From the IMG/VR virus record IMGVR_UViG_3300029288_006769, positions 360,145 through 424,144 of that record: a DNA stretch of 64,000 bases; one strand, given 5' to 3'. A program made the translations under genes and the position numbers. Positions within the stretch are counted from its first letter, which is position 1; every line of letters begins with the position of its first letter. Origin of the DNA: a virus. The notes under the pieces were generated by a model. That model saw nothing but the letters and a program-made list of their open reading frames with translations. It was not told the DNA's origin and ran no database searches. This document shows, one piece after another, positions 1 to 64,000 of the stretch.

Positions 1-589
1 TATGTCTAAATCTAAATTCTGAATTCATAATGTATTCAAAAATGTCTTGTTGTTTTGCACCAACAATTGAGGCTAATTCAGCTGCAATTTCTTGATTTGA
101 CATTGTCGGGTGTTGCTCAAGTCTCATATTTATAAGAGTTCTTTGAGAACCTGTAAGACCACATTTCCTATTCAAACGGCGACATGCTCTTTTCAAGTAA
201 TTAATTTCAATAGCAGCAGATTGAAAAAGGCTATCATTCATATCAATGTCATCTGGCACTCGCAAATTATCTATTCTTTTTTTAAGTTCATCAATCTCTC
301 CTTGAGTATCATAATCAGTTTGCAAATCTTCAAGTTGTTTTTTAAGCTCATCTATTTGAGATTGAAGTGCATCGGTACCAGCATCAGAAGGAGCCTCTGC
401 CCCTGTATCAGTAGCAGGCATATCAGCTATATCTTGTGCTAGATCAGGATTTGGTTGTTCATCAGGGCTAACAGAAGGATCATCAGCAGGAACATCTACA
501 GGTTCATTAGTACCCGTTGTTTCATCGGGCGGGGTATCTTCTGCTGGTGCACTTTGTCTAATAAATCTATCAAACCATGGATGTTCCAT
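1..589 (-). CDS. Hypothetical acidic/Pro-rich protein, truncated by window edge (not in ORF track)
   Basis: ATG at 589 preceded by AGGAGAG; reads MEHPWFDRFIRQSAPAEDTPPDETTG... open toward position 1. Confidence 0.7.
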   Translation of the reverse strand, partial: MEHPWFDRFIRQSAPAEDTPPDETTGTNEPVDVPADDPSVSPDEQPNPDLAQDIADMPATDTGAEAPSDAGTDALQSQIDELKKQLEDLQTDYDTQGEIDELKKRIDNLRVPDDIDMNDSLFQSAAIEINYLKRACRRLNRKCGLTGSQRTLINMRLEQHPTMSNQEIAAELASIVGAKQQDIFEYIMNSEFRFRH

Positions 590-872
590 GCTCTCTCCTT
601 TGTTTTCTCTCTTGTCTTGCTTTTTCTATCTGTTCCTGTTTTTGTTTGAATAATTGTCTTGTTATTGCTGCTCTTTTTTGATTTGTAAAGAAACTTGTCT
701 GTTTCTCAATTGCATTAGATAAGTCTAAAGCTTGTAAAGCCATTTTTTGCATACCAATAAGATAAAATTTAGCTGAAATATCATTCTCTTTCAACATCGA
801 AATTTCTTTATTTAATTCTTGAGAATGAAACTTCAGTTTATTAATTATTTCTCTAACATGTTCTATACTCAT
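570..872 (-). CDS. Hypothetical coiled-coil protein
   Basis: 100 aa ORF overlapping the terminase stop by 4 nt. Confidence 0.6.
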   Translation of the reverse strand: MSIEHVREIINKLKFHSQELNKEISMLKENDISAKFYLIGMQKMALQALDLSNAIEKQTSFFTNQKRAAITRQLFKQKQEQIEKARQERKQRREHGTSMV

Positions 873-2740
873 CTAAATGATCTCACTGGATGAATAGCTC
901 TTTGCAAATTAGTTACCGTTTTATGCAATTTCAAACGTCTTTGATAAGCTTGATGACTTGCTACTTTATCACCTGTTGACGTAAAAGTTTGCACTCCATT
1001 TGTTCCAACAATACTCAAAGCAGACATCCCGATTTCATTGTTAGTGGCTATATATGAAGCATTGGCTAAAACATCGCACAAGTCATCCGTTGTTATTTCT
1101 CCAAGAGTAGGTGCCTCAATTAAAAATTGTTTTTTCCCAACTCTTTTTTCCTGTAAATTTTTAAGTTCTTTTATTCCCCGTTCATGATAAAACATGTCGA
1201 GTCTTTCATCATAAATAAGATCTCTCAAATTTTTGTAAATTTTAGTGTTGTAATGTCTACTAAAAGGAGTTTTGAGAGCATTCAATCCTAATTTTTTGAA
1301 CTTAAGAACAGAAGATGTACTGTCAAATTGGTCAAATACTATTTTCACTATTCTGAATTTTTGACATAAACTTGTTATATATTCGTGTATGACTTCTTCA
1401 TCGATATAAGGCAATCCTTCAAATTCAGGATCTCTTAATGACCAAACTTTCCATCTGTCTAAAATGACAATTGTTCTTTTTTGTCTTTTTTCTTTTCCTT
1501 CGATTACATTAGTTTTTTCTTTTTGTTCTACATGAACCATAGCAAGAGCATATCCATTTTGAGATGATGAAGGATCTACAGCTATATAATGGGCATAATT
1601 TGAAACTGGGACTGTTGTTTCACTATCTCTTGTGATACAAGCATCAATTTTTTCAGGGTATCTAAAGAATCCTGAAATTATAGAAGAGAATTCTGCACCA
1701 AATTCTGAGTCAAATGATTCTGGGTTTCTCTTTTTTTCGCTTTCAAGATACTCGAAAGTAATTGTTTCATTCATCTCCCAAGTAGGTATTCTAAACATGA
1801 TCTTGTTGAGATCAGGTTCATCACCTTCTCGACCTATACAATCAAGATATAGATCGTAAAAAATACCTGCTTTGATGTACGGCGACGAAATGCTTATGAT
1901 TTTTCCATCAAGTCCAAATGTCGCTACAGAAGGAGTCAATGCCTCATAAATTTGATCTCCTGAACGGTTTCCCTCATTATCAATAAAGTGAGCAATCTCG
2001 TCAAGAATTCCAACTATAATGCTACCACCACGTATACCACGTGCTGTACAAGGCAGAGCCAATATTTTTATAGAAACATGAGGATCTAAAGGTTTCCCGT
2101 GTAATCTTGTTTCTTGCGTATAGAGTTCTAAATCTCTTTTTGTTCTTAAACGAATCTCAGATTGATTTTTGCCTTCGACATAAGGCGTAAACCATTTTGA
2201 ATTAAGAATTCTATTTTGAGTAGCTTTTGCAAGAATTAATGCCTGATCTGTTGTACTGGCAATATTGACAATGCGAATTTCTTCGCCTTGGGGTAATTTA
2301 TAGTATTTTTGAGGATCTACTTTTAAAATTAGTCTATATGCTTCATATGAAGAAATGACCGATGCAATAAATGTTTTACCAGATCTACGTCCACAAACTA
2401 GAACAAGTTCAATAAAATCTTTAGGATCAAGGTTTCTTAAATTTGTTCTACCTTGTTGAATTAAAAAATTGACATATTCTACTTCAGTTAAATACTTCCC
2501 TTCCTCATCAAACGGGAATGATCTTACTTTTATAGTTTTTTCTTTATCATCAAGTGAAATACCATAATAAACTTTAAGAACAAGTTTTTCAACAGCATGT
2601 AAGGGTTGATCAAGATAAAAAGGGTGTTCACAGAAGGTGATTATGTCAACTTCTTTTTCTGAATCATCAATGAGTCCCTTTGTTGCTTCTGCAAAAAGGG
2701 ACTCAAACGAGAAGGAAGTATCTAAAATATCATTAGCCAT
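869..2740 (-). CDS. terL: Terminase large subunit
   Basis: Walker A CGRRSGKT, Walker B ILDEIAHF, ISSP motif, RNase H-like AVDPS...DDLCD; likely start MANDIL at 2740. Confidence 0.9.
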   Translation of the reverse strand: MANDILDTSFSFESLFAEATKGLIDDSEKEVDIITFCEHPFYLDQPLHAVEKLVLKVYYGISLDDKEKTIKVRSFPFDEEGKYLTEVEYVNFLIQQGRTNLRNLDPKDFIELVLVCGRRSGKTFIASVISSYEAYRLILKVDPQKYYKLPQGEEIRIVNIASTTDQALILAKATQNRILNSKWFTPYVEGKNQSEIRLRTKRDLELYTQETRLHGKPLDPHVSIKILALPCTARGIRGGSIIVGILDEIAHFIDNEGNRSGDQIYEALTPSVATFGLDGKIISISSPYIKAGIFYDLYLDCIGREGDEPDLNKIMFRIPTWEMNETITFEYLESEKKRNPESFDSEFGAEFSSIISGFFRYPEKIDACITRDSETTVPVSNYAHYIAVDPSSSQNGYALAMVHVEQKEKTNVIEGKEKRQKRTIVILDRWKVWSLRDPEFEGLPYIDEEVIHEYITSLCQKFRIVKIVFDQFDSTSSVLKFKKLGLNALKTPFSRHYNTKIYKNLRDLIYDERLDMFYHERGIKELKNLQEKRVGKKQFLIEAPTLGEITTDDLCDVLANASYIATNNEIGMSALSIVGTNGVQTFTSTGDKVASHQAYQRRLKLHKTVTNLQRAIHPVRSFR

Positions 2741-3740
2741 TATTGTATGACGCCACAACTTCGAAAATAATGTCTTCTGTTGTTCTGTATCTAAGCATTG
2801 CAATTTTGACAAGTTTGTTGATCATACTTGCTGTGTAGAGTTCTTTCAATTTTGGACTTTCTCTAAGTTTCTCTCTTCCAATTGCAATCCAATGACGAAC
2901 CATTCTTTCAGTAAAAGCAGGATCTTCTTTACCAAGTTCTTTTGCGACCTCATTACTTGTCAGATCATCAGCTCCTGGATCATCCGGATGATAATATTTT
3001 AAAAGAACTTTCTTTTCATTGTCAGGTAATTTCTTGATTTCTTCCATGAAAAGTCTCATAATCTCTTTGTTTCTTAGAACTTCGTCCGGGAGAGGTTCGT
3101 TACTCTTGAGTGTGTCCATAAGAAGAAGTGCGCTCTCACCTTCATCACCAGAAACTTCTTCGTACATACTTTTGATAGTTCCCTGACCAAAAAGTTTTAA
3201 AATCTCAAGAGTTTTATCTACATCTGTCTTAAGAATTTCAGAAAATTCTTTAAGATCTTTTGATTCATAATCAGCATTTTCATCATCAAGTTGAGATAAA
3301 TCGATTTTGTTAAAATCTGGCATTCTTTTATTTTTTTGAAAAAATGTCCTTAGAGCATTCTTGAATCTGATTTTATATTTTCCTACATCAGGTATAACTT
3401 CACCTTTACCTAGCATTTCGGCAATCGAGTGTCTATTGATTTTCGTTCCAAAAGCTTTTGCAATGTAACCTACAATTTCACCAGCAGATTTGGGAGTAAG
3501 TTCCATAAGAACTTCAAGAAAACTACTCTCAATGTGATGACGAATTTCTTCCCTTTCTTTTGCATTACTAGCAAGTTCAGAAACTTGTTTCATCTTTTTC
3601 CCTATCAATCCGCCAAATGTCTCGCGTAAATCATCAAAGACTCTTGTTTTATCTTTTCTTGATGTTGCTGAATCTTGCAAGGTTTTAACAGCGTTTACAA
3701 GATCATCACCCTCCAATTTTTTAGATTTAAGCCAAAACAT
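2733..3740 (-). CDS. Phage sigma-70-like transcription factor
   Basis: C-terminal region-4-like HTH (LPDNEKKVLLKYY...LTSNEVAKELG...TERMVRHW...GREKLRE) and region-3-like LMDTLKSNEPLPDE; start MFWLK with AGGAG SD. Confidence 0.7.
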   Translation of the reverse strand: MFWLKSKKLEGDDLVNAVKTLQDSATSRKDKTRVFDDLRETFGGLIGKKMKQVSELASNAKEREEIRHHIESSFLEVLMELTPKSAGEIVGYIAKAFGTKINRHSIAEMLGKGEVIPDVGKYKIRFKNALRTFFQKNKRMPDFNKIDLSQLDDENADYESKDLKEFSEILKTDVDKTLEILKLFGQGTIKSMYEEVSGDEGESALLLMDTLKSNEPLPDEVLRNKEIMRLFMEEIKKLPDNEKKVLLKYYHPDDPGADDLTSNEVAKELGKEDPAFTERMVRHWIAIGREKLRESPKLKELYTASMINKLVKIAMLRYRTTEDIIFEVVASYNNG

Positions 3741-3741
3741 T

Positions 3742-3999
3742 TCACTCTCCTTTTGTTTGTGACATTGCTTTTCGTTTTTCTTTTCTCTTTTCAAGAATGC
3801 TTCTTCTTTTGTCAGCATCCTCTCCTATAATACAATCTAGTAATCTATGTTCACTTCCCTTTACTACTCCTGAAAATCGGGAAATCAATCTTCTTGTTTC
3901 ACTTCCACATTCTGGACATTTTGCATCTGGCGAATCTATATGCAAAAATTCTTCAAATTCATATCCGCAACTAAGACAAGAAAATTCATAAATGGGCAT
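3742..3999 (-). CDS. FmdB-family zinc ribbon protein
   Basis: MPIYEFSCLSCG...CPECGS signature. Confidence 0.85.
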   Translation of the reverse strand: MPIYEFSCLSCGYEFEEFLHIDSPDAKCPECGSETRRLISRFSGVVKGSEHRLLDCIIGEDADKRRSILEKRKEKRKAMSQTKGE

Positions 4000-4212
4000 A
4001 CAGCACCTTTAATTTCATTTAATTTTTTAAACATATACACGTATTTGATTTCGTTGTTTGTAACGTTTTCTGAGGCACTCAACACAAATAATCTCTCCAT
4101 ACATTACTTCTATTACTTCTCTTGTTTTCTTATCTACGATTTCAACTTTGATACGTGCATAATTGTCTTTCTCTAGATTGCAATTCGAGCAATGCATTTT
4201 CATCTCCGTTAA

Positions 4213-4491
4213 TTATTTTATATCGGCAAGTTTTGTTGCTCCCTCACCTGATCTCTCCCTTTCAATCATTTTTGATTTCATCTTGTCGTTCTTTTTTTTC
4301 ATTTGGTCTTTAATTCTAAAGCCCTGACTTGGCCAATCATTTCCTTTGAGAACAAAATTCTTGTTTAAAGAAAAAAGCCTTTCACAATCACCAGAACAAA
4401 TCTCGCATGACACTTTTGGAGTAGCTGTAATACCGTGCATTTGTTCTTGAACATTTCCACATTCCTTACACTGATACTCATATGTGGGCAT
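4213..4491 (-). CDS. FmdB-family zinc ribbon protein (second copy)
   Basis: MPTYEYQCKECG...CEICSG...FVLKGNDW signature. Confidence 0.85.
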   Translation of the reverse strand: MPTYEYQCKECGNVQEQMHGITATPKVSCEICSGDCERLFSLNKNFVLKGNDWPSQGFRIKDQMKKKNDKMKSKMIERERSGEGATKLADIK

Positions 4492-4640
4492 TTTAATCTC
4501 CTCTTAAAAATTAATTTTATTTAATTTGTACTACTAATTATATCTTGAATTTCAATGACAATGATCTTTAAATTGAAAACACAACACAATTCTGTCTATT
4601 AAACAATAGTCTTATAAAAACTATAGAAATGGGAAATGAA

Positions 4641-5324
4641 CTAGTTCAAAAACCAGTTTATTGGTTGAATATTTTTAGATGCCAAAAAATCATTTGTTTT
4701 AGAAAAGTGTTTGCATCCAAAAAATTTGTATGAGGATAAAGGTGACGGATGAGCAGACATTAAAATTTGATGTTTTTTCTGATCTATTAAAAATCTCTTA
4801 TTTTTAGCAAAAGAACCCCACAACAAAAAAACAATATTGCTTTTTAAATCAGATATTTTTTCAATTACACAATCAGTGAAAATCTCCCAACCTATTTTTG
4901 AATGCGACAATGGTTTATGGAGCTCGACTGTAAGAAAAGAATTCAAAAGCAATACGCCTTGACGAGCCCAGGACTCTAAACAACCAGATTTTGGTATTTC
5001 AATTTCTAAATCATTTGCAAGTTCCTTAAAAATATTTATAAGACTTGGTGGCTTATCGATTCCTGCAGGAACAGAAAAAGAGAGGCCCTGAGCTTGTCCA
5101 ACATTATGATAAGGGTCTTGGCCTAATAGAACCACTTTGGTGTCATCAAAAGAACACCATTCAAATGCTTTAAAGATATTATGTATTTCTGGTCTTATTT
5201 CTTTTTCTTTGTACTCTGCAAAAATTCGTTTTTTTAATTCAATAAAATAAGACTTATCCTGTTCTTCTTGAAGGATTGTTTTCCAACTTTCAGGTAACTC
5301 TAAAATATTTTTTCTATTTATCAT
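4641..5324 (-). CDS. ung: Uracil-DNA glycosylase (family 1)
   Basis: GQDPYH, GLSFSV, PPSLINI, GVLLLN, HPSPLS motifs. Confidence 0.95.
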   Translation of the reverse strand: MINRKNILELPESWKTILQEEQDKSYFIELKKRIFAEYKEKEIRPEIHNIFKAFEWCSFDDTKVVLLGQDPYHNVGQAQGLSFSVPAGIDKPPSLINIFKELANDLEIEIPKSGCLESWARQGVLLLNSFLTVELHKPLSHSKIGWEIFTDCVIEKISDLKSNIVFLLWGSFAKNKRFLIDQKKHQILMSAHPSPLSSYKFFGCKHFSKTNDFLASKNIQPINWFLN

Positions 5325-6246
5325 TACTCAAACACATTTTTAAAAAATCAATGACTTTTAATTTTATTCCAGGAGAAGTTTTTTCACTATTTCCTGCAAC
5401 ATTTAAAACTTTTATTGCATTACATTTCAACCAACTTTTGAATTTTATTTGTTGTTCTTTTAAATCTACATTTAAGTCAACATCAAAATAAGGTTTATCG
5501 TATTGAACTATTGCTTCAAATGTACATTTTTCACCTGATGAATTAAAATTTGTTGCAAATCTTACTGTCCCATCAGATTCTTTAACATTTAGATAAGTTC
5601 TTGGAGGATAATAACTTGATTCATGTTCTTGCATATTGTATAATTCTTTATATTCTGGTTTGTCTCCATCTAATGTTCTAAAACCTGCAGGCATCCATCC
5701 ACCAGATTTAAACCCTATCAATTTTGCTGTAATTATACCAGCTTCATCAGCCCCTGTTTGACCACCTGAAATAATTTTTTCAACTTGAATATTATACCAA
5801 TCAACTGTCGTAGGAATACTTTGTGTTTCTCTTGAAAAATCGAGCTTTGTGATCAAATCCGGTCTATGTAATCTGATCATCTTTCCAATCAAAGTAGTAT
5901 GACAAAAAAACATTCCTGTATTTTTTATTTGCTCTTTTGAAGAAGAACTACTCGGGCACCAACAACATAAAATATATTGTTGTTTTTTGTCAAGACTTTC
6001 AAGCCAGTTTTCTATTTGTTCCCATCTATCTACATAACCTCCTCGTAACTCATTTATATAGCTATCAATAGAATTGCCACAATTTCTAAGTCTTAATCGA
6101 AAACCATTGACATCTTTTGGGAACAAAAATTCTAAGTCATGATACTTACACCACTCAGGTTTCCAACAAGCAACACTGTATTTGTTTTCTAATTCATGTT
6201 TCTTTGCTTCAAAAAATGAAGTTAATAATACATTGAATTCAAGCAT
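5314..6246 (-). CDS. Protein with C-terminal SLOG (putative molybdenum carrier/YpsA-like) domain
   Basis: KIISGGQTGAD, GGWMPAGF, YPPRTYLNVKESDGT, LNVAGN. Confidence 0.7.
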   Translation of the reverse strand: MLEFNVLLTSFFEAKKHELENKYSVACWKPEWCKYHDLEFLFPKDVNGFRLRLRNCGNSIDSYINELRGGYVDRWEQIENWLESLDKKQQYILCCWCPSSSSSKEQIKNTGMFFCHTTLIGKMIRLHRPDLITKLDFSRETQSIPTTVDWYNIQVEKIISGGQTGADEAGIITAKLIGFKSGGWMPAGFRTLDGDKPEYKELYNMQEHESSYYPPRTYLNVKESDGTVRFATNFNSSGEKCTFEAIVQYDKPYFDVDLNVDLKEQQIKFKSWLKCNAIKVLNVAGNSEKTSPGIKLKVIDFLKMCLSNDK

Positions 6247-6267
6247 ATCTATTTATATACCAAAAAC

Positions 6268-6303
6268 AAAAAGAGCCGACACCTTTGAACCTGCCGGCTC
6301 TTA
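6268..6303 (-). terminator. Probable intrinsic terminator
   Basis: AAGAGCCG/CGGCTCTT inverted repeat followed by T-rich run on the minus strand. Confidence 0.5.
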
Positions 6304-6314
6304 TTAATAAAAAA

Positions 6315-8027
6315 TTAATTTTTATGTTTATGAATCTGAACTACGCGCTCTTGCTGTAAAGCTTTTTCTTTTGAAGGATGCCTTCCTAAAAGTCTATCTT
6401 GATCCTTTGTGTATAAACACCATCGTTGTTCTGATTTGGGTCTATTATCTTGATCTTTTTTAGGGCATTTTTTGATTATTGCTATCTTGATAAGTTCATG
6501 TTTACTAAGAATCTTTTTCTCTTCATTTGTCAAAAGGTTACTCAAGTATTTTATTGGATCTTTAAAACCATAACGCTCAATATATTTGAAAATAATATTG
6601 AAAGCTTCCCAATTTTTACTAAATTTGCAACCTAATAATTCAAATTCATTTGTTTTGAATCTAATTAAACGAAATTCTTTAATTTCTTCTTTCAAAGTTT
6701 TCAAATCTTGAAAATCTCGTGTTAATTTTGCTTTTATATCAGTCGTGTCCTTATTTGCTTTTTCTTGATAGACTAAGTCATTCACATGAACTTTTGTTCT
6801 AAAAATAAAGGGTAGAACAAATCTAACAATAGACAAAGCTTGCTGTCGTTCTTTTGCAAATTCTTCATCAGGTACAAAAGTAGTATCGACAAATTTTGGA
6901 GAACTCAACCACGAATCCTTAAGAATATCATAAACAGAATCAGATTCTAAACGTCTATTTTTCCCTATAACAAAGAATTTCACGGGATGGTCACCAACCA
7001 ACTTCTTGTCATTTAACCTATAGACATATTGGCGGATAAATTGCCTTATCTCGAGATCATTCGAGCAATGTCTAACCGATTGTAGATTGTCTTGTCTAAA
7101 CTTGTCAAAATCTATAGAAACATTTATATCGACATCAGTTTCCGGAACATATTGATTAGTAACCATTGATCCTGTCATTGAAATATCAGTTACCCAATTT
7201 TTATAATTGTTAAATTTAGAAAGAACACTAGAGAGCCTATCAAGAATTATCTTTCTAATTTCAGATTTTAATCTTATTGGTTCGACTTTCAAATCCCAAA
7301 TCATAGGACAAAAAGTTTCTTGAGGATAATCAATTATCGAAGCATGCTTGGGCAAACGTCTTTCAAAAAAAATTTCAAGTTCTTTGGGTAAGAGTTTTTT
7401 CTTTTTTAAAACTTCTGCATTCTGCTCCAACATATCTTTCCCGCCTGGGACATAATCTCTTCTTTCGATTAAAGGTTGCATTATCTGAGCAATAATTCTC
7501 TCAGTATTTGCTTTTTTGTATTCTGATGTATCTTTAACTTTTATCCAAAGAAATTTTTTAGCACTTGTTTTTATAAGAGCATAATAACCATCAACTTTTT
7601 TACCATTAAATTTTACCACGTATTTCTTATCATAATCGACATCTACAAGTTCAAAAGTTCCTTTGTCATAAATATCGACTGTTCCTGCACCATAATGCCC
7701 TTCTGGTATAGTGCCCTCAAAATCACGATAAGCTATATCATGATCTTCAGTTTCTGATGCAAGCAAAGGTTTATCGCTTGGGAGTTTATGCTTTGGAATT
7801 GCCCAACTTCTAAGCACTGTACCTGATTTGTCTGGGAATTTTGTTTCTGGTTCCGTTGTGCTATCATTATCCCAAACACGCTTTTTGTAATATGAAGTAA
7901 GGGCATCTTTCAATGAATCAACAGGGAATTCAAGTCGTAGATCCCAGTGTTCATTAGTAGCGACATGATGTTGTATTACGAATTTTCCTTTATATCCAAT
8001 TTGAAGTTTTTCTTTATCGTAACTCAT
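6315..8027 (-). CDS. LigD 3'-phosphoesterase domain fused to a Pol-beta-type nucleotidyltransferase-like domain
   Basis: N-terminal FVIQHHVATNEHWDLRLE, LRSWAIPK, TEDH...FEGTIPEGHYGAGTV; downstream TGSM...ETDVDINV (GS...DxD). Confidence 0.8.
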   Translation of the reverse strand: MSYDKEKLQIGYKGKFVIQHHVATNEHWDLRLEFPVDSLKDALTSYYKKRVWDNDSTTEPETKFPDKSGTVLRSWAIPKHKLPSDKPLLASETEDHDIAYRDFEGTIPEGHYGAGTVDIYDKGTFELVDVDYDKKYVVKFNGKKVDGYYALIKTSAKKFLWIKVKDTSEYKKANTERIIAQIMQPLIERRDYVPGGKDMLEQNAEVLKKKKLLPKELEIFFERRLPKHASIIDYPQETFCPMIWDLKVEPIRLKSEIRKIILDRLSSVLSKFNNYKNWVTDISMTGSMVTNQYVPETDVDINVSIDFDKFRQDNLQSVRHCSNDLEIRQFIRQYVYRLNDKKLVGDHPVKFFVIGKNRRLESDSVYDILKDSWLSSPKFVDTTFVPDEEFAKERQQALSIVRFVLPFIFRTKVHVNDLVYQEKANKDTTDIKAKLTRDFQDLKTLKEEIKEFRLIRFKTNEFELLGCKFSKNWEAFNIIFKYIERYGFKDPIKYLSNLLTNEEKKILSKHELIKIAIIKKCPKKDQDNRPKSEQRWCLYTKDQDRLLGRHPSKEKALQQERVVQIHKHKN

Positions 8028-8305
8028 AAAACTTCAAACCTCATATTTCTTAATCTTGACAATCTTCTTTTCAATTCATTTTTAAGAGTTCTTTCATTAG
8101 TTACTTCCATATTCATAAGAATATCAAGAACTATTGATATGTTAGGCCTTCCCACAAAATTAGAAAAACCTGGAGCAGCCCGAATTGTTTTTTGAAAAAG
8201 AAGTGAACTTGGCCTGTCTAAAACAACATTAATTCGTATTTTTCTTGTTCTGTCAGCAGCTTCTTTTAAAATTTCATTTGCTATTTTCTGGACTTGTTTC
8301 TTCAT
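8024..8305 (-). CDS. Hypothetical protein
   Basis: 93 aa ORF with GAGG SD, overlapping neighbours. Confidence 0.6.
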   Translation of the reverse strand: MKKQVQKIANEILKEAADRTRKIRINVVLDRPSSLLFQKTIRAAPGFSNFVGRPNISIVLDILMNMEVTNERTLKNELKRRLSRLRNMRFEVL

Positions 8306-8537
8306 TAGTTTCTTCTTTAATAGATTTTCTTGATTTTGATTTTACAGCAGCATGGCCTAAGCCCAAAGCTGACAATAAGAAACCAAATATAGTCACACTC
8401 TTTGAAAAAACTAGAGGAAAACCATCAGGGCAACCATTGGGCCATATCACAGCTATACTCGGAATTAAAACAGACCAATAGATCAATGCAATTGTTCTTT
8501 TTCTTCCATTAATGAGCCGCCATAATTTAACTAGCAT
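8274..8537 (-). CDS. Small two-TM membrane protein, possible holin
   Basis: Two hydrophobic segments, basic N-terminus (GRKR), charged tail; near the endolysin. Confidence 0.45.
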   Translation of the reverse strand: MLVKLWRLINGRKRTIALIYWSVLIPSIAVIWPNGCPDGFPLVFSKSVTIFGFLLSALGLGHAAVKSKSRKSIKEETNEETSPENSK

Positions 8538-9388
8538 AATGCACCTCCAGTTTTATTGATTTCATAGAGTATGCGTAGATAAGAGGATTCTTTCTTTTTA
8601 TTATCCCATTTGAATTTCTTTCCAATAACTTTTTGATAAATTTTATCAAACTTTGCATCTTCTTTTTTAAAACTTTTTAGAGAAGAAACTGGTACACAAC
8701 ATAATCCAGTTTCTATTCTCATGCTATATGGTGCAATATGACCACCATCAGATTTCATCGGTGAAAGATCTATATTAATTTTTGAACCAGAAGGCTTATT
8801 TGTTGCAATTACAATCTTGTCATCGTCTTTAAAATATTCTTCCAGACGTTTTTCAACATCTTTTCTGATAGCACTTATATCACGTTTTGATTTTAATTTT
8901 CCTTTTACATGAAAACCTCGTTTTCCTGTAAAATTTATCTCTGGATTTGATTTGAAATCTTTTTGTTCTTTTATAAAATCAACACATTGCGAAACAATAT
9001 CTTTCAAAGATTCAAATGTTGCACTGGACCCTGGATCAATATCGAAAATAGCTTCATCCGTTGTAGTTGGAGATGTAATATGGTATTCACCTGTCTTCCC
9101 TGTGTGATATTGTTCAAAATCATCAACTGAATTGATCCTAATATATTGAGTTTTTTTATCATAAGGACGTCTTATGTAAAGTCTTGAACCCGGACGAATT
9201 GCCATGACAACAAATAAATCATGTCCTTTTAATTCTGGTACAAGTTTATTTTTTACACCATCATAATAATTCCAGACATCAATTTCTTTCACACCGTTAG
9301 AAAAATATTCATTCTTTTTGACTACAAGTTGGTCAGGATGTTCTGGATAATCTGCTGTTTTATTCAGTAGTTTTTCCATCAAATTCAT
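8531..9388 (-). CDS. LigD-type primase-polymerase (AEP) domain protein
   Basis: FDIDPG, FTGKRGFHV, INID, APYSMR motifs. Confidence 0.85.
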   Translation of the reverse strand: MNLMEKLLNKTADYPEHPDQLVVKKNEYFSNGVKEIDVWNYYDGVKNKLVPELKGHDLFVVMAIRPGSRLYIRRPYDKKTQYIRINSVDDFEQYHTGKTGEYHITSPTTTDEAIFDIDPGSSATFESLKDIVSQCVDFIKEQKDFKSNPEINFTGKRGFHVKGKLKSKRDISAIRKDVEKRLEEYFKDDDKIVIATNKPSGSKINIDLSPMKSDGGHIAPYSMRIETGLCCVPVSSLKSFKKEDAKFDKIYQKVIGKKFKWDNKKKESSYLRILYEINKTGGALC

Positions 9389-9803
9389 CCGTTTTATCGT
9401 TCAATGCATCAGCTTTTGTCTTATGAATTATTTTATCTTTGTGTTGCGGTGGTGCATAAAGTGTGTAAAGTTTAAGATCTTCTTTTCCTGTGTTAATTAT
9501 ATTGTGTTCTGTACCTGCAGGAATCAATATAGAAAAACCATCTTTAATTTGATGGGTCTCTCCACTAATAACAACTTCACCAGAGCCAGCATCTAATCTA
9601 AAAAACTGATCGACATCTTTATGTGTTTCTTTTCCAATATCTTCTTTAGGTTTTAATGTCATCAAAACTAATTGTAAGTTTTCTGCTGTATAAATAACTT
9701 TCCTGAAATTTTTGTTTCTTATTGTTTCTTCTTCTATATTGATGACAAAACCTTTTTTCTTGTTTTTCTTCAAAATCTCATCGGCTATTTTTGAAACATT
9801 CAT
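9360..9803 (-). CDS. Cupin domain protein
   Basis: QLVLMTL...IGKETH..VDQFF...IPAGTEHNIIN...LKLYTLYAPPQH. Confidence 0.9.
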   Translation of the reverse strand: MNVSKIADEILKKNKKKGFVINIEEETIRNKNFRKVIYTAENLQLVLMTLKPKEDIGKETHKDVDQFFRLDAGSGEVVISGETHQIKDGFSILIPAGTEHNIINTGKEDLKLYTLYAPPQHKDKIIHKTKADALNDKTDEFDGKTTE

Positions 9804-9811
9804 AATTTCAC

Positions 9812-10291
9812 CTATGCTAGAAATTCAAAATGTGGATAATCAGGGTTTTTAAATCTTCCTCCCCATTTCAATCCTACACTTTCTCCAAGTAATCCAGCTT
9901 CTAAATAATCAGGCTGTTCATTTTGATTGACATTAACTTTTACATCCCAAATAACTTTTCCATTTTTTGTAATAGCAATATCAAAAGCTCGTGATTTATC
10001 GTTTTCTTTATAACCATCATCAAGATCTACGAGATGTCGGGATGCAAGTGTCCATGTTACTTTATTCTTATTTTCTTTTTCTGTAATTGAAGGTAAATTA
10101 GCCATTCTTCTAAGGATATTGACTTCTCTTACAGGTTGTCTGCCTTGAGCATATAGTGCCTGTTGTTCTTTTACTGTTCTAGCTGTACATGTCACTATAA
10201 AAGCGATTTTTGCAGCATCCATTTTTTCTTTGAATTTAGCATATATTAGCTGCATTTGTGGTGTTAAATCTTCAATTTTTCTTGAAGCCAT
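9812..10291 (-). CDS. M15 family peptidase (L-Ala-D-Glu endolysin)
   Basis: RTVKEQQALYAQGR, SRH, AFDI, WGGRF..DYPHFE. Confidence 0.9.
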   Translation of the reverse strand: MASRKIEDLTPQMQLIYAKFKEKMDAAKIAFIVTCTARTVKEQQALYAQGRQPVREVNILRRMANLPSITEKENKNKVTWTLASRHLVDLDDGYKENDKSRAFDIAITKNGKVIWDVKVNVNQNEQPDYLEAGLLGESVGLKWGGRFKNPDYPHFEFLA

Positions 10292-10294
10292 AAT

Positions 10295-11755
10295 CTATTC
10301 TTCCTGATAAGATTCTGGCCATACACCTTCATTTTGTTTAAATTTCTTCTTTATTTTTTCGCCATTAGCTTTAGGGTTAAGTTCTTCTAGAGCAATCATA
10401 GCATCTTCCCAATATATTCCCTCATGATCAATTAATGTTTTAAGTTCTTCAGCAAGTTTATCATAATCAGTAGAGTTCCTTACGATGATAAATTCTTTAA
10501 TGTTTTCACGATTCTTAGGGTGTTTCATAGGTTTTCTGCCAAAAGCAGCAAGAATTTCACCAGCAATTTTGTCAATATTGTTATTCAGAACTGAAGCGGT
10601 TTTGATTTGCGCTTTTTTAGTGAAATGCTTGTGTATTGCAGCTTTAATTTCTACCATTGTTTGTCCAGGAAAGAAGTTCTCACGTATAATTTCGCAAGCT
10701 TCTCTAAGACAAGAAATTATTTCTTTGTCTTCATTGGTTGCAAGAATTTTTGCAGTATTTACAGTTTCAACAACATGAGACCCTGTAAAATCTTTTGAAA
10801 GCGTGATAATTTCATCATCGACAGCTTTTCCAAGATGTTTGAAATACATCATTTTAAGATTCTCAGGTCCAGGTAAACCAATCTCTATTCTTCTATCAAA
10901 ACGACAAGGGCGAGAAGAAAGAGCTGTGTCCAGCATTTCAATTTTATTTGTAGATGCTATAACAACAAGTGGTTCACCAAATTTTCTCATACCATCAAGA
11001 TTTGTAAGCAGATCGCCAAGTTGATTTGAAGCTGTAAAGTTATCTCTATTTCCACTCATAAAATCTATATCTTCGAATGCAAGAACTGTTGGGCCAAGAT
11101 ATGCCAAGAACTCAAACAGCTTACTAACAGCCATATATCTAAAAGATTCAGCTGTCACATAAATTCTACTTACATTTTTCTTGTCAAGATCATTAAAAAC
11201 AGCTTTTACAACAGAAGTCTTCCCAGTCCCTGGAGGCCCATACATAACAAGACCCCGTTTGTTCACTCCTGCTGTTGCAAATTTTTGATTTCCAAGAAAT
11301 TCTGATGTGTTAAGCCGTATATCTTTCTTAGCTTTTTCGGTAAGGATAACATCATCCCAAGAAACTTTCGGAACATCCCTGAAAAACATTGTTTCTTTTT
11401 CAGCATATAGGCATTTTCCACGATATTGATTTTTCTTAATCATATCGTTTTCAAATCTGTCAATCCATTGTTTTGCTTCTTCTCTTGTTTGAGCATAACA
11501 GTTCACATGAAAACTACCATACTGCATATATGCTGTAATTATTTTGTTATCATAAACTGCAGATAAATTTTCAATTGCAGGCATTGTGTTATAGACATCG
11601 ATTTGTAAATCATCTAAAACTGGTTTTTTCCCAAAATCATTTGCTGTTGCAATTTTTGGTGTTTGTTCCTTCAACAGATTTGTGATTGTATATTTTGCAA
11701 TTGGGACAAGTAAACCATCATAAGAACGAGAAACTGGAGTGAGACCGAGTATCAT
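10295..11755 (-). CDS. AAA+ ATPase
   Basis: GPPGTGKT, LAFEDID, STN, RPCRFDR. Confidence 0.9.
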   Translation of the reverse strand: MILGLTPVSRSYDGLLVPIAKYTITNLLKEQTPKIATANDFGKKPVLDDLQIDVYNTMPAIENLSAVYDNKIITAYMQYGSFHVNCYAQTREEAKQWIDRFENDMIKKNQYRGKCLYAEKETMFFRDVPKVSWDDVILTEKAKKDIRLNTSEFLGNQKFATAGVNKRGLVMYGPPGTGKTSVVKAVFNDLDKKNVSRIYVTAESFRYMAVSKLFEFLAYLGPTVLAFEDIDFMSGNRDNFTASNQLGDLLTNLDGMRKFGEPLVVIASTNKIEMLDTALSSRPCRFDRRIEIGLPGPENLKMMYFKHLGKAVDDEIITLSKDFTGSHVVETVNTAKILATNEDKEIISCLREACEIIRENFFPGQTMVEIKAAIHKHFTKKAQIKTASVLNNNIDKIAGEILAAFGRKPMKHPKNRENIKEFIIVRNSTDYDKLAEELKTLIDHEGIYWEDAMIALEELNPKANGEKIKKKFKQNEGVWPESYQEE

Positions 11756-11769
11756 ATTTAATCTCCTTT

Positions 11770-12105
11770 TTAATTACTCTCTTTTAGATGTTTTTTATTA
11801 ACAATGTGGTATTGTTCTAATGGGAAAGCTTTAAGTCTTTTCAAAACATCAAGTACTTTTTGTTTGCTTTTTACATCAGAATTTATCTCTACTTCTACAA
11901 GATTTTTGCCAGTAAAATCTGGGAACTCTTCGTCATCTATATCAAAAACTTTAAGCTCTACTGTTAATCTGCTTAAATGCCTTTTCAATTCTTCAATTTT
12001 TGTTTCATCAAGACCCCATGACCCAAGATCCTTTGGATATTTTGCCGATGTTTCTAAATTGAAAGCAAGTTTTTTAACTATAGAATTCAATTCTTTCAAA
12101 ATCAT
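11770..12105 (-). CDS. Hypothetical protein
   Basis: 111 aa ORF with GGAGG SD. Confidence 0.55.
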   Translation of the reverse strand: MILKELNSIVKKLAFNLETSAKYPKDLGSWGLDETKIEELKRHLSRLTVELKVFDIDDEEFPDFTGKNLVEVEINSDVKSKQKVLDVLKRLKAFPLEQYHIVNKKHLKESN

Positions 12106-13241
12106 AAGTTTCCTCCAACAACTGATCTTATAATAGACTCAGATATAATAAAAAGTTTAGAACTTTTTAAAAAATTTTTTTTCATTTTAGCATAATCTGG
12201 TAATTGACTCAAACGCAAATCCTGTGCATTTATATCTTTATCGGTTCTTTCTCTAACGAATCCAGGTTTTGAAATAGTAGCAGCAAATTGATCTTCAATT
12301 TTTTCCCAAGATTTATCTTTAAATTCAAATGTATTGACAGGTCTATAATTCAATCTCTCGTAACTTGTTTCTATAACTTTATTCATTTTAAAAGGATCGA
12401 CCCAAATAGTTCCATTTTCTTTCTTTATCTCATATTTTTTAGCAAGTTTCCACCATTCATCCCGATCAGTATCTGTAAAACCAACTCCTAAATTTATGAC
12501 TTTATAAAACTGTTTCCCATCATAAAAACCTAATATCAAAGCCCCCATACGGCCTTTATTCTTCCCACGACCTTCTTGAACAGCTAATACGCCAAGATCT
12601 AAAGTAAAAACAGGTTTAGACTTATAGATTTTTCCATCTGCCGTTCGAACAACTATACCTTCATTTTTTTCTTTTTCGACCCACTTGTTCCAAACTGATT
12701 TCAAGTCAGAAACTTTTCCGATTTTATGATCTACTGGATAAATATGCTTCGATTTCCCAAACCATTTTTCGAGTTTTTCAAAATTTGTTTTATAATCTTC
12801 ATAAGAACTTGAAACTTCTTTATTATCAAGTTCATGAACTTCAAAAGGAAAAAATTCTATATGTTCTTCTTCACCAAGTTCTGGTTTTCTTAACGTTGAT
12901 TCAGTATCGTTAAAATGTACTGGTTTTCCATGAGATGAAGTCTTTGCAAGTTCTCCAAAAATAATAGCCTGTCGAACTTTTTCTTTTTTCAAAATAGTTT
13001 CTATTTCGTTCGACACAGGCATATCTTGACGAATTCTACCATCTTTTGAACTGAACTTTACATCTCCTGGAGTATATTCCATGCCACCTAATTCGCCATC
13101 AATTTTTTCTGACGCGAAAATCTCTTGGTCTCCAACTTCTTTTTTGAGCTCATCAAAGCTTAAGGAGACCATACCTTGATGCTCTTTCCAGGATTGTACT
13201 TGTTTTGTTAAGCTATTAGACTTGTCAATATGGGACTTCAT
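12102..13241 (-). CDS. ATP-dependent DNA ligase
   Basis: EKIDGE adenylation motif, FGEL, EGIVV, OB domain GRGKNKGRMGALILG...GVGFTD; start uncertain (13241 or 13172). Confidence 0.85.
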   Translation of the reverse strand: MKSHIDKSNSLTKQVQSWKEHQGMVSLSFDELKKEVGDQEIFASEKIDGELGGMEYTPGDVKFSSKDGRIRQDMPVSNEIETILKKEKVRQAIIFGELAKTSSHGKPVHFNDTESTLRKPELGEEEHIEFFPFEVHELDNKEVSSSYEDYKTNFEKLEKWFGKSKHIYPVDHKIGKVSDLKSVWNKWVEKEKNEGIVVRTADGKIYKSKPVFTLDLGVLAVQEGRGKNKGRMGALILGFYDGKQFYKVINLGVGFTDTDRDEWWKLAKKYEIKKENGTIWVDPFKMNKVIETSYERLNYRPVNTFEFKDKSWEKIEDQFAATISKPGFVRERTDKDINAQDLRLSQLPDYAKMKKNFLKSSKLFIISESIIRSVVGGNL

Positions 13242-13297
13242 GTCAAATAACAGCAAATAAAAACTATAGAAAAGAACTAGATGTTTAGACAAACGTT

Positions 13298-13711
13298 TTA
13301 AACAGTTACAGCTTCGGCATCTACTTCCTCAAGTATTTTTTGCAAATCATACTTGGGTTTCAATTTCATCTTATGCTGTTGTTTGTCGTATTCAAGGAAA
13401 GGATGTGGAGATTCACGCTTATCTTTTATGAAAAGCTCGATAAACTCTTTACCACCTCGAAGAAGTTCATCTATCGATAATGTCTTGACATCAGGGTTTC
13501 CTAAGAAAAACTTTTTATCAAGATATCCAAAATCTGCAAGAGCAATTTCAGGTTCACTTTGGCTAGTAAAATCTTCCCAAAATTTTTTTCGATCTTCAGG
13601 CGATAAAAACTCAAAATGTAGATCGGCATGCCCTTTCCCCTTAACAGGTACCTGAGGCATTGCTTCTTTTACTATATCATCTAACAATCTATTATATTCA
13701 GCACATTTCAT
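13298..13711 (-). CDS. Hypothetical protein
   Basis: 137 aa ORF with AGGAG SD. Confidence 0.55.
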   Translation of the reverse strand: MKCAEYNRLLDDIVKEAMPQVPVKGKGHADLHFEFLSPEDRKKFWEDFTSQSEPEIALADFGYLDKKFFLGNPDVKTLSIDELLRGGKEFIELFIKDKRESPHPFLEYDKQQHKMKLKPKYDLQKILEEVDAEAVTV

Positions 13712-13757
13712 TCTATTCTCCTAACAAAATATTAAGAGAATAAAAGCTTTAGAAAAT

Positions 13758-14240
13758 CTACTGTCCAGTTGAACCAAAACCTCCCAAACCACGTGAAGTA
13801 GCATCAAGATCTTCTACTTCTATAACAGGGAATAAACCTACAGGACAAACAACAAGTTGAGCAATCTTATCACCAACTTTTAGTTCTTGTCGCTCATGTC
13901 CTATATTTGCAATAATAATTCCAATATGTCCTCTATATTGCTGGTCAATTGTACCCGGACTATTTACAACTATAAGACCTTTGTTCAAAGCATTGCCACT
14001 TCTTGGTCTTGCTTGAATTTCCCAACCTATACCTGCAGTACCTGCAAGCCCTGTGTCAATTAAAACTCTATCATTTGTTGAAAGTATCACGTTTTGAGCA
14101 CCTTCTGACATTTCCTTCAAACCTGAAACTTCAAATTTCTTAACAAAATGATGTATGAAAACATCAGCACCAGAATCTGTTGAATTAGCACGTTCTGGCA
14201 ATCTAGCATCAGCATATAACTTTTTGATTTTTAAGTTCAT
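13758..14240 (-). CDS. dut: dUTPase (trimeric)
   Basis: SGAD, PRSG, NSPGTID..YRG, IAQLV, RGLGGFGSTG. Confidence 0.95.
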   Translation of the reverse strand: MNLKIKKLYADARLPERANSTDSGADVFIHHFVKKFEVSGLKEMSEGAQNVILSTNDRVLIDTGLAGTAGIGWEIQARPRSGNALNKGLIVVNSPGTIDQQYRGHIGIIIANIGHERQELKVGDKIAQLVVCPVGLFPVIEVEDLDATSRGLGGFGSTGQ

Positions 14241-14426
14241 TATGCTCCAATCTGAATTTCTTCAAAATGTACATGTGCAGGTTTCAAACAATGAACTTTT
14301 TCCCAACATTCAAACGAACAAAATCCATCATCAGTTTCAACATTATCAACATGATAGCTTTTATTGCATTCAGGATTTGAACAATTAGAATGAGACATAC
14401 CTGCCCCCTAGTTAAAGTTTTTTATA

Positions 14427-16976
14427 TTAACCACAACCAACATAATCTGGACAATCAATACAACGTTGACAACCACCCTCCATTACAACTCTACCACCAC
14501 AAACTGGGCATTTAATTCCCTTAAGCTCTATACCATCATTTAATGTTTTAGACAAAAACTTTCTAACGGCAGTAAGAAGCGTTGAAACATTATCCCCATC
14601 AATTCCCATCAAAGAAACAAGTATGTCTTCTCTAGGGATATTGTGTCTCAAACACAAAGAAATCATACGTCCAAGTCTATTATGAGGATAATCTTCATTT
14701 GCTTTATCGACAGTCTCTTTTACAATCTCTCTATCTATTCCGCAAGATAATGCAAGTTTAGAGAGATTTCGAGCTGCTTTATTACAAACTTTTAATTCTT
14801 CACCACCATATTGTGAATTAGTATAGATCCAAATACAAATAGGGAATTCTTTTCTTGAATCTTCAGGAAGATATGAAAAATGTAAATAGAATTTTTTACC
14901 TTCTCTTTTTATAATATGAGTTTCACCGTTTATGAAAATGTCGGGAAGTTTTATGTCTTTTGCAATAATTTCTCGTCTTGCAGCTTTACTTATATCAGAA
15001 AGTACAGATTCCATTGAACCTTCACGATATGTCGTAAAACCATTAAGTCCAAGTTTCCATGCCTTCAAGTAAAGTTCTTTAAAATCATCAAAAGGATAGT
15101 CATTAGGAAGATTCGCTGTTTTGCTAGTACTTTGATTATTATAGAATTGAACGACTTCTTGAATTCTCAAATGATCATCAATTTTCAAATCTTTTGTTGT
15201 AACAAGATACTTTGAATGATCTTCATCAGGGAAATTATCAAGTAACCATTGATACCCGTAATCTCTTACTTTATTTATCTTGCATAAACCCCTGTTATGA
15301 GGCTCATAATAATATTCAAAATCACTATACTCGCCCCTCCAGTATTCATAATCTTTCTCTTTATGATGTTTTAAGAGTTTTTTGACGTTGTCAGCGTCAA
15401 GTCCTTCGGGCCACTGTTGACAAATAACTTTTCTCTCATACTCAATAAGAAAAACAGGCTCAATTCCGTTTGAAGTGATATCTGAAAGCAAAGATGAGTT
15501 ACCAAGCGGCGGAACAGTTGTAGTTTTTGCATTTCTTGCACCATATTTTCTCAACATTGCTCTTGTGTCGTCTGTAATTCTTACAGAATTGAAAAATTCT
15601 GTGCTCTCAAATTCAGCTTTTCTATATGCTCCAAAAACTCCTTTTTCTTTAGCAAGTAATGCTGATGTTTGCCATGTAAGATTTTCTTTTAATTGGCAAA
15701 TTTTCTTAGTGAATTCAACAGCTTCTTGACTATTATAAGGAATTTTGAGCATCATTAAAGTAGAACCCAAACCATTAATCCCCATACCTATTTGACGAAG
15801 ATTATCTATAACCCATTGATAACTTGGCAGAGGTGCATAAGTAAGATCATTTACGTTGTCAAGCATTCTTGTAAAAATCTTTACATCTTTGATGTATTCG
15901 TCAAAGTCAAAATAAGTAGTTCTATCAATTTTTATATGGACATATTGAGTGAGGTTTAAAGAGCCAAGAAGACAGACAGTGCCAATAGATGCTAGACCTC
16001 CTATTTCCCCACAAGGGTTGGTCGCTGTTACTCGACCAAGATATGCAACAGGATTGTTGTGCATCATATTATCAGCAAAAAGGACACCAGGCTCTGCTCT
16101 ATCATAACAAGATTGCATTATCAAGTTATAAAGTTCTCTTGCTTTAATTTTTTTGAACACAACTCCATTAAAACTCTGTTCAAAGAACTCATCGTTTTCT
16201 ACAGCTCTCAAAAAATCATCAGTTAGAACAACAGAGATATTGAATTTTGTCAATACACCAGAGGTCTGTTTTGCTCTTACGAACTCTTCACAATCAGGGT
16301 GTGTAACGCTCAAGGCACCAAGCATTGCACCTTTTCTTATTGAATCTTTTATAATTTCCTTTACTTTCTCGAATTTTTCTGCTCCAAGATAGTTCTTGAT
16401 TCTATCAACATAACCATCAGCATCACCTTGAACAATACATTGAGAAACAGCGTCCCAGATTTTCATATAAGCTACAACACCAGGATGCTTGATTCCAGTA
16501 CCTTTAATTATAGAACCACGAGGTCTAATAAAATCAAAGCTTACACCATAACCACCTTCAGAAGCAAGAGTTTTTGCTTGTTCTGTTATGGTTAAAAAGA
16601 TATTTAACAAATCATCAGGAGAATCATCAGTTTCATATTCAATAGGAAATTGTATGAGTTTGTTTTCTGTTTCACGTTCATATGAAACTTTTGCATTAGA
16701 AACAGGAGCAGCAACAAAACAATTAAGTAAAGTTGCTTTCTTGTAAGTAGTCCCTACATTTGCTGTTATTCTCCCGCCAGTAGTACATTTCAATCCTACT
16801 GGTTCCCCTTCGACGATTTTTACAAGTGTATGTAAAAAAGGCTCATACCACTCATCAGGATTTTTTTCTACAGATGCAAGGGCTCTAGCAACTCTTTGGA
16901 AAGTCTCGTATGGAGTCTCATTACCAAATTTATATTTTGAAGCCCATATTTCTCTAGCAAGTTCAGTTTTAAACAT
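14427..16976 (-). CDS. nrdJ: Class II (B12-dependent) ribonucleotide reductase
   Basis: NCF, TNPCGE, CLLGSLNL, GIEP, TYREGS, C-terminal CPVC...GGCQRCIDC..CG; no beta subunit in window. Confidence 0.9.
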   Translation of the reverse strand: MFKTELAREIWASKYKFGNETPYETFQRVARALASVEKNPDEWYEPFLHTLVKIVEGEPVGLKCTTGGRITANVGTTYKKATLLNCFVAAPVSNAKVSYERETENKLIQFPIEYETDDSPDDLLNIFLTITEQAKTLASEGGYGVSFDFIRPRGSIIKGTGIKHPGVVAYMKIWDAVSQCIVQGDADGYVDRIKNYLGAEKFEKVKEIIKDSIRKGAMLGALSVTHPDCEEFVRAKQTSGVLTKFNISVVLTDDFLRAVENDEFFEQSFNGVVFKKIKARELYNLIMQSCYDRAEPGVLFADNMMHNNPVAYLGRVTATNPCGEIGGLASIGTVCLLGSLNLTQYVHIKIDRTTYFDFDEYIKDVKIFTRMLDNVNDLTYAPLPSYQWVIDNLRQIGMGINGLGSTLMMLKIPYNSQEAVEFTKKICQLKENLTWQTSALLAKEKGVFGAYRKAEFESTEFFNSVRITDDTRAMLRKYGARNAKTTTVPPLGNSSLLSDITSNGIEPVFLIEYERKVICQQWPEGLDADNVKKLLKHHKEKDYEYWRGEYSDFEYYYEPHNRGLCKINKVRDYGYQWLLDNFPDEDHSKYLVTTKDLKIDDHLRIQEVVQFYNNQSTSKTANLPNDYPFDDFKELYLKAWKLGLNGFTTYREGSMESVLSDISKAARREIIAKDIKLPDIFINGETHIIKREGKKFYLHFSYLPEDSRKEFPICIWIYTNSQYGGEELKVCNKAARNLSKLALSCGIDREIVKETVDKANEDYPHNRLGRMISLCLRHNIPREDILVSLMGIDGDNVSTLLTAVRKFLSKTLNDGIELKGIKCPVCGGRVVMEGGCQRCIDCPDYVGCG

Positions 16977-17464
16977 GATGATTTCCCGTCTAGTGTAAGA
17001 CTAATATGGTTCTCCGATTATTTAAATTCTTGTATATGTAATGAGAGGAGTTCAGCTACAAAAGCTAAAGTTTGCTTTTCTTTAGGTGTGAATTTAAATC
17101 GTTCTATTTTATCGCCTTCGATAATATTTTCTATATTTTGTAAGGCTGTCTCAAAATCTTGTTTTTTCTCAGATAACTTTTCGCTCATGTCACCCTTCTT
17201 GCATATCAACTAGTTTTGTTTCTTTATCGCCACACTTCTTACAAATAAAGACCTGCATTATCTTATGCAAGTCTTCACCAAAATTCTTACTTTCAACATC
17301 AAAATCTATCGAGCCGCATTTTTTGCAAGCGTTCATTTTTATTAATCTCCTTTAATTTATTTCTATAAAAAGGAGCAATAAAAACACTAAAAAAACAAGT
17401 CTTTTGTTTATTAATAAGAATGAGAAAAGAGAACTACGTGATGTCTGGTGAGAAAAATAATTTG

Positions 17465-17997
17465 TCAGTCTACTTCAATATCCTGATCAACTAATTTTTT
17501 AACTTCTGCAAATTCATGTTGATCAAACCCTTTAAGCCTTGCAGTCCAATTAGGATTGTCGGGGAGACAATCCATAACATGTGCTACAGTTTCAAAACTT
17601 ACTGGAGTAAAATTGTTACTGTCAACACCTACATCAAAAGATTTTCCAAAGGGCTCGAGCATACCGTGCGAGTGTCCGTATAAATGCCAAACACGCATTG
17701 CAAAATGAGATAGAACAATAGTTTTCTTTTCAATTTTAATTATATGTAAGTCATAAACTTTATCAAAAACACTACAATCATATCTATAATCATGATTCCC
17801 TACAATCAGCTCGATCCGGCCCTTCAATCTCTTTCTATAATGATAAGGGTTCTTAAAGGAGAAATCCCCAAGATGATAGACTGTGTCGCGCTCACCAACT
17901 ACATTGTTCCAATTATTTATTATTGTTTCAAAGGACGATCGCAATAATGTATAATTTTTGAATGACCAAGATGCGTGTCGGAAGTAAAGAAAATCAT
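17465..17997 (-). pseudogene. Calcineurin-like metallophosphoesterase, frameshifted
   Basis: MIFFTSDTHLGH...CDRP starts at 17997 (ATGA overlap with helicase stop) and stops after 25 aa; LGDF, GNHD, GHSH motifs continue in the -1 frame. Confidence 0.75.
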
Positions 17998-20684
17998 TGT
18001 AGGAGTTCTCTATTTTCTATTAAGACTTTCTCATATAATTTTTCACCTAAAATGTCTCGAGCAAGAAGTTGCTTTTGTTTGAAATCTAGTATAGTACAAA
18101 TACCTTCTTCAAATAACTTTCTTACTCTTACTCCGCCAATACCCCTCAGAGAACAAAGTTCGGTTTGTTTATCCGTAATTTCGTATTCTATTCTTAATTG
18201 AAGTTTTCTCCAAAAATCAGATCTGTTCCAATGTGCATGCATTTTGTCTATCATATCTAAAGCAGTACACATGCGCTCAGCATCAAACTTGACCTGACGT
18301 TTTTGATGTTCTCCCAGTTCTTCTGAAAAAGTCAAACAAGCATAGAAAGCTACTCCAATTGTACCACAACTTTCTGAAATAATTAAGTTTCTATTTCTAC
18401 ATGATGCTACAAATTCTTTTACAAGATCCTGCATTTCTTTCCCAGCAAAAACATCAGTGTTGTCAGGTATATTTGCTAGAGCCCAACTTATAGCATAATC
18501 GTCAAGTTTATTCTCAACAAAAAGCCGATTGAAATTAAAATACCAACTTGAGATAGAATATGGGCTATAATATAAGTAAGCAGCAACACGTCCTAGTTTT
18601 GTTACCTTATAGTTGTTTCCAACTTTTTCAATAACTTTTATTCTTTCTAATTTTGAGAGCAAATTTTCAGCATCACACCTATCAAGAAAATTGCTTTGAA
18701 AAGCTGCAAGACTTCTATTATACCAATCCATCAAAGTTGATATATCATAAACGTTATTCTCAGAAATTTCAGAAATTATATGAAATGCAAGAACATCTTG
18801 GTCGTTCATTGTCGATAGAATTGGAGGAATGTTTTCACACCAACTTTTATATCTCATGAATTTATTTTGAGGAAGAAGTACATGAGCATCACCTTTAGGA
18901 TCAAGCCCGACACGACCTGACCGTCCTACCATTTGTTTTATATCCAAAGGTTCGACTTCTTGTATTCCTCTATGAACACCTACGACAACACATCTTCTGC
19001 AAGGTAAATTAATTCCCCAAGCAAGGGTAGATGTTGCAACTATAATTCGTATCCCATTTTTATCTTTAAACTCATTAGGAATTCGTACTCTATCTTCGAG
19101 AGTAAGTTCCGAATTATGGAGTTCTACTTTTTCACCCATATCTTTTAACATGGTAAAAATTGATCTACCCATATTTTTTGAATGAACAAAAACAATGAAT
19201 TTATCTTCTTTAAATTGTTGTGTAACAGCAATTGCTTTATTCATTTTGTTTTTTTCAACAGATTGATATTTCCCATAATCATCATACGGTTCATAATGGA
19301 TATCAAGTTGACAAGGCCTGTAATCCGAATTTATCAATTCTGATTTTTTGCCATTCAGACTAGAAAGCCAACGCGCAAGTTCATCAACATTCGGCATTGT
19401 AGCAGAAAGAAAAATAACGCGACAGGAAGGATTCTGTTTTGTAAAACGCATTATTGCGCTCTCAGCTTTATCTCCTCTCCCTTTTACGCATAAAAGATGA
19501 GATTCATCTTGAACAATAGTTCCTGCCTCTAATAACCAATTGTTTTTTTCTATTGCAATTCTTCGAGTACGACTGTCAAGCATTTCGGTTGTCATTATAA
19601 TTATATGTGCATTGTTGAGTTCTTCAACGCGTTTTTCTGTAAGCTGATAATCTCCTGTAACAATACTCACATTTAATTTTGACCATCCATGATTTGGATT
19701 TGTCCAGTCTTCATATTTCTCTTGTGAAACTGCTTTCAAAGGAGAAAGAAAAATTGCTTTCCTGCCCTTAGCAATAGAATCGCTCATGAACATTTCAGCA
19801 ACAGTAGTTTTTCCAGCAGAAGTAGCAGCAGCAACTACACAATTGACATCCTGATTATAATATGCAAAAACTTCAGATTGAACTGGATTAAAAAATTCAA
19901 ATTTGAAATTCAAATATGGAAAATTTGATGTCGGTACAAGTTCAATGTTTTTCTTTGTTTTGAGTTGTATTGAAGATTGTTCTTGCTTTTGTATAAAATT
20001 TTGTTTTGGAAATTCTATCTTCATTTGTTCAGATTCATCAGTTTCTTCAACGCCTTGAGCATAAATTTCGACATTTCTTACCTGTCTTGTCCCTGTGCAA
20101 CCTGTTACAAAAAATTGAGTACACCCATAAAATTCGCCTTTTCTTCCATTACGTTTTTTCATGGGAGCATCACATTCAGGACAATGAACAGCAGGCTCAT
20201 TTTCTTGAGGGTCTGTAATTGTTTTGGGTATGTTTATGTGTCCTGTCAAGGACATTGAAGTTTTGCAATTGGGATATGACAAACAGCCATAAAATTGGCC
20301 CCTGATCCCTTCTCTAAGAACCATTACGCTTCCGCAAGACTTACAAAACTTTAAATTTGTAATTTCTTGTTTGAACTCATCAAGTTTTTCTTTAAGACGT
20401 TCTTTCCAATTCGACATCCGATGTGTTCTTTTAGCTTTATCTATGGGTTTTGAACTTTTTTTATCCAGCAGAACACATCGAATTGCATCTTCACCAAGAG
20501 ACCGTGAAGTGCCTGCAAATTTATCTATCGAGGAATAGATACGAACAAAAATTGTTGGATTTTGTGTTTTTAAATCATAAATAATTTCATTAGAAGCTAG
20601 TTCATCTGCTTCAGAATAAATCCCATAACTTCTAAGAAAATCTTCGAAATTCTCTTTTAATATCATAACTGATGTTGAAGTCAT
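17994..20684 (-). CDS. Ski2/Hel308-like SF2 helicase with N-terminal topoisomerase-type C4 zinc ribbons
   Basis: ATSAGKT, DESH, LSAT, TSTLAWGINLP, QMVGRSGR; two GxFYGC zinc ribbons; C-terminal HhH LRGIGG. Confidence 0.9.
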   Translation of the reverse strand: MTSTSVMILKENFEDFLRSYGIYSEADELASNEIIYDLKTQNPTIFVRIYSSIDKFAGTSRSLGEDAIRCVLLDKKSSKPIDKAKRTHRMSNWKERLKEKLDEFKQEITNLKFCKSCGSVMVLREGIRGQFYGCLSYPNCKTSMSLTGHINIPKTITDPQENEPAVHCPECDAPMKKRNGRKGEFYGCTQFFVTGCTGTRQVRNVEIYAQGVEETDESEQMKIEFPKQNFIQKQEQSSIQLKTKKNIELVPTSNFPYLNFKFEFFNPVQSEVFAYYNQDVNCVVAAATSAGKTTVAEMFMSDSIAKGRKAIFLSPLKAVSQEKYEDWTNPNHGWSKLNVSIVTGDYQLTEKRVEELNNAHIIIMTTEMLDSRTRRIAIEKNNWLLEAGTIVQDESHLLCVKGRGDKAESAIMRFTKQNPSCRVIFLSATMPNVDELARWLSSLNGKKSELINSDYRPCQLDIHYEPYDDYGKYQSVEKNKMNKAIAVTQQFKEDKFIVFVHSKNMGRSIFTMLKDMGEKVELHNSELTLEDRVRIPNEFKDKNGIRIIVATSTLAWGINLPCRRCVVVGVHRGIQEVEPLDIKQMVGRSGRVGLDPKGDAHVLLPQNKFMRYKSWCENIPPILSTMNDQDVLAFHIISEISENNVYDISTLMDWYNRSLAAFQSNFLDRCDAENLLSKLERIKVIEKVGNNYKVTKLGRVAAYLYYSPYSISSWYFNFNRLFVENKLDDYAISWALANIPDNTDVFAGKEMQDLVKEFVASCRNRNLIISESCGTIGVAFYACLTFSEELGEHQKRQVKFDAERMCTALDMIDKMHAHWNRSDFWRKLQLRIEYEITDKQTELCSLRGIGGVRVRKLFEEGICTILDFKQKQLLARDILGEKLYEKVLIENRELLQ

Positions 20685-20740
20685 TATTCTCTCCTAAGTA
20701 CTATTTATATCTAAATAATTTATAAAGTATGCCAAAAACA

Positions 20741-20776
20741 AAAAGCCCCTGGAAGTTATTCTTCCAAGGGCCTTTT
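20741..20776 (-). terminator. Intrinsic terminator (possibly bidirectional)
   Basis: GCCCCTGGAAG / CTTCCAAGGGC stem flanked by A and T runs. Confidence 0.6.
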
Positions 20777-20789
20777 AAAATCCAACTTT

Positions 20790-21050
20790 TTAATAATCGA
20801 ATCTAGCAAGTTCTTTCAATAATTCAGGTTTTGTTTGTTCACTTGACAAAATTTCTTGTGCAAAATCAATTTCAGCACCATCTTTTAAATACTCAAATGC
20901 TAGAATTGTACGAAGTTCTTTTAAAGAAAGAGTTCCAACATTCTTATTTCCAAGTTTTTTCTTAATCTTATTATACTCTTGTTCTAAACTACGAAGATCA
21001 AAATTACATATTTTAAGAATTTCTGATGCAACTCTTTCTACATTTTTCAT
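20790..21050 (-). CDS. Hypothetical protein
   Basis: 86 aa ORF coupled to upstream gene. Confidence 0.55.
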   Translation of the reverse strand: MKNVERVASEILKICNFDLRSLEQEYNKIKKKLGNKNVGTLSLKELRTILAFEYLKDGAEIDFAQEILSSEQTKPELLKELARFDY

Positions 21051-21565
21051 TCTTTAGCCTCAGGTTCTGCTTTTTGTTTTTCTTGAACTTCTTTTTTTTC
21101 TTGCTGAGCATTGAATGTGTTGTAAAGACGTCTGTCGACACTCAATAAACGTTTAAAAGCTGGAACTCCATTTACAACACCAAAATTCAAAATTTCTTTT
21201 AACAACCGAACAGCAGGATATCTGTCAACCATAGAACTATATCGCATCATAATTCTTCTAAGTTCCATAAGAAATTGTGCAACATCACCTACTGTTCTTT
21301 TTTCGGCACCTTTTTCTAAAGACATTAAAATTGTATTTCTTGGTTTTCTAATTCTGGGATTGTCGATCAAAGGTGTAATTTTTGAAAGAATTTCATCATT
21401 ACCTTTACTTGCAAGAAATTTTCTTAAAAAAGTAGAATAAACCTGAAATTCTTTTGAAATTTTCTTTTCCGCTGCAAGATCAGTTTCAGGTTTTTTTGTT
21501 TCAGCTTCAAGTTCTAAAGCAGCAGTTTTTATTACATTTGCATAATTTAATAATTGGTTTTGCAT
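21047..21565 (-). CDS. Hypothetical protein
   Basis: 172 aa ORF with AGGAGG SD. Confidence 0.6.
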   Translation of the reverse strand: MQNQLLNYANVIKTAALELEAETKKPETDLAAEKKISKEFQVYSTFLRKFLASKGNDEILSKITPLIDNPRIRKPRNTILMSLEKGAEKRTVGDVAQFLMELRRIMMRYSSMVDRYPAVRLLKEILNFGVVNGVPAFKRLLSVDRRLYNTFNAQQEKKEVQEKQKAEPEAKE

Positions 21566-21819
21566 GTATCCTCCTTAATTTTTTCAAATTCAGATAAAAT
21601 TCTGTGTTGAATGTTTTTTCTAAAATCTGTATTGAGTGGATGTACAAGATCTTTAAATTTATCACCCACTCTTTTTGATGGCATTGCTATAAAAATACCT
21701 TTTTTCCCATCAAGAATTTTTATTCCATGTACCACAAGTATGTCATCTAAAGTGATGCTCACATAAGCTCTTACTTTTTTATCATCGGAAATAGTGACAC
21801 GTACTTCTGTTATTTCCAT
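21547..21819 (-). CDS. spoVG: SpoVG family nucleic-acid-binding protein
   Basis: MEITEVRV...AYVSITLDD...VHGIKI..G..G.FIAMPS...FKD.VHP. Confidence 0.92.
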   Translation of the reverse strand: MEITEVRVTISDDKKVRAYVSITLDDILVVHGIKILDGKKGIFIAMPSKRVGDKFKDLVHPLNTDFRKNIQHRILSEFEKIKEDTCKTNY

Positions 21820-21882
21820 GACACGTATGGCGAGATAAATACTTTAGAAAACTGTTTTGATCTTGCGCTTGCTAGAGCAAGA

Positions 21883-22416
21883 TCAAATACTAAAACCAGT
21901 AATAAGTACTTCACCTGTCTTTTTATTAATACGATATTCCCGACGATAAACAGGAAGGTTGAGTTGTTGTTCACCTAAAGGAGTAAGAAAGATGACTTCT
22001 TGATTTGAAGAGCCTTTCCACTGCGACTCACATTTTTTTTCTGAATCAAAGGGCCCCGAGCAAAGCATATCTATGGTGGTTAAAATTTTACTAAATTTTT
22101 CTTTGATTTTTGGAAAAGTATAACCTGAGCACAAAAAAATGCTTTTTTTTCCGAAAATCATTTCTGACAATGCAAATATCGAATCATATTGGTCTAAAGG
22201 TTCTCCACCCGTAATAGTCAAACCTAAGGACGAAGATTTTAAAATAGAAGATGCAAGTTCTTCTATTTCTATAGAAGTTCCTGCATTGAAATCCCATGTA
22301 TCTGTGTTGATACAATCTTTGCAATGGATACTGCAACCTTGGACCCAAATTGTGAAGCGATCTCCCGGCCCTTGTACATGACTTTTTTCAATAATGTGAT
22401 TTAATTTTAAATTCAT
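21883..22416 (-). CDS. Radical SAM protein, NrdG-like activase family
   Basis: GPGDR..IWVQGCSIHCKDCIN, GLTITGGEP, GSSNQ. Confidence 0.85.
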   Translation of the reverse strand: MNLKLNHIIEKSHVQGPGDRFTIWVQGCSIHCKDCINTDTWDFNAGTSIEIEELASSILKSSSLGLTITGGEPLDQYDSIFALSEMIFGKKSIFLCSGYTFPKIKEKFSKILTTIDMLCSGPFDSEKKCESQWKGSSNQEVIFLTPLGEQQLNLPVYRREYRINKKTGEVLITGFSI

Positions 22417-22713
22417 CTAATCTAGAAAACCATCAACTAATTTTAAAATTTCTTCAATGAGTTCTTTTTTCTTCATTATTTTTCTAAAATCTTTGCCCGC
22501 CTTATGTGAACCAGGCACGACAGATTTTATTAGTTCATAATCATTTTTCTTCTTTTTCCAGACATCTAAAGTTACATTGCTTCCACTTATAGTAAAGCAA
22601 GGCTCTTCATCATGTTCTGATTTTGATTGCACAATTTGTTCTGCAATAAAACTTTCAAATCCTTGTGTTTTATTTAAAACCTCATCGGCAATTGTTTTTA
22701 CAGACTTTTTCAT
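22417..22713 (-). CDS. Hypothetical protein
   Basis: 98 aa ORF in operon. Confidence 0.55.
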   Translation of the reverse strand: MKKSVKTIADEVLNKTQGFESFIAEQIVQSKSEHDEEPCFTISGSNVTLDVWKKKKNDYELIKSVVPGSHKAGKDFRKIMKKKELIEEILKLVDGFLD

Positions 22714-23096
22714 ATCACCATTTTTTCAAGAATCCTGATGGGAACTTCAGCCATAATTGAAACCACTGTTGTATCAATATGCGCCTCGACATTTTCAACA
22801 GACTGATTTGGATAAATCCTGTCAAACCAAACTTTAGCTTTATCTTCAGTTCTATCGGGTATTATCTCTTTGACAATACCATTAGAATTTTCAGCAAAAG
22901 CACTAAAAGGTTCCGTGAGTCTAACTCTGTCTCCAATTACAATTTCTATATCATAAACATAACTTGTTGACTCAATATTTAAACGCACAGGCTGATCTAG
23001 AACTGTAAATTCTATTGTTCCTCTGCTACTATCTTCAATAACTAGTTTTGCAGAACTTACAGTTATAGAGATAGGATCAGTTAGAATGACATCCAT
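22710..23096 (-). CDS. Hypothetical protein
   Basis: 128 aa ORF in operon. Confidence 0.55.
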   Translation of the reverse strand: MDVILTDPISITVSSAKLVIEDSSRGTIEFTVLDQPVRLNIESTSYVYDIEIVIGDRVRLTEPFSAFAENSNGIVKEIIPDRTEDKAKVWFDRIYPNQSVENVEAHIDTTVVSIMAEVPIRILEKMVI

Positions 23097-23411
23097 TATC
23101 TCAAACTACCAGGACGTCTTTCGCCATCAGCAATATTCAAATTCTTGTTGTCTCTCAATCCACCAAGAATACCCATATTATAAGTGAACACAAGATTTGT
23201 AGTTTCTACAATTTTATAAATACTATGGGGAACTTGTGACAAAGGACCTGTTTTAGCACCAGTTACTGGATTGAGATCGTTGATTTCGAAAAGTTCTTTA
23301 GGCGATGCAACACCGGCATCATATGTAACTTTTTGACGAATACCCATTTTATCCTCCTTAAAGGTTTTGGCAAAAACTTTTAAAGAAGACACAGATAAAA
23401 ACTATAGAAAA

Positions 23412-24101
23412 TCAAATACTTTTGCTAACTGTGCTCAACAAATTTCTTACATTTCCTATTTTTAATTCTTCAAGAAATTGTCGCTCTTTTATAATACGTT
23501 TTTCTGATTTTAACCAGATTCTTTCTAAAATTATTCCTTTAGAATATTTTAAAAAAGAAGCCATTCCTACACTATGAGTGTCCTTTTCTAAAAAGTAACA
23601 CCACAACTTAGTTTCGCCTGTCATAGATTCATAAAATAAATCTTTTCTTGAAAGCGTATAAGTTGTACCCTCAAAAACAAACGATTTTAATCCTACACAA
23701 TTCATTTTGTATTCGACATCCGAATATACATCCTTTGCTCTTGAAACAAAAAAATCATAAGTATCTTTATTAAAAAGCAGAGAATGTGATAAATTTATAA
23801 GACGTATTTGTTCCATTCTATCAGAACAAATTTTGCAATCACGTAAATGCTCGAGCAACATTGTTCGTTGTTCTTCTGGTACATAAGACAAATTCTTTTC
23901 TTTAGACTCGTTATCCGAATCTTCTACGAGCATCTCTAAAAAAGGATTTGTTATATGACCAAACTCAAAAAGATAAGAAACTATTTTTTGTTCTGTCTTG
24001 CAACGAGGACAGATTACGACAAATTCTTCTTTTATATTGTTCCAAGTGTTTCTATCGACATCATTAATAGAAAGTAAAGTTTTACAAGTATTACATCTCA
24101 T
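23412..24101 (-). CDS. Hypothetical zinc-binding protein
   Basis: CxxC...CxxC N-terminus and HLxxCxxC (zf-HC2-like) motif. Confidence 0.55.
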   Translation of the reverse strand: MRCNTCKTLLSINDVDRNTWNNIKEEFVVICPRCKTEQKIVSYLFEFGHITNPFLEMLVEDSDNESKEKNLSYVPEEQRTMLLEHLRDCKICSDRMEQIRLINLSHSLLFNKDTYDFFVSRAKDVYSDVEYKMNCVGLKSFVFEGTTYTLSRKDLFYESMTGETKLWCYFLEKDTHSVGMASFLKYSKGIILERIWLKSEKRIIKERQFLEELKIGNVRNLLSTVSKSI

Positions 24102-24736
24102 TATTTCACCATATATTTTTTTTGAAATTCAATCTTAAATTGTCTTGCTTCTTCTTGAGAACCGATTTTAGAATCGACAAGTTTTACAGGTCTTCTTTCT
24201 TTTGATTTTGTATAAGGCGAACCGCTACCACCATTATGGTATTTTATTGCATTTTCTAAATTTATTGTTACACCACAATAAAATGTCAGATCCTTGCATT
24301 GTAGGACATAAGCAGTATATTGTGGTTCTTGTTGCTCGATTTGAATAGGAGTTTCAAAATTAGATTGTTGTTTAGATTGCTCAGGTTGTTTTTTTATTTC
24401 AATAACTTCTTCACTTATTTTTGGCAATTCAGCTTTTTCAGTCTTTAATTCAACTGGCTCGACTACAGGCTCTACAATAGGAAAATCAAATTTTGAAATA
24501 TCACATTTTATTGAAAGAAGCGAAACGCATTTTCTACAAACCAAAATACTTGGTGTGACCTTTAAAATCTTAAAACCCACATCATGCTGTTTATACGGTT
24601 CAGGACATCCTCTTGAACAATATAAATATTTTTTAAGTCTTCCTGAATCATCTGTGTAAAAAAATTCTTTCATAATTTGATTAATGTCGAAACCGACTCC
24701 CAAGCTTTTTGTTTTAAAAGCAAACCATTTCCCCAA
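24101..24736 (-). CDS. Protein with C-terminal GIY-YIG nuclease-like domain
   Basis: AYVLQCKDLTFYCGVT.NLE....HN.G.GS.YT..RRPVKLV. Confidence 0.75.
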   Translation of the reverse strand: MGKWFAFKTKSLGVGFDINQIMKEFFYTDDSGRLKKYLYCSRGCPEPYKQHDVGFKILKVTPSILVCRKCVSLLSIKCDISKFDFPIVEPVVEPVELKTEKAELPKISEEVIEIKKQPEQSKQQSNFETPIQIEQQEPQYTAYVLQCKDLTFYCGVTINLENAIKYHNGGSGSPYTKSKERRPVKLVDSKIGSQEEARQFKIEFQKKYMVK

Positions 24737-25593
24737 AATAGGGATTCTAAATGATTTGAAATTTTTTCTGAATGACTTGAACCTTTTGACAATCTTTCAT
24801 AATCGATGTAATTTACGACAGAACAAAACCATGACCAAGCAGAAGTAGAGTTAGAAAATTTTTTGCTTTCAAAATTGTGTTGTTGTCTGATTTTTTCTAA
24901 ATTGTTTTTTGTTCTCGTTGATTCAAGGCTATACGTCGAAAAAACGCTTTCAATAAACATTTCAATTTTTTTTGTATCGAAAACAGATTTATATAATTTT
25001 AAAATCGACTCCTCAAATTTTTGATAAAATCTGTCAGCTAAATCGAATATTTTTTTTGAATCGTCTATTCGTTGATAGACTTTGCCTACATGACGTAATG
25101 CTATTCCTTGTTCAACTCTTTTCCCAAAAGAAATATTCAATAAAGTTTGAGTAGATTTTCTTATAGGCAAAAAATAAGCTCGAATCGCTCCTCTACCATC
25201 ATGAGCATTTGAAAAAAGAATAAATTTCTCTATTACATCTTTTGATGGTAATGTTATTTCATCATTTAATTTTATAAGCAACCAAATTTTTTCACCTTTT
25301 CCTATAAAACCAGCTGCATGAAATGAAGCAGAACCATTCTGTATTGATTTATCTAAAAAAGAAAAAACATTTATATTCTGAATGCTCTTATAAGACGAAT
25401 TGACAATTCCTAGAACATCATTCGTATCTGTTCGTACAATTGCAACTTTTCCATCAATTTTCTGTCCATCAACAACTTGAATTCTTTTTGATTCTACTGT
25501 CCAATTCAACTTTGCTTTTTGCATTGCATTAGCTGATGTTTTTGTTGTCTTGGGCAGTGTAATCCCAAACTCTCCCCAAATTTTTCTAGACAT
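24670..25593 (-). CDS. DUF932 family phage/plasmid protein
   Basis: LNWTVE, VRTDT..VLG.V...Y..IQN, SNAHDG, LRH motifs. Confidence 0.8.
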   Translation of the reverse strand: MSRKIWGEFGITLPKTTKTSANAMQKAKLNWTVESKRIQVVDGQKIDGKVAIVRTDTNDVLGIVNSSYKSIQNINVFSFLDKSIQNGSASFHAAGFIGKGEKIWLLIKLNDEITLPSKDVIEKFILFSNAHDGRGAIRAYFLPIRKSTQTLLNISFGKRVEQGIALRHVGKVYQRIDDSKKIFDLADRFYQKFEESILKLYKSVFDTKKIEMFIESVFSTYSLESTRTKNNLEKIRQQHNFESKKFSNSTSAWSWFCSVVNYIDYERLSKGSSHSEKISNHLESLFWGNGLLLKQKAWESVSTLIKL

Positions 25594-25653
25594 AAAAACT
25601 CCATCTTATCTAAATTTGCTTAATAATATTATAAAGAAATCCAAACAAGTGTT

Positions 25654-25794
25654 TCATTGTTCAAAATTAATTTCATCATCAGCAAATAATTCTTCTTCAT
25701 CCAAAATGCTATCTGTTCCCTCGAATTCGTCATCATTGTCATTGATGTCATCATCGTTAAATAGAATTTTATAAATATCATCGTCTTCTGTCAT
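25654..25794 (-). CDS. Very acidic 46 aa protein (not in ORF track)
   Basis: MTEDDDIYKILFNDDDINDNDDEFEGTDSILDEEELFADDEINFEQ with GAGG SD. Confidence 0.6.
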   Translation of the reverse strand: MTEDDDIYKILFNDDDINDNDDEFEGTDSILDEEELFADDEINFEQ

Positions 25795-26426
25795 ATTTTC
25801 CTCTTTCTAAAAACTGTGTTTTATTTTCACAAGATATAACGTTTAGAAAATTTTCCCTTTTTAGCTTTTAAATTGTAGGATTTAACAAAGGAGGATCAAG
25901 ATGAAAAAAGATTTAATTTATGTTACGACCTGCGAAAACTGTATTCATTCAGATTTCTGTTGTATATTAAATTCTTACACTTGCAATAATTTTATTCCCA
26001 CCATTGATTCTAATTATAGATATGTACTAGATCCAAATTTATTTGAAATAGAAAAACAAAATTTTGCATTGTATTTATTATGATCGAAAATTAGAAAATT
26101 AAATTAAATCTAATTGAAGATTATATGACACATATTAAAGATATTAATGCTCTACGCACATCTTGTTCCTACACTGGAGCTTTTTTAGACCCTTTCAGTG
26201 AACAAAAACTTATCCCATTAAAAAAGAAACTTGTCAAAAAAGCAATAAAACAATACAAAAATGTAACGGCTTGTAGCCCATTCTGTTTTCAGCTTCATGA
26301 ACAAAAACTTCTCTTCTGGTTCAACCATAACGAAACTACTAAAACTTTATCCCATACAATCAAAGCTTCTATAGTTTCATCTATAACTTTTTAGTTCTTT
26401 CCAATTCAAATAATTAAAAATGCTTT

Positions 26427-27272
26427 ATGAACTACAAATGCAAAGTCTGCTCTTGGACAGGCACAAGAGGTGATTTAGTACTAGACAAAATTAACTCAAA
26501 CTCAAATTATGACAATCATAATCATTTGAGACATCCCGACACCTTCAGCACTGATTTCAGCTATATACTCAATGTTCAAAATTGGTGCTACTGTCCAAAT
26601 TGTTTCAACATGTTTCCAATACCCAGATCTGAAACAGTCCTTTCGCTTGTACATCGTGGCTCAGTAATCTCTATTGTCACTAATAATCCATTCCATAGAG
26701 GCCCAACATTCTTACATCTCGGAAGAATTCTTGATTTTGTTGTAGGAGAAAGAAATATATCATTTCTCGGATATAAAGCCCTTGAACATTTTCCTTTCAA
26801 TCTTAATATGATTCTCAGCACTACTCCAGAATTAGAATTTGAATCAAAAATCGTCTTGAAGATTGTCCACTATTTTCATAAACAACATTTTAATTGTGAA
26901 GCACGAGACTATGACGATTATAAGCTTTTTGGGAGATGGGGTATTATTATGAAAAATACTTATCCACTAAGAAGTTGTTCACTTTGTGCTAGAATTCATG
27001 ATTATGAGACAAAAAAATCAAATGGTTGGCCACTGTCAGTCAAAGCAATTGATAGAATAAAAATGGATACTTTTAAAAGTCTTGCAAATGTGCCATTAAA
27101 CACAAACAATAAATTCAATAAAATCTTTAATCCGCAAAATATTGTAGAAAAACCACAAATCTGTTGTTGCAACGAAATAAGCAAGAAACCAAATGAATTT
27201 TGCTCTATTCATAATACTGCTGACATTGTTGGTACTGCATCACCAAGCAATTTAGCAAGTCTAAATTTCTAA
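26427..27272 (+). CDS. Hypothetical Cys-rich protein
   Basis: 281 aa ORF with several CxxC motifs. Confidence 0.55.
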   Translation: MNYKCKVCSWTGTRGDLVLDKINSNSNYDNHNHLRHPDTFSTDFSYILNVQNWCYCPNCFNMFPIPRSETVLSLVHRGSVISIVTNNPFHRGPTFLHLGRILDFVVGERNISFLGYKALEHFPFNLNMILSTTPELEFESKIVLKIVHYFHKQHFNCEARDYDDYKLFGRWGIIMKNTYPLRSCSLCARIHDYETKKSNGWPLSVKAIDRIKMDTFKSLANVPLNTNNKFNKIFNPQNIVEKPQICCCNEISKKPNEFCSIHNTADIVGTASPSNLASLNF

Positions 27273-28144
27273 ATCTTATAAAGACCTTTAGACTTAATAT
27301 ATTCGATAACGTCTTTATCCAAATAAGATGCAACAGTTTCAAAATTTCCAACACCACAACATTCTCTTAATCTTGTCGAATTAACCTCCACCGGCGGAAC
27401 ATCAGGATCTATATATCTATGTGGCTGTTTTAAACACCATTCAGCACCTTCGAAAACATAACCTTGTCTATTAATCACAACAAATGGTACAATCTTCAAA
27501 AGATCTTCATAATTAGACCACTGTGTTATTGTATTTGCATTATCAAGCCCAATCATTAAACTAAAAGAGAAAAAATCCTTATAAACAGGGTCATTCATTA
27601 ACAACTTCATAAAATGATATGTCTCACCCTGAAATTCATGTGTTATTTCATAATCAAAAACTCTTATTCGAGCATCAACCCTTGCTGCTATACGACACAT
27701 CTCTAAACGATCTTCAGCGCTTGCAAGATCTTTACCATAAAGATGCTTATAACAAGGGGTCAACCACACTTCATCAAAATCGCTACTATGATTCAAAACT
27801 ATTTGAGCAGCTTCAATATGCCCATTATGAATCATATTGAATGCTCCGCCCTGAATCACTACACGACGTTTTCTACCCAAAGTCTTATATTGTTTCTGAC
27901 GCCGCTTTATTTTTGCCAATGTCCCCTGAATCACATCTTCAAGTTCCCAACCATTTTCATTACACGATTGAATCGCAGAACAAAGAAGATCGCCTGTCTC
28001 TTCTTTCATTCCACGTATATCGACTGTTCTCGATAACTCAATTGCTTCTCCAAGTATATCATTATGCCGCTCACGCAAAGAACTATGCCCGAACGACTCA
28101 ACAAAAAGCTCGTCTATCGTTTTTTGCAATTCTTTTGTATCCAT
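27269..28144 (-). CDS. nadD: MazG-like domain fused to nicotinate/nicotinamide mononucleotide adenylyltransferase
   Basis: GGAFNMIHNGH (HxGH), IGLDNA..I..W, VNSTRLR; N-terminal EAIEL...EETGDLL helical MazG-like segment. Confidence 0.85.
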   Translation of the reverse strand: MDTKELQKTIDELFVESFGHSSLRERHNDILGEAIELSRTVDIRGMKEETGDLLCSAIQSCNENGWELEDVIQGTLAKIKRRQKQYKTLGRKRRVVIQGGAFNMIHNGHIEAAQIVLNHSSDFDEVWLTPCYKHLYGKDLASAEDRLEMCRIAARVDARIRVFDYEITHEFQGETYHFMKLLMNDPVYKDFFSFSLMIGLDNANTITQWSNYEDLLKIVPFVVINRQGYVFEGAEWCLKQPHRYIDPDVPPVEVNSTRLRECCGVGNFETVASYLDKDVIEYIKSKGLYKI

Positions 28145-28267
28145 ACATTCCCTTTCTAAAATATCTTCAATATAATTACTTTTTATGCACCAGGGTTCTA
28201 TATACAAAAACAATTATAGCTAGCACAACTATATGTTGACTAGCTTTATTGTATGTGAGTTACTTGT

Positions 28268-28546
28268 TTATCTGCGGTAAGGAGGTCTGTTCCCTGCGGG
28301 TCTTCTTTCCTGTTCTCTGGCAGCTGATACTGACAACTGACGCCCTTCGATTGAAGATTGCGAACCTTCTGACAATGCTCTGTCTGCATTATCCAATTCG
28401 ACAAAACCAAAACCACGTGACCGCCCTGTATCGCGATCCATAATAACTTTTGCAGACATGACACTTCCATACTGTTCAAAATGTCTCTGCAGAGCAGCAT
28501 CATCCGTGCTAAACGGAAGATTCCCTACATAAATCTTCTGACTCAC
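28268..28546 (-). CDS. RRM RNA-binding protein
   Basis: RNP2 IYVGNL, RNP1 RGFGFVEL; GTG start with GGAGG SD. Confidence 0.92.
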   Translation of the reverse strand: MSQKIYVGNLPFSTDDAALQRHFEQYGSVMSAKVIMDRDTGRSRGFGFVELDNADRALSEGSQSSIEGRQLSVSAAREQERRPAGNRPPYRR

Positions 28547-28577
28547 AAGAACCTCCACTAACGTTAATAATGAAAAA

Positions 28578-28651
28578 TACCCCGTGCAGGACTCAAACCT
28601 GCGACCCTCTGCTTAGAAGGCAGATGCTCTATTCAACTGAGCTAACGGGGC
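28578..28651 (-). tRNA. tRNA-Arg(TCT)
   Basis: Cloverleaf GCCCCGT.../ACGGGGT; loop CT-TCT-AA; A19/U56 elbow. Confidence 0.92.
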
Positions 28652-28700
28652 AAAGTTTCATAAATTATATATCATACACATAATAAAAAGTAAATTAAAA

Positions 28701-28773
28701 AGCAGCAGACCGGGCTTGAACCGGCGACCTCTACCTTGGCAAGGTAATATTCTACCAACTGAACTACTGCTGC
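28701..28773 (-). tRNA. tRNA-Gly(GCC)
   Basis: Cloverleaf GCAGCAG/CTGCTGC; loop TT-GCC-AA. Confidence 0.93.
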
Positions 28774-28779
28774 ATATAA

Positions 28780-28856
28780 TGGTACCCTCGGCAAGACTTT
28801 AACTTGCGACTTTTCGGTTCGTAGCCGAATGCTCTATACGACTGAGCTACGAGGGC
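28780..28856 (-). tRNA. tRNA-Arg(ACG), encoded CCA
   Basis: Cloverleaf GCCCTCG/CGAGGGT; loop CT-ACG-AA; U19/A56 elbow. Confidence 0.88.
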
Positions 28857-29826
28857 ATAACTTTCTTTTAAAACAAGATTCTTTATAAAATTCTGGCATA
28901 TATTTTTTCATCCAAGATGCTACTTTTTGTTGTCTAATATTTAAAATTTTTGATGCCTGATCTACCCAACCAAATTTTAAAAAATCAATTTTGCTTATTT
29001 TAATAGCATTTATTTTTTCTTGAATTCTTTTTTCTTTGATTTGCAATCTTTTTTGTTTTTCTTCTAGAATTTTATCTTTAATAGTTTTAATGTCATTAAT
29101 GTTATAATATCTGTCTTGTCGATCGTCAATGTTTTTTATAAAAGTTAACAATTCTTGTTTTTCTTTATTAGAATTTTTACATACGTTCACCCAACAAACT
29201 CTATAAATCTTCCAACCAAGAGATCTTAAATAAGCGTCTCTTTTTGCATCATGCTCGATATTTTCTTTTGAACGATAATGTTGTTGACCGTCAATTTCTA
29301 TATCTAATTTCAAGTCAATAATTGCAAAATCAAGAAAATATTTCCCGACATTGAGTTTTTCTTTTATTAGATATCTCTTGTTTAAACTCTCTAATTCGAA
29401 AAAATTAACAAAATATTTTTCTGGATAACTTCTTCTATTTGGGTCAGAATTTTTAAAACTCCAACCTTGATGTTCACCTTTTTTACATATCTCGATTTGA
29501 GCACGACTTATTTTCTTTTTATGTTCATTAGAAAGTTTTATTTTCCTTTTTTTACAAGATTTAATGACATATTTAATAGATGTAATTTTGTAACCAAATT
29601 CTTTAATTTTAGGAATTGGGACACCATCTTCATATAATTTTTTGATCTGTTGAACAATAAATTCTGAAATTTGACATCTAGCCTCATGAATTTTCATACC
29701 TCGAAACGACTTACAACTTCTCCCGCATTTTTCGCATTTAAAAAAGTGGACGAAGGGACTTGAACCCTCAACAATCAGATTGGAAATCTGAGACTCTACC
29801 ATTGAGCTACGTCCACAAAAATTCAT
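28834..29826 (-). CDS. Putative homing endonuclease, zinc finger plus DUF559/Vsr-like PD-(D/E)XK domain
   Basis: CEKCG...H...C zinc finger; SYPE...YFLDFA....LDIEIDGQQH...RD..L...GWK; free-standing in the tRNA cluster. Confidence 0.75.
   Translation of the reverse strand: MNFCGRSSMVESQISNLIVEGSSPFVHFFKCEKCGRSCKSFRGMKIHEARCQISEFIVQQIKKLYEDGVPIPKIKEFGYKITSIKYVIKSCKKRKIKLSNEHKKKISRAQIEICKKGEHQGWSFKNSDPNRRSYPEKYFVNFFELESLNKRYLIKEKLNVGKYFLDFAIIDLKLDIEIDGQQHYRSKENIEHDAKRDAYLRSLGWKIYRVCWVNVCKNSNKEKQELLTFIKNIDDRQDRYYNINDIKTIKDKILEEKQKRLQIKEKRIQEKINAIKISKIDFLKFGWVDQASKILNIRQQKVASWMKKYMPEFYKESCFKRKLCPRSSVV
29745..29816 (-). tRNA. tRNA-Gly(TCC)
   Basis: Cloverleaf GTGGACG/CGTCCAC; loop TT-TCC-AA. Confidence 0.9.
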
Positions 29827-29898
29827 AGTCCGGGGCGGAGTCGAACCGCTGTCCTGAGATTGAGAATCTCAAATCCTAAACCACTAGACGACCGGACC
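29826..29898 (-). tRNA. tRNA-Glu(CTC)
   Basis: Cloverleaf GGTCCGG/CCGGACT; loop TT-CTC-AA. Confidence 0.92.
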
Positions 29899-29904
29899 AA
29901 AAAA

Positions 29905-29981
29905 TGGCTGGCGGGAAGGGACTTGAACCCCCAACCTTCGGGTTAACGGCCCGACGCTACCGCCTGTTGAGCTACCCGCCA
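29905..29981 (-). tRNA. tRNA-Asn(GTT), encoded CCA, C33
   Basis: TGGCGGG/CCCGCCA-GCCA; loop CC-GTT-AA. Confidence 0.88.
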
Positions 29982-30073
29982 ATAAAATTAAATGCTCTAC
30001 CTATCTCTGACTCTTTCCTTTTCAGACAGCCCTCAGGTTTAAAATCGTGTAGAGCAATTTCAAAGATCAAAAT

Positions 30074-30145
30074 CGGGACATAGGAGAATTGAACTCCTGT
30101 CTCCGGGTTGACAGCCCGGTGGCCTAACCACTAGACGAATGCCCC
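30074..30145 (-). tRNA. tRNA-Asp(GTC)
   Basis: GGGGCAT/ATGTCCC-G; loop CT-GTC-AA. Confidence 0.92.
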
Positions 30146-30154
30146 ATAAAATTT

Positions 30155-30228
30155 TGGACCGTGTCGGGATTGAACCGACCAAAAAGCTGCTTGCAGGGCA
30201 GCTCCGCCCCCATTGACTGTTACGGCCC
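30155..30228 (-). tRNA. tRNA-Ala(TGC)-like with atypical D arm and C33
   Basis: GGGCCGT/ACGGTCC-A with G3:U70; loop CC-TGC-AA; normal T arm. Confidence 0.7.
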
Positions 30229-30340
30229 TTAAAAAACTTTGAGCTATATGAGAGTCTTCTACTACCATTCCTGCCGGCTATATAGCTCAATAGCCTTGGG
30301 AAATGGTACCTGATTACTCAAGTTCTAAAAGTCTCTCTTT

Positions 30341-30598
30341 TTAAATATCTGTCAAAGAACTATCTCTGTTCTTTATTTCTTGCATTGAGAGACCATAAAG
30401 TCTCCTTTGATTACCACACATAGCACAAGAACAAAGTTTTGTCGTATTTCTTCTTCTTGCTGCTGCTAAATGAATAGCCTTCTCTCTTTCATTGGGATCT
30501 TTTATCCATCTGTAAGAATCCCAATAACCTGCTCCACGCCTTTTGCCCTTGGTATCTCCAATGACAAAACGTTCAAGCCTGTTTCCAGGGTGTGACAT
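30341..30598 (-). CDS. Hypothetical basic protein within the tRNA cluster
   Basis: MSHPGNR... with AAGGAG SD; CSCAMCGN.RR motif. Confidence 0.6.
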   Translation of the reverse strand: MSHPGNRLERFVIGDTKGKRRGAGYWDSYRWIKDPNEREKAIHLAAARRRNTTKLCSCAMCGNQRRLYGLSMQEIKNRDSSLTDI

Positions 30599-30669
30599 AA
30601 TGACTCCTTTCCGCACTCTCTGGTGGAGTGCTATAGACTGGATGCCATTATGTCCTCCTTTCAATTTTA

Positions 30670-30743
30670 TGGGCCATGAGGGACTTGAACCCCCGGCCTT
30701 CTCGTTATGAGCGAGCTACTCTTACCAACTGAGTTAATGACCC
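30670..30743 (-). tRNA. tRNA-CAT (Met or Ile2)
   Basis: GGGTCAT/ATGGCCC-A; loop CT-CAT-AA. Confidence 0.9.
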
Positions 30744-30754
30744 GTATATTTCAA

Positions 30755-30828
30755 TAGGGGTGAGAGGGATTGAACCTCCGACCTTCTGCTTATCAGACAA
30801 ACGCTCTTACCAACTGAGCTACACCCCT
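30755..30828 (-). tRNA. tRNA-Ile(GAT)
   Basis: AGGGGTG/CACCCCT-A; loop CT-GAT-AA. Confidence 0.93.
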
Positions 30829-30841
30829 GTAAATTTCAAAG

Positions 30842-30913
30842 TAGCCCCAAGGAGAATTGAACTCCTGCTATCAGGTTGAAAACCTGGTGTCCTTACCACT
30901 AGACCATGGGGCC
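30842..30913 (-). tRNA. tRNA-Glu(TTC)
   Basis: GGCCCCA/TGGGGCT-A; loop TT-TTC-AA. Confidence 0.93.
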
Positions 30914-30918
30914 AAAAA

Positions 30919-30994
30919 TGGAGCCAGCACCCGGGCTCAAACCGGGAGTCTTTCGATTACAAGTCGAATGCTTCATCAATTAAGCTATACTGGC
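30919..30994 (-). tRNA. tRNA-Thr(TGT), encoded CCA
   Basis: GCCAGTA/TGCTGGC-TCCA; loop CT-TGT-AA; A19/U56 elbow. Confidence 0.9.
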
Positions 30995-31786
30995 GAAATT
31001 TGTTTCTAACCATAATTTATCGTATCTAATCAAAAATTTATAACCTCCATAAAAAGCACGTCTAAATTCTTGCTTTGACTTAAAAGTTGACGCTTTTTGT
31101 TTTGCAAGTTCAAGCGTCCATTTTATCAGCGTTTTTCCTTCTAATTCTACTTGTTTTTTTCTTTCAAGTTGCTTTTTTGTCAATTGTCTGTTTTTTCTTG
31201 TACTTCTCCCTAAATTATTTCTATAAGTACTTGTTAACGAATGATGATTGGGACATAACAATTGCAAATTTTCTTCATTATTATTTTCGCCATTACCATC
31301 TTTATGATGCATTTCTATTGGGATTTTTTGAGTAAATATATTTCTTTCAGACCATCCGCATATCATGCATTTTTCACCGAATTTTTCAATCAAATATTTT
31401 TTTAAAACTTTTGTGTTTCTTTGCTTTCCTTCAGGAATTAATTTAAAATCTTTTTTCTTTTTTTGTTTTTTATAAAACTCAGAATAACAAGAACTAGAGC
31501 AAAATTTATTGTTTGAAGTTAATGTCTTGCAATTTAAGCATTCTTTTGTCCTGTCAATCTTTTTTCTTTTTGGAAACTTACTTCCATTATAAATTGCTGC
31601 ACAAGTACGATTACAGAATTTTCCGTTTCTTTTTTCGTAACTTAAAGGTTCATTACATTGTTCGCAAAAATTAGGTTCTTTTAGATAATTATTGACTTTT
31701 GTTATATGTTTTTCAAACTGAGCCACCCTTGAATTCTTATAACCTTTCTTTCCAGCTGTCGACGCTGTTTCAGAATTCCAAATCAT
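30980..31786 (-). CDS. Putative HNH homing endonuclease with zinc fingers
   Basis: CMICGW...IEMHHKDGNGENNNEENLQLLCPNHH; CxxC..FCxxxC repeats. Confidence 0.85.
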   Translation of the reverse strand: MIWNSETASTAGKKGYKNSRVAQFEKHITKVNNYLKEPNFCEQCNEPLSYEKRNGKFCNRTCAAIYNGSKFPKRKKIDRTKECLNCKTLTSNNKFCSSSCYSEFYKKQKKKKDFKLIPEGKQRNTKVLKKYLIEKFGEKCMICGWSERNIFTQKIPIEMHHKDGNGENNNEENLQLLCPNHHSLTSTYRNNLGRSTRKNRQLTKKQLERKKQVELEGKTLIKWTLELAKQKASTFKSKQEFRRAFYGGYKFLIRYDKLWLETNFASIA

Positions 31787-31800
31787 ATTTTTCTCTAAAT

Positions 31801-31925
31801 CAAACGGACCCTGAATTTCTTCAAGGTCCGCATCCTAAATTTCGTTTTTATATTAGGATGCGGACATTACCCTCCTGTTTCGTCATTACCGTTAATGGCA
31901 ATGCGATTTTCGCGGGTTCTGTTTG
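31801..31925 (-). ncRNA. Candidate multibranched structured RNA at the head of the tRNA operon
   Basis: Closing stem CAAAC../..GTTTG, 13 bp perfect hairpin GTCCGCATCCTAA/TTAGGATGCGGAC, plus CATTGCC/GGTAATG and GCGA/TCGC hairpins; strand inferred from context. Confidence 0.45.
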
Positions 31926-32022
31926 CTATCCTAATAGTTTTCATAATTGTTTCCTTGAAATAAATATACCACTATTATAATCAAGTGTACAGGTATTTTT
32001 AAAAATAAATTATAAATATTTT

Positions 32023-32340
32023 ATGACCTTCACAGAACAACTTAATGAAGCAAAACATTGCATTGATGTTATGAAAAGAATTGGCACATATCATGGCCAT
32101 AAAATAGGAGTAATAAATATAGAAAAAGACACATTGACTTTATTTAATGGTAGAGTTTGTCTTTATAGAGAAGATGGTGATACATTGATTACAGAGTATG
32201 CTTGCGATGAACAATGGATTGAAAAAAACTTGAAAGTAAATAATTGTCTTATAACACATTCAGCATGTGTTTGCGTGCCCAGAAATCTAGTCATCCCATG
32301 GAGTTCGAAATTTGAAAAAATATTTGGCAAAAATGTCTAA
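32023..32340 (+). CDS. Hypothetical protein
   Basis: 105 aa ORF. Confidence 0.5.
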   Translation: MTFTEQLNEAKHCIDVMKRIGTYHGHKIGVINIEKDTLTLFNGRVCLYREDGDTLITEYACDEQWIEKNLKVNNCLITHSACVCVPRNLVIPWSSKFEKIFGKNV

Positions 32341-32579
32341 TAAAATAGATATACTTCAATTATGGAATCAAAAGTCTTTAAAAAGCGACTAACATGATTT
32401 TTAGATTTTGTGTTACACAAAAAATTGAAATACAAAAAGGTTATACTTGCGGTTCTTATTGTTCTGACTATAAACCTCGAAATAAAAAATGTGGCATTTG
32501 CAAATATTCAAGAAAATTCAAATTCTCTGACAGAGAAGCAAAAGAAAAAATTTTAACACTTTTGAATTCTTAAATTTTT

Positions 32580-33587
32580 ATGGATCGTACACAATTCAGA
32601 GAATCAGTCTTTAAGCGAGACAATAACAAGTGTGTCATGTGTGGTGCTCCTGCTGTTGATGCTCACCATATTATTGATCGTTCTCTGTTCGAAGATGGTG
32701 GTTATCATCTTGATAATGGAGTAAGTCTTTGTGCTGAGCATCATATTGAAGCAGAAGAGACAAAGATTTCTTGCAGCAAATTAAGAGAAAAAGCTTGCAT
32801 TACAAAAGTTTATCTCCCAGATTATTTTGATTTTGAAGAACAATATGACCATTGGGGAAATATAGTAAACACAAATGGTACACGTCTAAAAGGTGAACTT
32901 TTTGAACAACCTAACGTGCAAAAAGCTTTAAAAGATTCTCTCCATTTATTTCTTCCTTATTTCAAATATCAGAAAACATTTCATCTTTCAAATTCTCCTG
33001 GGCTCCAGAAAAATGACAAGAAACTCAGAGATGAATCAGCATTTCTTGGAAAAGAAATTGTTGGCACAATAAAGATGGATGGTGAAAACACCAATATGTA
33101 TCCTGATTATATTCATGCTAGGTCAATTGATTCTGTCGGGCATGAGTCAAGAACATGGGTGAAAGCGTTGCATGGGAGTATTGCATATCAAATACCACAA
33201 GGATACAGGATTTGTGGAGAGAATCTTTTTGCAAAACATTCAATTCATTATATGCATCTTACAAGCTTTTTCAATGTGTTCTCTATTTGGAATGACAAAA
33301 ATGAAGCATTGTGTTGGGATGAAACAGTAGAGTATTGCGAGCTGCTTGATTTAACTACCGTTCCTGTTTTTTATCGAGGGATTTATGATCCAGAAGCAAT
33401 TACGAAAGCCTTCGAAAAGTATTGTAATGAGAGTAAAGATCTTGTCGAAGGTTATGTGATAAGAACTTCAGGGGTTATACATTTTTCTAAATTCAGAAAG
33501 AACGTAGCCAAATGGGTGAGAAAAGGCCACGTTCAAACTGAACATAATTGGATGCAACAAAAAGTAATACCGAATAAAATATCTTAA
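32580..33587 (+). CDS. HNH domain fused to ATP-dependent RNA ligase (Rnl2-like)
   Basis: N-terminal RD..KCVMCG...DAHHI...NGVSLCAEHH; ligase motifs KMDGEN, CGEN, EGYV, KWV. Confidence 0.85.
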   Translation: MDRTQFRESVFKRDNNKCVMCGAPAVDAHHIIDRSLFEDGGYHLDNGVSLCAEHHIEAEETKISCSKLREKACITKVYLPDYFDFEEQYDHWGNIVNTNGTRLKGELFEQPNVQKALKDSLHLFLPYFKYQKTFHLSNSPGLQKNDKKLRDESAFLGKEIVGTIKMDGENTNMYPDYIHARSIDSVGHESRTWVKALHGSIAYQIPQGYRICGENLFAKHSIHYMHLTSFFNVFSIWNDKNEALCWDETVEYCELLDLTTVPVFYRGIYDPEAITKAFEKYCNESKDLVEGYVIRTSGVIHFSKFRKNVAKWVRKGHVQTEHNWMQQKVIPNKIS

Positions 33588-33970
33588 TCCTCTTGACCTT
33601 TTTGGTCCCAATCAAGAAGTTCCACAGTTTGACCACTTAGTTCATGAGTACTATCTGGTAGAAATTGAATTTTTCCATCAGTTATAAAACTGTGACAAAT
33701 TATTTGCTTGCAACCAACAGCTTTATTGTTTTCAAAAACCCAAGTACTCGGATCTCCTGGTGGGTTTTTTACATGTTTGGTTAAAATAGAAGCTCTAATT
33801 GTTGGTTTTTCTCTATCACCATTCCAAGTCCATACAGGTCCTTTAGGGACAGTGTCTGTTAAGGCTTGTGCAGGTGTAAAACCACTTGTAGAAAACCAAT
33901 GAGCACAATTACAACCTGGACAAAGAAAGAAATACACGCCTTGCTGTGCAGAATCATTTATTTTACTCAT
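33584..33970 (-). CDS. Conserved Cys/His-rich protein (DUF6527-like)
   Basis: CPGC..H, WTWNGD.EKPT..SI, CHSFITDGKIQFL.DSTH.LSGQTV. Confidence 0.7.
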   Translation of the reverse strand: MSKINDSAQQGVYFFLCPGCNCAHWFSTSGFTPAQALTDTVPKGPVWTWNGDREKPTIRASILTKHVKNPPGDPSTWVFENNKAVGCKQIICHSFITDGKIQFLPDSTHELSGQTVELLDWDQKGQED

Positions 33971-35010
33971 GAATCCAACCTTTTTGTTTTAATGATTTTG
34001 TAAAGAATTTCTACTATTTCAGCATCAAAAAGAATTCCACGTCCATCAAATAAAATTTGCAAAGCATATTCTATGTCTTGTGCTTTTCTATAAGGTCTAT
34101 TTGAAACCAATGCATTGAAAGTGTCAGCAACAGCAAGAATACGAGCACCAGCAGGAATAGCTTTTTCTTTTAGTTTATGGGGATAACCTTCACCATTCCA
34201 ACGTTCATGGTGATGCAAAACATAATCACTTATTTTCCCAACAGCATCAACGGGCTTAATGATTTTATATGACATTTCTGAATGATGTTTGATGAGTTCA
34301 TATTCTTCATCTGACAATTTGTCTTTCTTAAAAAGTATTTCATCCCTTATTCCGATTTTTCCAATGTCATGTAGTCTGCCAGCTATAGTAACATCTTCAA
34401 TAAAGTTTGAGTCATCAGAATATTCCCAACAAATTTTCTCTGAGAGTTCACCTACCATTTCTGAATGGTTTTTTGTGTACTCATCTTTTTGTTCTAGAGC
34501 ATTTGTCAATGCTGTCAAAGTATTAAAGAAAATTTTATCTCTCTCTTTTTGAATTGCAACTATTTTTGTACGCAGGTTTTCTGCTAGATGTGTGTTTCTC
34601 CTTAGATTCCTTGTATTACGAGAAGCTTGTAACAGTAACAAACCTAAAGTCATGAGTTGAAAAGGTTTACTCAAAAATGCATATATATTCTTTTTTATAA
34701 TTGTAGTAATAAATTGATCTGTGTTGTAACCTGTAGTTAAAATAATTGTCAATTCAGGGTCAATTCCACTAGCTTGATCTATAAAATCAAACCCAGAGCA
34801 ACCATTGTCAAGGCAAATATCGCAAAGAGCTACATCAAATTGATGAGCTTCTATAAGTTCTATTGCTTTAGGTAATGATTCAGCAACAAAGCAATGACCT
34901 CCATGATTGTCGACAAACAATTTGAGAACATCTAACTCTGTACGATCATCATCAATGACAAGCACAGTCAGATTCATCAAAAAGGGCGTGTGCTGAATTG
35001 AACTTGGCAT
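33967..35010 (-). CDS. Response regulator receiver plus HD-GYP cyclic dinucleotide phosphodiesterase
   Basis: REC (IDDD, CDI, TG, KPF); HS..V, LHDIGK, HHERWNGEGYP, ADTFNAL..NRPYR. Confidence 0.93.
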   Translation of the reverse strand: MPSSIQHTPFLMNLTVLVIDDDRTELDVLKLFVDNHGGHCFVAESLPKAIELIEAHQFDVALCDICLDNGCSGFDFIDQASGIDPELTIILTTGYNTDQFITTIIKKNIYAFLSKPFQLMTLGLLLLQASRNTRNLRRNTHLAENLRTKIVAIQKERDKIFFNTLTALTNALEQKDEYTKNHSEMVGELSEKICWEYSDDSNFIEDVTIAGRLHDIGKIGIRDEILFKKDKLSDEEYELIKHHSEMSYKIIKPVDAVGKISDYVLHHHERWNGEGYPHKLKEKAIPAGARILAVADTFNALVSNRPYRKAQDIEYALQILFDGRGILFDAEIVEILYKIIKTKRLDS

Positions 35011-38000
35011 TATTTTGTCCTTTTAAGTTCTTCTGCTATGATAGTATTTGTCGAGTCTAACGCCACAGCTTTTGTTATATATTCAGTATAAGTTTTGATT
35101 TCGCCATTAAATTTACAAATCATTCCAAGCCCATAATATGACATAGCATATTTCGGATCTATTGAAATAGCTTTATTGTAATACTCTCTTGCTGTTTCGT
35201 TGTCTTTTTTCAACATATAGATGTCAGCTCTTTTACAAATTGCTGGAGCATATCTAGAATCAACATAAGAAACCATTTTGCAATATTCCAAAGCATCATC
35301 AAGATTGCCTTGCTCAATTTTGATTTGAGCTAAGAACATCATTAAATTAATATCTTGCGGCTCTTTCTTTCTCATTTCTACAGCTATATTTTCAGCACCA
35401 GCATAATCCTTCAATTGATATAGAATTTTTGCATAGATATCTAGATTTGTAAAACTCCTGTTTATTGCAAGCAATTGTTCTGTTTCATTTTTTGCTTCAT
35501 TGTATTTAGAGAATCTTTTGTAAGAGTCAATTAGATATAGTCTTATTGTTGTGTCTTTAGATTTTTGTTGTTTTGCTGTTTGCAAGAATTCAAAGCCTTC
35601 ACTCGAATAGGCATCCTTCAAATAGATTTTGCCCAGTATATATAACATATCAGGGTCAGAATTGTTTTGTGCCTTCGCCATTCGTAGATAGGCTAGACTT
35701 TCATGTAGTTCGCCTACTTCATAACAATAGATGCCGAGTTCCTTGTTTGCATTAAAGTTCTTACTGTCTCTGCCCAAAATCTCTTTATATGTCTTTATTT
35801 CCAAAACTCTGTTGCCGTTCTGTTTGTAGCAATATGCTAGTTTTGAAAGCATATCTACTGAAATAGTGTCTTTCAATGCTTTTGTTTTTTCAAAGTTATA
35901 CTGAGCTCTCTTATAATCCCCAAGCTTGAAATAAATTCCACTTAGTCTTTCATAGTTTCTATAATCATAATAGAATCTTTTTGTATTGGCTACATAGATG
36001 TCTTTTGCAAGATTGACATGTAGCTGTTCTTGTAATCTTCCCATGTGGTAGAAATATGTAGAATCTCTAGTATTGATTTGACAATAGAGTTTATAGAACT
36101 TGATTGCTTTTTCTATATTTTTCAAATTTTCATGAGAAACAGCTATGAGTCTATAAACTTCAGCTATTCTAGAATAACTGTTGAATTTCGTACACATAGT
36201 CAAAATTGAAATTGCATTATCATATTCTTTAGTCATGAAAAGCGCTCTGCCATATATAAAACTTTGATCAGCATTGCCTATAATATTTGCTAGAGCAAAG
36301 TATTTTACTGCTGACTTGTAGTCTTCTTTTTCATAAGAGTATACTCCTACTTTTAAACTCAATTTATCATTTTTATATTTTGCAAGATAAGATTTGTACG
36401 TGCTCATTTCTAAATCTTTTTTACCTTGTTTAAGATAAAGAGCTGCAAGGTTGAAGTATTCGTTTTTTGCTGTTTGTACAAGATTGACATATTGTTCATA
36501 AGAAGCTATTGCATTTGAAATCGCACCAGTTCTTTCTTGACAAATAGCTATTTTTAGAATAATAGGTGCCGTGATTTTTTCTTGTTGTAATTTATTGTAG
36601 ACATTCAATGCTTTTGTGTAGCTCCCCATATCATAATAAGTATTAGCAAGGCTTATTATAACCAAACTATCAGCTTGTTTTGTCACTAAAGCTCTATTGC
36701 AGATTCTTATAATTTCTGAGACATTTTTCTTGATTATGACTACATAGCTGAAATTCTTGAGATAGTCTATTCTTGAATAAGCTAATGTCATTGTTTTGTT
36801 GTATTCTAGATAGGCATTGTCATAATCTTTAAGTTTGAAATAGACATCAGCTAATTTTTTATGAGCATCTACATTTTGAGCATCAAGATTCAGGATCTTT
36901 TTTAGATACACAATGGAATTCTGATTGTCTTTTGCTTTCCCTAGCAATGTAACAATTTTGAAATAGTCTGTGACATTGAAAACTCTAAGTTTTTCTAATT
37001 CATAATAGTGTTTCAATGCCTGAGCGTTTTTTTCAGTTGCATAATAAGAATTTGCAAGTCTTTCTCTAGATTCTATGTCTTTAGAATCGAGTTCTACAAT
37101 TTTAGTGTCTATAACAAATAGTTGTTCTTTTCTATTTGTCTCTCTATAACAAACTGCTAAATCTTTGTATTGCTCAAGGCTTGGCGTAAATTTCACAAGA
37201 ATTTCAAGTTGTTCAATTGCTTTTTGATATTTCTTTTTGTCAAGAGCAATTTTATAGATTATTTCTCTGCATTTATTGGAAGCAGCTCCTTTTCTTAAAA
37301 GTGTTTCAGAAGCATCTTTTGCTTTATCATAATCTTGTTGTTTGAAAGCACAAATCGCTATTCTTTCAAGAACATCAAAATTTTCTCTAAAAATATATGT
37401 CTTTTCGTAATATTTTTGAGCTTTATCATAATTTTTGTTTTCATAATAGTAATCACCAAGTTGCAAAGCATTTTCTGGCGTATCTTTTTGTTTTGAAAGC
37501 CGAACTGCTATTTTTTTTGCTTTTGTCTTATAATTCTGTTTTTCATAAGCATCGATCAACAGGAAATACATTGGAATAGCTGATGAGTCAACTCTTAAAA
37601 CTTTATTTGCATATAATTCAATTTTAGCATAATCATTTGTAGTTGCATAGTATTGGGCTATAAGTCTATTGTATTCAAGACCTGCGTTTAACACTTCAAA
37701 TTCTTTTACATATTTCAAAACACTTACATAATCTTTCAAATTCATGTATATTTTTGCTATTTTCAATTTAAGCTGCAATGCTTGTTTGGCATCAGCTTTT
37801 TTTGTTGCTGCTTCATAAAAAGCAAGAGCTCTTGAAATATTTTTTTGTTCTTCTAAGCATTTCCCTTGATTTGTCAAATCTTCATATTGAAAACTTTGTA
37901 CTTGGAGTTTATTGTACTCAACAAAAGCTTCTTGGCATTGTCCTTTTGAGATATAAAGTCTAGCAAGTTTGAGTCTGTCCTCTATAGAAATATTGTTTAC

Positions 38001-38609
38001 AGTTTTCAAATACAATAATGAAGAATCAGATTGACCAAGAGCCGCATAACATAATGAAAGACGGAGTGCAATTGCATCATCTTTTTTAAGTGAATATTGT
38101 TTCAATAAATAGGGAATAGCTTGTTTATACAATTTTCTTTCATAGTAAATTGTGCCCAATGCTTCTTTAGCTTCTTTTGTTGTTCTAATTTTTTCGAACC
38201 ATTTTTGGGCCTCATCATACCTTCTAATTTTGTAACAGATACTAGCATGTTGAAGTTTGTAACTTTCAGTAATTGAGTCTTTTTGTACGCATTTAGAAGA
38301 GAATTCATAAGCTCTTTCGCAAAGACCGATTTTACAATAGACTCTAGCAAGAGAAGTTAGAACAAGACAATTAGAAGGATAAAGTCTATATAAAGACAGA
38401 TAGCAAGCAATTGCTTTTTCATCAAAGCCGAGATTTTCATGTGCAAAACCATAAGCATAAGTAGTTTCTTCGTCTTGCACTTTATAGTTTGTCTCAATAT
38501 ATTTGATAACTTGCTTATAATCTTTTTTAAAAAGAAGACCATCAAGTTTCTTGTCGGCAAAACTTGCAATAGCGACTAAGAAAATCAAGAAAAATTTTAA
38601 TGTTTTCAT
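35010..38609 (-). CDS. Large exported TPR-repeat protein
   Basis: Signal peptide MKTLKFFLIFLVAIASFA; many 34 aa TPR-like repeats; GGAGG SD. Confidence 0.85.
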   Translation of the reverse strand: MKTLKFFLIFLVAIASFADKKLDGLLFKKDYKQVIKYIETNYKVQDEETTYAYGFAHENLGFDEKAIACYLSLYRLYPSNCLVLTSLARVYCKIGLCERAYEFSSKCVQKDSITESYKLQHASICYKIRRYDEAQKWFEKIRTTKEAKEALGTIYYERKLYKQAIPYLLKQYSLKKDDAIALRLSLCYAALGQSDSSLLYLKTVNNISIEDRLKLARLYISKGQCQEAFVEYNKLQVQSFQYEDLTNQGKCLEEQKNISRALAFYEAATKKADAKQALQLKLKIAKIYMNLKDYVSVLKYVKEFEVLNAGLEYNRLIAQYYATTNDYAKIELYANKVLRVDSSAIPMYFLLIDAYEKQNYKTKAKKIAVRLSKQKDTPENALQLGDYYYENKNYDKAQKYYEKTYIFRENFDVLERIAICAFKQQDYDKAKDASETLLRKGAASNKCREIIYKIALDKKKYQKAIEQLEILVKFTPSLEQYKDLAVCYRETNRKEQLFVIDTKIVELDSKDIESRERLANSYYATEKNAQALKHYYELEKLRVFNVTDYFKIVTLLGKAKDNQNSIVYLKKILNLDAQNVDAHKKLADVYFKLKDYDNAYLEYNKTMTLAYSRIDYLKNFSYVVIIKKNVSEIIRICNRALVTKQADSLVIISLANTYYDMGSYTKALNVYNKLQQEKITAPIILKIAICQERTGAISNAIASYEQYVNLVQTAKNEYFNLAALYLKQGKKDLEMSTYKSYLAKYKNDKLSLKVGVYSYEKEDYKSAVKYFALANIIGNADQSFIYGRALFMTKEYDNAISILTMCTKFNSYSRIAEVYRLIAVSHENLKNIEKAIKFYKLYCQINTRDSTYFYHMGRLQEQLHVNLAKDIYVANTKRFYYDYRNYERLSGIYFKLGDYKRAQYNFEKTKALKDTISVDMLSKLAYCYKQNGNRVLEIKTYKEILGRDSKNFNANKELGIYCYEVGELHESLAYLRMAKAQNNSDPDMLYILGKIYLKDAYSSEGFEFLQTAKQQKSKDTTIRLYLIDSYKRFSKYNEAKNETEQLLAINRSFTNLDIYAKILYQLKDYAGAENIAVEMRKKEPQDINLMMFLAQIKIEQGNLDDALEYCKMVSYVDSRYAPAICKRADIYMLKKDNETAREYYNKAISIDPKYAMSYYGLGMICKFNGEIKTYTEYITKAVALDSTNTIIAEELKRTK

Positions 38610-38831
38610 ATTCCCTCCCATTGTTATGGGCAGCAAAAAAACATCCAGAACAACTTTTGAATTAATCAATGTTCCAGAAATCGTCAAGTTAATTTAATTT
38701 TGATAGGAAGGAATTTAATTGAGAGTAAATCAAATCTATCTAACCAACAAATATCTACCCTTATCCTTATATTATAGATTATACCACCTTATTGGTTTAA
38801 AATGAAAATAAAAAATATTTTTTAAAAATAA

Positions 38832-38861
38832 TTGTTACTTTTGCTAACTTTGATATATATT
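38832..38861 (+). promoter_or_regulatory. Sigma70-like promoter for the RNA array
   Basis: TTGTTA-N18-TATATT, placing the start at ~38868, the 5' end of unit 1. Confidence 0.5.
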
Positions 38862-38868
38862 TATTCTA

Positions 38869-39009
38869 GAACAAATGCTCTTTAACAGCAAGTGCTTACA
38901 TTACTTTGTAGCTCAGCTGGTAGAGCGATTGCCTATTAAGCGATAAGTCTCAGGTTCGAATCCTGAAAAAGTAGCCAAAAACTAGCATTTACAACTCGAG
39001 CATTTGTTC
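38869..39009 (+). ncRNA. Y RNA-like tRNA mimic, unit 1 (normal-order tRNA body 38902-38977, anticodon ATT, ends GCCA)
   Basis: 12 bp terminal stem GAACAAATGCTC/GAGCATTTGTTC; conserved TTTAAC..AAGTGCTTACAT and AAAAACTAGCATT..AACTC; 76 nt cloverleaf inside. Confidence 0.8.
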
Positions 39010-39031
39010 ATTTCAAATTGAAAATAAATTT

Positions 39032-39188
39032 TTAAAACTGCTCTTTAACATCGGGTGCTTACATGGATATAACTTTAGTTCACCAAACCGAAGTTTGACG
39101 TTCGATTCGTCATTCCCCCGCTAAGAAAATATGTGTTTTCTTGGTGGGGGAAAGTAAAAAATAGCATACGTAACTCGAGCAGTTTTAA
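39032..39188 (+). ncRNA. Y RNA-like tRNA mimic, unit 2 (circularly permuted at the D-loop)
   Basis: Terminal stem TTAAAACTGCTC/GAGCAGTTTTAA; same scaffold; order is 3' half of D arm, degenerate anticodon arm, T arm TGACG-TTCGATT-CGTCA, acceptor TTCCCCC/GGGGGAA closed by a hairpin. Confidence 0.75.
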
Positions 39189-39201
39189 TTTTGAAAAATA
39201 A

Positions 39202-39337
39202 ACAAGTGTTCTTTAACTCTAAGTGCTTACATGCTTTTAAGCTCAATTGGTAGAGCAATTGTTATTGGAACAATTCGTTCTTGGTTCAAATCCAGGAAAA
39301 GCGACCAAAAAATAGCATTTATAACTCGAACACTTGT
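39202..39337 (+). ncRNA. Y RNA-like tRNA mimic, unit 3 (normal-order tRNA body 39232-39307, loop TA-TTG-GA, ends ACCA)
   Basis: Terminal stem ACAAGTGTTC/GAACACTTGT; same scaffold; 76 nt cloverleaf inside. Confidence 0.8.
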
Positions 39338-39356
39338 CTTTTAAATAAGGAAAAAA

Positions 39357-39507
39357 TAAGTCATGTCTTTTAACCTTGGAAGCTTACATTTTTTTCGTCA
39401 GTTCAAATCTGACTGCTCCACCGGCGGTGGAGTATGGCCGAGTGGTTTAAGGCACCCAACTGCTAATTGGACAAAGAAAACAGCTCTCAGAACTCAGACA
39501 TGACTTA
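39357..39507 (+). ncRNA. Y RNA-like tRNA mimic, unit 4 (tRNA-Ser(GCT)-like, circularly permuted at the variable arm)
   Basis: Terminal stem TAAGTCATGTCT/AGACATGACTTA; order is T arm GTCAG-TTCAAAT-CTGAC, acceptor hairpin TGCTCCACC/GGTGGAGTA, D arm GCCGAGTGGTTTAAGGC, anticodon arm CCAA-CTGCTAA-TTGG. Confidence 0.8.
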
Positions 39508-39529
39508 AATTTTAAAATTCACGATGAAG

Positions 39530-39565
39530 AAGAGGGCTCAATCAAAAGAGCCCTCTTTTGTTTTT
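39530..39565 (+). terminator. Intrinsic terminator closing the RNA array
   Basis: AAGAGGGCTC/GAGCCCTCTT stem followed by TTGTTTTT. Confidence 0.8.
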
Positions 39566-39635
39566 AGCATTATTTTTAGAATTTTACAAGTTAAAATATA
39601 GAAATAGAGCAACAAGCAAAAGAAAGGAATGAACT

Positions 39636-39887
39636 ATGTCAACGATCCATGTTGTTTACGGCGGAAGAAATGAAGATCTTGAGTTTGACGAAGTGTTCAG
39701 ACCAGATAGACATGAAGCTCTGGGAGTAACAAATCCTGAACCAAGAAATATGACACCAGAAATTGTAAAACGAGCTTTAGCAAATCATTATGATGTGAAT
39801 CAAAATGAATTTGAAGCTCATTTTGTCGAAATCAACTCGAACGGAAATATCACCGTACGTCCCAATGCGAGATGGGGAGGTCATTAA
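39636..39887 (+). CDS. Putative ubiquitin-like (beta-grasp) protein ending WGG-H
   Basis: 83 aa, beta-beta-alpha-beta-beta pattern, C-terminal VRPNARWGGH; in operon with JAB and ThiF/E1. Confidence 0.6.
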   Translation: MSTIHVVYGGRNEDLEFDEVFRPDRHEALGVTNPEPRNMTPEIVKRALANHYDVNQNEFEAHFVEINSNGNITVRPNARWGGH

Positions 39888-39888
39888 A

Positions 39889-41439
39889 ATGACAACTATG
39901 GTAAAAAAAGAACAAGACATCAGGGTTAAAATCCTCAACTCATTTATGACCTGTCCTCATCGAGACACGGGTGAATTGCAAAAAATTCATGCAGAAATGA
40001 GAGAGAAAGATCCTGTGTTCTATGCACATCTTGCTGCATGGTACAAAAAGAATGGTGATCTTCGTGATCATAATGAAGTTTTCACAGCCATGTTGATCAC
40101 AGATCCTTTCTTGGACAATCGCGAAACAGGTATTGCTCTTTTTCAAAATCAAGCTCCCTTTATGAAAATCAAAATTCTCAGTTTCATTAAAGGGAAGAAA
40201 ATCACTCTGAGGGAAAAGACGGGTGAACAAGTCAAACGCGGAAAGAAAATGATTGATGAGATCAAAAATTCTAAGAAACAAGTTGGTCTTATCAAAAATA
40301 TCCCAAACATACTTCGAACTGAAATCGAAAGATATGTTCGTTGGCTTGAAAAAGACAATGATAGATTTGATTCTGTTGCTCTGACAAATTTCAATGATTT
40401 GAAATCTTTTTATGCAGGTAAAGGTGTTCAGATCAAACCTTGTCCAAGAGCACAACAAATCCTGTTTGAAGAAAAATTTCCTGAAGATAGCAAACTTACT
40501 GTTTTCAAACAAATCAGAGAAGCTGATACGCCTGAGAAAGCAGCCAATCTGATGGTGCAACATAAAATTCCTTACACTATTGCAGTAGGTTTGAGAGATA
40601 AAATTACGCCATCTATTTTGATTGCTTTGATCAATAACATGACTGCTCAGGAAATTATTACAAACATTGCTTCTTTGCAAGAAAAAGGTGCAATGGATAA
40701 TCCTGGAACAAAAAAATTGATCACAGAAAAACTTGAAGCAGCAAAAACAGCAAAGAATGTAACTGCTCTCAAATCCAAAAGAGCTAAGCAGACAGGAAGA
40801 GTCAAAGACGAAACTGTTCTCAAGCAGTTGGATGAAATTGCTGATAAGCAAATCAAAAAATCTGGGTCAATCAAAGTTTCTACTGGGTTGCTCATTGACA
40901 GATCAGGTTCTATGGATGTTGCAATTCAAGTTGGAAAACAGATTGCTGCAACAATTTGTGGTTCAATGGAAGCTGATTTGTTCGGTGTCGCATTTGATAC
41001 TATGGCACAAGCTGTTAAAGCAAGTGAAAATACATTAACTGCTTGGGAAAAAGCATTTGCGCCAATCCATGCAAGCGGTAGAACTTCAGTTGGTTGTGCT
41101 CTTGATTTCATGATCAGGTATAAATTATATGCTGAACAGCTCATTATTGTGACTGATGAGGATGAAAACCAGAATCCACGATTTGCTGATGTATTTCCAA
41201 AGTATGTACAGGAAATGAAAGTAACTCCTGCAATTATTATCGTAAGAGTAGGTGACAAAAAAACTGGACTCAGTACTTCGCTTAAAAACGCAGGAATTTC
41301 TTTTGATTCATATGAACCATCAGGAAATGACTACTATGGACTTTCAGGTCTGATACCTTTGCTTTCTCGTAAATCAAAGTTAGACCTTGTTTATGAAATT
41401 ATGGACTTTCCACTTCCGATTCGAAAGTCTTATGTCTAA
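39889..41439 (+). CDS. TROVE (Ro60-like) plus vWA domain RNA-binding protein
   Basis: N-terminal DPVFYAHLAAWY...GDLRD helical TROVE-like region; MIDAS DRSGS, G.T, IIVTDE; start 39889 after GGAGG. Confidence 0.75.
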   Translation: MTTMVKKEQDIRVKILNSFMTCPHRDTGELQKIHAEMREKDPVFYAHLAAWYKKNGDLRDHNEVFTAMLITDPFLDNRETGIALFQNQAPFMKIKILSFIKGKKITLREKTGEQVKRGKKMIDEIKNSKKQVGLIKNIPNILRTEIERYVRWLEKDNDRFDSVALTNFNDLKSFYAGKGVQIKPCPRAQQILFEEKFPEDSKLTVFKQIREADTPEKAANLMVQHKIPYTIAVGLRDKITPSILIALINNMTAQEIITNIASLQEKGAMDNPGTKKLITEKLEAAKTAKNVTALKSKRAKQTGRVKDETVLKQLDEIADKQIKKSGSIKVSTGLLIDRSGSMDVAIQVGKQIAATICGSMEADLFGVAFDTMAQAVKASENTLTAWEKAFAPIHASGRTSVGCALDFMIRYKLYAEQLIIVTDEDENQNPRFADVFPKYVQEMKVTPAIIIVRVGDKKTGLSTSLKNAGISFDSYEPSGNDYYGLSGLIPLLSRKSKLDLVYEIMDFPLPIRKSYV

Positions 41440-42277
41440 TGTTTTTGATCTTATTAAAAAAGTAGGGGAGAAAGAAGCGGCTATTCAAGAGTTTATCTCC
41501 CCTATTTTTTTTAATGAATATGTAGCCACCAAGATCGAAGGCATTGTTTATAAATTCAAAATTTCGCAAAAAACTCCAGGTTGGTATAAAATACAATCCA
41601 TAGACAGAAAGACAGCAAAAACTGTCGAACAGGCTGATCTTTCTGATATCGATACTTATTTGAAGTTTCTAACCAAGATTCGTTTTATTCTTGTAATGAA
41701 AAAGAATAACGTTTATTTTGGTATACCCGAAAAATCAAATAATTTAAAACTTCCATTTGAGCAAATGATCCCTGTGTATCTTACTGATGATTCAGTTCAA
41801 GATTTTGACAGAGTCATTGTGCGTTTTGATGGCGCAAATTTCTGGTACCATCAATTGGATTATTCAAATGACATTTCAAAGGCATCATATTTAAGAGAGA
41901 AATTGTTGAAAGTTGTCGATTCAAAGAAAATTAATTATTCGGGTTTGACAATCGAAGAAAAAATTGCTTATACTTTAAGAGTTACACTTGATAAAAAACT
42001 TGTAATTGACAAAAAGAAGACATCTCTTAAAGATGATGTTGAACATGCTGGTGGCGAATTTATAAAATTTACGGAAAAAAGCGACCATTTCAGCGTAACT
42101 TATATTGTCGATGGACAACAATATACAAGCCATGTGAGTAAAAACGAAAGTCATAGCGTAATAACTGCTGGAATTTGTTTGTCTGGTGAAGATAGAAAAT
42201 ATGATTTAAAAAGTCTTATAACAGTTATGAGAGAGGGTCAGCATGCAGGAAGAATCCATAGAACTCACAACTTTTAA
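41432..42277 (+). CDS. Conserved hypothetical protein, possible E2-like carrier
   Basis: Single Cys in C-terminal AGICLSG motif; coupled to the TROVE gene. Confidence 0.45.
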   Translation: MSNVFDLIKKVGEKEAAIQEFISPIFFNEYVATKIEGIVYKFKISQKTPGWYKIQSIDRKTAKTVEQADLSDIDTYLKFLTKIRFILVMKKNNVYFGIPEKSNNLKLPFEQMIPVYLTDDSVQDFDRVIVRFDGANFWYHQLDYSNDISKASYLREKLLKVVDSKKINYSGLTIEEKIAYTLRVTLDKKLVIDKKKTSLKDDVEHAGGEFIKFTEKSDHFSVTYIVDGQQYTSHVSKNESHSVITAGICLSGEDRKYDLKSLITVMREGQHAGRIHRTHNF

Positions 42278-42656
42278 AGAAAGATGCTGGACATTATACG
42301 GTTTTAAAATTGGAAAATTTATTTTCGGTTGGCTTAAATATTTGGATGAAGGTGAAGAGTTTGCTGTAGAATTTGATTGGCGAAAAGGTTTGTCAAAATT
42401 TATCATCGGGTGGTTTCATACCCATCCAACTACGGTTACTTTGAATCCAAGCAAAGAAGACAAAAAAACAATGCGTTCTTGGGTTAGAACTTTAGAACGC
42501 CCATTGATTTGTGGGATCATGTATGACCATAAAAAAAGAAGAGAATTTCTTTGGAGAAATTGTTATTTATTTAAACGTTGGCCTGGCGGCAATGTGAACT
42601 ACCAACCAATTATGAGAGATAAACTAATCAAACATTTTTATATTGGAATTCTATGA
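42243..42656 (+). CDS. JAB/MPN (JAMM) metallopeptidase
   Basis: N-terminal E, IIGWFHTHP.....PS.ED motif. Confidence 0.85.
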   Translation: MQEESIELTTFKERCWTLYGFKIGKFIFGWLKYLDEGEEFAVEFDWRKGLSKFIIGWFHTHPTTVTLNPSKEDKKTMRSWVRTLERPLICGIMYDHKKRREFLWRNCYLFKRWPGGNVNYQPIMRDKLIKHFYIGIL

Positions 42657-42784
42657 AAAATAAAGGGTTCAAAAAAGAAACTCCTGAAGATGTTATTAAC
42701 TGGCTTGCTTCTATGAAAATAAAGGTGCATTATTTAATAAAAAGCTCAGGAAAAAATTAGAAAAAAGAAAGAAAAAAATGAGCA

Positions 42785-43021
42785 TTGTCTAAATTTCCTT
42801 ATAATGTCTATGCAACAAAAGAAAAAGTGTATATAGAAAAGAAAACAGGATGTGCAGCTCGCTTATGTTCTATATCTGCCGAATTTTATGACAGTAACGA
42901 AAAACAGGAAATAATTTTGGAATGTTCATTTAAAAAATTCCAAGAGAAAGCTATGTCAAGAGGATATATAGTACTTGATAAATTCAGACCTGCATGGGAT
43001 ATTGAAAGAGAGATAAAATGA
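42785..43021 (+). CDS. Hypothetical protein
   Basis: 78 aa ORF overlapping the ThiF start. Confidence 0.45.
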   Translation: MSKFPYNVYATKEKVYIEKKTGCAARLCSISAEFYDSNEKQEIILECSFKKFQEKAMSRGYIVLDKFRPAWDIEREIK

Positions 43022-43650
43022 GTACTTTCAAACATGAAGAACTATATCGGGAAAAAGTATTATTCGAAATGATGTCAAAATTTTCTATTACTATGTGTGG
43101 TGCTGGAGCTATAGGTTCTAATCTTGTCGATAATTTGATCCGTCAAGGCTTCAAAAAAATTTCCGTAATAGATTTTGACAGAGTTGAAGATGGAAATAGA
43201 CATACACAAATATGGAGCTCAAGAGAGATTGGACAGCTTAAAGTAACAGCATTAAGAAATAGAATGTTTGAAGTTCTCAATACGCAAATTACTGCAATTT
43301 CTAAAAAACTTGATAAATCAAATCTTAATCTTATAGAGCCTTCAAGTTTAGTTATTGATGGCTTTGACAATGTACCAAGTAGAAAATTGATAACAGAATA
43401 TTGTAAAGAAAATAACATTGATTGTTTGCATATTGGTTTGTTCCAAGATTATGCTGAAATAATCTGGAACGAAAAATACAGAGTGCCTGATGAAGTAACT
43501 AATATGGATATATGTGAATATCCTTTAGCAAGGAATATAATTTTGTTGGCTATTGCTGTAGCGACAGAGATATTAATAGCATATTTAGAAACAGGTGAAA
43601 AGCGTAATTTCGTGATAACTTTAAAAGACTTCAAAATTTCGAGAATATAA
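43018..43650 (+). CDS. ThiF/E1-like adenylyltransferase
   Basis: GAGAIGS, IDFDRVE..N..TQ, K, IDGFDN..SR, DICEYP. Confidence 0.9.
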   Translation: MSTFKHEELYREKVLFEMMSKFSITMCGAGAIGSNLVDNLIRQGFKKISVIDFDRVEDGNRHTQIWSSREIGQLKVTALRNRMFEVLNTQITAISKKLDKSNLNLIEPSSLVIDGFDNVPSRKLITEYCKENNIDCLHIGLFQDYAEIIWNEKYRVPDEVTNMDICEYPLARNIILLAIAVATEILIAYLETGEKRNFVITLKDFKISRI

Positions 43651-44162
43651 TGGATATTTGGTTCAATATGTTGATCGGTATTCCCGGTTCTGGGAAATCT
43701 ACTTGGCTAAACATACAACCTCGAAAAACTTATGTTGTCTGTCCTGATTCAATACGATTATATTTAACTGGTGATATTTCAAATCATAGTCAAGAAGAGA
43801 CTGTTTGGAATATTGCAAAATACACAACACGTTGGGCTTTAGTAAATAATATTTCAATAACATTTGATGCAACTAACACAAGTACATTTTTAAGAAGAGA
43901 CTTTCTTGGGGCTCTTCCTCTTCAAGTATCGGATTTTAAACGCAAAGCAATTCTTTTTCCTACAGACCCAAATGTGGCTGTTTCAAGAGTTAATGCTAGA
44001 ACATTTGGCTCAAAAGTTCCACCAGAAAAAATATTTCAATCACATCTATTGTTTCAGCAAACTTTGAAAGATATTTTAGATGAAGATTGGGACTGTATAG
44101 AAACGATAGGAGACTCAAATGGCGGAAAAACTGTTAAAATCCCGGAAAGTGTCAGGACCTGA
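43650..44162 (+). CDS. P-loop kinase, polynucleotide kinase-like (AAA_33)
   Basis: GIPGSGKST, D.IR, FDATN....R, R...R...VP. Confidence 0.8.
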   Translation: MDIWFNMLIGIPGSGKSTWLNIQPRKTYVVCPDSIRLYLTGDISNHSQEETVWNIAKYTTRWALVNNISITFDATNTSTFLRRDFLGALPLQVSDFKRKAILFPTDPNVAVSRVNARTFGSKVPPEKIFQSHLLFQQTLKDILDEDWDCIETIGDSNGGKTVKIPESVRT

Positions 44163-45531
44163 AAACGATGGTTTTACAGAAACAGTAAAACATAAAGTTT
44201 TATTCTGCGGCAACCCTGAAGGAAACAACAACAAGTTCTATTCAATAGAGCTTCAAAAAAATTCTAAAGGTCAATATCGGTTATTTACTCATTATGGCCG
44301 TCTCGGAAAAACCGATGTTTATGAAGTCCGCGATGAATACCTCGGTAGACCTCTCGATCTTTCAACAGCAGATCGTGAATTTGAAGTTATCCTCGCTTCA
44401 AAACTCAAAGGCAAGAAAAAAGAAAGCGAACTCGGTGGAAACCGTGTTGAAAAATATGAATTGGTCGAGACATTCGCACCCACGGTTGGCTCTGTCAATG
44501 TCCGCGGAAAAAATGTTGGCATTACTGTTTCAGTCAAAAAAGATGATGTTGTTGACTCTTATTCCAATCCGGAAGTTGCTCGAATTATCCGTCAAATTGT
44601 CGATGAAAACATCCATACCATTTCTACATTGACAACCTTGAAACTAACATCAAATGGGTTTGAAACTCCCCTGGGTCCCGTCACAAAAGAACATGTGGCA
44701 AATGCAAGAGTCCCACTTATGTCTTTGAAATCTCTGATGGTTAATGACGAAATCAACCCCGACAATCAATTGACTCGAGATCACAATGCAAAATATTTCT
44801 CCATGATTCCCCATCCCTTTGGACACAAAATAACAAAAGATGACTGGATTCTTTCTGCGGCAAAACTCGCCGAAGAATTCGAATTGCTTGACAACCTTGA
44901 ATCAGCTGTTACAATGGGTGCCGCCATGCAAAATGCCGCACAACAAAAACGCGCTCTTGGTACAGATATCGAAATAGTTTCCGACAAAAGAGAAATTGAT
45001 CGAATTTACTCCTATATTACGACAACAAAAGCGGGAAATCATCGTGGTTCTGATGTGTGGAACTGGAAACCTAAAAACGTTTTCAAAATCAAAATACCTG
45101 CAGAAAGAGCAAGATTTGAAAAAACTGAAAAACAATTCGGTAACCAACATGAACTCTTCCATGGCTCAAAAAATGGCAATATTTTGAGTATTCTCAAGGG
45201 GGGTCTGATCATCCCTTCATGCAATGCCGGTCATGTCACAGGTCGTATGTTCGGTGATGGTATTTATTTTGCTAATGCATCGACGAAATCTCTTAATTAC
45301 TCTACAGGATTTTGGGGCGGACGTGGCAATAAAAATTCAAATTCTTTCTTATTTCTTGCAAATGTTGCTATGGGAAAAACATTTGTAGCCCATGACGCTC
45401 GGTATTCTGGAATACCACATGGATATGACTCAATTCATGCTCAAAAAGGAAGATCGTTATATAATGACGAATTTATTGTTTTCAAATTGCAACAAGCCAC
45501 TTTAACATATCTGGTTGAAATGACCAAATAA
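44119..45531 (+). CDS. WGR-domain PARP-family ADP-ribosyltransferase
   Basis: NNNKFY...HYGRLG (WGR); YFSMIPH.FG (regulatory domain); LFHGS, GRMFGDGIYFA..STKSLNY, NDEFIVF (H-Y-E triad). Confidence 0.92.
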   Translation: MAEKLLKSRKVSGPENDGFTETVKHKVLFCGNPEGNNNKFYSIELQKNSKGQYRLFTHYGRLGKTDVYEVRDEYLGRPLDLSTADREFEVILASKLKGKKKESELGGNRVEKYELVETFAPTVGSVNVRGKNVGITVSVKKDDVVDSYSNPEVARIIRQIVDENIHTISTLTTLKLTSNGFETPLGPVTKEHVANARVPLMSLKSLMVNDEINPDNQLTRDHNAKYFSMIPHPFGHKITKDDWILSAAKLAEEFELLDNLESAVTMGAAMQNAAQQKRALGTDIEIVSDKREIDRIYSYITTTKAGNHRGSDVWNWKPKNVFKIKIPAERARFEKTEKQFGNQHELFHGSKNGNILSILKGGLIIPSCNAGHVTGRMFGDGIYFANASTKSLNYSTGFWGGRGNKNSNSFLFLANVAMGKTFVAHDARYSGIPHGYDSIHAQKGRSLYNDEFIVFKLQQATLTYLVEMTK

Positions 45532-45540
45532 GGAGGTTCT

Positions 45541-46128
45541 ATGTCTGATGATTCTATCATCCAAGCAAAAGTCGAGCAATTCGGTGCCCAAGGAGGAATG
45601 TTTACATCGGTAGACATCGGAAACTCCATCAAAGAAGATCAGCACTGGGTGAAAAATTCCATAGTTGCTGCCTGGCTCAGACAAAACGCATTGGTTGTCC
45701 TGCAAGGGTATGCAACAACTCTTATCGATGTTCAAACGTCCAATGGTCCGGCAACCGCTTTCTTGTATCATCCCATGGGTTCAGATCCCAATGATTACAA
45801 AAGAAGAAATCAGAGCGCAATGCCCCCGCAAAATACCGTCAATTTTCCGGGAACAACTCCGTCGACAAACTCACAAAAAACAAAAGTTCGTTCCGATTGC
45901 AATGCCAGACTTCGTATCCCTGCTTCCATCGTCAGACAACTCGGCTGGAATCCCGGCGACATGGTTGACAATTCCAAAATCATCATCAATGGTACAACGC
46001 CCTTGACAGACGGAAACATCGTCCATTCAGATGGACGTATTACATTCCGTCGTAGTTGTCTCGGTTTCGGTGACGGTCCAGTCATGGCCTATGTCGAAAA
46101 TGGTTGCCTGCATTTCGAGAAGCCATAA
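45541..46128 (+). CDS. Hypothetical protein with AbrB-like C-terminal domain
   Basis: RLRIPASIVRQLGWNPGD; AGGAGG SD. Confidence 0.55.
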   Translation: MSDDSIIQAKVEQFGAQGGMFTSVDIGNSIKEDQHWVKNSIVAAWLRQNALVVLQGYATTLIDVQTSNGPATAFLYHPMGSDPNDYKRRNQSAMPPQNTVNFPGTTPSTNSQKTKVRSDCNARLRIPASIVRQLGWNPGDMVDNSKIIINGTTPLTDGNIVHSDGRITFRRSCLGFGDGPVMAYVENGCLHFEKP

Positions 46129-46790
46129 TGAATTTATTCGGACCTTGTAAAGTTCTTAATAATCAGGATGTCTCTTATTTAGATGACATCCTGATGTGTA
46201 ATGGATTACTGCAAGTTGTGCCTGCAGAAACATTGGCGCAAATACCATCGAACCATTTGGCTATTTTTGGACACAAGTATGGTTTCTATTGTTTCCCGAC
46301 AATTGAATTAGCCAATTGGTTAAAAGACAATTTTGATCTTTCTAAAATGATCGAAATTGGTGCCGGACATGGAGCACTTGCTAGATATTTGAAAATTCCA
46401 GCAACAGACTCTAAATTAATGGATGACCCTCAAATACAGAACTACTACAGTATGATGGGTCAACCGACAGTGAAATATCCAAACGATGTCGAAAAAATAA
46501 CTGCAAAAGATGCAGTCTACAAATATAAACCCAAAATAGTACTTGGGTGTTGGGTTACTCATAAATACACTATGCAAGAACATGACCGTGGTGGGAATAT
46601 GTATGGTGTAGATGAAGGATGGATTTTAAAACGTGTCGATCAATATATCATTATTGGCAATGAAAAAGTGCATAATAAAAAAAAGATTCTTGACTTACCC
46701 CATAAGGCATACCAATTCCCTTGGTTGTATAGTAGATCAGTCGAGCCTACCAAGAACATAATTTATGTTTGGGATAAGGTGTCTATATGA
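46128..46790 (+). CDS. Putative SAM-dependent methyltransferase-like protein
   Basis: IEIGAGHG glycine-rich motif. Confidence 0.45.
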   Translation: MNLFGPCKVLNNQDVSYLDDILMCNGLLQVVPAETLAQIPSNHLAIFGHKYGFYCFPTIELANWLKDNFDLSKMIEIGAGHGALARYLKIPATDSKLMDDPQIQNYYSMMGQPTVKYPNDVEKITAKDAVYKYKPKIVLGCWVTHKYTMQEHDRGGNMYGVDEGWILKRVDQYIIIGNEKVHNKKKILDLPHKAYQFPWLYSRSVEPTKNIIYVWDKVSI

Positions 46791-47521
46791 CTGAATTAAA
46801 AATATGTGCTATGCGGTCACGCGATAACAGCTTTGTCAGGAATTTTTGGTGCTGTCATGGTGGAACAGGCTATGATGACGAATGGCACGCGGATCCTGGT
46901 AGATTTTATGCAGATATTAAAACCCTACAATTCAAAAATTCATTTCCATATCATTTAGAACTTTATAAAATAGGTAGAAAATATCATTTATCAATATCAG
47001 TTCATTTTAATCATCAACAAGATTTTTCTATAGCAAGAATGTCAAAAATTTCAAATAAAAAAGAAGCAACAAGAGCAACATTTAAAAGTATTAGAGAATT
47101 TGAAAAAGATAAAGTAAGAGTCAATGAAATGTGGCGACAGATATCTCATGACACACCCGTAGTTGATTCTGATGGTATTTGGAGATATTCTGTATTGATA
47201 GGTTCTGCAGATACAACTCTAATCAAGACTTCTCTTAACTCTCATAATGCTGCATTAGGTTATGGAGATTTTTATTCTTTACATTTTGAACGTAATGCAT
47301 GGACTTGGACAAAACATAGTATAATGTCTATGGGTCATAGTACATCAGGTTGCGAACGCGTCTCATTTATGATTTGGAAAGCTATTTATGGTTACAATCC
47401 TATTTTAGACACAATTATCGATGAAGCAATTCTTTTTGCACAACAAAACCCTTCACCTAATATAATAGAAGAAGATTTATCCGAACAATATATGCAAGCT
47501 TTTCATGACTCACAATTTTGA
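46787..47521 (+). CDS. Hypothetical protein
   Basis: 244 aa ORF, ATGA-coupled. Confidence 0.55.
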   Translation: MTELKICAMRSRDNSFVRNFWCCHGGTGYDDEWHADPGRFYADIKTLQFKNSFPYHLELYKIGRKYHLSISVHFNHQQDFSIARMSKISNKKEATRATFKSIREFEKDKVRVNEMWRQISHDTPVVDSDGIWRYSVLIGSADTTLIKTSLNSHNAALGYGDFYSLHFERNAWTWTKHSIMSMGHSTSGCERVSFMIWKAIYGYNPILDTIIDEAILFAQQNPSPNIIEEDLSEQYMQAFHDSQF

Positions 47522-47527
47522 GGCCAC

Positions 47528-48136
47528 ATGCACAATCTACAAGATGCTCTCATAAAAGCAAAATTAGCTAAAGAAGAACAAAGACAAACAACAGCTGTTG
47601 CTGAACCTCTCAAACAAGAAATAAAACAACAATATCAGCAACCTGCTCGCTTAACAGCACCAGAATTTGAAAAATTTGAGACGCTTTTCTGTACAGAAAA
47701 ATCAAAGCCTTTTGCAATACATTTATTACATGGATTTCTTCCTTTCCCTGACAACGATTATATTTGGGGGTGGGAAGACAAAAAATGGAAAAATGGGAAA
47801 AAATGCTGTATTTGTGGTTTAGAAACTTTATCAAGAGATGATCTTTTTAAAAATATTGACAAACAAACAGAAGCTTCAATGGAGGGAATGATACGAAGTG
47901 TCAAAGAAGAAAATTTTAATGTCCATGAATTTTTAAAATCAAAAAAGCAAGAAATGTTTGGTGATCGTCTTATGGGAGTCACATCAGAAAAAACTTCTTG
48001 TATTATGTGTGCTCCTTGTTATGAAACATTTTCAAATTGGGTACCTACAAGAATGCTTTATGACGATTCATTTGCTAAACTTATTACAAAAGTACGTTTG
48101 GCAAACACTTTTAAACAACGCGATATCCCTTCATAA
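47528..48136 (+). CDS. Hypothetical zinc-binding protein
   Basis: CCICG...CAPC. Confidence 0.55.
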   Translation: MHNLQDALIKAKLAKEEQRQTTAVAEPLKQEIKQQYQQPARLTAPEFEKFETLFCTEKSKPFAIHLLHGFLPFPDNDYIWGWEDKKWKNGKKCCICGLETLSRDDLFKNIDKQTEASMEGMIRSVKEENFNVHEFLKSKKQEMFGDRLMGVTSEKTSCIMCAPCYETFSNWVPTRMLYDDSFAKLITKVRLANTFKQRDIPS

Positions 48137-48447
48137 TAAATCCCAAAATATTTTTTGGCAGTATTAAAAGTCTCTTTCGAAATTGCTCGATGGAGGTACT
48201 ATGAATCGTTTCGAAAAAATCGAATATTTATATTTTAAATGGCGGCTCATAGTTATCCTCTTCATTCTAGCTGCTTCTGAATATATTTGGTTTCATTGGT
48301 ATCTTTATACCGGGTTCAATACTCAAAAAACCATAAAACGAATTCGTTCTAATTACTTTTGTCCACATACAGTCTTACAGCTTTGGATTGATTATAAACT
48401 TGGCAATCTGTAATTTGTCATTGTGATATAATTTATAGGGAGGCAAT

Positions 48448-48915
48448 ATGAATATTTTTACAGCAGGTATGCCGGAACTATGTGAAGAACTCAAAAATAG
48501 TTTGAGCTCTGATATTGCTACTTACGAACACAACTTCGAACAAATTATCGGCTTTGCAAAGACTGGGAAACTCAAAAAGTTATGTATTTATATGGATGTG
48601 TGGAACGTAAGTGGTCGCGCATTCAATGGTATGCGTGGCCAAGGAGCTGCCGAGAAAATCCACGAGATTGACCCGGACATCTCGGTTCTCATCTGGGATG
48701 GTCGTGAATATGACTCCAAAGACCCTGATGTCATAATGCCCCCAGCATTCCAAGTTACCGGAACAATACATCCAATCAAAAACAAAAACGAACTTTATCT
48801 GGATTTTGACCACTATAAAGAAGAAGATATTGACAGAATAACAGAGCAGTTCTTTACTGGGGAACTTACCCTTTCGGATATTCCCCAGCGTGAATGTATT
48901 GAAATTATGCTATAG
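48448..48915 (+). CDS. Hypothetical protein
   Basis: 155 aa ORF with GGGAGG SD. Confidence 0.55.
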   Translation: MNIFTAGMPELCEELKNSLSSDIATYEHNFEQIIGFAKTGKLKKLCIYMDVWNVSGRAFNGMRGQGAAEKIHEIDPDISVLIWDGREYDSKDPDVIMPPAFQVTGTIHPIKNKNELYLDFDHYKEEDIDRITEQFFTGELTLSDIPQRECIEIML

Positions 48916-49498
48916 CAGGTTCTTTAATTTCAGTTACTGACCAAACATCATTTCGATTAACTAAACGTATAGCACCTTCTGTTGCTTGTGTAAGTGCTTT
49001 TCGCATTTCATTAATATCTGCAGCAGAATTTCTTCTTGTCAAATAATTTTCAATAAATGGCATTACGCGTTTTGAAAATGTATTTATGTCACCATTTGCT
49101 TTTTCCCAAGTTTCTTTCAAATTAGAAACCAAATCAGAAGATTTTATTAAAGCAGATTCTCTAATTGTAAAATCAACTATGAATTCATCCATTGAACCGT
49201 AATACTCAGCAACTTTAGCCATTAATTCGATCGAAGAAATAACTCCAAGATCAGCACCTTTAAGCATTATATTGCCAAGATATTTCAAAACTTTATTCTT
49301 ATTACCACTAAAACTATCAATTGTCGTAATTACATTTTCTAAATATTGTTCACTAACATTTACTCCTTCATCTCTTGATTTAGAAATCATTTCCTTCATT
49401 TCGTCAACAGATTTTTTGTCAAGAGAATTCAAAACTTTAGCTAACCAGTGAGCAAAAGATTTTTCTTTCTTACTAAGATCAACGCTTATAACATCCAT
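48905..49498 (-). CDS. Hypothetical protein
   Basis: 197 aa ORF with AGGAG SD. Confidence 0.6.
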   Translation of the reverse strand: MDVISVDLSKKEKSFAHWLAKVLNSLDKKSVDEMKEMISKSRDEGVNVSEQYLENVITTIDSFSGNKNKVLKYLGNIMLKGADLGVISSIELMAKVAEYYGSMDEFIVDFTIRESALIKSSDLVSNLKETWEKANGDINTFSKRVMPFIENYLTRRNSAADINEMRKALTQATEGAIRLVNRNDVWSVTEIKEPAIA

Positions 49499-49548
49499 TT
49501 TTGAATCTCCTTTTTCTTTCTATGTTTTATAAAAACAAGAAAAAAGAG

Positions 49549-49965
49549 TTAGAATACAAGCTGTTCAGCATTCTTTATATGGTCATATATGACAATTGGA
49601 CTATATAAAACTCTTGTCGTATTACAATTTTGAACGAACTCTAAAAGATAATCATCGACAGTCTCACCTTTTATCAATCTTGATAAATCAATTCTTGTGT
49701 CTTTAGCTATAAATGTTGTTACAAGAACATTATCTTTTGTCTTTCCTTTTTTCAATTCTTTTGACATATAGTCATAAACTTTAAGTTTTATATCAGCAAA
49801 AAACTGATCAGCATAAGAAATAATTGGGAGTCCAATTTTTTCTGACCCAACACGACATTTCAACTTGAATTGCGAGTAATCCAAATCAATATCAGTGTTT
49901 AGTTCTAGGTCATCGATTATTGGTTTGTTTTTTACAAGACAAAAAAGAAAAAATGAGTATACCAT
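49549..49965 (-). CDS. Hypothetical protein
   Basis: 138 aa ORF with AGGAGG SD. Confidence 0.55.
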   Translation of the reverse strand: MVYSFFLFCLVKNKPIIDDLELNTDIDLDYSQFKLKCRVGSEKIGLPIISYADQFFADIKLKVYDYMSKELKKGKTKDNVLVTTFIAKDTRIDLSRLIKGETVDDYLLEFVQNCNTTRVLYSPIVIYDHIKNAEQLVF

Positions 49966-50057
49966 ATTCCCTCCTTAAAAAGCAAATTTGTTTTGAATTA
50001 ATAAGTAAGGAAGGAAATCTAATCTAGTAAATCTTTAGTCTAAATATACAATACTTG

Positions 50058-50384
50058 TCAATCATTTTTTTCGTTATTTTTTGACATCTGTCTATGTAGC
50101 ATTCTGTTTTTAACTTCTGAATCTTTTGAAGATCCAAAATAAAAAGAAAATATTTGTGTGATTATAGCTGACAAGACTCCCAAAATGTAAATTGCAATAT
50201 CTTTTTTTGCAGGGTCCAAAGGAAAATAAATCAAAATAAAGAAAAGACCAAATGTCAGAAATAAAGCAAAAATAGCAAGAAGCGAAGCTACATGTTTTGT
50301 CAACCAGGGAGCAGAATGTAGAGACAGATACTCTTTAGAAGTAGGATCATCATTTGGGTCATATTTTTTAGGTGCATCTTCCAT
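50058..50384 (-). CDS. Two-TM membrane protein, holin-like
   Basis: Two TM helices ending FSFYFGSS..S..K. Confidence 0.55.
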   Translation of the reverse strand: MEDAPKKYDPNDDPTSKEYLSLHSAPWLTKHVASLLAIFALFLTFGLFFILIYFPLDPAKKDIAIYILGVLSAIITQIFSFYFGSSKDSEVKNRMLHRQMSKNNEKND

Positions 50385-50869
50385 GAAAAAAAGAAAGAGA
50401 TAAAATCAATACAAAAATTATTTCTTCTTTCTTTTCTTTGCTGCCTCTAAATCAGCAGCATGTTTTTCTTGTTTTCTTTTCTTTTTATCAACCTGAGCTT
50501 GGCTTTTAAAATAAGAACAAGATGCAGCATTTTTAGGCGCTTTTCTAATGATTTCTAAAATCTCGCAATCTTTATGTAAGACACAATCTTTTATAGGGCA
50601 ATTCATTATTCTTCTTTCATTGAAGAGACAAATTCTCCGACTGCCATCCAGCCTGATTCAAAAGCAGTACATAAACCTTCATGAGGACACCCGTTTACGG
50701 TTTTACAAATTTTCCTGGCAAAGATTTCTGCCATAGGCTTCGATAAATTTTGCAAAGCAACACATACGTCCTTATCAACTAAGTTTCTTGATTTCGGACA
50801 TAGAATAACTTCCATTGAGAACCTCCCTATGTTGCAATAACTCATATCGTTAGTTAAAAGTTAAACTAC

Positions 50870-51202
50870 CTATAACGTTTCAAGGACACGTATAATCTGT
50901 TTTGCGCCTTCTCTAAAAGCAAGATTCATAAGAATAATAATATTTTCTGCCAATTCTTTGTTATCGACTGTCACAAGAATGATCCTGTCAGTTTTTGCTC
51001 TTATTTTAAAACTCCCATTGTCTTCAATAAGAACATATTCCGGATCATCAACTATATCATCCCATTTCTTAGAAAGAACCCTACGAGAATTTAGATGAAC
51101 GTCTAAACTTCTTACGACTTGTGTATATTCGTTTGTAAGTTTTTTTATGAATTCTACGGGTTCAACTTCAATATCTGAAATAAAATTAATTTTATTATTC
51201 AT
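50870..51202 (-). CDS. Hypothetical protein
   Basis: 110 aa ORF. Confidence 0.5.
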   Translation of the reverse strand: MNNKINFISDIEVEPVEFIKKLTNEYTQVVRSLDVHLNSRRVLSKKWDDIVDDPEYVLIEDNGSFKIRAKTDRIILVTVDNKELAENIIILMNLAFREGAKQIIRVLETL

Positions 51203-51705
51203 GTTTCCTTCAAAAACTTAAATTTTGCTTTCTTGTCGACTTTTTTCTTTTTTTCGGGTTCATCTGTTTCTGGCATCTTAGCTTCTGGATGGGCTGCTTT
51301 ATATGACTTTACTATATCTTTTGTTTGTTGAGTCATAATAAGAATAGAACAAATTTGAATACAACTAAAAGTAAAAAACCACCAACACCCAGTAACTCCA
51401 TAAAAAACTGTCACTAAAACAGAAATAACTTTTGAAATTTGGAAAAGCGGTTTTTCAAATTCTTTAGATAAATTTAAAGTTTTTTCATGACTGGTTGTAA
51501 TCGACTCTATATGTCTGGATAGATAACTAAGTAAAATGACCATTAAAAACGTTAATGATGCCATAAGAACATTATAGACGAAAAACATTTTTACTAAATT
51601 ATCGACATACCAAGCTTTCATATCAAAAATTTTATCGCAATAAACTAAAATAGTCAAAGATAGAGTTACTACCCACCAGATGTATTTTCCCATATTACCC
51701 TTCAA
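51199..51705 (-). CDS. Hypothetical membrane protein
   Basis: Several hydrophobic segments. Confidence 0.55.
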   Translation of the reverse strand: MKGNMGKYIWWVVTLSLTILVYCDKIFDMKAWYVDNLVKMFFVYNVLMASLTFLMVILLSYLSRHIESITTSHEKTLNLSKEFEKPLFQISKVISVLVTVFYGVTGCWWFFTFSCIQICSILIMTQQTKDIVKSYKAAHPEAKMPETDEPEKKKKVDKKAKFKFLKET

Positions 51706-52355
51706 TTTCTTGTGAACTGTTTAATCTTGCATGAACTTTACCTTTATTCGGCTTATTCCAATAATTGATTATTGTAATTGCTCTACTCATACCTAATCTA
51801 ACACCTCTCGACATTGCAGCTGCTATAACATCATTTTTGTTTGATTCGTTTGTTAATTGTGGCCCTTTAGGTAAATTATTCATTTCTTGCCACAAATATT
51901 CAACTATTTCAGTTTGTAATCTTGGCGTTATTTGCATATATAATCCTTTTTATCTTTTTACAAGCAATTTGAAAATAAATAAAAAGTATATAAGTTAATC
52001 ACATGAACCATACTAGAACACAGTCTAGCACATTCAAATATAATAATCAATAGAACATTATGTCTAAAAACAATTAATTCTCTAAGGAGGCTCGAGTGAA
52101 CACGCATTTTGAAAAAGCTTTCGAAAAACTTGATGAATGCATGGATCTTTTAGGGAAAGGCATCAATAGCATCTTCAAAGAAGTCGCAGGAAAGGATGCC
52201 AAAGAAACTAAAATTAATATCAAGGCAGGATCTGTAGTCTATGTTGGCAAGGGCGTATATGCCAGACTATTGAAAGACACAGAAGCTACTGTCTCATCAA
52301 TTTCAGAAGAACCTGAAGCAGTAAAATCAACACAATAATCATTGGAGAAGTTCAA

Positions 52356-52805
52356 ATGCCTATCAAATTCTATAAAATTAAAGAACCTTTTGGTGCGTTT
52401 TCGAATTTTTCTCGCCATACATTCAAACTTGATGGCTATACTTGGAAAACTACAGAACATTATTTTCAAGCACAAAAATATGTAAATACAGTACGTTTTG
52501 AAATGATTGCAAATGCAGCAACACCAAGAGAAGCTGCAGAATTAGGTAGAGATAGATCCATACCTTTAAGAAAAGATTGGGAATCAATAAAAGACGATGT
52601 AATGAGAAAATGTGTTCTTGCTAAATTTTCTACTTATCCTGAACTAAAAGCTCTTCTACTTGGCACTGGTGATGAAGAAATTATTGAAGACTCACATATT
52701 GATTCTTATTGGGGCTGTGGAAGTAGTGGTACGGGCAAAAACATGCTTGGTAAAATTTTAATGGAAACACGAGAAATTTTAAGAAAACAAATGGCAGTTC
52801 ATTAA
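52356..52805 (+). CDS. NADAR (YbiA-like) N-glycosidase
   Basis: FSNF, TTEHYFQAQK, DWE..K..VM, KF, LL.TG, D.YWG, GKN.LG.ILMETR. Confidence 0.93.
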   Translation: MPIKFYKIKEPFGAFSNFSRHTFKLDGYTWKTTEHYFQAQKYVNTVRFEMIANAATPREAAELGRDRSIPLRKDWESIKDDVMRKCVLAKFSTYPELKALLLGTGDEEIIEDSHIDSYWGCGSSGTGKNMLGKILMETREILRKQMAVH

Positions 52806-52998
52806 TTGCTTACGACATAGAAAGTATGAATACTTTTCTAAAATTCAAATCAAAAGCAATGCTAAGATTAGAAAATTGTAATAGAGCATCTGCAACATGC
52901 GGAGAACCTAAAGCTTGTAAAAACAGGAAATATGATCCTAAAAGAAAAGACTGTAAAGAATGTAGTTCTGATGCTTTCGAAGCAATGAAGGAAGCTCT

Positions 52999-55392
52999 AT
53001 GTATGAAATGAATGGTAAATATACGACAGCAAAAATTATGATTGATTACGTTGAGGAAGCCTGTACTTCACAAATTATAGGCTTTCTTAATCATCCTGTT
53101 TTTACAAATCCTATAGCAATCATGCCCGATACACATGCTGGAAAAGGCTCTGTCGTAGGTTTCACAATGCCAATGACAGAAAAAATCATTCCTAATGTAA
53201 TCGGCGTGGATATTGGTTGTTTCATTGGAGAAACTAAAGTAGAACTTGCAGATAACAGAAAATTGAACTTCTTGGATCTCATCAAAGAACAAGAAGAAGG
53301 AAAAGAAAACTTTTGCTTTGCAAAAGATCCTCTTGGAAATATCATTATTACAAAAATTTTATCTATATTTTTCACAAAAATTGTCACAAAATTAGTCAAA
53401 ATTATTCTTGATAATGACGAAATTATTTATTGTACTGAAGATCATATCTTCTTTTTATTAAACCAAAAAGAAATAGAAGCAAAAAATCTTGAAGCAGGAG
53501 TTTCTTTATTTCCTCTCTATATTAAAAAGGCAAAACAAGTAAAAAATATTTCAACAAAATCAAATTATTTAAAAAACACGGATTATTTAGTTGTCTATAA
53601 TCCTAAAACTAATAAATATGATTATGTTCATTGTTTAGCAGACGATTATAACACAAGAAAAAATGTACAAAATTCATTAAAAATATTTGTTAGACATCAC
53701 AAAAATTTCAATAAATTTGACAATAACCCAACCAATTTAGAAAGAGTTTCCTGGCCTACACATTGGAAAATACATGCTGATCATGCTTCTGAATTAAATA
53801 AACAAGGTAAGTCAGGTTGGAAAATCTCTTGGCAAAGACATTATGACAAGTTTCGAAAAATGTCATCTAAAAAAATGAAAAAATTAAGTAAAAACTCTGA
53901 ATTTCAAAAAAAGAGAAATGCTGCTTCAGCAGAAAATTTTAGAGTATATTGTCAGACAGAAAAATTTAAAGAACAATCAAAAACAGCAGGACAAAGAGGA
54001 AAAGTATCATTTGTTAGATATAATAAGTCTATTAAAGGAAAAGAAAAATCAAAAGAAATTGCACATAGAACTTATATTTGCCCGATCTGTAATAAAAAAA
54101 TTACAAGTCCAATTGCAGTAAATGCTCATAGAAAAAAACATGAGGGGCTTACATTTCAAGAATTCAAACAAATCAAAAACCATAAAATTAAATCTATTGA
54201 AACAATTTCTTGTGAACCCACTAAAGTTTATTGTTTACGAGTCGAAGAACATAGTAATTTTGCATTATCTGCAGGAGTTTTTGTTCATAATTGCGGTATG
54301 AGAACATTCAACATTGGTTCAAATTTATCTTTACCATTACAAGAACTTGATCACAAAATTCGTCAAAGAATCCCATTTGGCTTTGATATTAACGAAAAAT
54401 CTGTTATTGATTTTGTTAAAGAATTCCCATGGAAACAAACCAATGTAGCAGCTCAAAAATTTGCTGTTTCTTATCAAGAAAAATTCAATACTCGAATTTC
54501 TTTGCCTCATTTTGATTTTCCCTGGTTTGAACAAAAATGCAAATCAATTGGTTGCGATCTTGGAAGAGCAATCAAAAGTCTTTGTTCTTTGGGTGGTGGA
54601 AATCATTTTATTGAGCTCGGTCTTTCGACCAACAATCATTATTGGCTCACTATTCATACAGGTTCTCGAAATTTTGGAAAATGTATCTGCGAATATTGGC
54701 AAGATATTGCCGTCAAAAAACTGAAAAGAACTGGGAGAGACGACAGAAAAACAGAAATTGCAAATCTCAAACTTACTCTTAAAGGCAAAGAACTTTTTGA
54801 TGCAATAAAAACTATAAAAGAAAAGGCTCCGGTAACTTTGAATTTTTCTGATGACCTTTGTTATCTTGAAGAAGAAGATGCACAAGCTTATCTTTTTGAT
54901 ATGGTTTTTGCGCAAATTTATGCACAAACAAATAGAGAGCTGATTTCCCGAAAGATAATTGAGATTCTCAAAATAGAGCCTATTGACACAATTGAAACTG
55001 TGCATAATTTTATTGATTTTGAAGATTTCATAATCAGAAAAGGTGCCATCAGGTCCTATGAAAATGAAAGAATGATAATTCCTTTTAATATGCGAGATGG
55101 TATTCTTGTCTGTACTGGGAAATCAAACACTGAGTGGAACTTTTCAGCGCCCCATGGTGCTGGGCGTTTCATGTCACGTGCTCAAGCAAAAAAGACTTTG
55201 AAGCTTGATGATTTTGAAACTCAAATGAAAGGGATTTTTTCGACATCTGTGAATATGTCGACACTTGATGAAGCACCCAATGCTTATAAGAATCCCATGA
55301 TTATTGAAGAAGCTATAGGTCCAACTGCAAATATTATCGACAGACTTAAACCTATAATGAATATGAAAGACTCAAAAGGAACAGACAATTAA
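52999..55392 (+). CDS. rtcB: RtcB 3'-phosphate/5'-OH RNA ligase interrupted by an intein
   Basis: MPDTHAG, GVDIG-C, SLGGGNHFIE, HTGSR, HN, RKGA, IPFNM, SAPHGAGR, DEAP.AYK. Confidence 0.95.
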   Translation: MYEMNGKYTTAKIMIDYVEEACTSQIIGFLNHPVFTNPIAIMPDTHAGKGSVVGFTMPMTEKIIPNVIGVDIGCFIGETKVELADNRKLNFLDLIKEQEEGKENFCFAKDPLGNIIITKILSIFFTKIVTKLVKIILDNDEIIYCTEDHIFFLLNQKEIEAKNLEAGVSLFPLYIKKAKQVKNISTKSNYLKNTDYLVVYNPKTNKYDYVHCLADDYNTRKNVQNSLKIFVRHHKNFNKFDNNPTNLERVSWPTHWKIHADHASELNKQGKSGWKISWQRHYDKFRKMSSKKMKKLSKNSEFQKKRNAASAENFRVYCQTEKFKEQSKTAGQRGKVSFVRYNKSIKGKEKSKEIAHRTYICPICNKKITSPIAVNAHRKKHEGLTFQEFKQIKNHKIKSIETISCEPTKVYCLRVEEHSNFALSAGVFVHNCGMRTFNIGSNLSLPLQELDHKIRQRIPFGFDINEKSVIDFVKEFPWKQTNVAAQKFAVSYQEKFNTRISLPHFDFPWFEQKCKSIGCDLGRAIKSLCSLGGGNHFIELGLSTNNHYWLTIHTGSRNFGKCICEYWQDIAVKKLKRTGRDDRKTEIANLKLTLKGKELFDAIKTIKEKAPVTLNFSDDLCYLEEEDAQAYLFDMVFAQIYAQTNRELISRKIIEILKIEPIDTIETVHNFIDFEDFIIRKGAIRSYENERMIIPFNMRDGILVCTGKSNTEWNFSAPHGAGRFMSRAQAKKTLKLDDFETQMKGIFSTSVNMSTLDEAPNAYKNPMIIEEAIGPTANIIDRLKPIMNMKDSKGTDN
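53218..54291 (+). mobile_element. Intein (358 aa) carrying an HNH endonuclease
   Basis: Starts CFIGET, block B CTEDH.F, ends HNC; internal RHHKNFNKFDNNPTNL...H...H. Confidence 0.92.
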
Positions 55393-55427
55393 GCCTGTCC
55401 CTTTTGATCCATCATTCATCAAGGAGA

Positions 55428-56051
55428 CTACTGAGCCGCTTTAGCGTATTGGCCACCACCCGGAGCAATTTCACCACGTTGTTCGAGTTTCTTCCTGAAA
55501 CTAACACCACCGTGAAGAATATCACCTTCAAGTTCTTTTGTACCATCGGTATAAGTAATCAATCTTCCTGAATTACCGAACTCGTCAGAAAGCTCTTCGA
55601 TTCCTTTGGTTGCTTTTTCATAGCCTGCAGGGGCTTTATCTGTAGAGTAACCCATTGCTCTTTGATACAAGCCCTTGCTAAAAGCATCATTCTGCTTTTG
55701 TACCATTTCCATAATAGTAGCAAAAGTTTTTGTATCAGTTTTTTGCAAATGTTTCAAGTCTTTTACCGAATATGTTTTTGTACCGAAAGGTGTCTTTACT
55801 GTGATCGGTTCGTTTTGCGCTTGTACAGCTGAAATAAAACCCGCAGCCAATAAAGCAGCTAGAGCAGCTAAATTCCTAATTTTAGGATTCTTAATCTTTG
55901 CTTCATGAACATTGGCATTCAGATATTTTTTGACGATATCTGCAGCATTCTGAGGGGTCAGACTAATTCCCAATTCTTTGGCTAAGTCCTTGGGAGAGTA
56001 TTTTTTCTTGGCTTCTCTAACAGTAGCTTTAAGTAACAATTCATAATTCAT
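55428..56051 (-). CDS. Hypothetical protein
   Basis: 207 aa ORF with AGGAG SD. Confidence 0.6.
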   Translation of the reverse strand: MNYELLLKATVREAKKKYSPKDLAKELGISLTPQNAADIVKKYLNANVHEAKIKNPKIRNLAALAALLAAGFISAVQAQNEPITVKTPFGTKTYSVKDLKHLQKTDTKTFATIMEMVQKQNDAFSKGLYQRAMGYSTDKAPAGYEKATKGIEELSDEFGNSGRLITYTDGTKELEGDILHGGVSFRKKLEQRGEIAPGGGQYAKAAQ

Positions 56052-56167
56052 TTATATACTCCTTCTAAAGTTTCTAAAGTTTTATTAAAGTGAGTTATAA
56101 AAACAAGATAAAAAATTTATGGCAGAAGGAAAAGAACATTCGATATAGACAGCAACAGGAGGAAACT

Positions 56168-56638
56168 ATGAAATCATTACTTTTTGTTTGCAGTATCTGC
56201 ATGATTATACATGGCAATGTATTAAGTATTTACGACTCAGTCAGATATGATGAAACTGACTCGGTTATGAGCTCTGCGTACACGGGCCCAATATTTGCTT
56301 CCGGTGGAGCAGACTCAGGGCATATAATTAAAGAAATGCAACCTGAAAAAATCGGTTATGCAAAAGATAAACAGATTATCCTTATCGGGGACACAGCCAA
56401 CGAAATTTATTCATTTGATTCTATTACTTATTATGAAGTCTCAAAAAATGGAGAATCTTTTTACATTATAAAAATTCTTGCAACTTACAATTTATCCACT
56501 TATGATATTATTATTGAATTGAGACATGGCTCAAATTTTGATAGAGTCATGACAATCTATAAAAACGGGAAACCTGATCTGCTTGTTTTATGGGTTGAAA
56601 CTATGAGGATGAAACAAAAACTTGTTAGAAAAATTTAA
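56168..56638 (+). CDS. Hypothetical exported protein
   Basis: MKSLLFVCSIC... after AGGAGG. Confidence 0.5.
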   Translation: MKSLLFVCSICMIIHGNVLSIYDSVRYDETDSVMSSAYTGPIFASGGADSGHIIKEMQPEKIGYAKDKQIILIGDTANEIYSFDSITYYEVSKNGESFYIIKILATYNLSTYDIIIELRHGSNFDRVMTIYKNGKPDLLVLWVETMRMKQKLVRKI

Positions 56639-56859
56639 TCTTTCATAAATGATGCAGTCAAATCTACAGGGCGCTTGCCATACTTTCTTTCACATTCTTT
56701 AATCCAATCTTGCATTTCTTGAGGGCCACCCGTACAACAAAGACCCTCAGCTCTTCCACTATTATTCCATCTTGGATCTTTTTTGCTATAGACTGACCAC
56801 GAACCCATCTTTGGACCAAACATAGTAGCGACCCCGTTTAGCACACTCAAAAATGTTCT

Positions 56860-57489
56860 TTAGGATTTTCTATTAGTAAGTTCTTCTGTGCCCTTAAATG
56901 CATTCTTTGTAACATTGTCGTATAGGAAACGTATTTTTACTATAATCATTGAAATTGTTTTTCTTATGAAATCATCTAAAAGAGACCAAAGAGCAGAAAT
57001 TGGCCAATAAATAACCCAGTGAGAAATTGTTTTCTTATGATCGATCACCTTAGGTACTGATAAACAGGAATGTCTTCTCCATTCTTCTAATAAATAGCTC
57101 GGAACTGGTGTATCTATTGTTATTTCGTCTTTGAGGTTTTGAATATTTCCATGTTCTTTTGCTCGTGTAAGCCAGTTAAATCTGTCTATTTTATATTGCA
57201 ATGCTTTTTTGTTGACAAAAAGCCACCATTTGATAAATGACCATATAAACCCAATCAATATATACCCTAAAAGAAATAAAAATGATTTTGTAGGATTTTG
57301 AGCAATCCATCCAAATACGTCTTTTCTAACTATAATTTGAAAAAATAAAAAATAAAGAACAATGTTGAAACCCGACCAAAAGACAAATTCTTTCTCCACA
57401 CAGTAAAAAAGAAGAATTATCCAGATTCCTGTAAATATAAAGAACCACACTGTACCCAAAGCAAAAATTGAAGCTAACCATGTAATCAT
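56860..57489 (-). CDS. Hypothetical multi-TM membrane protein
   Basis: Several TM segments. Confidence 0.6.
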   Translation of the reverse strand: MITWLASIFALGTVWFFIFTGIWIILLFYCVEKEFVFWSGFNIVLYFLFFQIIVRKDVFGWIAQNPTKSFLFLLGYILIGFIWSFIKWWLFVNKKALQYKIDRFNWLTRAKEHGNIQNLKDEITIDTPVPSYLLEEWRRHSCLSVPKVIDHKKTISHWVIYWPISALWSLLDDFIRKTISMIIVKIRFLYDNVTKNAFKGTEELTNRKS

Positions 57490-57660
57490 TTGTGCTTCCT
57501 TTTTCTTTTCTCAGATAAAATAATAAATAACCCAAGTAAGAACAAAAAACATATACTTGGTATTGAAAAATAATGGTAAAAAGAAATTCCATTTTTATGA
57601 ATTGCAAGAATAGCAAAAACAAGACACATCACAGAAAAAACACTTAAAGACCAGCCAAAT

Positions 57661-58722
57661 TTATTCACCAAACCACCTCGCATAAAGACGCCAGTATAAA
57701 TCTGTTCTCATAAAATCTACAAGATGTTCATTTAATGATTCTCTATATGGGCTATCTTGTTTTAAAGCAAACCCATAGGATTGTTTGTCAAACATTTCGC
57801 CTGCAATTTTACACCTTTTTTTCCCAGCATTACTCACATAATATTTTAAAGTAGGCATATCGAAAATAACAGCATCAACTTTATTATTTGCAAGCAAATC
57901 ATATGCATCTTCGATTTTTTCTGTATATGTACCTATGCAACTCATTCCTTTGACATAAGCTTCTGCTGTTGTCCCTTTTTCCGTAGCAACTTTTTTCTCG
58001 ATTAAATCTTGTACAGAATTTATAGCTGATTCCGTTTTTTCCGTAGTCAAAGCTGTATTCATAGAAGCAATAATGTACGGGAAAATAAACCCAATCCCGA
58101 CTAGCATAACAATAATAGTGATAAATTTACCTATTGGAGTTTGTGGTGTTTTGTCTCCATAACCTACTGTTGTAATTGTAGTTATGATCCAATATAGCCC
58201 GTCACCTGCACCTTTAATTGGATTTTTATGAAATAGTCTACCCCGTTCTACAACCCATATGCCAATAATACCTAGAAGTAAAAAAACACCAAATATTTTA
58301 AAAGGAGTACCCATTTGCTTGAAATAAAGAATCAAAACATTCAAGATATTTACTTCTTTATCTTTATTGACACAAATACTTAAACCGGAATTCAAATAAG
58401 GGTGTGAGAAATCAAATTTGGCTTCTCTTTCCCCAGTGATAGTAATTCCAGAAATTGCAGCATCATAAATACCATTTTGCATCCCATCTAAAAGTTCTGA
58501 GAAAGTAGCCGGTATTTCATACTTAATATCTAATTTTGCTCTTTTTGCAATTTCCTCAAATACTTCAACGTCAAAGCCTGTCGGATTTTTCCCTTGTTCA
58601 AGAATAACACAAGGAGGAAAATCATAGACCGCAACTTTTAAAGTATCAGAAGAAACTGAAAAAGAGACAAGTAATATAAACAATACAACAAAACTCTTCA
58701 TACTTGTCTCTATTCCCTTCAT
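57661..58722 (-). CDS. GluR0-like ligand-gated K+ channel (split periplasmic binding domain around a pore)
   Basis: Signal peptide, family-3 SBP half (GFDVE, ITITGER...DFS.PY), TM-pore TITTVGYGD-TM, second SBP half. Confidence 0.9.
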   Translation of the reverse strand: MKGIETSMKSFVVLFILLVSFSVSSDTLKVAVYDFPPCVILEQGKNPTGFDVEVFEEIAKRAKLDIKYEIPATFSELLDGMQNGIYDAAISGITITGEREAKFDFSHPYLNSGLSICVNKDKEVNILNVLILYFKQMGTPFKIFGVFLLLGIIGIWVVERGRLFHKNPIKGAGDGLYWIITTITTVGYGDKTPQTPIGKFITIIVMLVGIGFIFPYIIASMNTALTTEKTESAINSVQDLIEKKVATEKGTTAEAYVKGMSCIGTYTEKIEDAYDLLANNKVDAVIFDMPTLKYYVSNAGKKRCKIAGEMFDKQSYGFALKQDSPYRESLNEHLVDFMRTDLYWRLYARWFGE

Positions 58723-59525
58723 TAAGCAACTTTCTTTGCCGTCAACTTATTACGCATACATTTTTGCATATCAGCTGCGGCTTTGTCAATATTCCATAGA
58801 TCATAATCGAGTAACTTGATCATCTCTACAGGATCGATCCCCAGCATTGCAAAAGAATACAATATTGGGGACATTATTGTACCGATATCTTTGAGATAAA
58901 AATCGAGCGTCTGAACACCATAGAAATTCTTTTTAATATCTGTTTCCATAGTGCCTGATGCAATGAATCGAGCTGCACACCATGTTACATGATTCGTATG
59001 CAACAAATACCGCATTTCCTCCGAGTTTGCAGAACGCATTGCAGCTCCCAGCATTTCAGCGACATCTTTCTCTGTAAAAATCGGGTCTTTTACGCTTAAA
59101 AATGCGCAAATTGCTTTTGCGAGAGCAAGTGTCGGAAGTTCATTGGCCTGTCTCCGCGCAATGGAAAGTTGTTCATAAGGGCGAAAAAACGGATTGAATA
59201 CTTTATCATCTGGTTTGGCCTTTGATGAAATCCCCAGTTCGACCATAGCTTCGGAGGAAAGATCTTTCACAAACACAGGATTCTGTTCTTCACCTGTGAA
59301 TGTATATTCAGTCATTTCGCTCCCGCCATACATTATTTTGAGTGTTTTTCCAACAGGGAAAAACCCACAAAATGGATGGTCAGCTTTGTCAACAAGAACT
59401 TGACAACCACGGAGCCAAAGCTCATGGCCTAATTTTGCAGGTACATGCACATTTTCGAGTAAATGTATGTAGAAAGCCTGCCCGCTTCCAGGGATGCTTG
59501 ATGCACTTTCAATTGGATAACGCAC
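58722..59525 (-). CDS. Hypothetical protein
   Basis: 267 aa ORF, GTG start with AGGAGG SD. Confidence 0.6.
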   Translation of the reverse strand: MRYPIESASSIPGSGQAFYIHLLENVHVPAKLGHELWLRGCQVLVDKADHPFCGFFPVGKTLKIMYGGSEMTEYTFTGEEQNPVFVKDLSSEAMVELGISSKAKPDDKVFNPFFRPYEQLSIARRQANELPTLALAKAICAFLSVKDPIFTEKDVAEMLGAAMRSANSEEMRYLLHTNHVTWCAARFIASGTMETDIKKNFYGVQTLDFYLKDIGTIMSPILYSFAMLGIDPVEMIKLLDYDLWNIDKAAADMQKCMRNKLTAKKVA

Positions 59526-59554
59526 ACAACCTCCTTTTAATTTTGCTTAAAAGT

Positions 59555-59581
59555 AAAGGGACTCCCATTTCCGAGTCCCCT
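59555..59581 (-). terminator. Intrinsic terminator after pspA
   Basis: GGGGACTC/GAGTCCCC stem followed by T run on the minus strand. Confidence 0.65.
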
Positions 59582-59595
59582 ACCCGTTATCTCTA

Positions 59596-60279
59596 TTAAG
59601 TAGACGTAGACTTCAAACGAGCCATACGAGCTGAAACACCTGATGTTCCGAGCGCCTGTCTCGTTTGATTTTCAAGTGATTCAGAAGTACCTGATTCTTT
59701 CATTGTCTGACTTTTAATCAGACGTTTCCTTGCTTCTTCTTTTCGAGTATTAAATGAAGAAAGCGCCGATGCTCCGGAATTTGAAGTGATTGTTGCAAGT
59801 TTCTCATTAGCTGAAGCCGCATCAGTCATTGCTTTGAGCGTAACAAGATCCGTTTCAGCCTGCTGCAAGGCGTTTTCAAGATCACGTCGAGTCGCCTGCT
59901 GTTCTTCGAGCAACCCTCGCTGTACCTTGAGCGCCTCTTCAATTGAAGTCACCTGCTTCTCGAGACTCTCGGCAGCCAGGCAATGTTGCTCAGCAAGTTG
60001 CTCATTTTTTGCAGCCATAAGAGCTTTGGCATCGTCGTCATGTTTTTTAATTTGGTTTTCAAAATCATGCTTCTTGTCTTCAAGAATCGCAATTTCGCCT
60101 TTGATTGATCCGATATTTCCCTTGACCTTATCAATATCACTGCGTAACTGAGCAAGATCTTGTTTGCCGAAATCGACAGCATGTTCTGCTGCAATCCCAT
60201 CTGCTGCTTTCTGAGCTCTTGCATCAGCAACTTTTCCGATGTTTGTAAACAGACTGAAAAAACCGCCACCTTTTCCCAT
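59596..60279 (-). CDS. pspA: PspA/IM30 family protein
   Basis: Amphipathic N-terminus, long Ala-rich coiled coil, C-terminal ARMARLK. Confidence 0.75.
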   Translation of the reverse strand: MGKGGGFFSLFTNIGKVADARAQKAADGIAAEHAVDFGKQDLAQLRSDIDKVKGNIGSIKGEIAILEDKKHDFENQIKKHDDDAKALMAAKNEQLAEQHCLAAESLEKQVTSIEEALKVQRGLLEEQQATRRDLENALQQAETDLVTLKAMTDAASANEKLATITSNSGASALSSFNTRKEEARKRLIKSQTMKESGTSESLENQTRQALGTSGVSARMARLKSTST

Positions 60280-60294
60280 ACTCTCACCTTCTTT

Positions 60295-60699
60295 CTATTC
60301 GACAATTGTTGAAATTTTTTCGACGCCTTGTTTAACCATACCGAGCGTCCAACCGAGAGCAGCCTCAAGCTCATTGAGATCGAGATTTGCGATTTCAAGA
60401 TTTTCCTTGAAGTAGACTTTTTTGCCATCCGAAGAGAATTTACCATGAACTGCCTGATGATTGAGTTCAAGCAGGTATTTGAACAGCAAAAACTGTTTTG
60501 ATTCATCTTCAGGCACATCACAGATTTCTGATGCAATGCACACTAAAGTCGGTTCGACATCAATAAGACAGGAAAAACCTTCAGGTCCCCTGACTTCGAA
60601 AATATCTTCTCGAGTCTGGTTGTAGGCAATTCCTTCGATGTCGCACAACATTCCCAGAACAATAGAAGCATTCTGGATTTCAATTGTTGACACTGTCAT
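60295..60699 (-). CDS. YbjN/CesT-like chaperone-fold protein
   Basis: LFKYLLELN...HGKF...NLD..EL; adjacent to PspA. Confidence 0.6.
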   Translation of the reverse strand: MTVSTIEIQNASIVLGMLCDIEGIAYNQTREDIFEVRGPEGFSCLIDVEPTLVCIASEICDVPEDESKQFLLFKYLLELNHQAVHGKFSSDGKKVYFKENLEIANLDLNELEAALGWTLGMVKQGVEKISTIVE

Positions 60700-60714
60700 A
60701 CTTCACCCTTTCAT

Positions 60715-61308
60715 TTAATGATTGTGTAACAACTCAACATCATCAACACGTACTTCACATCCGTACCACACTTCAATGAACCCCCCAAGCTTATTGCCTG
60801 TCCATTCAATAAAACAATGAGGATTACCACGAGAATCATCAGCTGTAAAATATTCAGCAATAGTTTTCGGGTCGCTCTCACCGGATTGTGTCGACTTTGT
60901 TTCAATCCCAAACTTGCTATCACCTTGACGATCCCACGTGACTTCTACATCATCTTCACCGAAATGAAGAGTTGCATTGAACCGATCAATCAGATCATCC
61001 TTGAGTGCATCAAACAATGGGACAAAATCTTCAGATGGACCACTTGAATCCATATAAAAAACCCGAAGATCAAAATTTGCCCCGATTTGTCTGACCATAA
61101 GCATGATTGTTTGTTCATCACCGACAGATGGTTTATAAGAAGCAAAATAGCAGGTATAGGTAAAATAACTGCTTGGTTCTTTATAAGTTCTGACCTCAGT
61201 GATTATAAAATCGACACTTAACATATTAAATTCAGTTTGGGTTTGAAGATCGCTTAAAGTAACAATGTCGTTTTTCCCAAACCCAAGATACTCTTTAATA
61301 GTTTTCAT
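60715..61308 (-). CDS. Hypothetical beta-rich protein of the PspA cluster
   Basis: MKTIKE..., ATGA-coupled to upstream gene. Confidence 0.55.
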   Translation of the reverse strand: MKTIKEYLGFGKNDIVTLSDLQTQTEFNMLSVDFIITEVRTYKEPSSYFTYTCYFASYKPSVGDEQTIMLMVRQIGANFDLRVFYMDSSGPSEDFVPLFDALKDDLIDRFNATLHFGEDDVEVTWDRQGDSKFGIETKSTQSGESDPKTIAEYFTADDSRGNPHCFIEWTGNKLGGFIEVWYGCEVRVDDVELLHNH

Positions 61309-62075
61309 GAGAACTTCTTTCTTAAGAAGATAGCAGCACAAACAATCACACCAATGATTACCAAGAATGTAATCAGAACAGCAGTTCCTGACACTGGTGT
61401 ATGTCGAATTGGTTTTCCATAGTTATCCCACTCACCATAACCATGGTGTGCCATCGTCATGTTGTCAGCAATCATATCAGCTGCAACAAGTGCCACAAGC
61501 ATATTTGTGGTTGGATCGACACGACCATATCCATAACCACCTCCTGGCAGTTGTCCATAGGTTACTGGTACTGAAGAACCATTATATACAACAGTCTTCG
61601 GTATATAGTCAGGTGTCGTTGTAGGAGCAGTCGGAGTCGTAAATTTATTTGCATTAGCCATTTTTTGACGATATGCAGTTTCAGCTGAAGCTTTAGTGCC
61701 GTACGTTTTTATTGCCGTCGTATTTTTTTGCGCCATAGTTTTTCGAGTTTGTCTGTCGAGTGTACTTGTCGAAACAGCTCTGGGTTTCGTAGATTTCGAA
61801 GTACCTGATGAAGAAAAAGATGAGCCCGAATTTTTACGTGAACCTATAGATGAAGATGTTGGTGCCGTAGCTTTTTTTGTTGTCCCTGAACTGCTTCTGA
61901 ATGTTGAACCGCTGTTTGACCTTGATGGGCTCGAGCTTGAACTTCTGAAACTCGAGCCTGACGATCTAGAACTGCTACTGCTCCTTGATGAACTGGTCGA
62001 TCCACGAGCAATAATATCAGAAACACCTATGAGTACTGACAAACAAAGCACAAAATGAAAAGGTGCTATTTTCAT
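61305..62075 (-). CDS. Exported Ser/Thr-rich membrane-anchored protein
   Basis: Signal peptide, poly-Ser low-complexity tract, C-terminal TM helix. Confidence 0.7.
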   Translation of the reverse strand: MKIAPFHFVLCLSVLIGVSDIIARGSTSSSRSSSSSRSSGSSFRSSSSSPSRSNSGSTFRSSSGTTKKATAPTSSSIGSRKNSGSSFSSSGTSKSTKPRAVSTSTLDRQTRKTMAQKNTTAIKTYGTKASAETAYRQKMANANKFTTPTAPTTTPDYIPKTVVYNGSSVPVTYGQLPGGGYGYGRVDPTTNMLVALVAADMIADNMTMAHHGYGEWDNYGKPIRHTPVSGTAVLITFLVIIGVIVCAAIFLRKKFS

Positions 62076-62204
62076 TCTGAACTCCTTTCTTTTAATTTGA
62101 ATTAATAATGCACATACTTTCTAACGACTTACTTTAATTTATATCTAAAAAAACTACAAGGGCTAATTTTGTTTTCAGTATAATTATTTAGAATAGAGCA
62201 ACTT

Positions 62205-62711
62205 ATGGACGATTTAGTTCAAATAAAGTTTGAAAAATTTTGTGGACAGATCAAAAAATCAAAATTGTCCCATTCTATTATTAGAACAAAAATAGAACAA
62301 TGTGACAAAAGTCTATCTATATGGAAAGAGAAACTTAATGACTTAGAAAAAACTTTAGGTATTGGAACAGCATATTGGGGTATTATTTCTTTAGAAAGCA
62401 AATTTAGCAATTATTGTAGACTTTGTATAGAAGTAAAAGATGATGGTTTCCATTTAGAGTTTCTCAAAGGTTCACCCTTTGATAGTTTTTTAAAAACAGT
62501 ACAATGTTTTGAAGAGGATGAAGTTATTTGTTATAATGGGGATGACAGTCTAATAAAATTAGCAATTAAATATAGAAAAAAAGGACTTTTAAAACCTTTT
62601 GAGAAAAACCAAGATTTTATAGATAAATATTTCTATAATTACATGCATATTATGAAACGTGAATTAATATTAAGATTTTACAACTTTTTAATTGAGCAAT
62701 ATAATGAATAA
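62205..62711 (+). CDS. Hypothetical protein
   Basis: 168 aa ORF. Confidence 0.5.
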   Translation: MDDLVQIKFEKFCGQIKKSKLSHSIIRTKIEQCDKSLSIWKEKLNDLEKTLGIGTAYWGIISLESKFSNYCRLCIEVKDDGFHLEFLKGSPFDSFLKTVQCFEEDEVICYNGDDSLIKLAIKYRKKGLLKPFEKNQDFIDKYFYNYMHIMKRELILRFYNFLIEQYNE

Positions 62712-63234
62712 ACTAATTTTCCCCCTTCAATTTGCTTTTATTATGTGGCTTGTGTTTTTTATTGATGCTCTTATTATACCTATAAATTTTAATAAATATG
62801 GCATTCTACCAAGACATATAGAAGGTCTTATAGGAATTCTTCTTATGCCCTTTCTTCATGCAAATTTGTTTCATCTTATTAGCAATACAATACCCATTAT
62901 TATTTTACTTTGTATTGTTTCATTCTTCTTTTCAAAAAATTTAGAAATTGTAACAAGTATTTCCACTTTAGGCGGATTCTTTCTATGGCTTGTAGGTCGT
63001 AATTCTTACCATGTTGGTGCAAGCCTTTTAATCTTCGGTCTTGCAAGTTTCATTATATTCTTTGGAATCTTTAAAAAACAATTTTTTCCTTTAATTCTTT
63101 CAATTTTAATTTGTATAACTTACGGGACATCTCTACTTATTGGGCTCCTGCCTATTTTCCCGGGTGTTTCATGGGAGGCACATTTATGTGGTACTGTTGC
63201 TGGATTCATAACAGCAAAACAATTGGCAAAATAA
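62704..63234 (+). CDS. Rhomboid family intramembrane serine protease
   Basis: FLHANLFHLISN, HVGAS, SWEAHLCG. Confidence 0.9.
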   Translation: MNKLIFPLQFAFIMWLVFFIDALIIPINFNKYGILPRHIEGLIGILLMPFLHANLFHLISNTIPIIILLCIVSFFFSKNLEIVTSISTLGGFFLWLVGRNSYHVGASLLIFGLASFIIFFGIFKKQFFPLILSILICITYGTSLLIGLLPIFPGVSWEAHLCGTVAGFITAKQLAK

Positions 63235-63379
63235 AAATAATGAAGGATATTATATAAATATGAGTGATATTACTGTCTATTTAACTACAACAAAATGGAC
63301 AATTGCAACAGATCATCCAAATCATGATTTTTTTGTAAAAAAAGATGTCCCTGTCTGTTGTGCTGCAATGATAATTGCT

Positions 63380-63565
63380 TCATTTGGATTCTCTCCCCAA
63401 CCCGGTTTCTGTGATTTCATCTTCATACCGTCTTGCATATAAGTGCCCTGATTTACTTTGCCTATGCAGGCCCCATTTAAATTTTGACAAATACTCATAA
63501 TCAGCATCATCAACTAAGCATTCATACTCTTTCTTCCTTTGGTCTCTCAGCAATATGATTTGCAT
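63380..63565 (-). pseudogene. Truncated N-terminus of an HNH/AP2-type homing endonuclease-like gene
   Basis: LVDDADYEYLSKFKW...YARR with AAGGAG SD; stops at 61 aa with no HNH core. Confidence 0.4.
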
Positions 63566-64000
63566 ATTAAACTCCTTGTTTTTAGTATCAGTAAAAAGTG
63601 TTTTATAAAAACAATGCTAAAAGTTGTTCATTTTGAACAACAAGTTGTTTACATTTGCAACTATTGTGAGTATATTAATATTTAGGGAGGTAAAAATGAC
63701 TGAGTATAGATTTAAAGAAGCAAAGAAAGCTGTACGGAGTAATATTTATGGTTTGATTGCCCGTATCAACAAAAGAACTAATGCAGCATTGTCAACCTAT
63801 TTAAAGAAGGGATCTGTTAATGAAAGAAGGAAAATGTGCAAAGTTCGCATCTATTTCAATACCGAGCAAAACGTATGAAAAATTGGTAGCGTATAGTAAG
63901 AAGTTCGATTTGTCAGTAAGGAGTTGTTCAAAAATATTGATTGAAGAGGGTATTAAAGATAATTCGTATGCAAAAAGGTTTACGCAAACTAAGGAGTAAA

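What the first reader, a model, noticed from the sequence alone, without database searches (positions are those of the whole stretch)
38869..39507. Array of four Y RNA-like tRNA mimics sharing one scaffold, upstream of a TROVE/Ro60 gene
Seen in sequence: four units (38869-39009, 39032-39188, 39202-39337, 39357-39507) separated by 13-22 nt AT-rich linkers, between a promoter and a terminator. Each has a 10-12 bp terminal stem whose sequence differs between units but pairs perfectly. Each also has an invariant internal loop (TTTAAC opposite AACTC) and a second helix (GTGCT/AGCAT, covarying to AAGCT/AGCTC in unit 4). TACAT and an A-run flank a tRNA-like body. Established: bacterial Ro60 (Rsr) genes lie beside Y RNAs, and YrlA RNAs are tRNA mimics joined to a Ro-binding stem. 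Inference: the scaffold is the binding site for the adjacent TROVE-vWA protein, forming a set of RNPs that display different tRNA mimics as decoys or adaptors against host tRNA-targeting defences. I do not see the classical bulged-C Ro helix, so this appears to be a distinct class.
Basis: partly seen in the sequence, partly recalled or inferred. Interest (0 to 1): 0.96.

Follow-up and report, generated by a model that had tools for sequence, protein, structure and literature searches.

The report
Scaffolded tRNA-mimic RNAs beside Ro60-like gene
A 424-kb phage carries four small structured RNAs that share one conserved two-helix handle but display different, partly rearranged tRNA look-alikes; this new RNA family always sits next to a highly divergent Ro60-type RNA-binding protein in giant phages and some bacteria, so it is probably a new kind of Y RNA.

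Summary
Four units (38869-39009, 39032-39188, 39202-39337, 39357-39507, + strand) share a 10-12-bp terminal stem, a conserved internal loop (UUUAAC opposite AACUC), a 9-bp second helix, then UACAU, a tRNA-like body and an A-run.

A covariance model built from relatives finds 213 such units in 82 related loci. All 18 scaffold pairs show compensatory changes: 89% of cells pair, against 57% when shuffled.

The downstream 516-aa protein has no Pfam TROVE match. Its AlphaFold model, however, aligns over its full length to Ro60 (Z 19.6, 434 residues), and its MIDAS residues are intact.

In six phage genomes searched whole, 25 of 29 full-length units lie within about 3 kb of this gene. The pairing also occurs in bacterial genomes, including the chromosome of the cultured Dictyobacter alpinus.

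No match to the Rfam YrlA or Y RNA models, and no GNCGAA motif. Unlike YrlA, the bodies keep an anticodon arm, join the scaffold at several different points, and have hypervariable anticodons.

The core cassette also encodes a ubiquitin-like protein, an OB-fold/Cys protein, a JAB protease and an E1.

Most likely this is a new Y-RNA-like partner family for a divergent Ro60. Binding, expression and the decoy role are untested. The scan had already noted this stretch and operon on the same DNA.

The parts
38832..38861 (+). Promoter-like site upstream of unit 1 (TTGTTA, 18-nt spacer, TATATT)
   Evidence: 9 of 12 matches, which is not above the shuffle expectation. The surrounding roughly 35 nt are conserved in the orthologous locus L001. 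Inferred, not shown.
38869..39009 (+). Unit 1. Scaffold plus a direct tRNA-like body (38902-38977) with anticodon loop CUAUUAA (AUU) and an encoded CCA.
   Evidence: tRNA 57.4 bits; R1 113.4 bits; z -2.9. The orthologues carry other anticodons: UCC, UAA, UUG.
39032..39188 (+). Unit 2. Scaffold plus a rearranged tRNA-like body: an anticodon-like hairpin, a T arm and an acceptor capped by a hairpin of about 18 bp, with no closed D arm.
   Evidence: 63.4 bits; z -6.6. The relative L018:1565-1722 shows the same layout with the D stem split across the scaffold junction.
39202..39337 (+). Unit 3. Scaffold plus a direct tRNA-like body (39232-39307) with an encoded CCA. The anticodon arm can fold as a 7-bp stem with a 5-nt loop.
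   Evidence: tRNA 48.8 bits; 108.3 bits; z -3.8. ARAGORN cannot assign the anticodon loops of orthologues L001 and L016, and makes no tRNA call at all for L086.
39357..39507 (+). Unit 4. Scaffold plus a circularly permuted class-II tRNA-like body, in the order T arm, acceptor closed by a 3-nt loop, long D arm, anticodon arm (GCU). The scaffold sits where the variable arm would be.
   Evidence: 77.8 bits. ARAGORN finds a tRNA-Ser(GCU) only across the junction of the duplicated body. The acceptor stem shows compensatory changes against L001.
39528..39559 (+). Intrinsic terminator ending the RNA array
   Evidence: 12-pair stem, 6 G-C pairs, followed by a T-run.
39636..39887 (+). 83-aa ubiquitin-like candidate
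   Evidence: Found in 82 of 94 loci. The C-terminus is conserved as NGNITVRPxxx(F/W)G followed by 0-5 residues. The ESM Atlas model resembles Prok_Ub, Ufm1 and ubiquitin at TM about 0.5, which is weak.
39889..41439 (+). 516-aa divergent Ro60-like protein (helical-repeat ring plus vWA with MIDAS)
   Evidence: No Pfam hit. AF2 pLDDT 84.6. The top ten Foldseek hits are all Ro60/TROVE (E 4e-10). VIA gives Z 19.6 over 434 residues. D337, S339, S341, T399 and D423 are invariant.
41432..42277 (+). 281-aa protein with OB/S1/cold-shock-like barrels and an invariant Cys249. It overlaps the stop of the Ro60-like gene.
   Evidence: pLDDT 87.1. One search gives RNase II, exosome-cap and S1 matches with probability up to 0.97 but low TM. 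Found in 70 of 94 loci.
42243..42656 (+). JAB/JAMM-like peptidase
   Evidence: Weak Pfam Prok-JAB hit, PADLOC JAB models, found in 44 of 94 loci.
43018..43650 (+). ThiF/E1-like adenylating enzyme
   Evidence: Pfam ThiF 3e-24, PADLOC E1-E2 2.5e-15. Found in 32 of 94 loci, many of which are cut short.

Best explanation
The four units are members of a previously undescribed family of Y-RNA-like noncoding RNAs.

Each RNA has two modules. The first is a conserved handle: a terminal stem S1, a 5-7 x 5-nt internal loop (UCYAAC opposite RACUY), a 9-bp helix H2 topped by G-C/C-G pairs, and an invariant UACA(U). The second is a variable tRNA-like head.

I infer that the handle is the docking site for the co-encoded divergent Ro60-like ring protein, possibly together with the OB-fold protein. 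Each unit would then form an RNP, as Rsr does with YrlA.

The head always keeps a T arm and an anticodon arm but is wired to the handle at different points: the acceptor end, the 7/8 junction, the D loop, position 26, or the variable arm. Its anticodon triplet changes rapidly. I infer that the head is a bait or adaptor for tRNA-recognising factors rather than a decoder.

The array is probably made as one transcript, from a promoter near 38832 to the terminator at 39528-39559, and cut in the AU-rich linkers.

Shown: structure conservation, the protein's fold and the genomic linkage. Inferred: binding, processing and function.
For: 1. Structure. R1 finds 213 units at E<=0.01 in 82 loci. In the 144 distinct best units, 89.4% of cells pair, against 56.8% when shuffled and at most 41% when the partner is slid. 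The covariation score is 0.874 against 0.24. All 18 pairs show double changes.

2. Conserved single-stranded motifs. UACA is present in 144 of 144 units. The A, C and U of RACUY are present in 143-144 of 144. The loop consensus is U-C-Y-A-A-C. This pattern suits a protein-binding site.

3. Partner protein. The fold is Ro60 over the full length with MIDAS intact. There is no other TROVE gene in the genome.

4. Linkage.
- Units lie upstream of the Ro60-like gene in 60 of 62 loci.
- In six whole phage records, 25 of 29 full-length hits lie within about 3 kb of the gene.
- Ordinary tRNAs score at most 30 bits, and only partially.
- All 11 prokaryote-genome loci carrying a 36-56% identical protein also have units.

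5. Heads are not ordinary tRNAs.
- Of 144, 71 are direct, 34 are permuted at the variable region, and the rest are permuted elsewhere or are not tRNA-like.
- 21 of 93 three-base anticodons have A34 other than ACG, against 0 of 37 in the phage's ordinary tRNAs. Twelve loops are non-standard.
- In 36 related pairs the anticodon differs at 57% of positions, against 12% for the rest of the body.

6. Precedent. Rsr-YrlA in bacteria and phages (PMC4201824; 10.1101/312249), and two Y-RNA-like genes upstream of Ro60 in Thermus phage phiLo (PMC12135203).
Against: There is no binding or expression data. The RNA matches no Y RNA or YrlA model. It lacks the GNCGAA/CGAA motif thought to contact Ro60, which is present in only 1 of 144 units.

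The Ro60-like protein is so divergent (no Pfam hit; profile against PDB E 0.1) that its RNA specificity cannot be transferred from known Ro60.

Linkage cannot separate Ro60-like from the other cassette proteins. The 281-aa protein has nucleic-acid-binding-type folds.

Four of 29 full-length units sit in tRNA clusters far from the gene: G000 at 179.6 kb and G005 at 183 kb. Three loci with 4 kb of flank have no unit.

Half of the heads are complete tRNAs, and 43 of 71 of those have an encoded CCA, so they could be matured and used.

Two caveats apply to the covariation. The seed alignment was chosen with a scanner that required the stem and the motifs. Alignment A4 is fitted to the model. Both inflate conservation and pairing somewhat.
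Confidence: 0.6

Rival explanations
1. The RNAs work with the other half of the cassette rather than with the Ro60-like ring. In one version the handle is bound by the 281-aa OB-fold/Cys protein. In another, the tRNA-like heads are substrates of the ubiquitin-like/E1 module. That could mean a sulfur relay for thiolation as in TtuB/TtuC or Urm1/Uba4, or transfer of the activated ubiquitin-like protein to the RNA or to proteins the RNA captures. Ro60-like would then be an accessory or quality-control factor.
For: The 83-aa, 281-aa, JAB and E1 genes are as tightly linked to the array as Ro60-like: 82, 70, 44 and 32 of 94 loci, many of them truncated. This also holds in Dictyobacter.

The 281-aa protein models as tandem OB/S1/CSD-like barrels and overlaps the stop of Ro60-like.

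The ubiquitin-like protein ends in a conserved Gly.

From established knowledge, ubiquitin-like protein plus E1 pairs serve tRNA thiolation in Thermus and eukaryotes.
Against: No PP-loop thiolase or recognisable E2 fold was found. The OB matches have low TM. Ro60 is the one cassette member whose fold has a documented habit of binding a stem formed by the 5' and 3' ends of tRNA-like RNAs encoded next door. Capped acceptors exclude chemistry at a CCA end for about half of the units.
Confidence: 0.2
2. The units are expression and maturation cassettes for unusual but functional phage tRNAs. The leader-trailer stem and conserved loops would be processing or stabilising signals. The permuted forms would be matured through cleavage and ligation, for example by the phage RtcB, as with permuted tRNA genes in algae and archaea.
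For: ARAGORN of 144 heads as complete tRNAs, and 43 of these end in CCA. UACAU abuts position +1. One extra unit in G000 lies directly after tRNA-Leu(CAA) in a tRNA cluster. The phage encodes an intein-containing RtcB ligase at 52999-55392 and a PNK-like kinase.
Against: None of the 37 ordinary tRNAs of this phage has the scaffold.

Many heads have capped acceptors. Unit 4's cap is a 3-nt loop with no discriminator or CCA. Others have split D arms, or no tRNA features at all.

Anticodons are hypervariable while identity elements stay fixed. A34 and odd loops are frequent.

There is no bulge-helix-bulge motif at the junctions (read from sequence). This explanation does not account for the strict linkage to Ro60-like.
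Confidence: 0.12
3. The units are a repeat or mobile-element remnant, meaning inverted repeats flanking captured tRNA pieces, with no RNA-level function.
For: Tandem copies flanked by inverted repeats can arise by duplication. Unit number varies from 1 to 7 between loci.
Against: Stem sequences differ in every unit yet keep pairing, with compensatory changes at all 18 pairs. The single-stranded motifs are invariant across phages and six bacterial phyla. Orientation and position relative to the same gene are conserved, and the array has its own terminator.
Confidence: 0.02

Closest known systems
YrlA (Rfam RF02553), the tRNA-like Y RNA of bacterial Rsr/Ro60; PMC4201824 and PDB 6CU1 (10.1101/312249)
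   Same: It is encoded within a few kb of a Ro60-type gene, sometimes in several copies. The 5' and 3' ends pair into a stem, and the distal module mimics tRNA with T and D arms. Many copies have a closed acceptor and resemble circularly permuted tRNAs. It occurs in phages as well as bacteria.
   Different: - No match to the model: nothing at the array even at E<=10, and a genome best of 27 bits against a cut-off of 69.
- No GNCGAA motif.
- The handle has its own invariant motifs: UCYAAC, RACUY and UACAU.
- YrlA is opened at the anticodon and so has none. These RNAs keep an anticodon arm and are opened at the acceptor end, the 7/8 junction, the D loop, position 26 or the variable arm.
- The anticodons are hypervariable.
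- Arrays hold up to 7 units.
- The partner protein escapes Pfam TROVE and sits in a ubiquitin-like/E1/JAB cassette rather than with RtcB/RtcA.
Thermus phage phiLo Ro60 with Yrl1 and Yrl2 (PMC12135203; PDB 9KOP, 9L5Y)
   Same: A phage-encoded Ro60 ring with Y-RNA-like genes immediately upstream. phiLo Ro60 is among the top structural matches of the protein here.
   Different: The phiLo RNAs were identified by their CGAA motif and have the stem-bulge-stem Y RNA form without tRNA bodies. Protein sequence similarity is not significant (profile E 0.1).
Metazoan and Deinococcus Y RNAs (Ro60 binds a bulged helix formed by the RNA ends)
   Same: The overall logic is the same. A terminal helix interrupted by a conserved asymmetric element serves as the presumed protein site, and a variable distal module serves as effector.
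   Different: The sequence motif and loop geometry differ: a 5-7 x 5 internal loop instead of a bulged C in a GGUCCGA-type helix. No Rfam Y_RNA hit.
Circularly permuted and split tRNA genes (Cyanidioschyzon merolae, some archaea)
   Same: Units of type B have the T arm and 3' acceptor strand upstream of the 5' acceptor strand, D arm and anticodon arm.
   Different: In those genes the termini form a bulge-helix-bulge and are ligated, and the acceptor linker is removed to give a working tRNA. Here the acceptor is often capped by 3-4 nt or by a long hairpin, the termini form an 18-bp two-helix handle with conserved loops, and the anticodons are non-standard.
Bil (BilABCD) and type II CBASS Cap2/Cap3 ubiquitin-like conjugation modules
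   Same: The flanking genes encode a small protein ending in Gly, an E1-like adenylating enzyme that matches PADLOC E1-E2 models, and a JAB peptidase.
   Different: No recognisable E2 was found. The module is joined to a Ro60-like protein and a structured RNA array, a combination I found in no paper.

Membership tests
Ro60 / TROVE proteins | Sequence match to Pfam TROVE (PF05731) | tested here: not met
   No hit at E<=10 for the protein. No TROVE match anywhere in the 424-kb genome, while the Deinococcus control is positive. Profile against PDB sequences gives only E 0.1 to phiLo TROVE. PHROG 850 'RNA-binding protein' matches at E 4e-4, over the vWA part only.
Ro60 / TROVE proteins | Helical-repeat ring followed by a C-terminal vWA domain, over the full length | tested here: met
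   AF2 model pLDDT 84.6. The top ten Foldseek hits are all Ro60/TROVE, TM 0.50-0.59, E 4e-10 to 1e-8. VIA gives Z 16-19.6 over 417-436 residues for the same entries, above the vWA-only hits at Z about 15 over about 155 residues.
Ro60 / TROVE proteins | MIDAS motif in the vWA domain (DxSxS, T, D) | tested here: met
   D337, S339, S341, T399 and D423 are invariant in 30 homologues. The motif reads DRSGSM in the translation.
Ro60 / TROVE proteins | Binds Y RNA or misfolded RNA | not testable with these tools
   Needs EMSA, pull-down or cryo-EM.
YrlA (RF02553) | Score at or above the Rfam gathering threshold (69 bits) | tested here: not met
   No YrlA or Y_RNA hit on 38700-39650 at E<=10. The whole-genome best is 27.5 bits, elsewhere in the genome.
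YrlA (RF02553) | Conserved GNCGAA(N)G motif in the 5' strand of the Ro-binding stem | tested here: not met
   GNCGAA occurs in the 5' scaffold of 1 of 144 units and CGAA in 6 of 144. Neither occurs in the four window units.
YrlA (RF02553) | tRNA-like module opened at the anticodon, with a closed acceptor and with T and D arms | tested here: not met
   Units 1 and 3 have open acceptors with CCA. Units 2 and 4 have closed acceptors but retain an anticodon arm and are opened at the D region or the variable region.
YrlA (RF02553) | Encoded within about 4 kb of a Ro60 orthologue | tested here: met
   The array ends 385 nt upstream of the Ro60-like start. The same holds in 60 of 62 loci.
tRNA (RF00005) | Cloverleaf scoring above the Rfam threshold | tested here: inconclusive
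   Units 1 and 3 pass at 57.4 and 48.8 bits. Units 2 and 4 fail, with at best a 16.6-bit partial. Family-wide, ARAGORN of 144 as direct tRNAs.
tRNA (RF00005) | Conserved, decodable anticodon loop | tested here: not met
   Unit 1 has AUU. Unit 3's arm can fold as 7 bp with a 5-nt loop. Orthologues change the triplet. The triplet diverges at 57% against 12% for the body. A34 occurs in 21 of 93, and 12 of 105 loops are non-standard.
Permuted tRNA genes | Termini forming a bulge-helix-bulge for ligation, and an acceptor linker removable by RNase P/Z | tested here: inconclusive
   Read from sequence only. The junction is an 18-bp two-helix handle with 5-7-nt loops, not a 3-4-3 BHB. Unit 4's acceptor cap is 3 nt. 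No RNA data are available.

The most novel reading that the evidence does not exclude
The cassette is a tRNA-mimic-guided tagging machine. Ro60-like rings hold an array of interchangeable baits whose hypervariable anticodon arms capture tRNA-directed enzymes, such as anticodon nucleases or modification enzymes of the opponent. The co-encoded ubiquitin-like protein, E1, JAB and OB/Cys protein then conjugate the ubiquitin-like protein to whatever is captured, or to the RNP itself. This would be an RNA-specified ubiquitin-like conjugation system, used by giant phages and by some bacteria in conflict.
Probability: 0.1. Interest if true: 0.93.

Novelty: new variant of a known kind. Interest (0 to 1): 0.8.

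Why it matters
Ro60-Y RNA particles are conserved from bacteria to humans, yet their effector logic is still poorly understood. This family is a natural experiment on that question. One conserved handle carries many different tRNA-shaped heads, wired at several different junctions, and only the anticodon triplet evolves fast. That pattern points to the anticodon arm as the working end.

The finding enlarges the Ro60 family with a branch invisible to Pfam (about 300 homologues). It also supplies a covariance model for its RNA partner.

It links Ro60 for the first time, as far as I could find, to a ubiquitin-like/E1/JAB module.

It also offers a cultured organism, Dictyobacter alpinus Uno16, in which the RNP can be tested. 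If the heads are decoys or baits for tRNA-targeting enzymes, this would be a new strategy in phage-host conflict over the translation apparatus.

Tried and rejected
**Searches that found nothing**
- Rfam at the gathering threshold and at E<=10 gave only tRNA hits plus noise.
- The YrlA model found nothing at the array in a whole-genome search.
- Pfam, PDB-sequence (single protein and profile), PHROGs and PADLOC searches gave no TROVE assignment for the 516-aa protein. Only the fold search resolved it.
- blastn against the phage collection matched only the tRNA-like parts, aligning them to ordinary phage tRNA-Asn and tRNA-Lys genes.

**Methods that had to be changed**
- A strict regular expression for the window's own motifs found only close relatives. 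I replaced it with a structural scanner and then a covariance model.
- MAFFT on all 80 units misaligned units with shorter loops. I used a consistent 33-sequence subset to build the model.

**Steps that could not be run**
I therefore could not test whether that protein occurs without Ro60-like.
- Three reviews on bacterial Y RNAs and RNA repair systems were not held.
- Complex prediction was not used, because the central claim is RNA-protein binding, which it cannot test.

**Readings considered and dropped**
- A bulge-helix-bulge splicing motif, a kink-turn or loop E in the handle: the sequence does not fit.
- The units as plain pre-tRNAs, or as a repeat element: see the rival explanations.
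Full report
**Where the window lies.** The window is the last 64 kb of a 424,144-bp virus record, estimated 98% complete. This is a huge phage with 37 ordinary tRNA genes, an amber-suppressor-like tRNA(CUA) and a tmRNA.

**The observation.**
- The + strand from 38869 to 39507 holds four units at exactly the reported coordinates.
- Each unit starts and ends with a perfect 10-12-bp stem (S1) whose sequence is different in every unit.
- Inside S1 there is an internal loop, UUUAAC(A) on the 5' side and AACUC on the 3' side.
- A second helix (H2) follows. It is 9 bp long and often has one internal mismatch. Its top is G-C, C-G and U-A.
- Next come the pentamer UACAU, a body of 81-98 nt and an A-rich run that leads back into H2.
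- The linkers are 22, 13 and 19 nt of A/T.
- A clean intrinsic terminator follows at 39528-39559.
- The promoter-like site at 38832-38861 is not statistically distinctive, but it is conserved in an orthologous locus.
- Folding z-scores are -2.9 to -6.6.

**The four bodies.**
- Units 1 and 3 contain tRNA-like sequences that pass Rfam's tRNA threshold (57.4 and 48.8 bits) and carry an encoded CCA.
- Unit 1's anticodon is AUU. Unit 3's anticodon arm can fold as 7 bp with a 5-nt loop.
- Unit 4 gives no tRNA call as it stands. It becomes a class-II tRNA-Ser(GCU) when the body is circularly permuted. Its order is T arm, acceptor closed by a 3-nt loop, long D arm, anticodon arm. The scaffold therefore occupies the place of the long variable arm.
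- Unit 2 has an anticodon-like hairpin, a T arm and an acceptor capped by a hairpin of about 18 bp, but no closed D arm. In the relative L018:1565-1722 the two strands of the D stem lie at opposite ends of the body, so the scaffold is inserted in the D loop.

**This is a family, not a local curiosity.** The 516-aa protein encoded downstream has about 300 homologues in metagenomes and viral contigs of up to 512 kb. I fetched 14 viral, 80 metagenomic and 11 prokaryote-genome loci around such homologues.

A structural scanner found 105 distinct units. I built covariance model R1 from 33 consistently aligned units, specifying only S1 and H2 as structure. R1 then found 213 units at E<=0.01 in 82 loci, almost all of them full-length matches.

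On the 144 distinct best units:
- 89.4% of scaffold cells form standard pairs, against 56.8% when shuffled and 28-41% when the partner is slid by 1-3 columns.
- The covariation score is 0.874 against 0.24.
- All 18 pairs have changes on both sides. For example, the pair under UACAU is U-A in 69 units, A-U in 29 and G-C in 20.

The single-stranded elements are far more conserved than the helices. UACA is invariant (144 of 144). The A, C and U of RACUY are present in 143-144 of 144. The 5' loop reads U-C-Y-A-A-C.

Two caveats apply. The seeds were picked with a scanner that demanded these motifs and the stem. Alignment A4 is also fitted to the model. The numbers are therefore somewhat inflated, but the slid-partner control and the many non-seed hits make the structure secure.

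**The protein.** Pfam, PDB-sequence, PHROGs and PADLOC searches give no TROVE assignment. Pfam TROVE finds nothing in the whole phage genome, while the Deinococcus control is positive.

An AlphaFold model built from 30 homologues has pLDDT 84.6. Its ten best Foldseek matches are all Ro60/TROVE structures: human and Xenopus Ro60, Deinococcus Rsr and Thermus phage phiLo Ro60. E-values run from 4e-10 to 1e-8. VIA-align gives Z 16-19.6 over 417-436 residues for those entries, above the vWA-only matches at Z about 15 over about 155 residues.

The MIDAS residues D337, S339, S341, T399 and D423 are invariant.

**Linkage.**
- Among the 62 loci holding the 150 best units, the array lies upstream of the Ro60-like gene in 60. 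It is on the same strand in 48 and divergent in 12, at 0.4-2.7 kb. It lies downstream in 2.
- Searched whole, G000 and five related phage records (131-470 kb) give 29 full-length hits. Of these, 25 lie within about 3 kb of the gene.
- The other 4 sit in tRNA clusters, at G000:179634-179810 and G005:182.7-183.3 kb.
- Ordinary tRNAs give only partial hits of at most 30 bits.
- All 11 loci from prokaryote genomes (protein identity 36-56%) have units. They include the 5.6-Mb sequence of the cultured Dictyobacter alpinus Uno16 and MAGs of Chloroflexota, Myxococcota, Planctomycetota, Acidobacteriota, Vulcanimicrobiota and KSB1.
- In Dictyobacter one unit has yet another wiring, opened between the D arm and the anticodon arm, and UACAA in place of UACAU.
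- Three loci with 4 kb of flank have no unit.

**The cassette is larger than RNA plus Ro60-like.** tblastn shows a conserved order: array, 83-aa ORF, Ro60-like, 281-aa ORF, JAB, ThiF/E1. These four genes occur in 82, 70, 44 and 32 of 94 loci, many of which are cut short.
- The 83-aa protein ends in a conserved NGNITVRPxxx(F/W)G followed by 0-5 residues. Its Atlas model weakly resembles Prok_Ub, Ufm1 and ubiquitin. It is a ubiquitin-like candidate whose tail a JAB peptidase could trim.
- The 281-aa protein truly starts at 41432 and overlaps the Ro60-like stop. It models well (pLDDT 87) as OB/S1/cold-shock-type barrels, with an invariant cysteine in a C-terminal domain.
- Dictyobacter has the same set, plus a HAD hydrolase and a second vWA protein, next to ordinary chromosomal genes.
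- Only in the closest relatives do a PNK-like kinase and a WGR-PARP follow.
- An intein-containing RtcB ligase and a NADAR protein lie 13 kb downstream.

Earlier notes of this scan on the same DNA describe the same operon. I had reached the ubiquitin-like reading independently.

**What the heads say.** Of the 144 distinct units:
- ARAGORN as direct tRNAs, and 43 of these end in CCA.
- 34 are tRNAs only after permutation at the variable region.
- The rest include D-loop and 7/8-junction permutations with capped acceptors, and some bodies with no tRNA features.

All the tRNA-derived types keep a T arm and an anticodon arm. Among 93 three-base anticodons, 21 have A34 other than ACG, against 0 of 37 in this phage's ordinary tRNAs. 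Twelve of 105 loops are not 7-nt loops, and 4 would read stop codons.

Orthologous units in close relatives keep the D arm, T arm and acceptor almost unchanged but swap the anticodon. Unit 1 reads AUU, UCC, UAA or UUG. Unit 4 reads GCU, UCU, UAG or UAU. Over 36 related pairs, the triplet differs at 57% of positions. The rest of the body differs at 12%, the scaffold at 15%, and the anticodon stem and the other loop positions at 20%. The pairs are not independent.

Real tRNA orthologues behave in the opposite way. The heads are therefore unlikely to be ordinary decoders. The triplet is either unconstrained or under diversifying selection.

**Comparison with what is known.** Bacterial Ro60 (Rsr) genes lie beside Y RNAs. 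The YrlA class joins a Ro-binding stem to a tRNA mimic with a closed acceptor, and it was reported in 254 bacteria and 22 phages (PMC4201824; structure in 10.1101/312249). Thermus phage phiLo Ro60 binds two upstream Y-RNA-like RNAs that were found through a CGAA motif (PMC12135203). Jumbo phages were noted to carry TROVE proteins only occasionally (PMC7824862).

The present RNAs share that logic but fail every membership test for YrlA:
- no hit to the model;
- no GNCGAA motif;
- a different opening point, with the anticodon arm retained.

I found no paper describing this handle, permuted tRNA-like arrays in huge phages, or a Ro60 plus ubiquitin-like/E1/JAB cassette. The library is incomplete, and three relevant reviews were not held.

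**Mechanism, with odds.**
- Most likely (about 0.6): the handle docks the Ro60-like ring, perhaps with the OB-fold protein, and each unit forms an RNP. Its tRNA-shaped head serves as bait or adaptor for tRNA-recognising factors. The array is transcribed as one RNA and cut in the AU-rich linkers. Fold, structure and linkage are shown. Binding, processing and function are inferred.
- About 0.2: the RNAs primarily serve the ubiquitin-like/E1/OB-Cys half of the cassette, either as ligands of the OB protein or as substrates.
- About 0.12: they are maturation cassettes for odd but functional tRNAs.
- About 0.02: they are a functionless repeat.

The bacterial copies show that the system is not exclusively a phage counter-defence.

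**What could not be done.** RNA-protein binding cannot be predicted with the tools at hand.

Noticed in passing
outside the window: G000:C1:179634-179810 (- strand; locus L100:1501-1677): A fifth full-length scaffold unit (78 bits) lies 220 kb from the array, directly downstream of tRNA-Leu(CAA) in the phage's main tRNA cluster. Its head is a permuted class-II tRNA-like body (anticodon CAA) whose acceptor is capped by a long hairpin. Record G005 has three such distant units at 182.7-183.3 kb.
   Followed up: partly
window 39636-43650: Conserved cassette around the Ro60-like gene. It comprises an 83-aa ubiquitin-like candidate ending in ...RPxxx(F/W)G, a 281-aa OB-fold protein with an invariant Cys, a JAB peptidase and a ThiF/E1. 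It is present from huge phages to Dictyobacter alpinus.
   Followed up: partly
window 52999-55392 (+) and 52356-52805 (+): An RtcB RNA ligase interrupted by an intein (Pfam RtcB 1.5e-54, Intein_splicing 6e-14), preceded by a NADAR-domain protein. RtcB is the classic operon partner of Rsr/YrlA in Salmonella.
   Followed up: no
window 43650-45531 (+): A PNK-like AAA_33 kinase and a WGR-PARP_reg-PARP protein follow the E1 gene. They are conserved only in the closest relatives (4 and 3 of 94 loci).
   Followed up: partly
outside the window: G000:C1:1278-1350 (-) and 199752-200147 (-): The phage encodes a tRNA with anticodon CUA (amber-reading; ARAGORN calls it 'Pyl') and its own tmRNA. TAG recoding in this phage may be worth checking.
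   Followed up: no
window 28577-30994 (-): Eleven ordinary tRNA genes in two clusters. None has the scaffold, and R1 gives only weak partial hits there.
   Followed up: yes
window 33967-38687 (-): A response-regulator/HD-GYP protein (347 aa) and a 1225-aa TPR-repeat protein are transcribed divergently from the RNA array. Both are unusual cargo for a phage.
   Followed up: no
L108 (Dictyobacter alpinus Uno16, NZ_BIFT01000001.1:4701971-4711428): Chromosomal version of the system, in this order: ubiquitin-like ORF (2969-3223, ends RPEALYG), three scaffold units (3250-3919), Ro60-like, HAD hydrolase, a separate vWA protein, the OB/Cys homologue and ThiF. An MFS transporter lies upstream. One unit is opened between the D and anticodon arms and has UACAA instead of UACAU.
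   Followed up: partly
L012, L041, L078: Three loci encode the Ro60-like protein, two of them with cassette genes, but show no scaffold unit within 4 kb on either side. The RNA may lie further away, have diverged beyond the model, or be absent.
   Followed up: no
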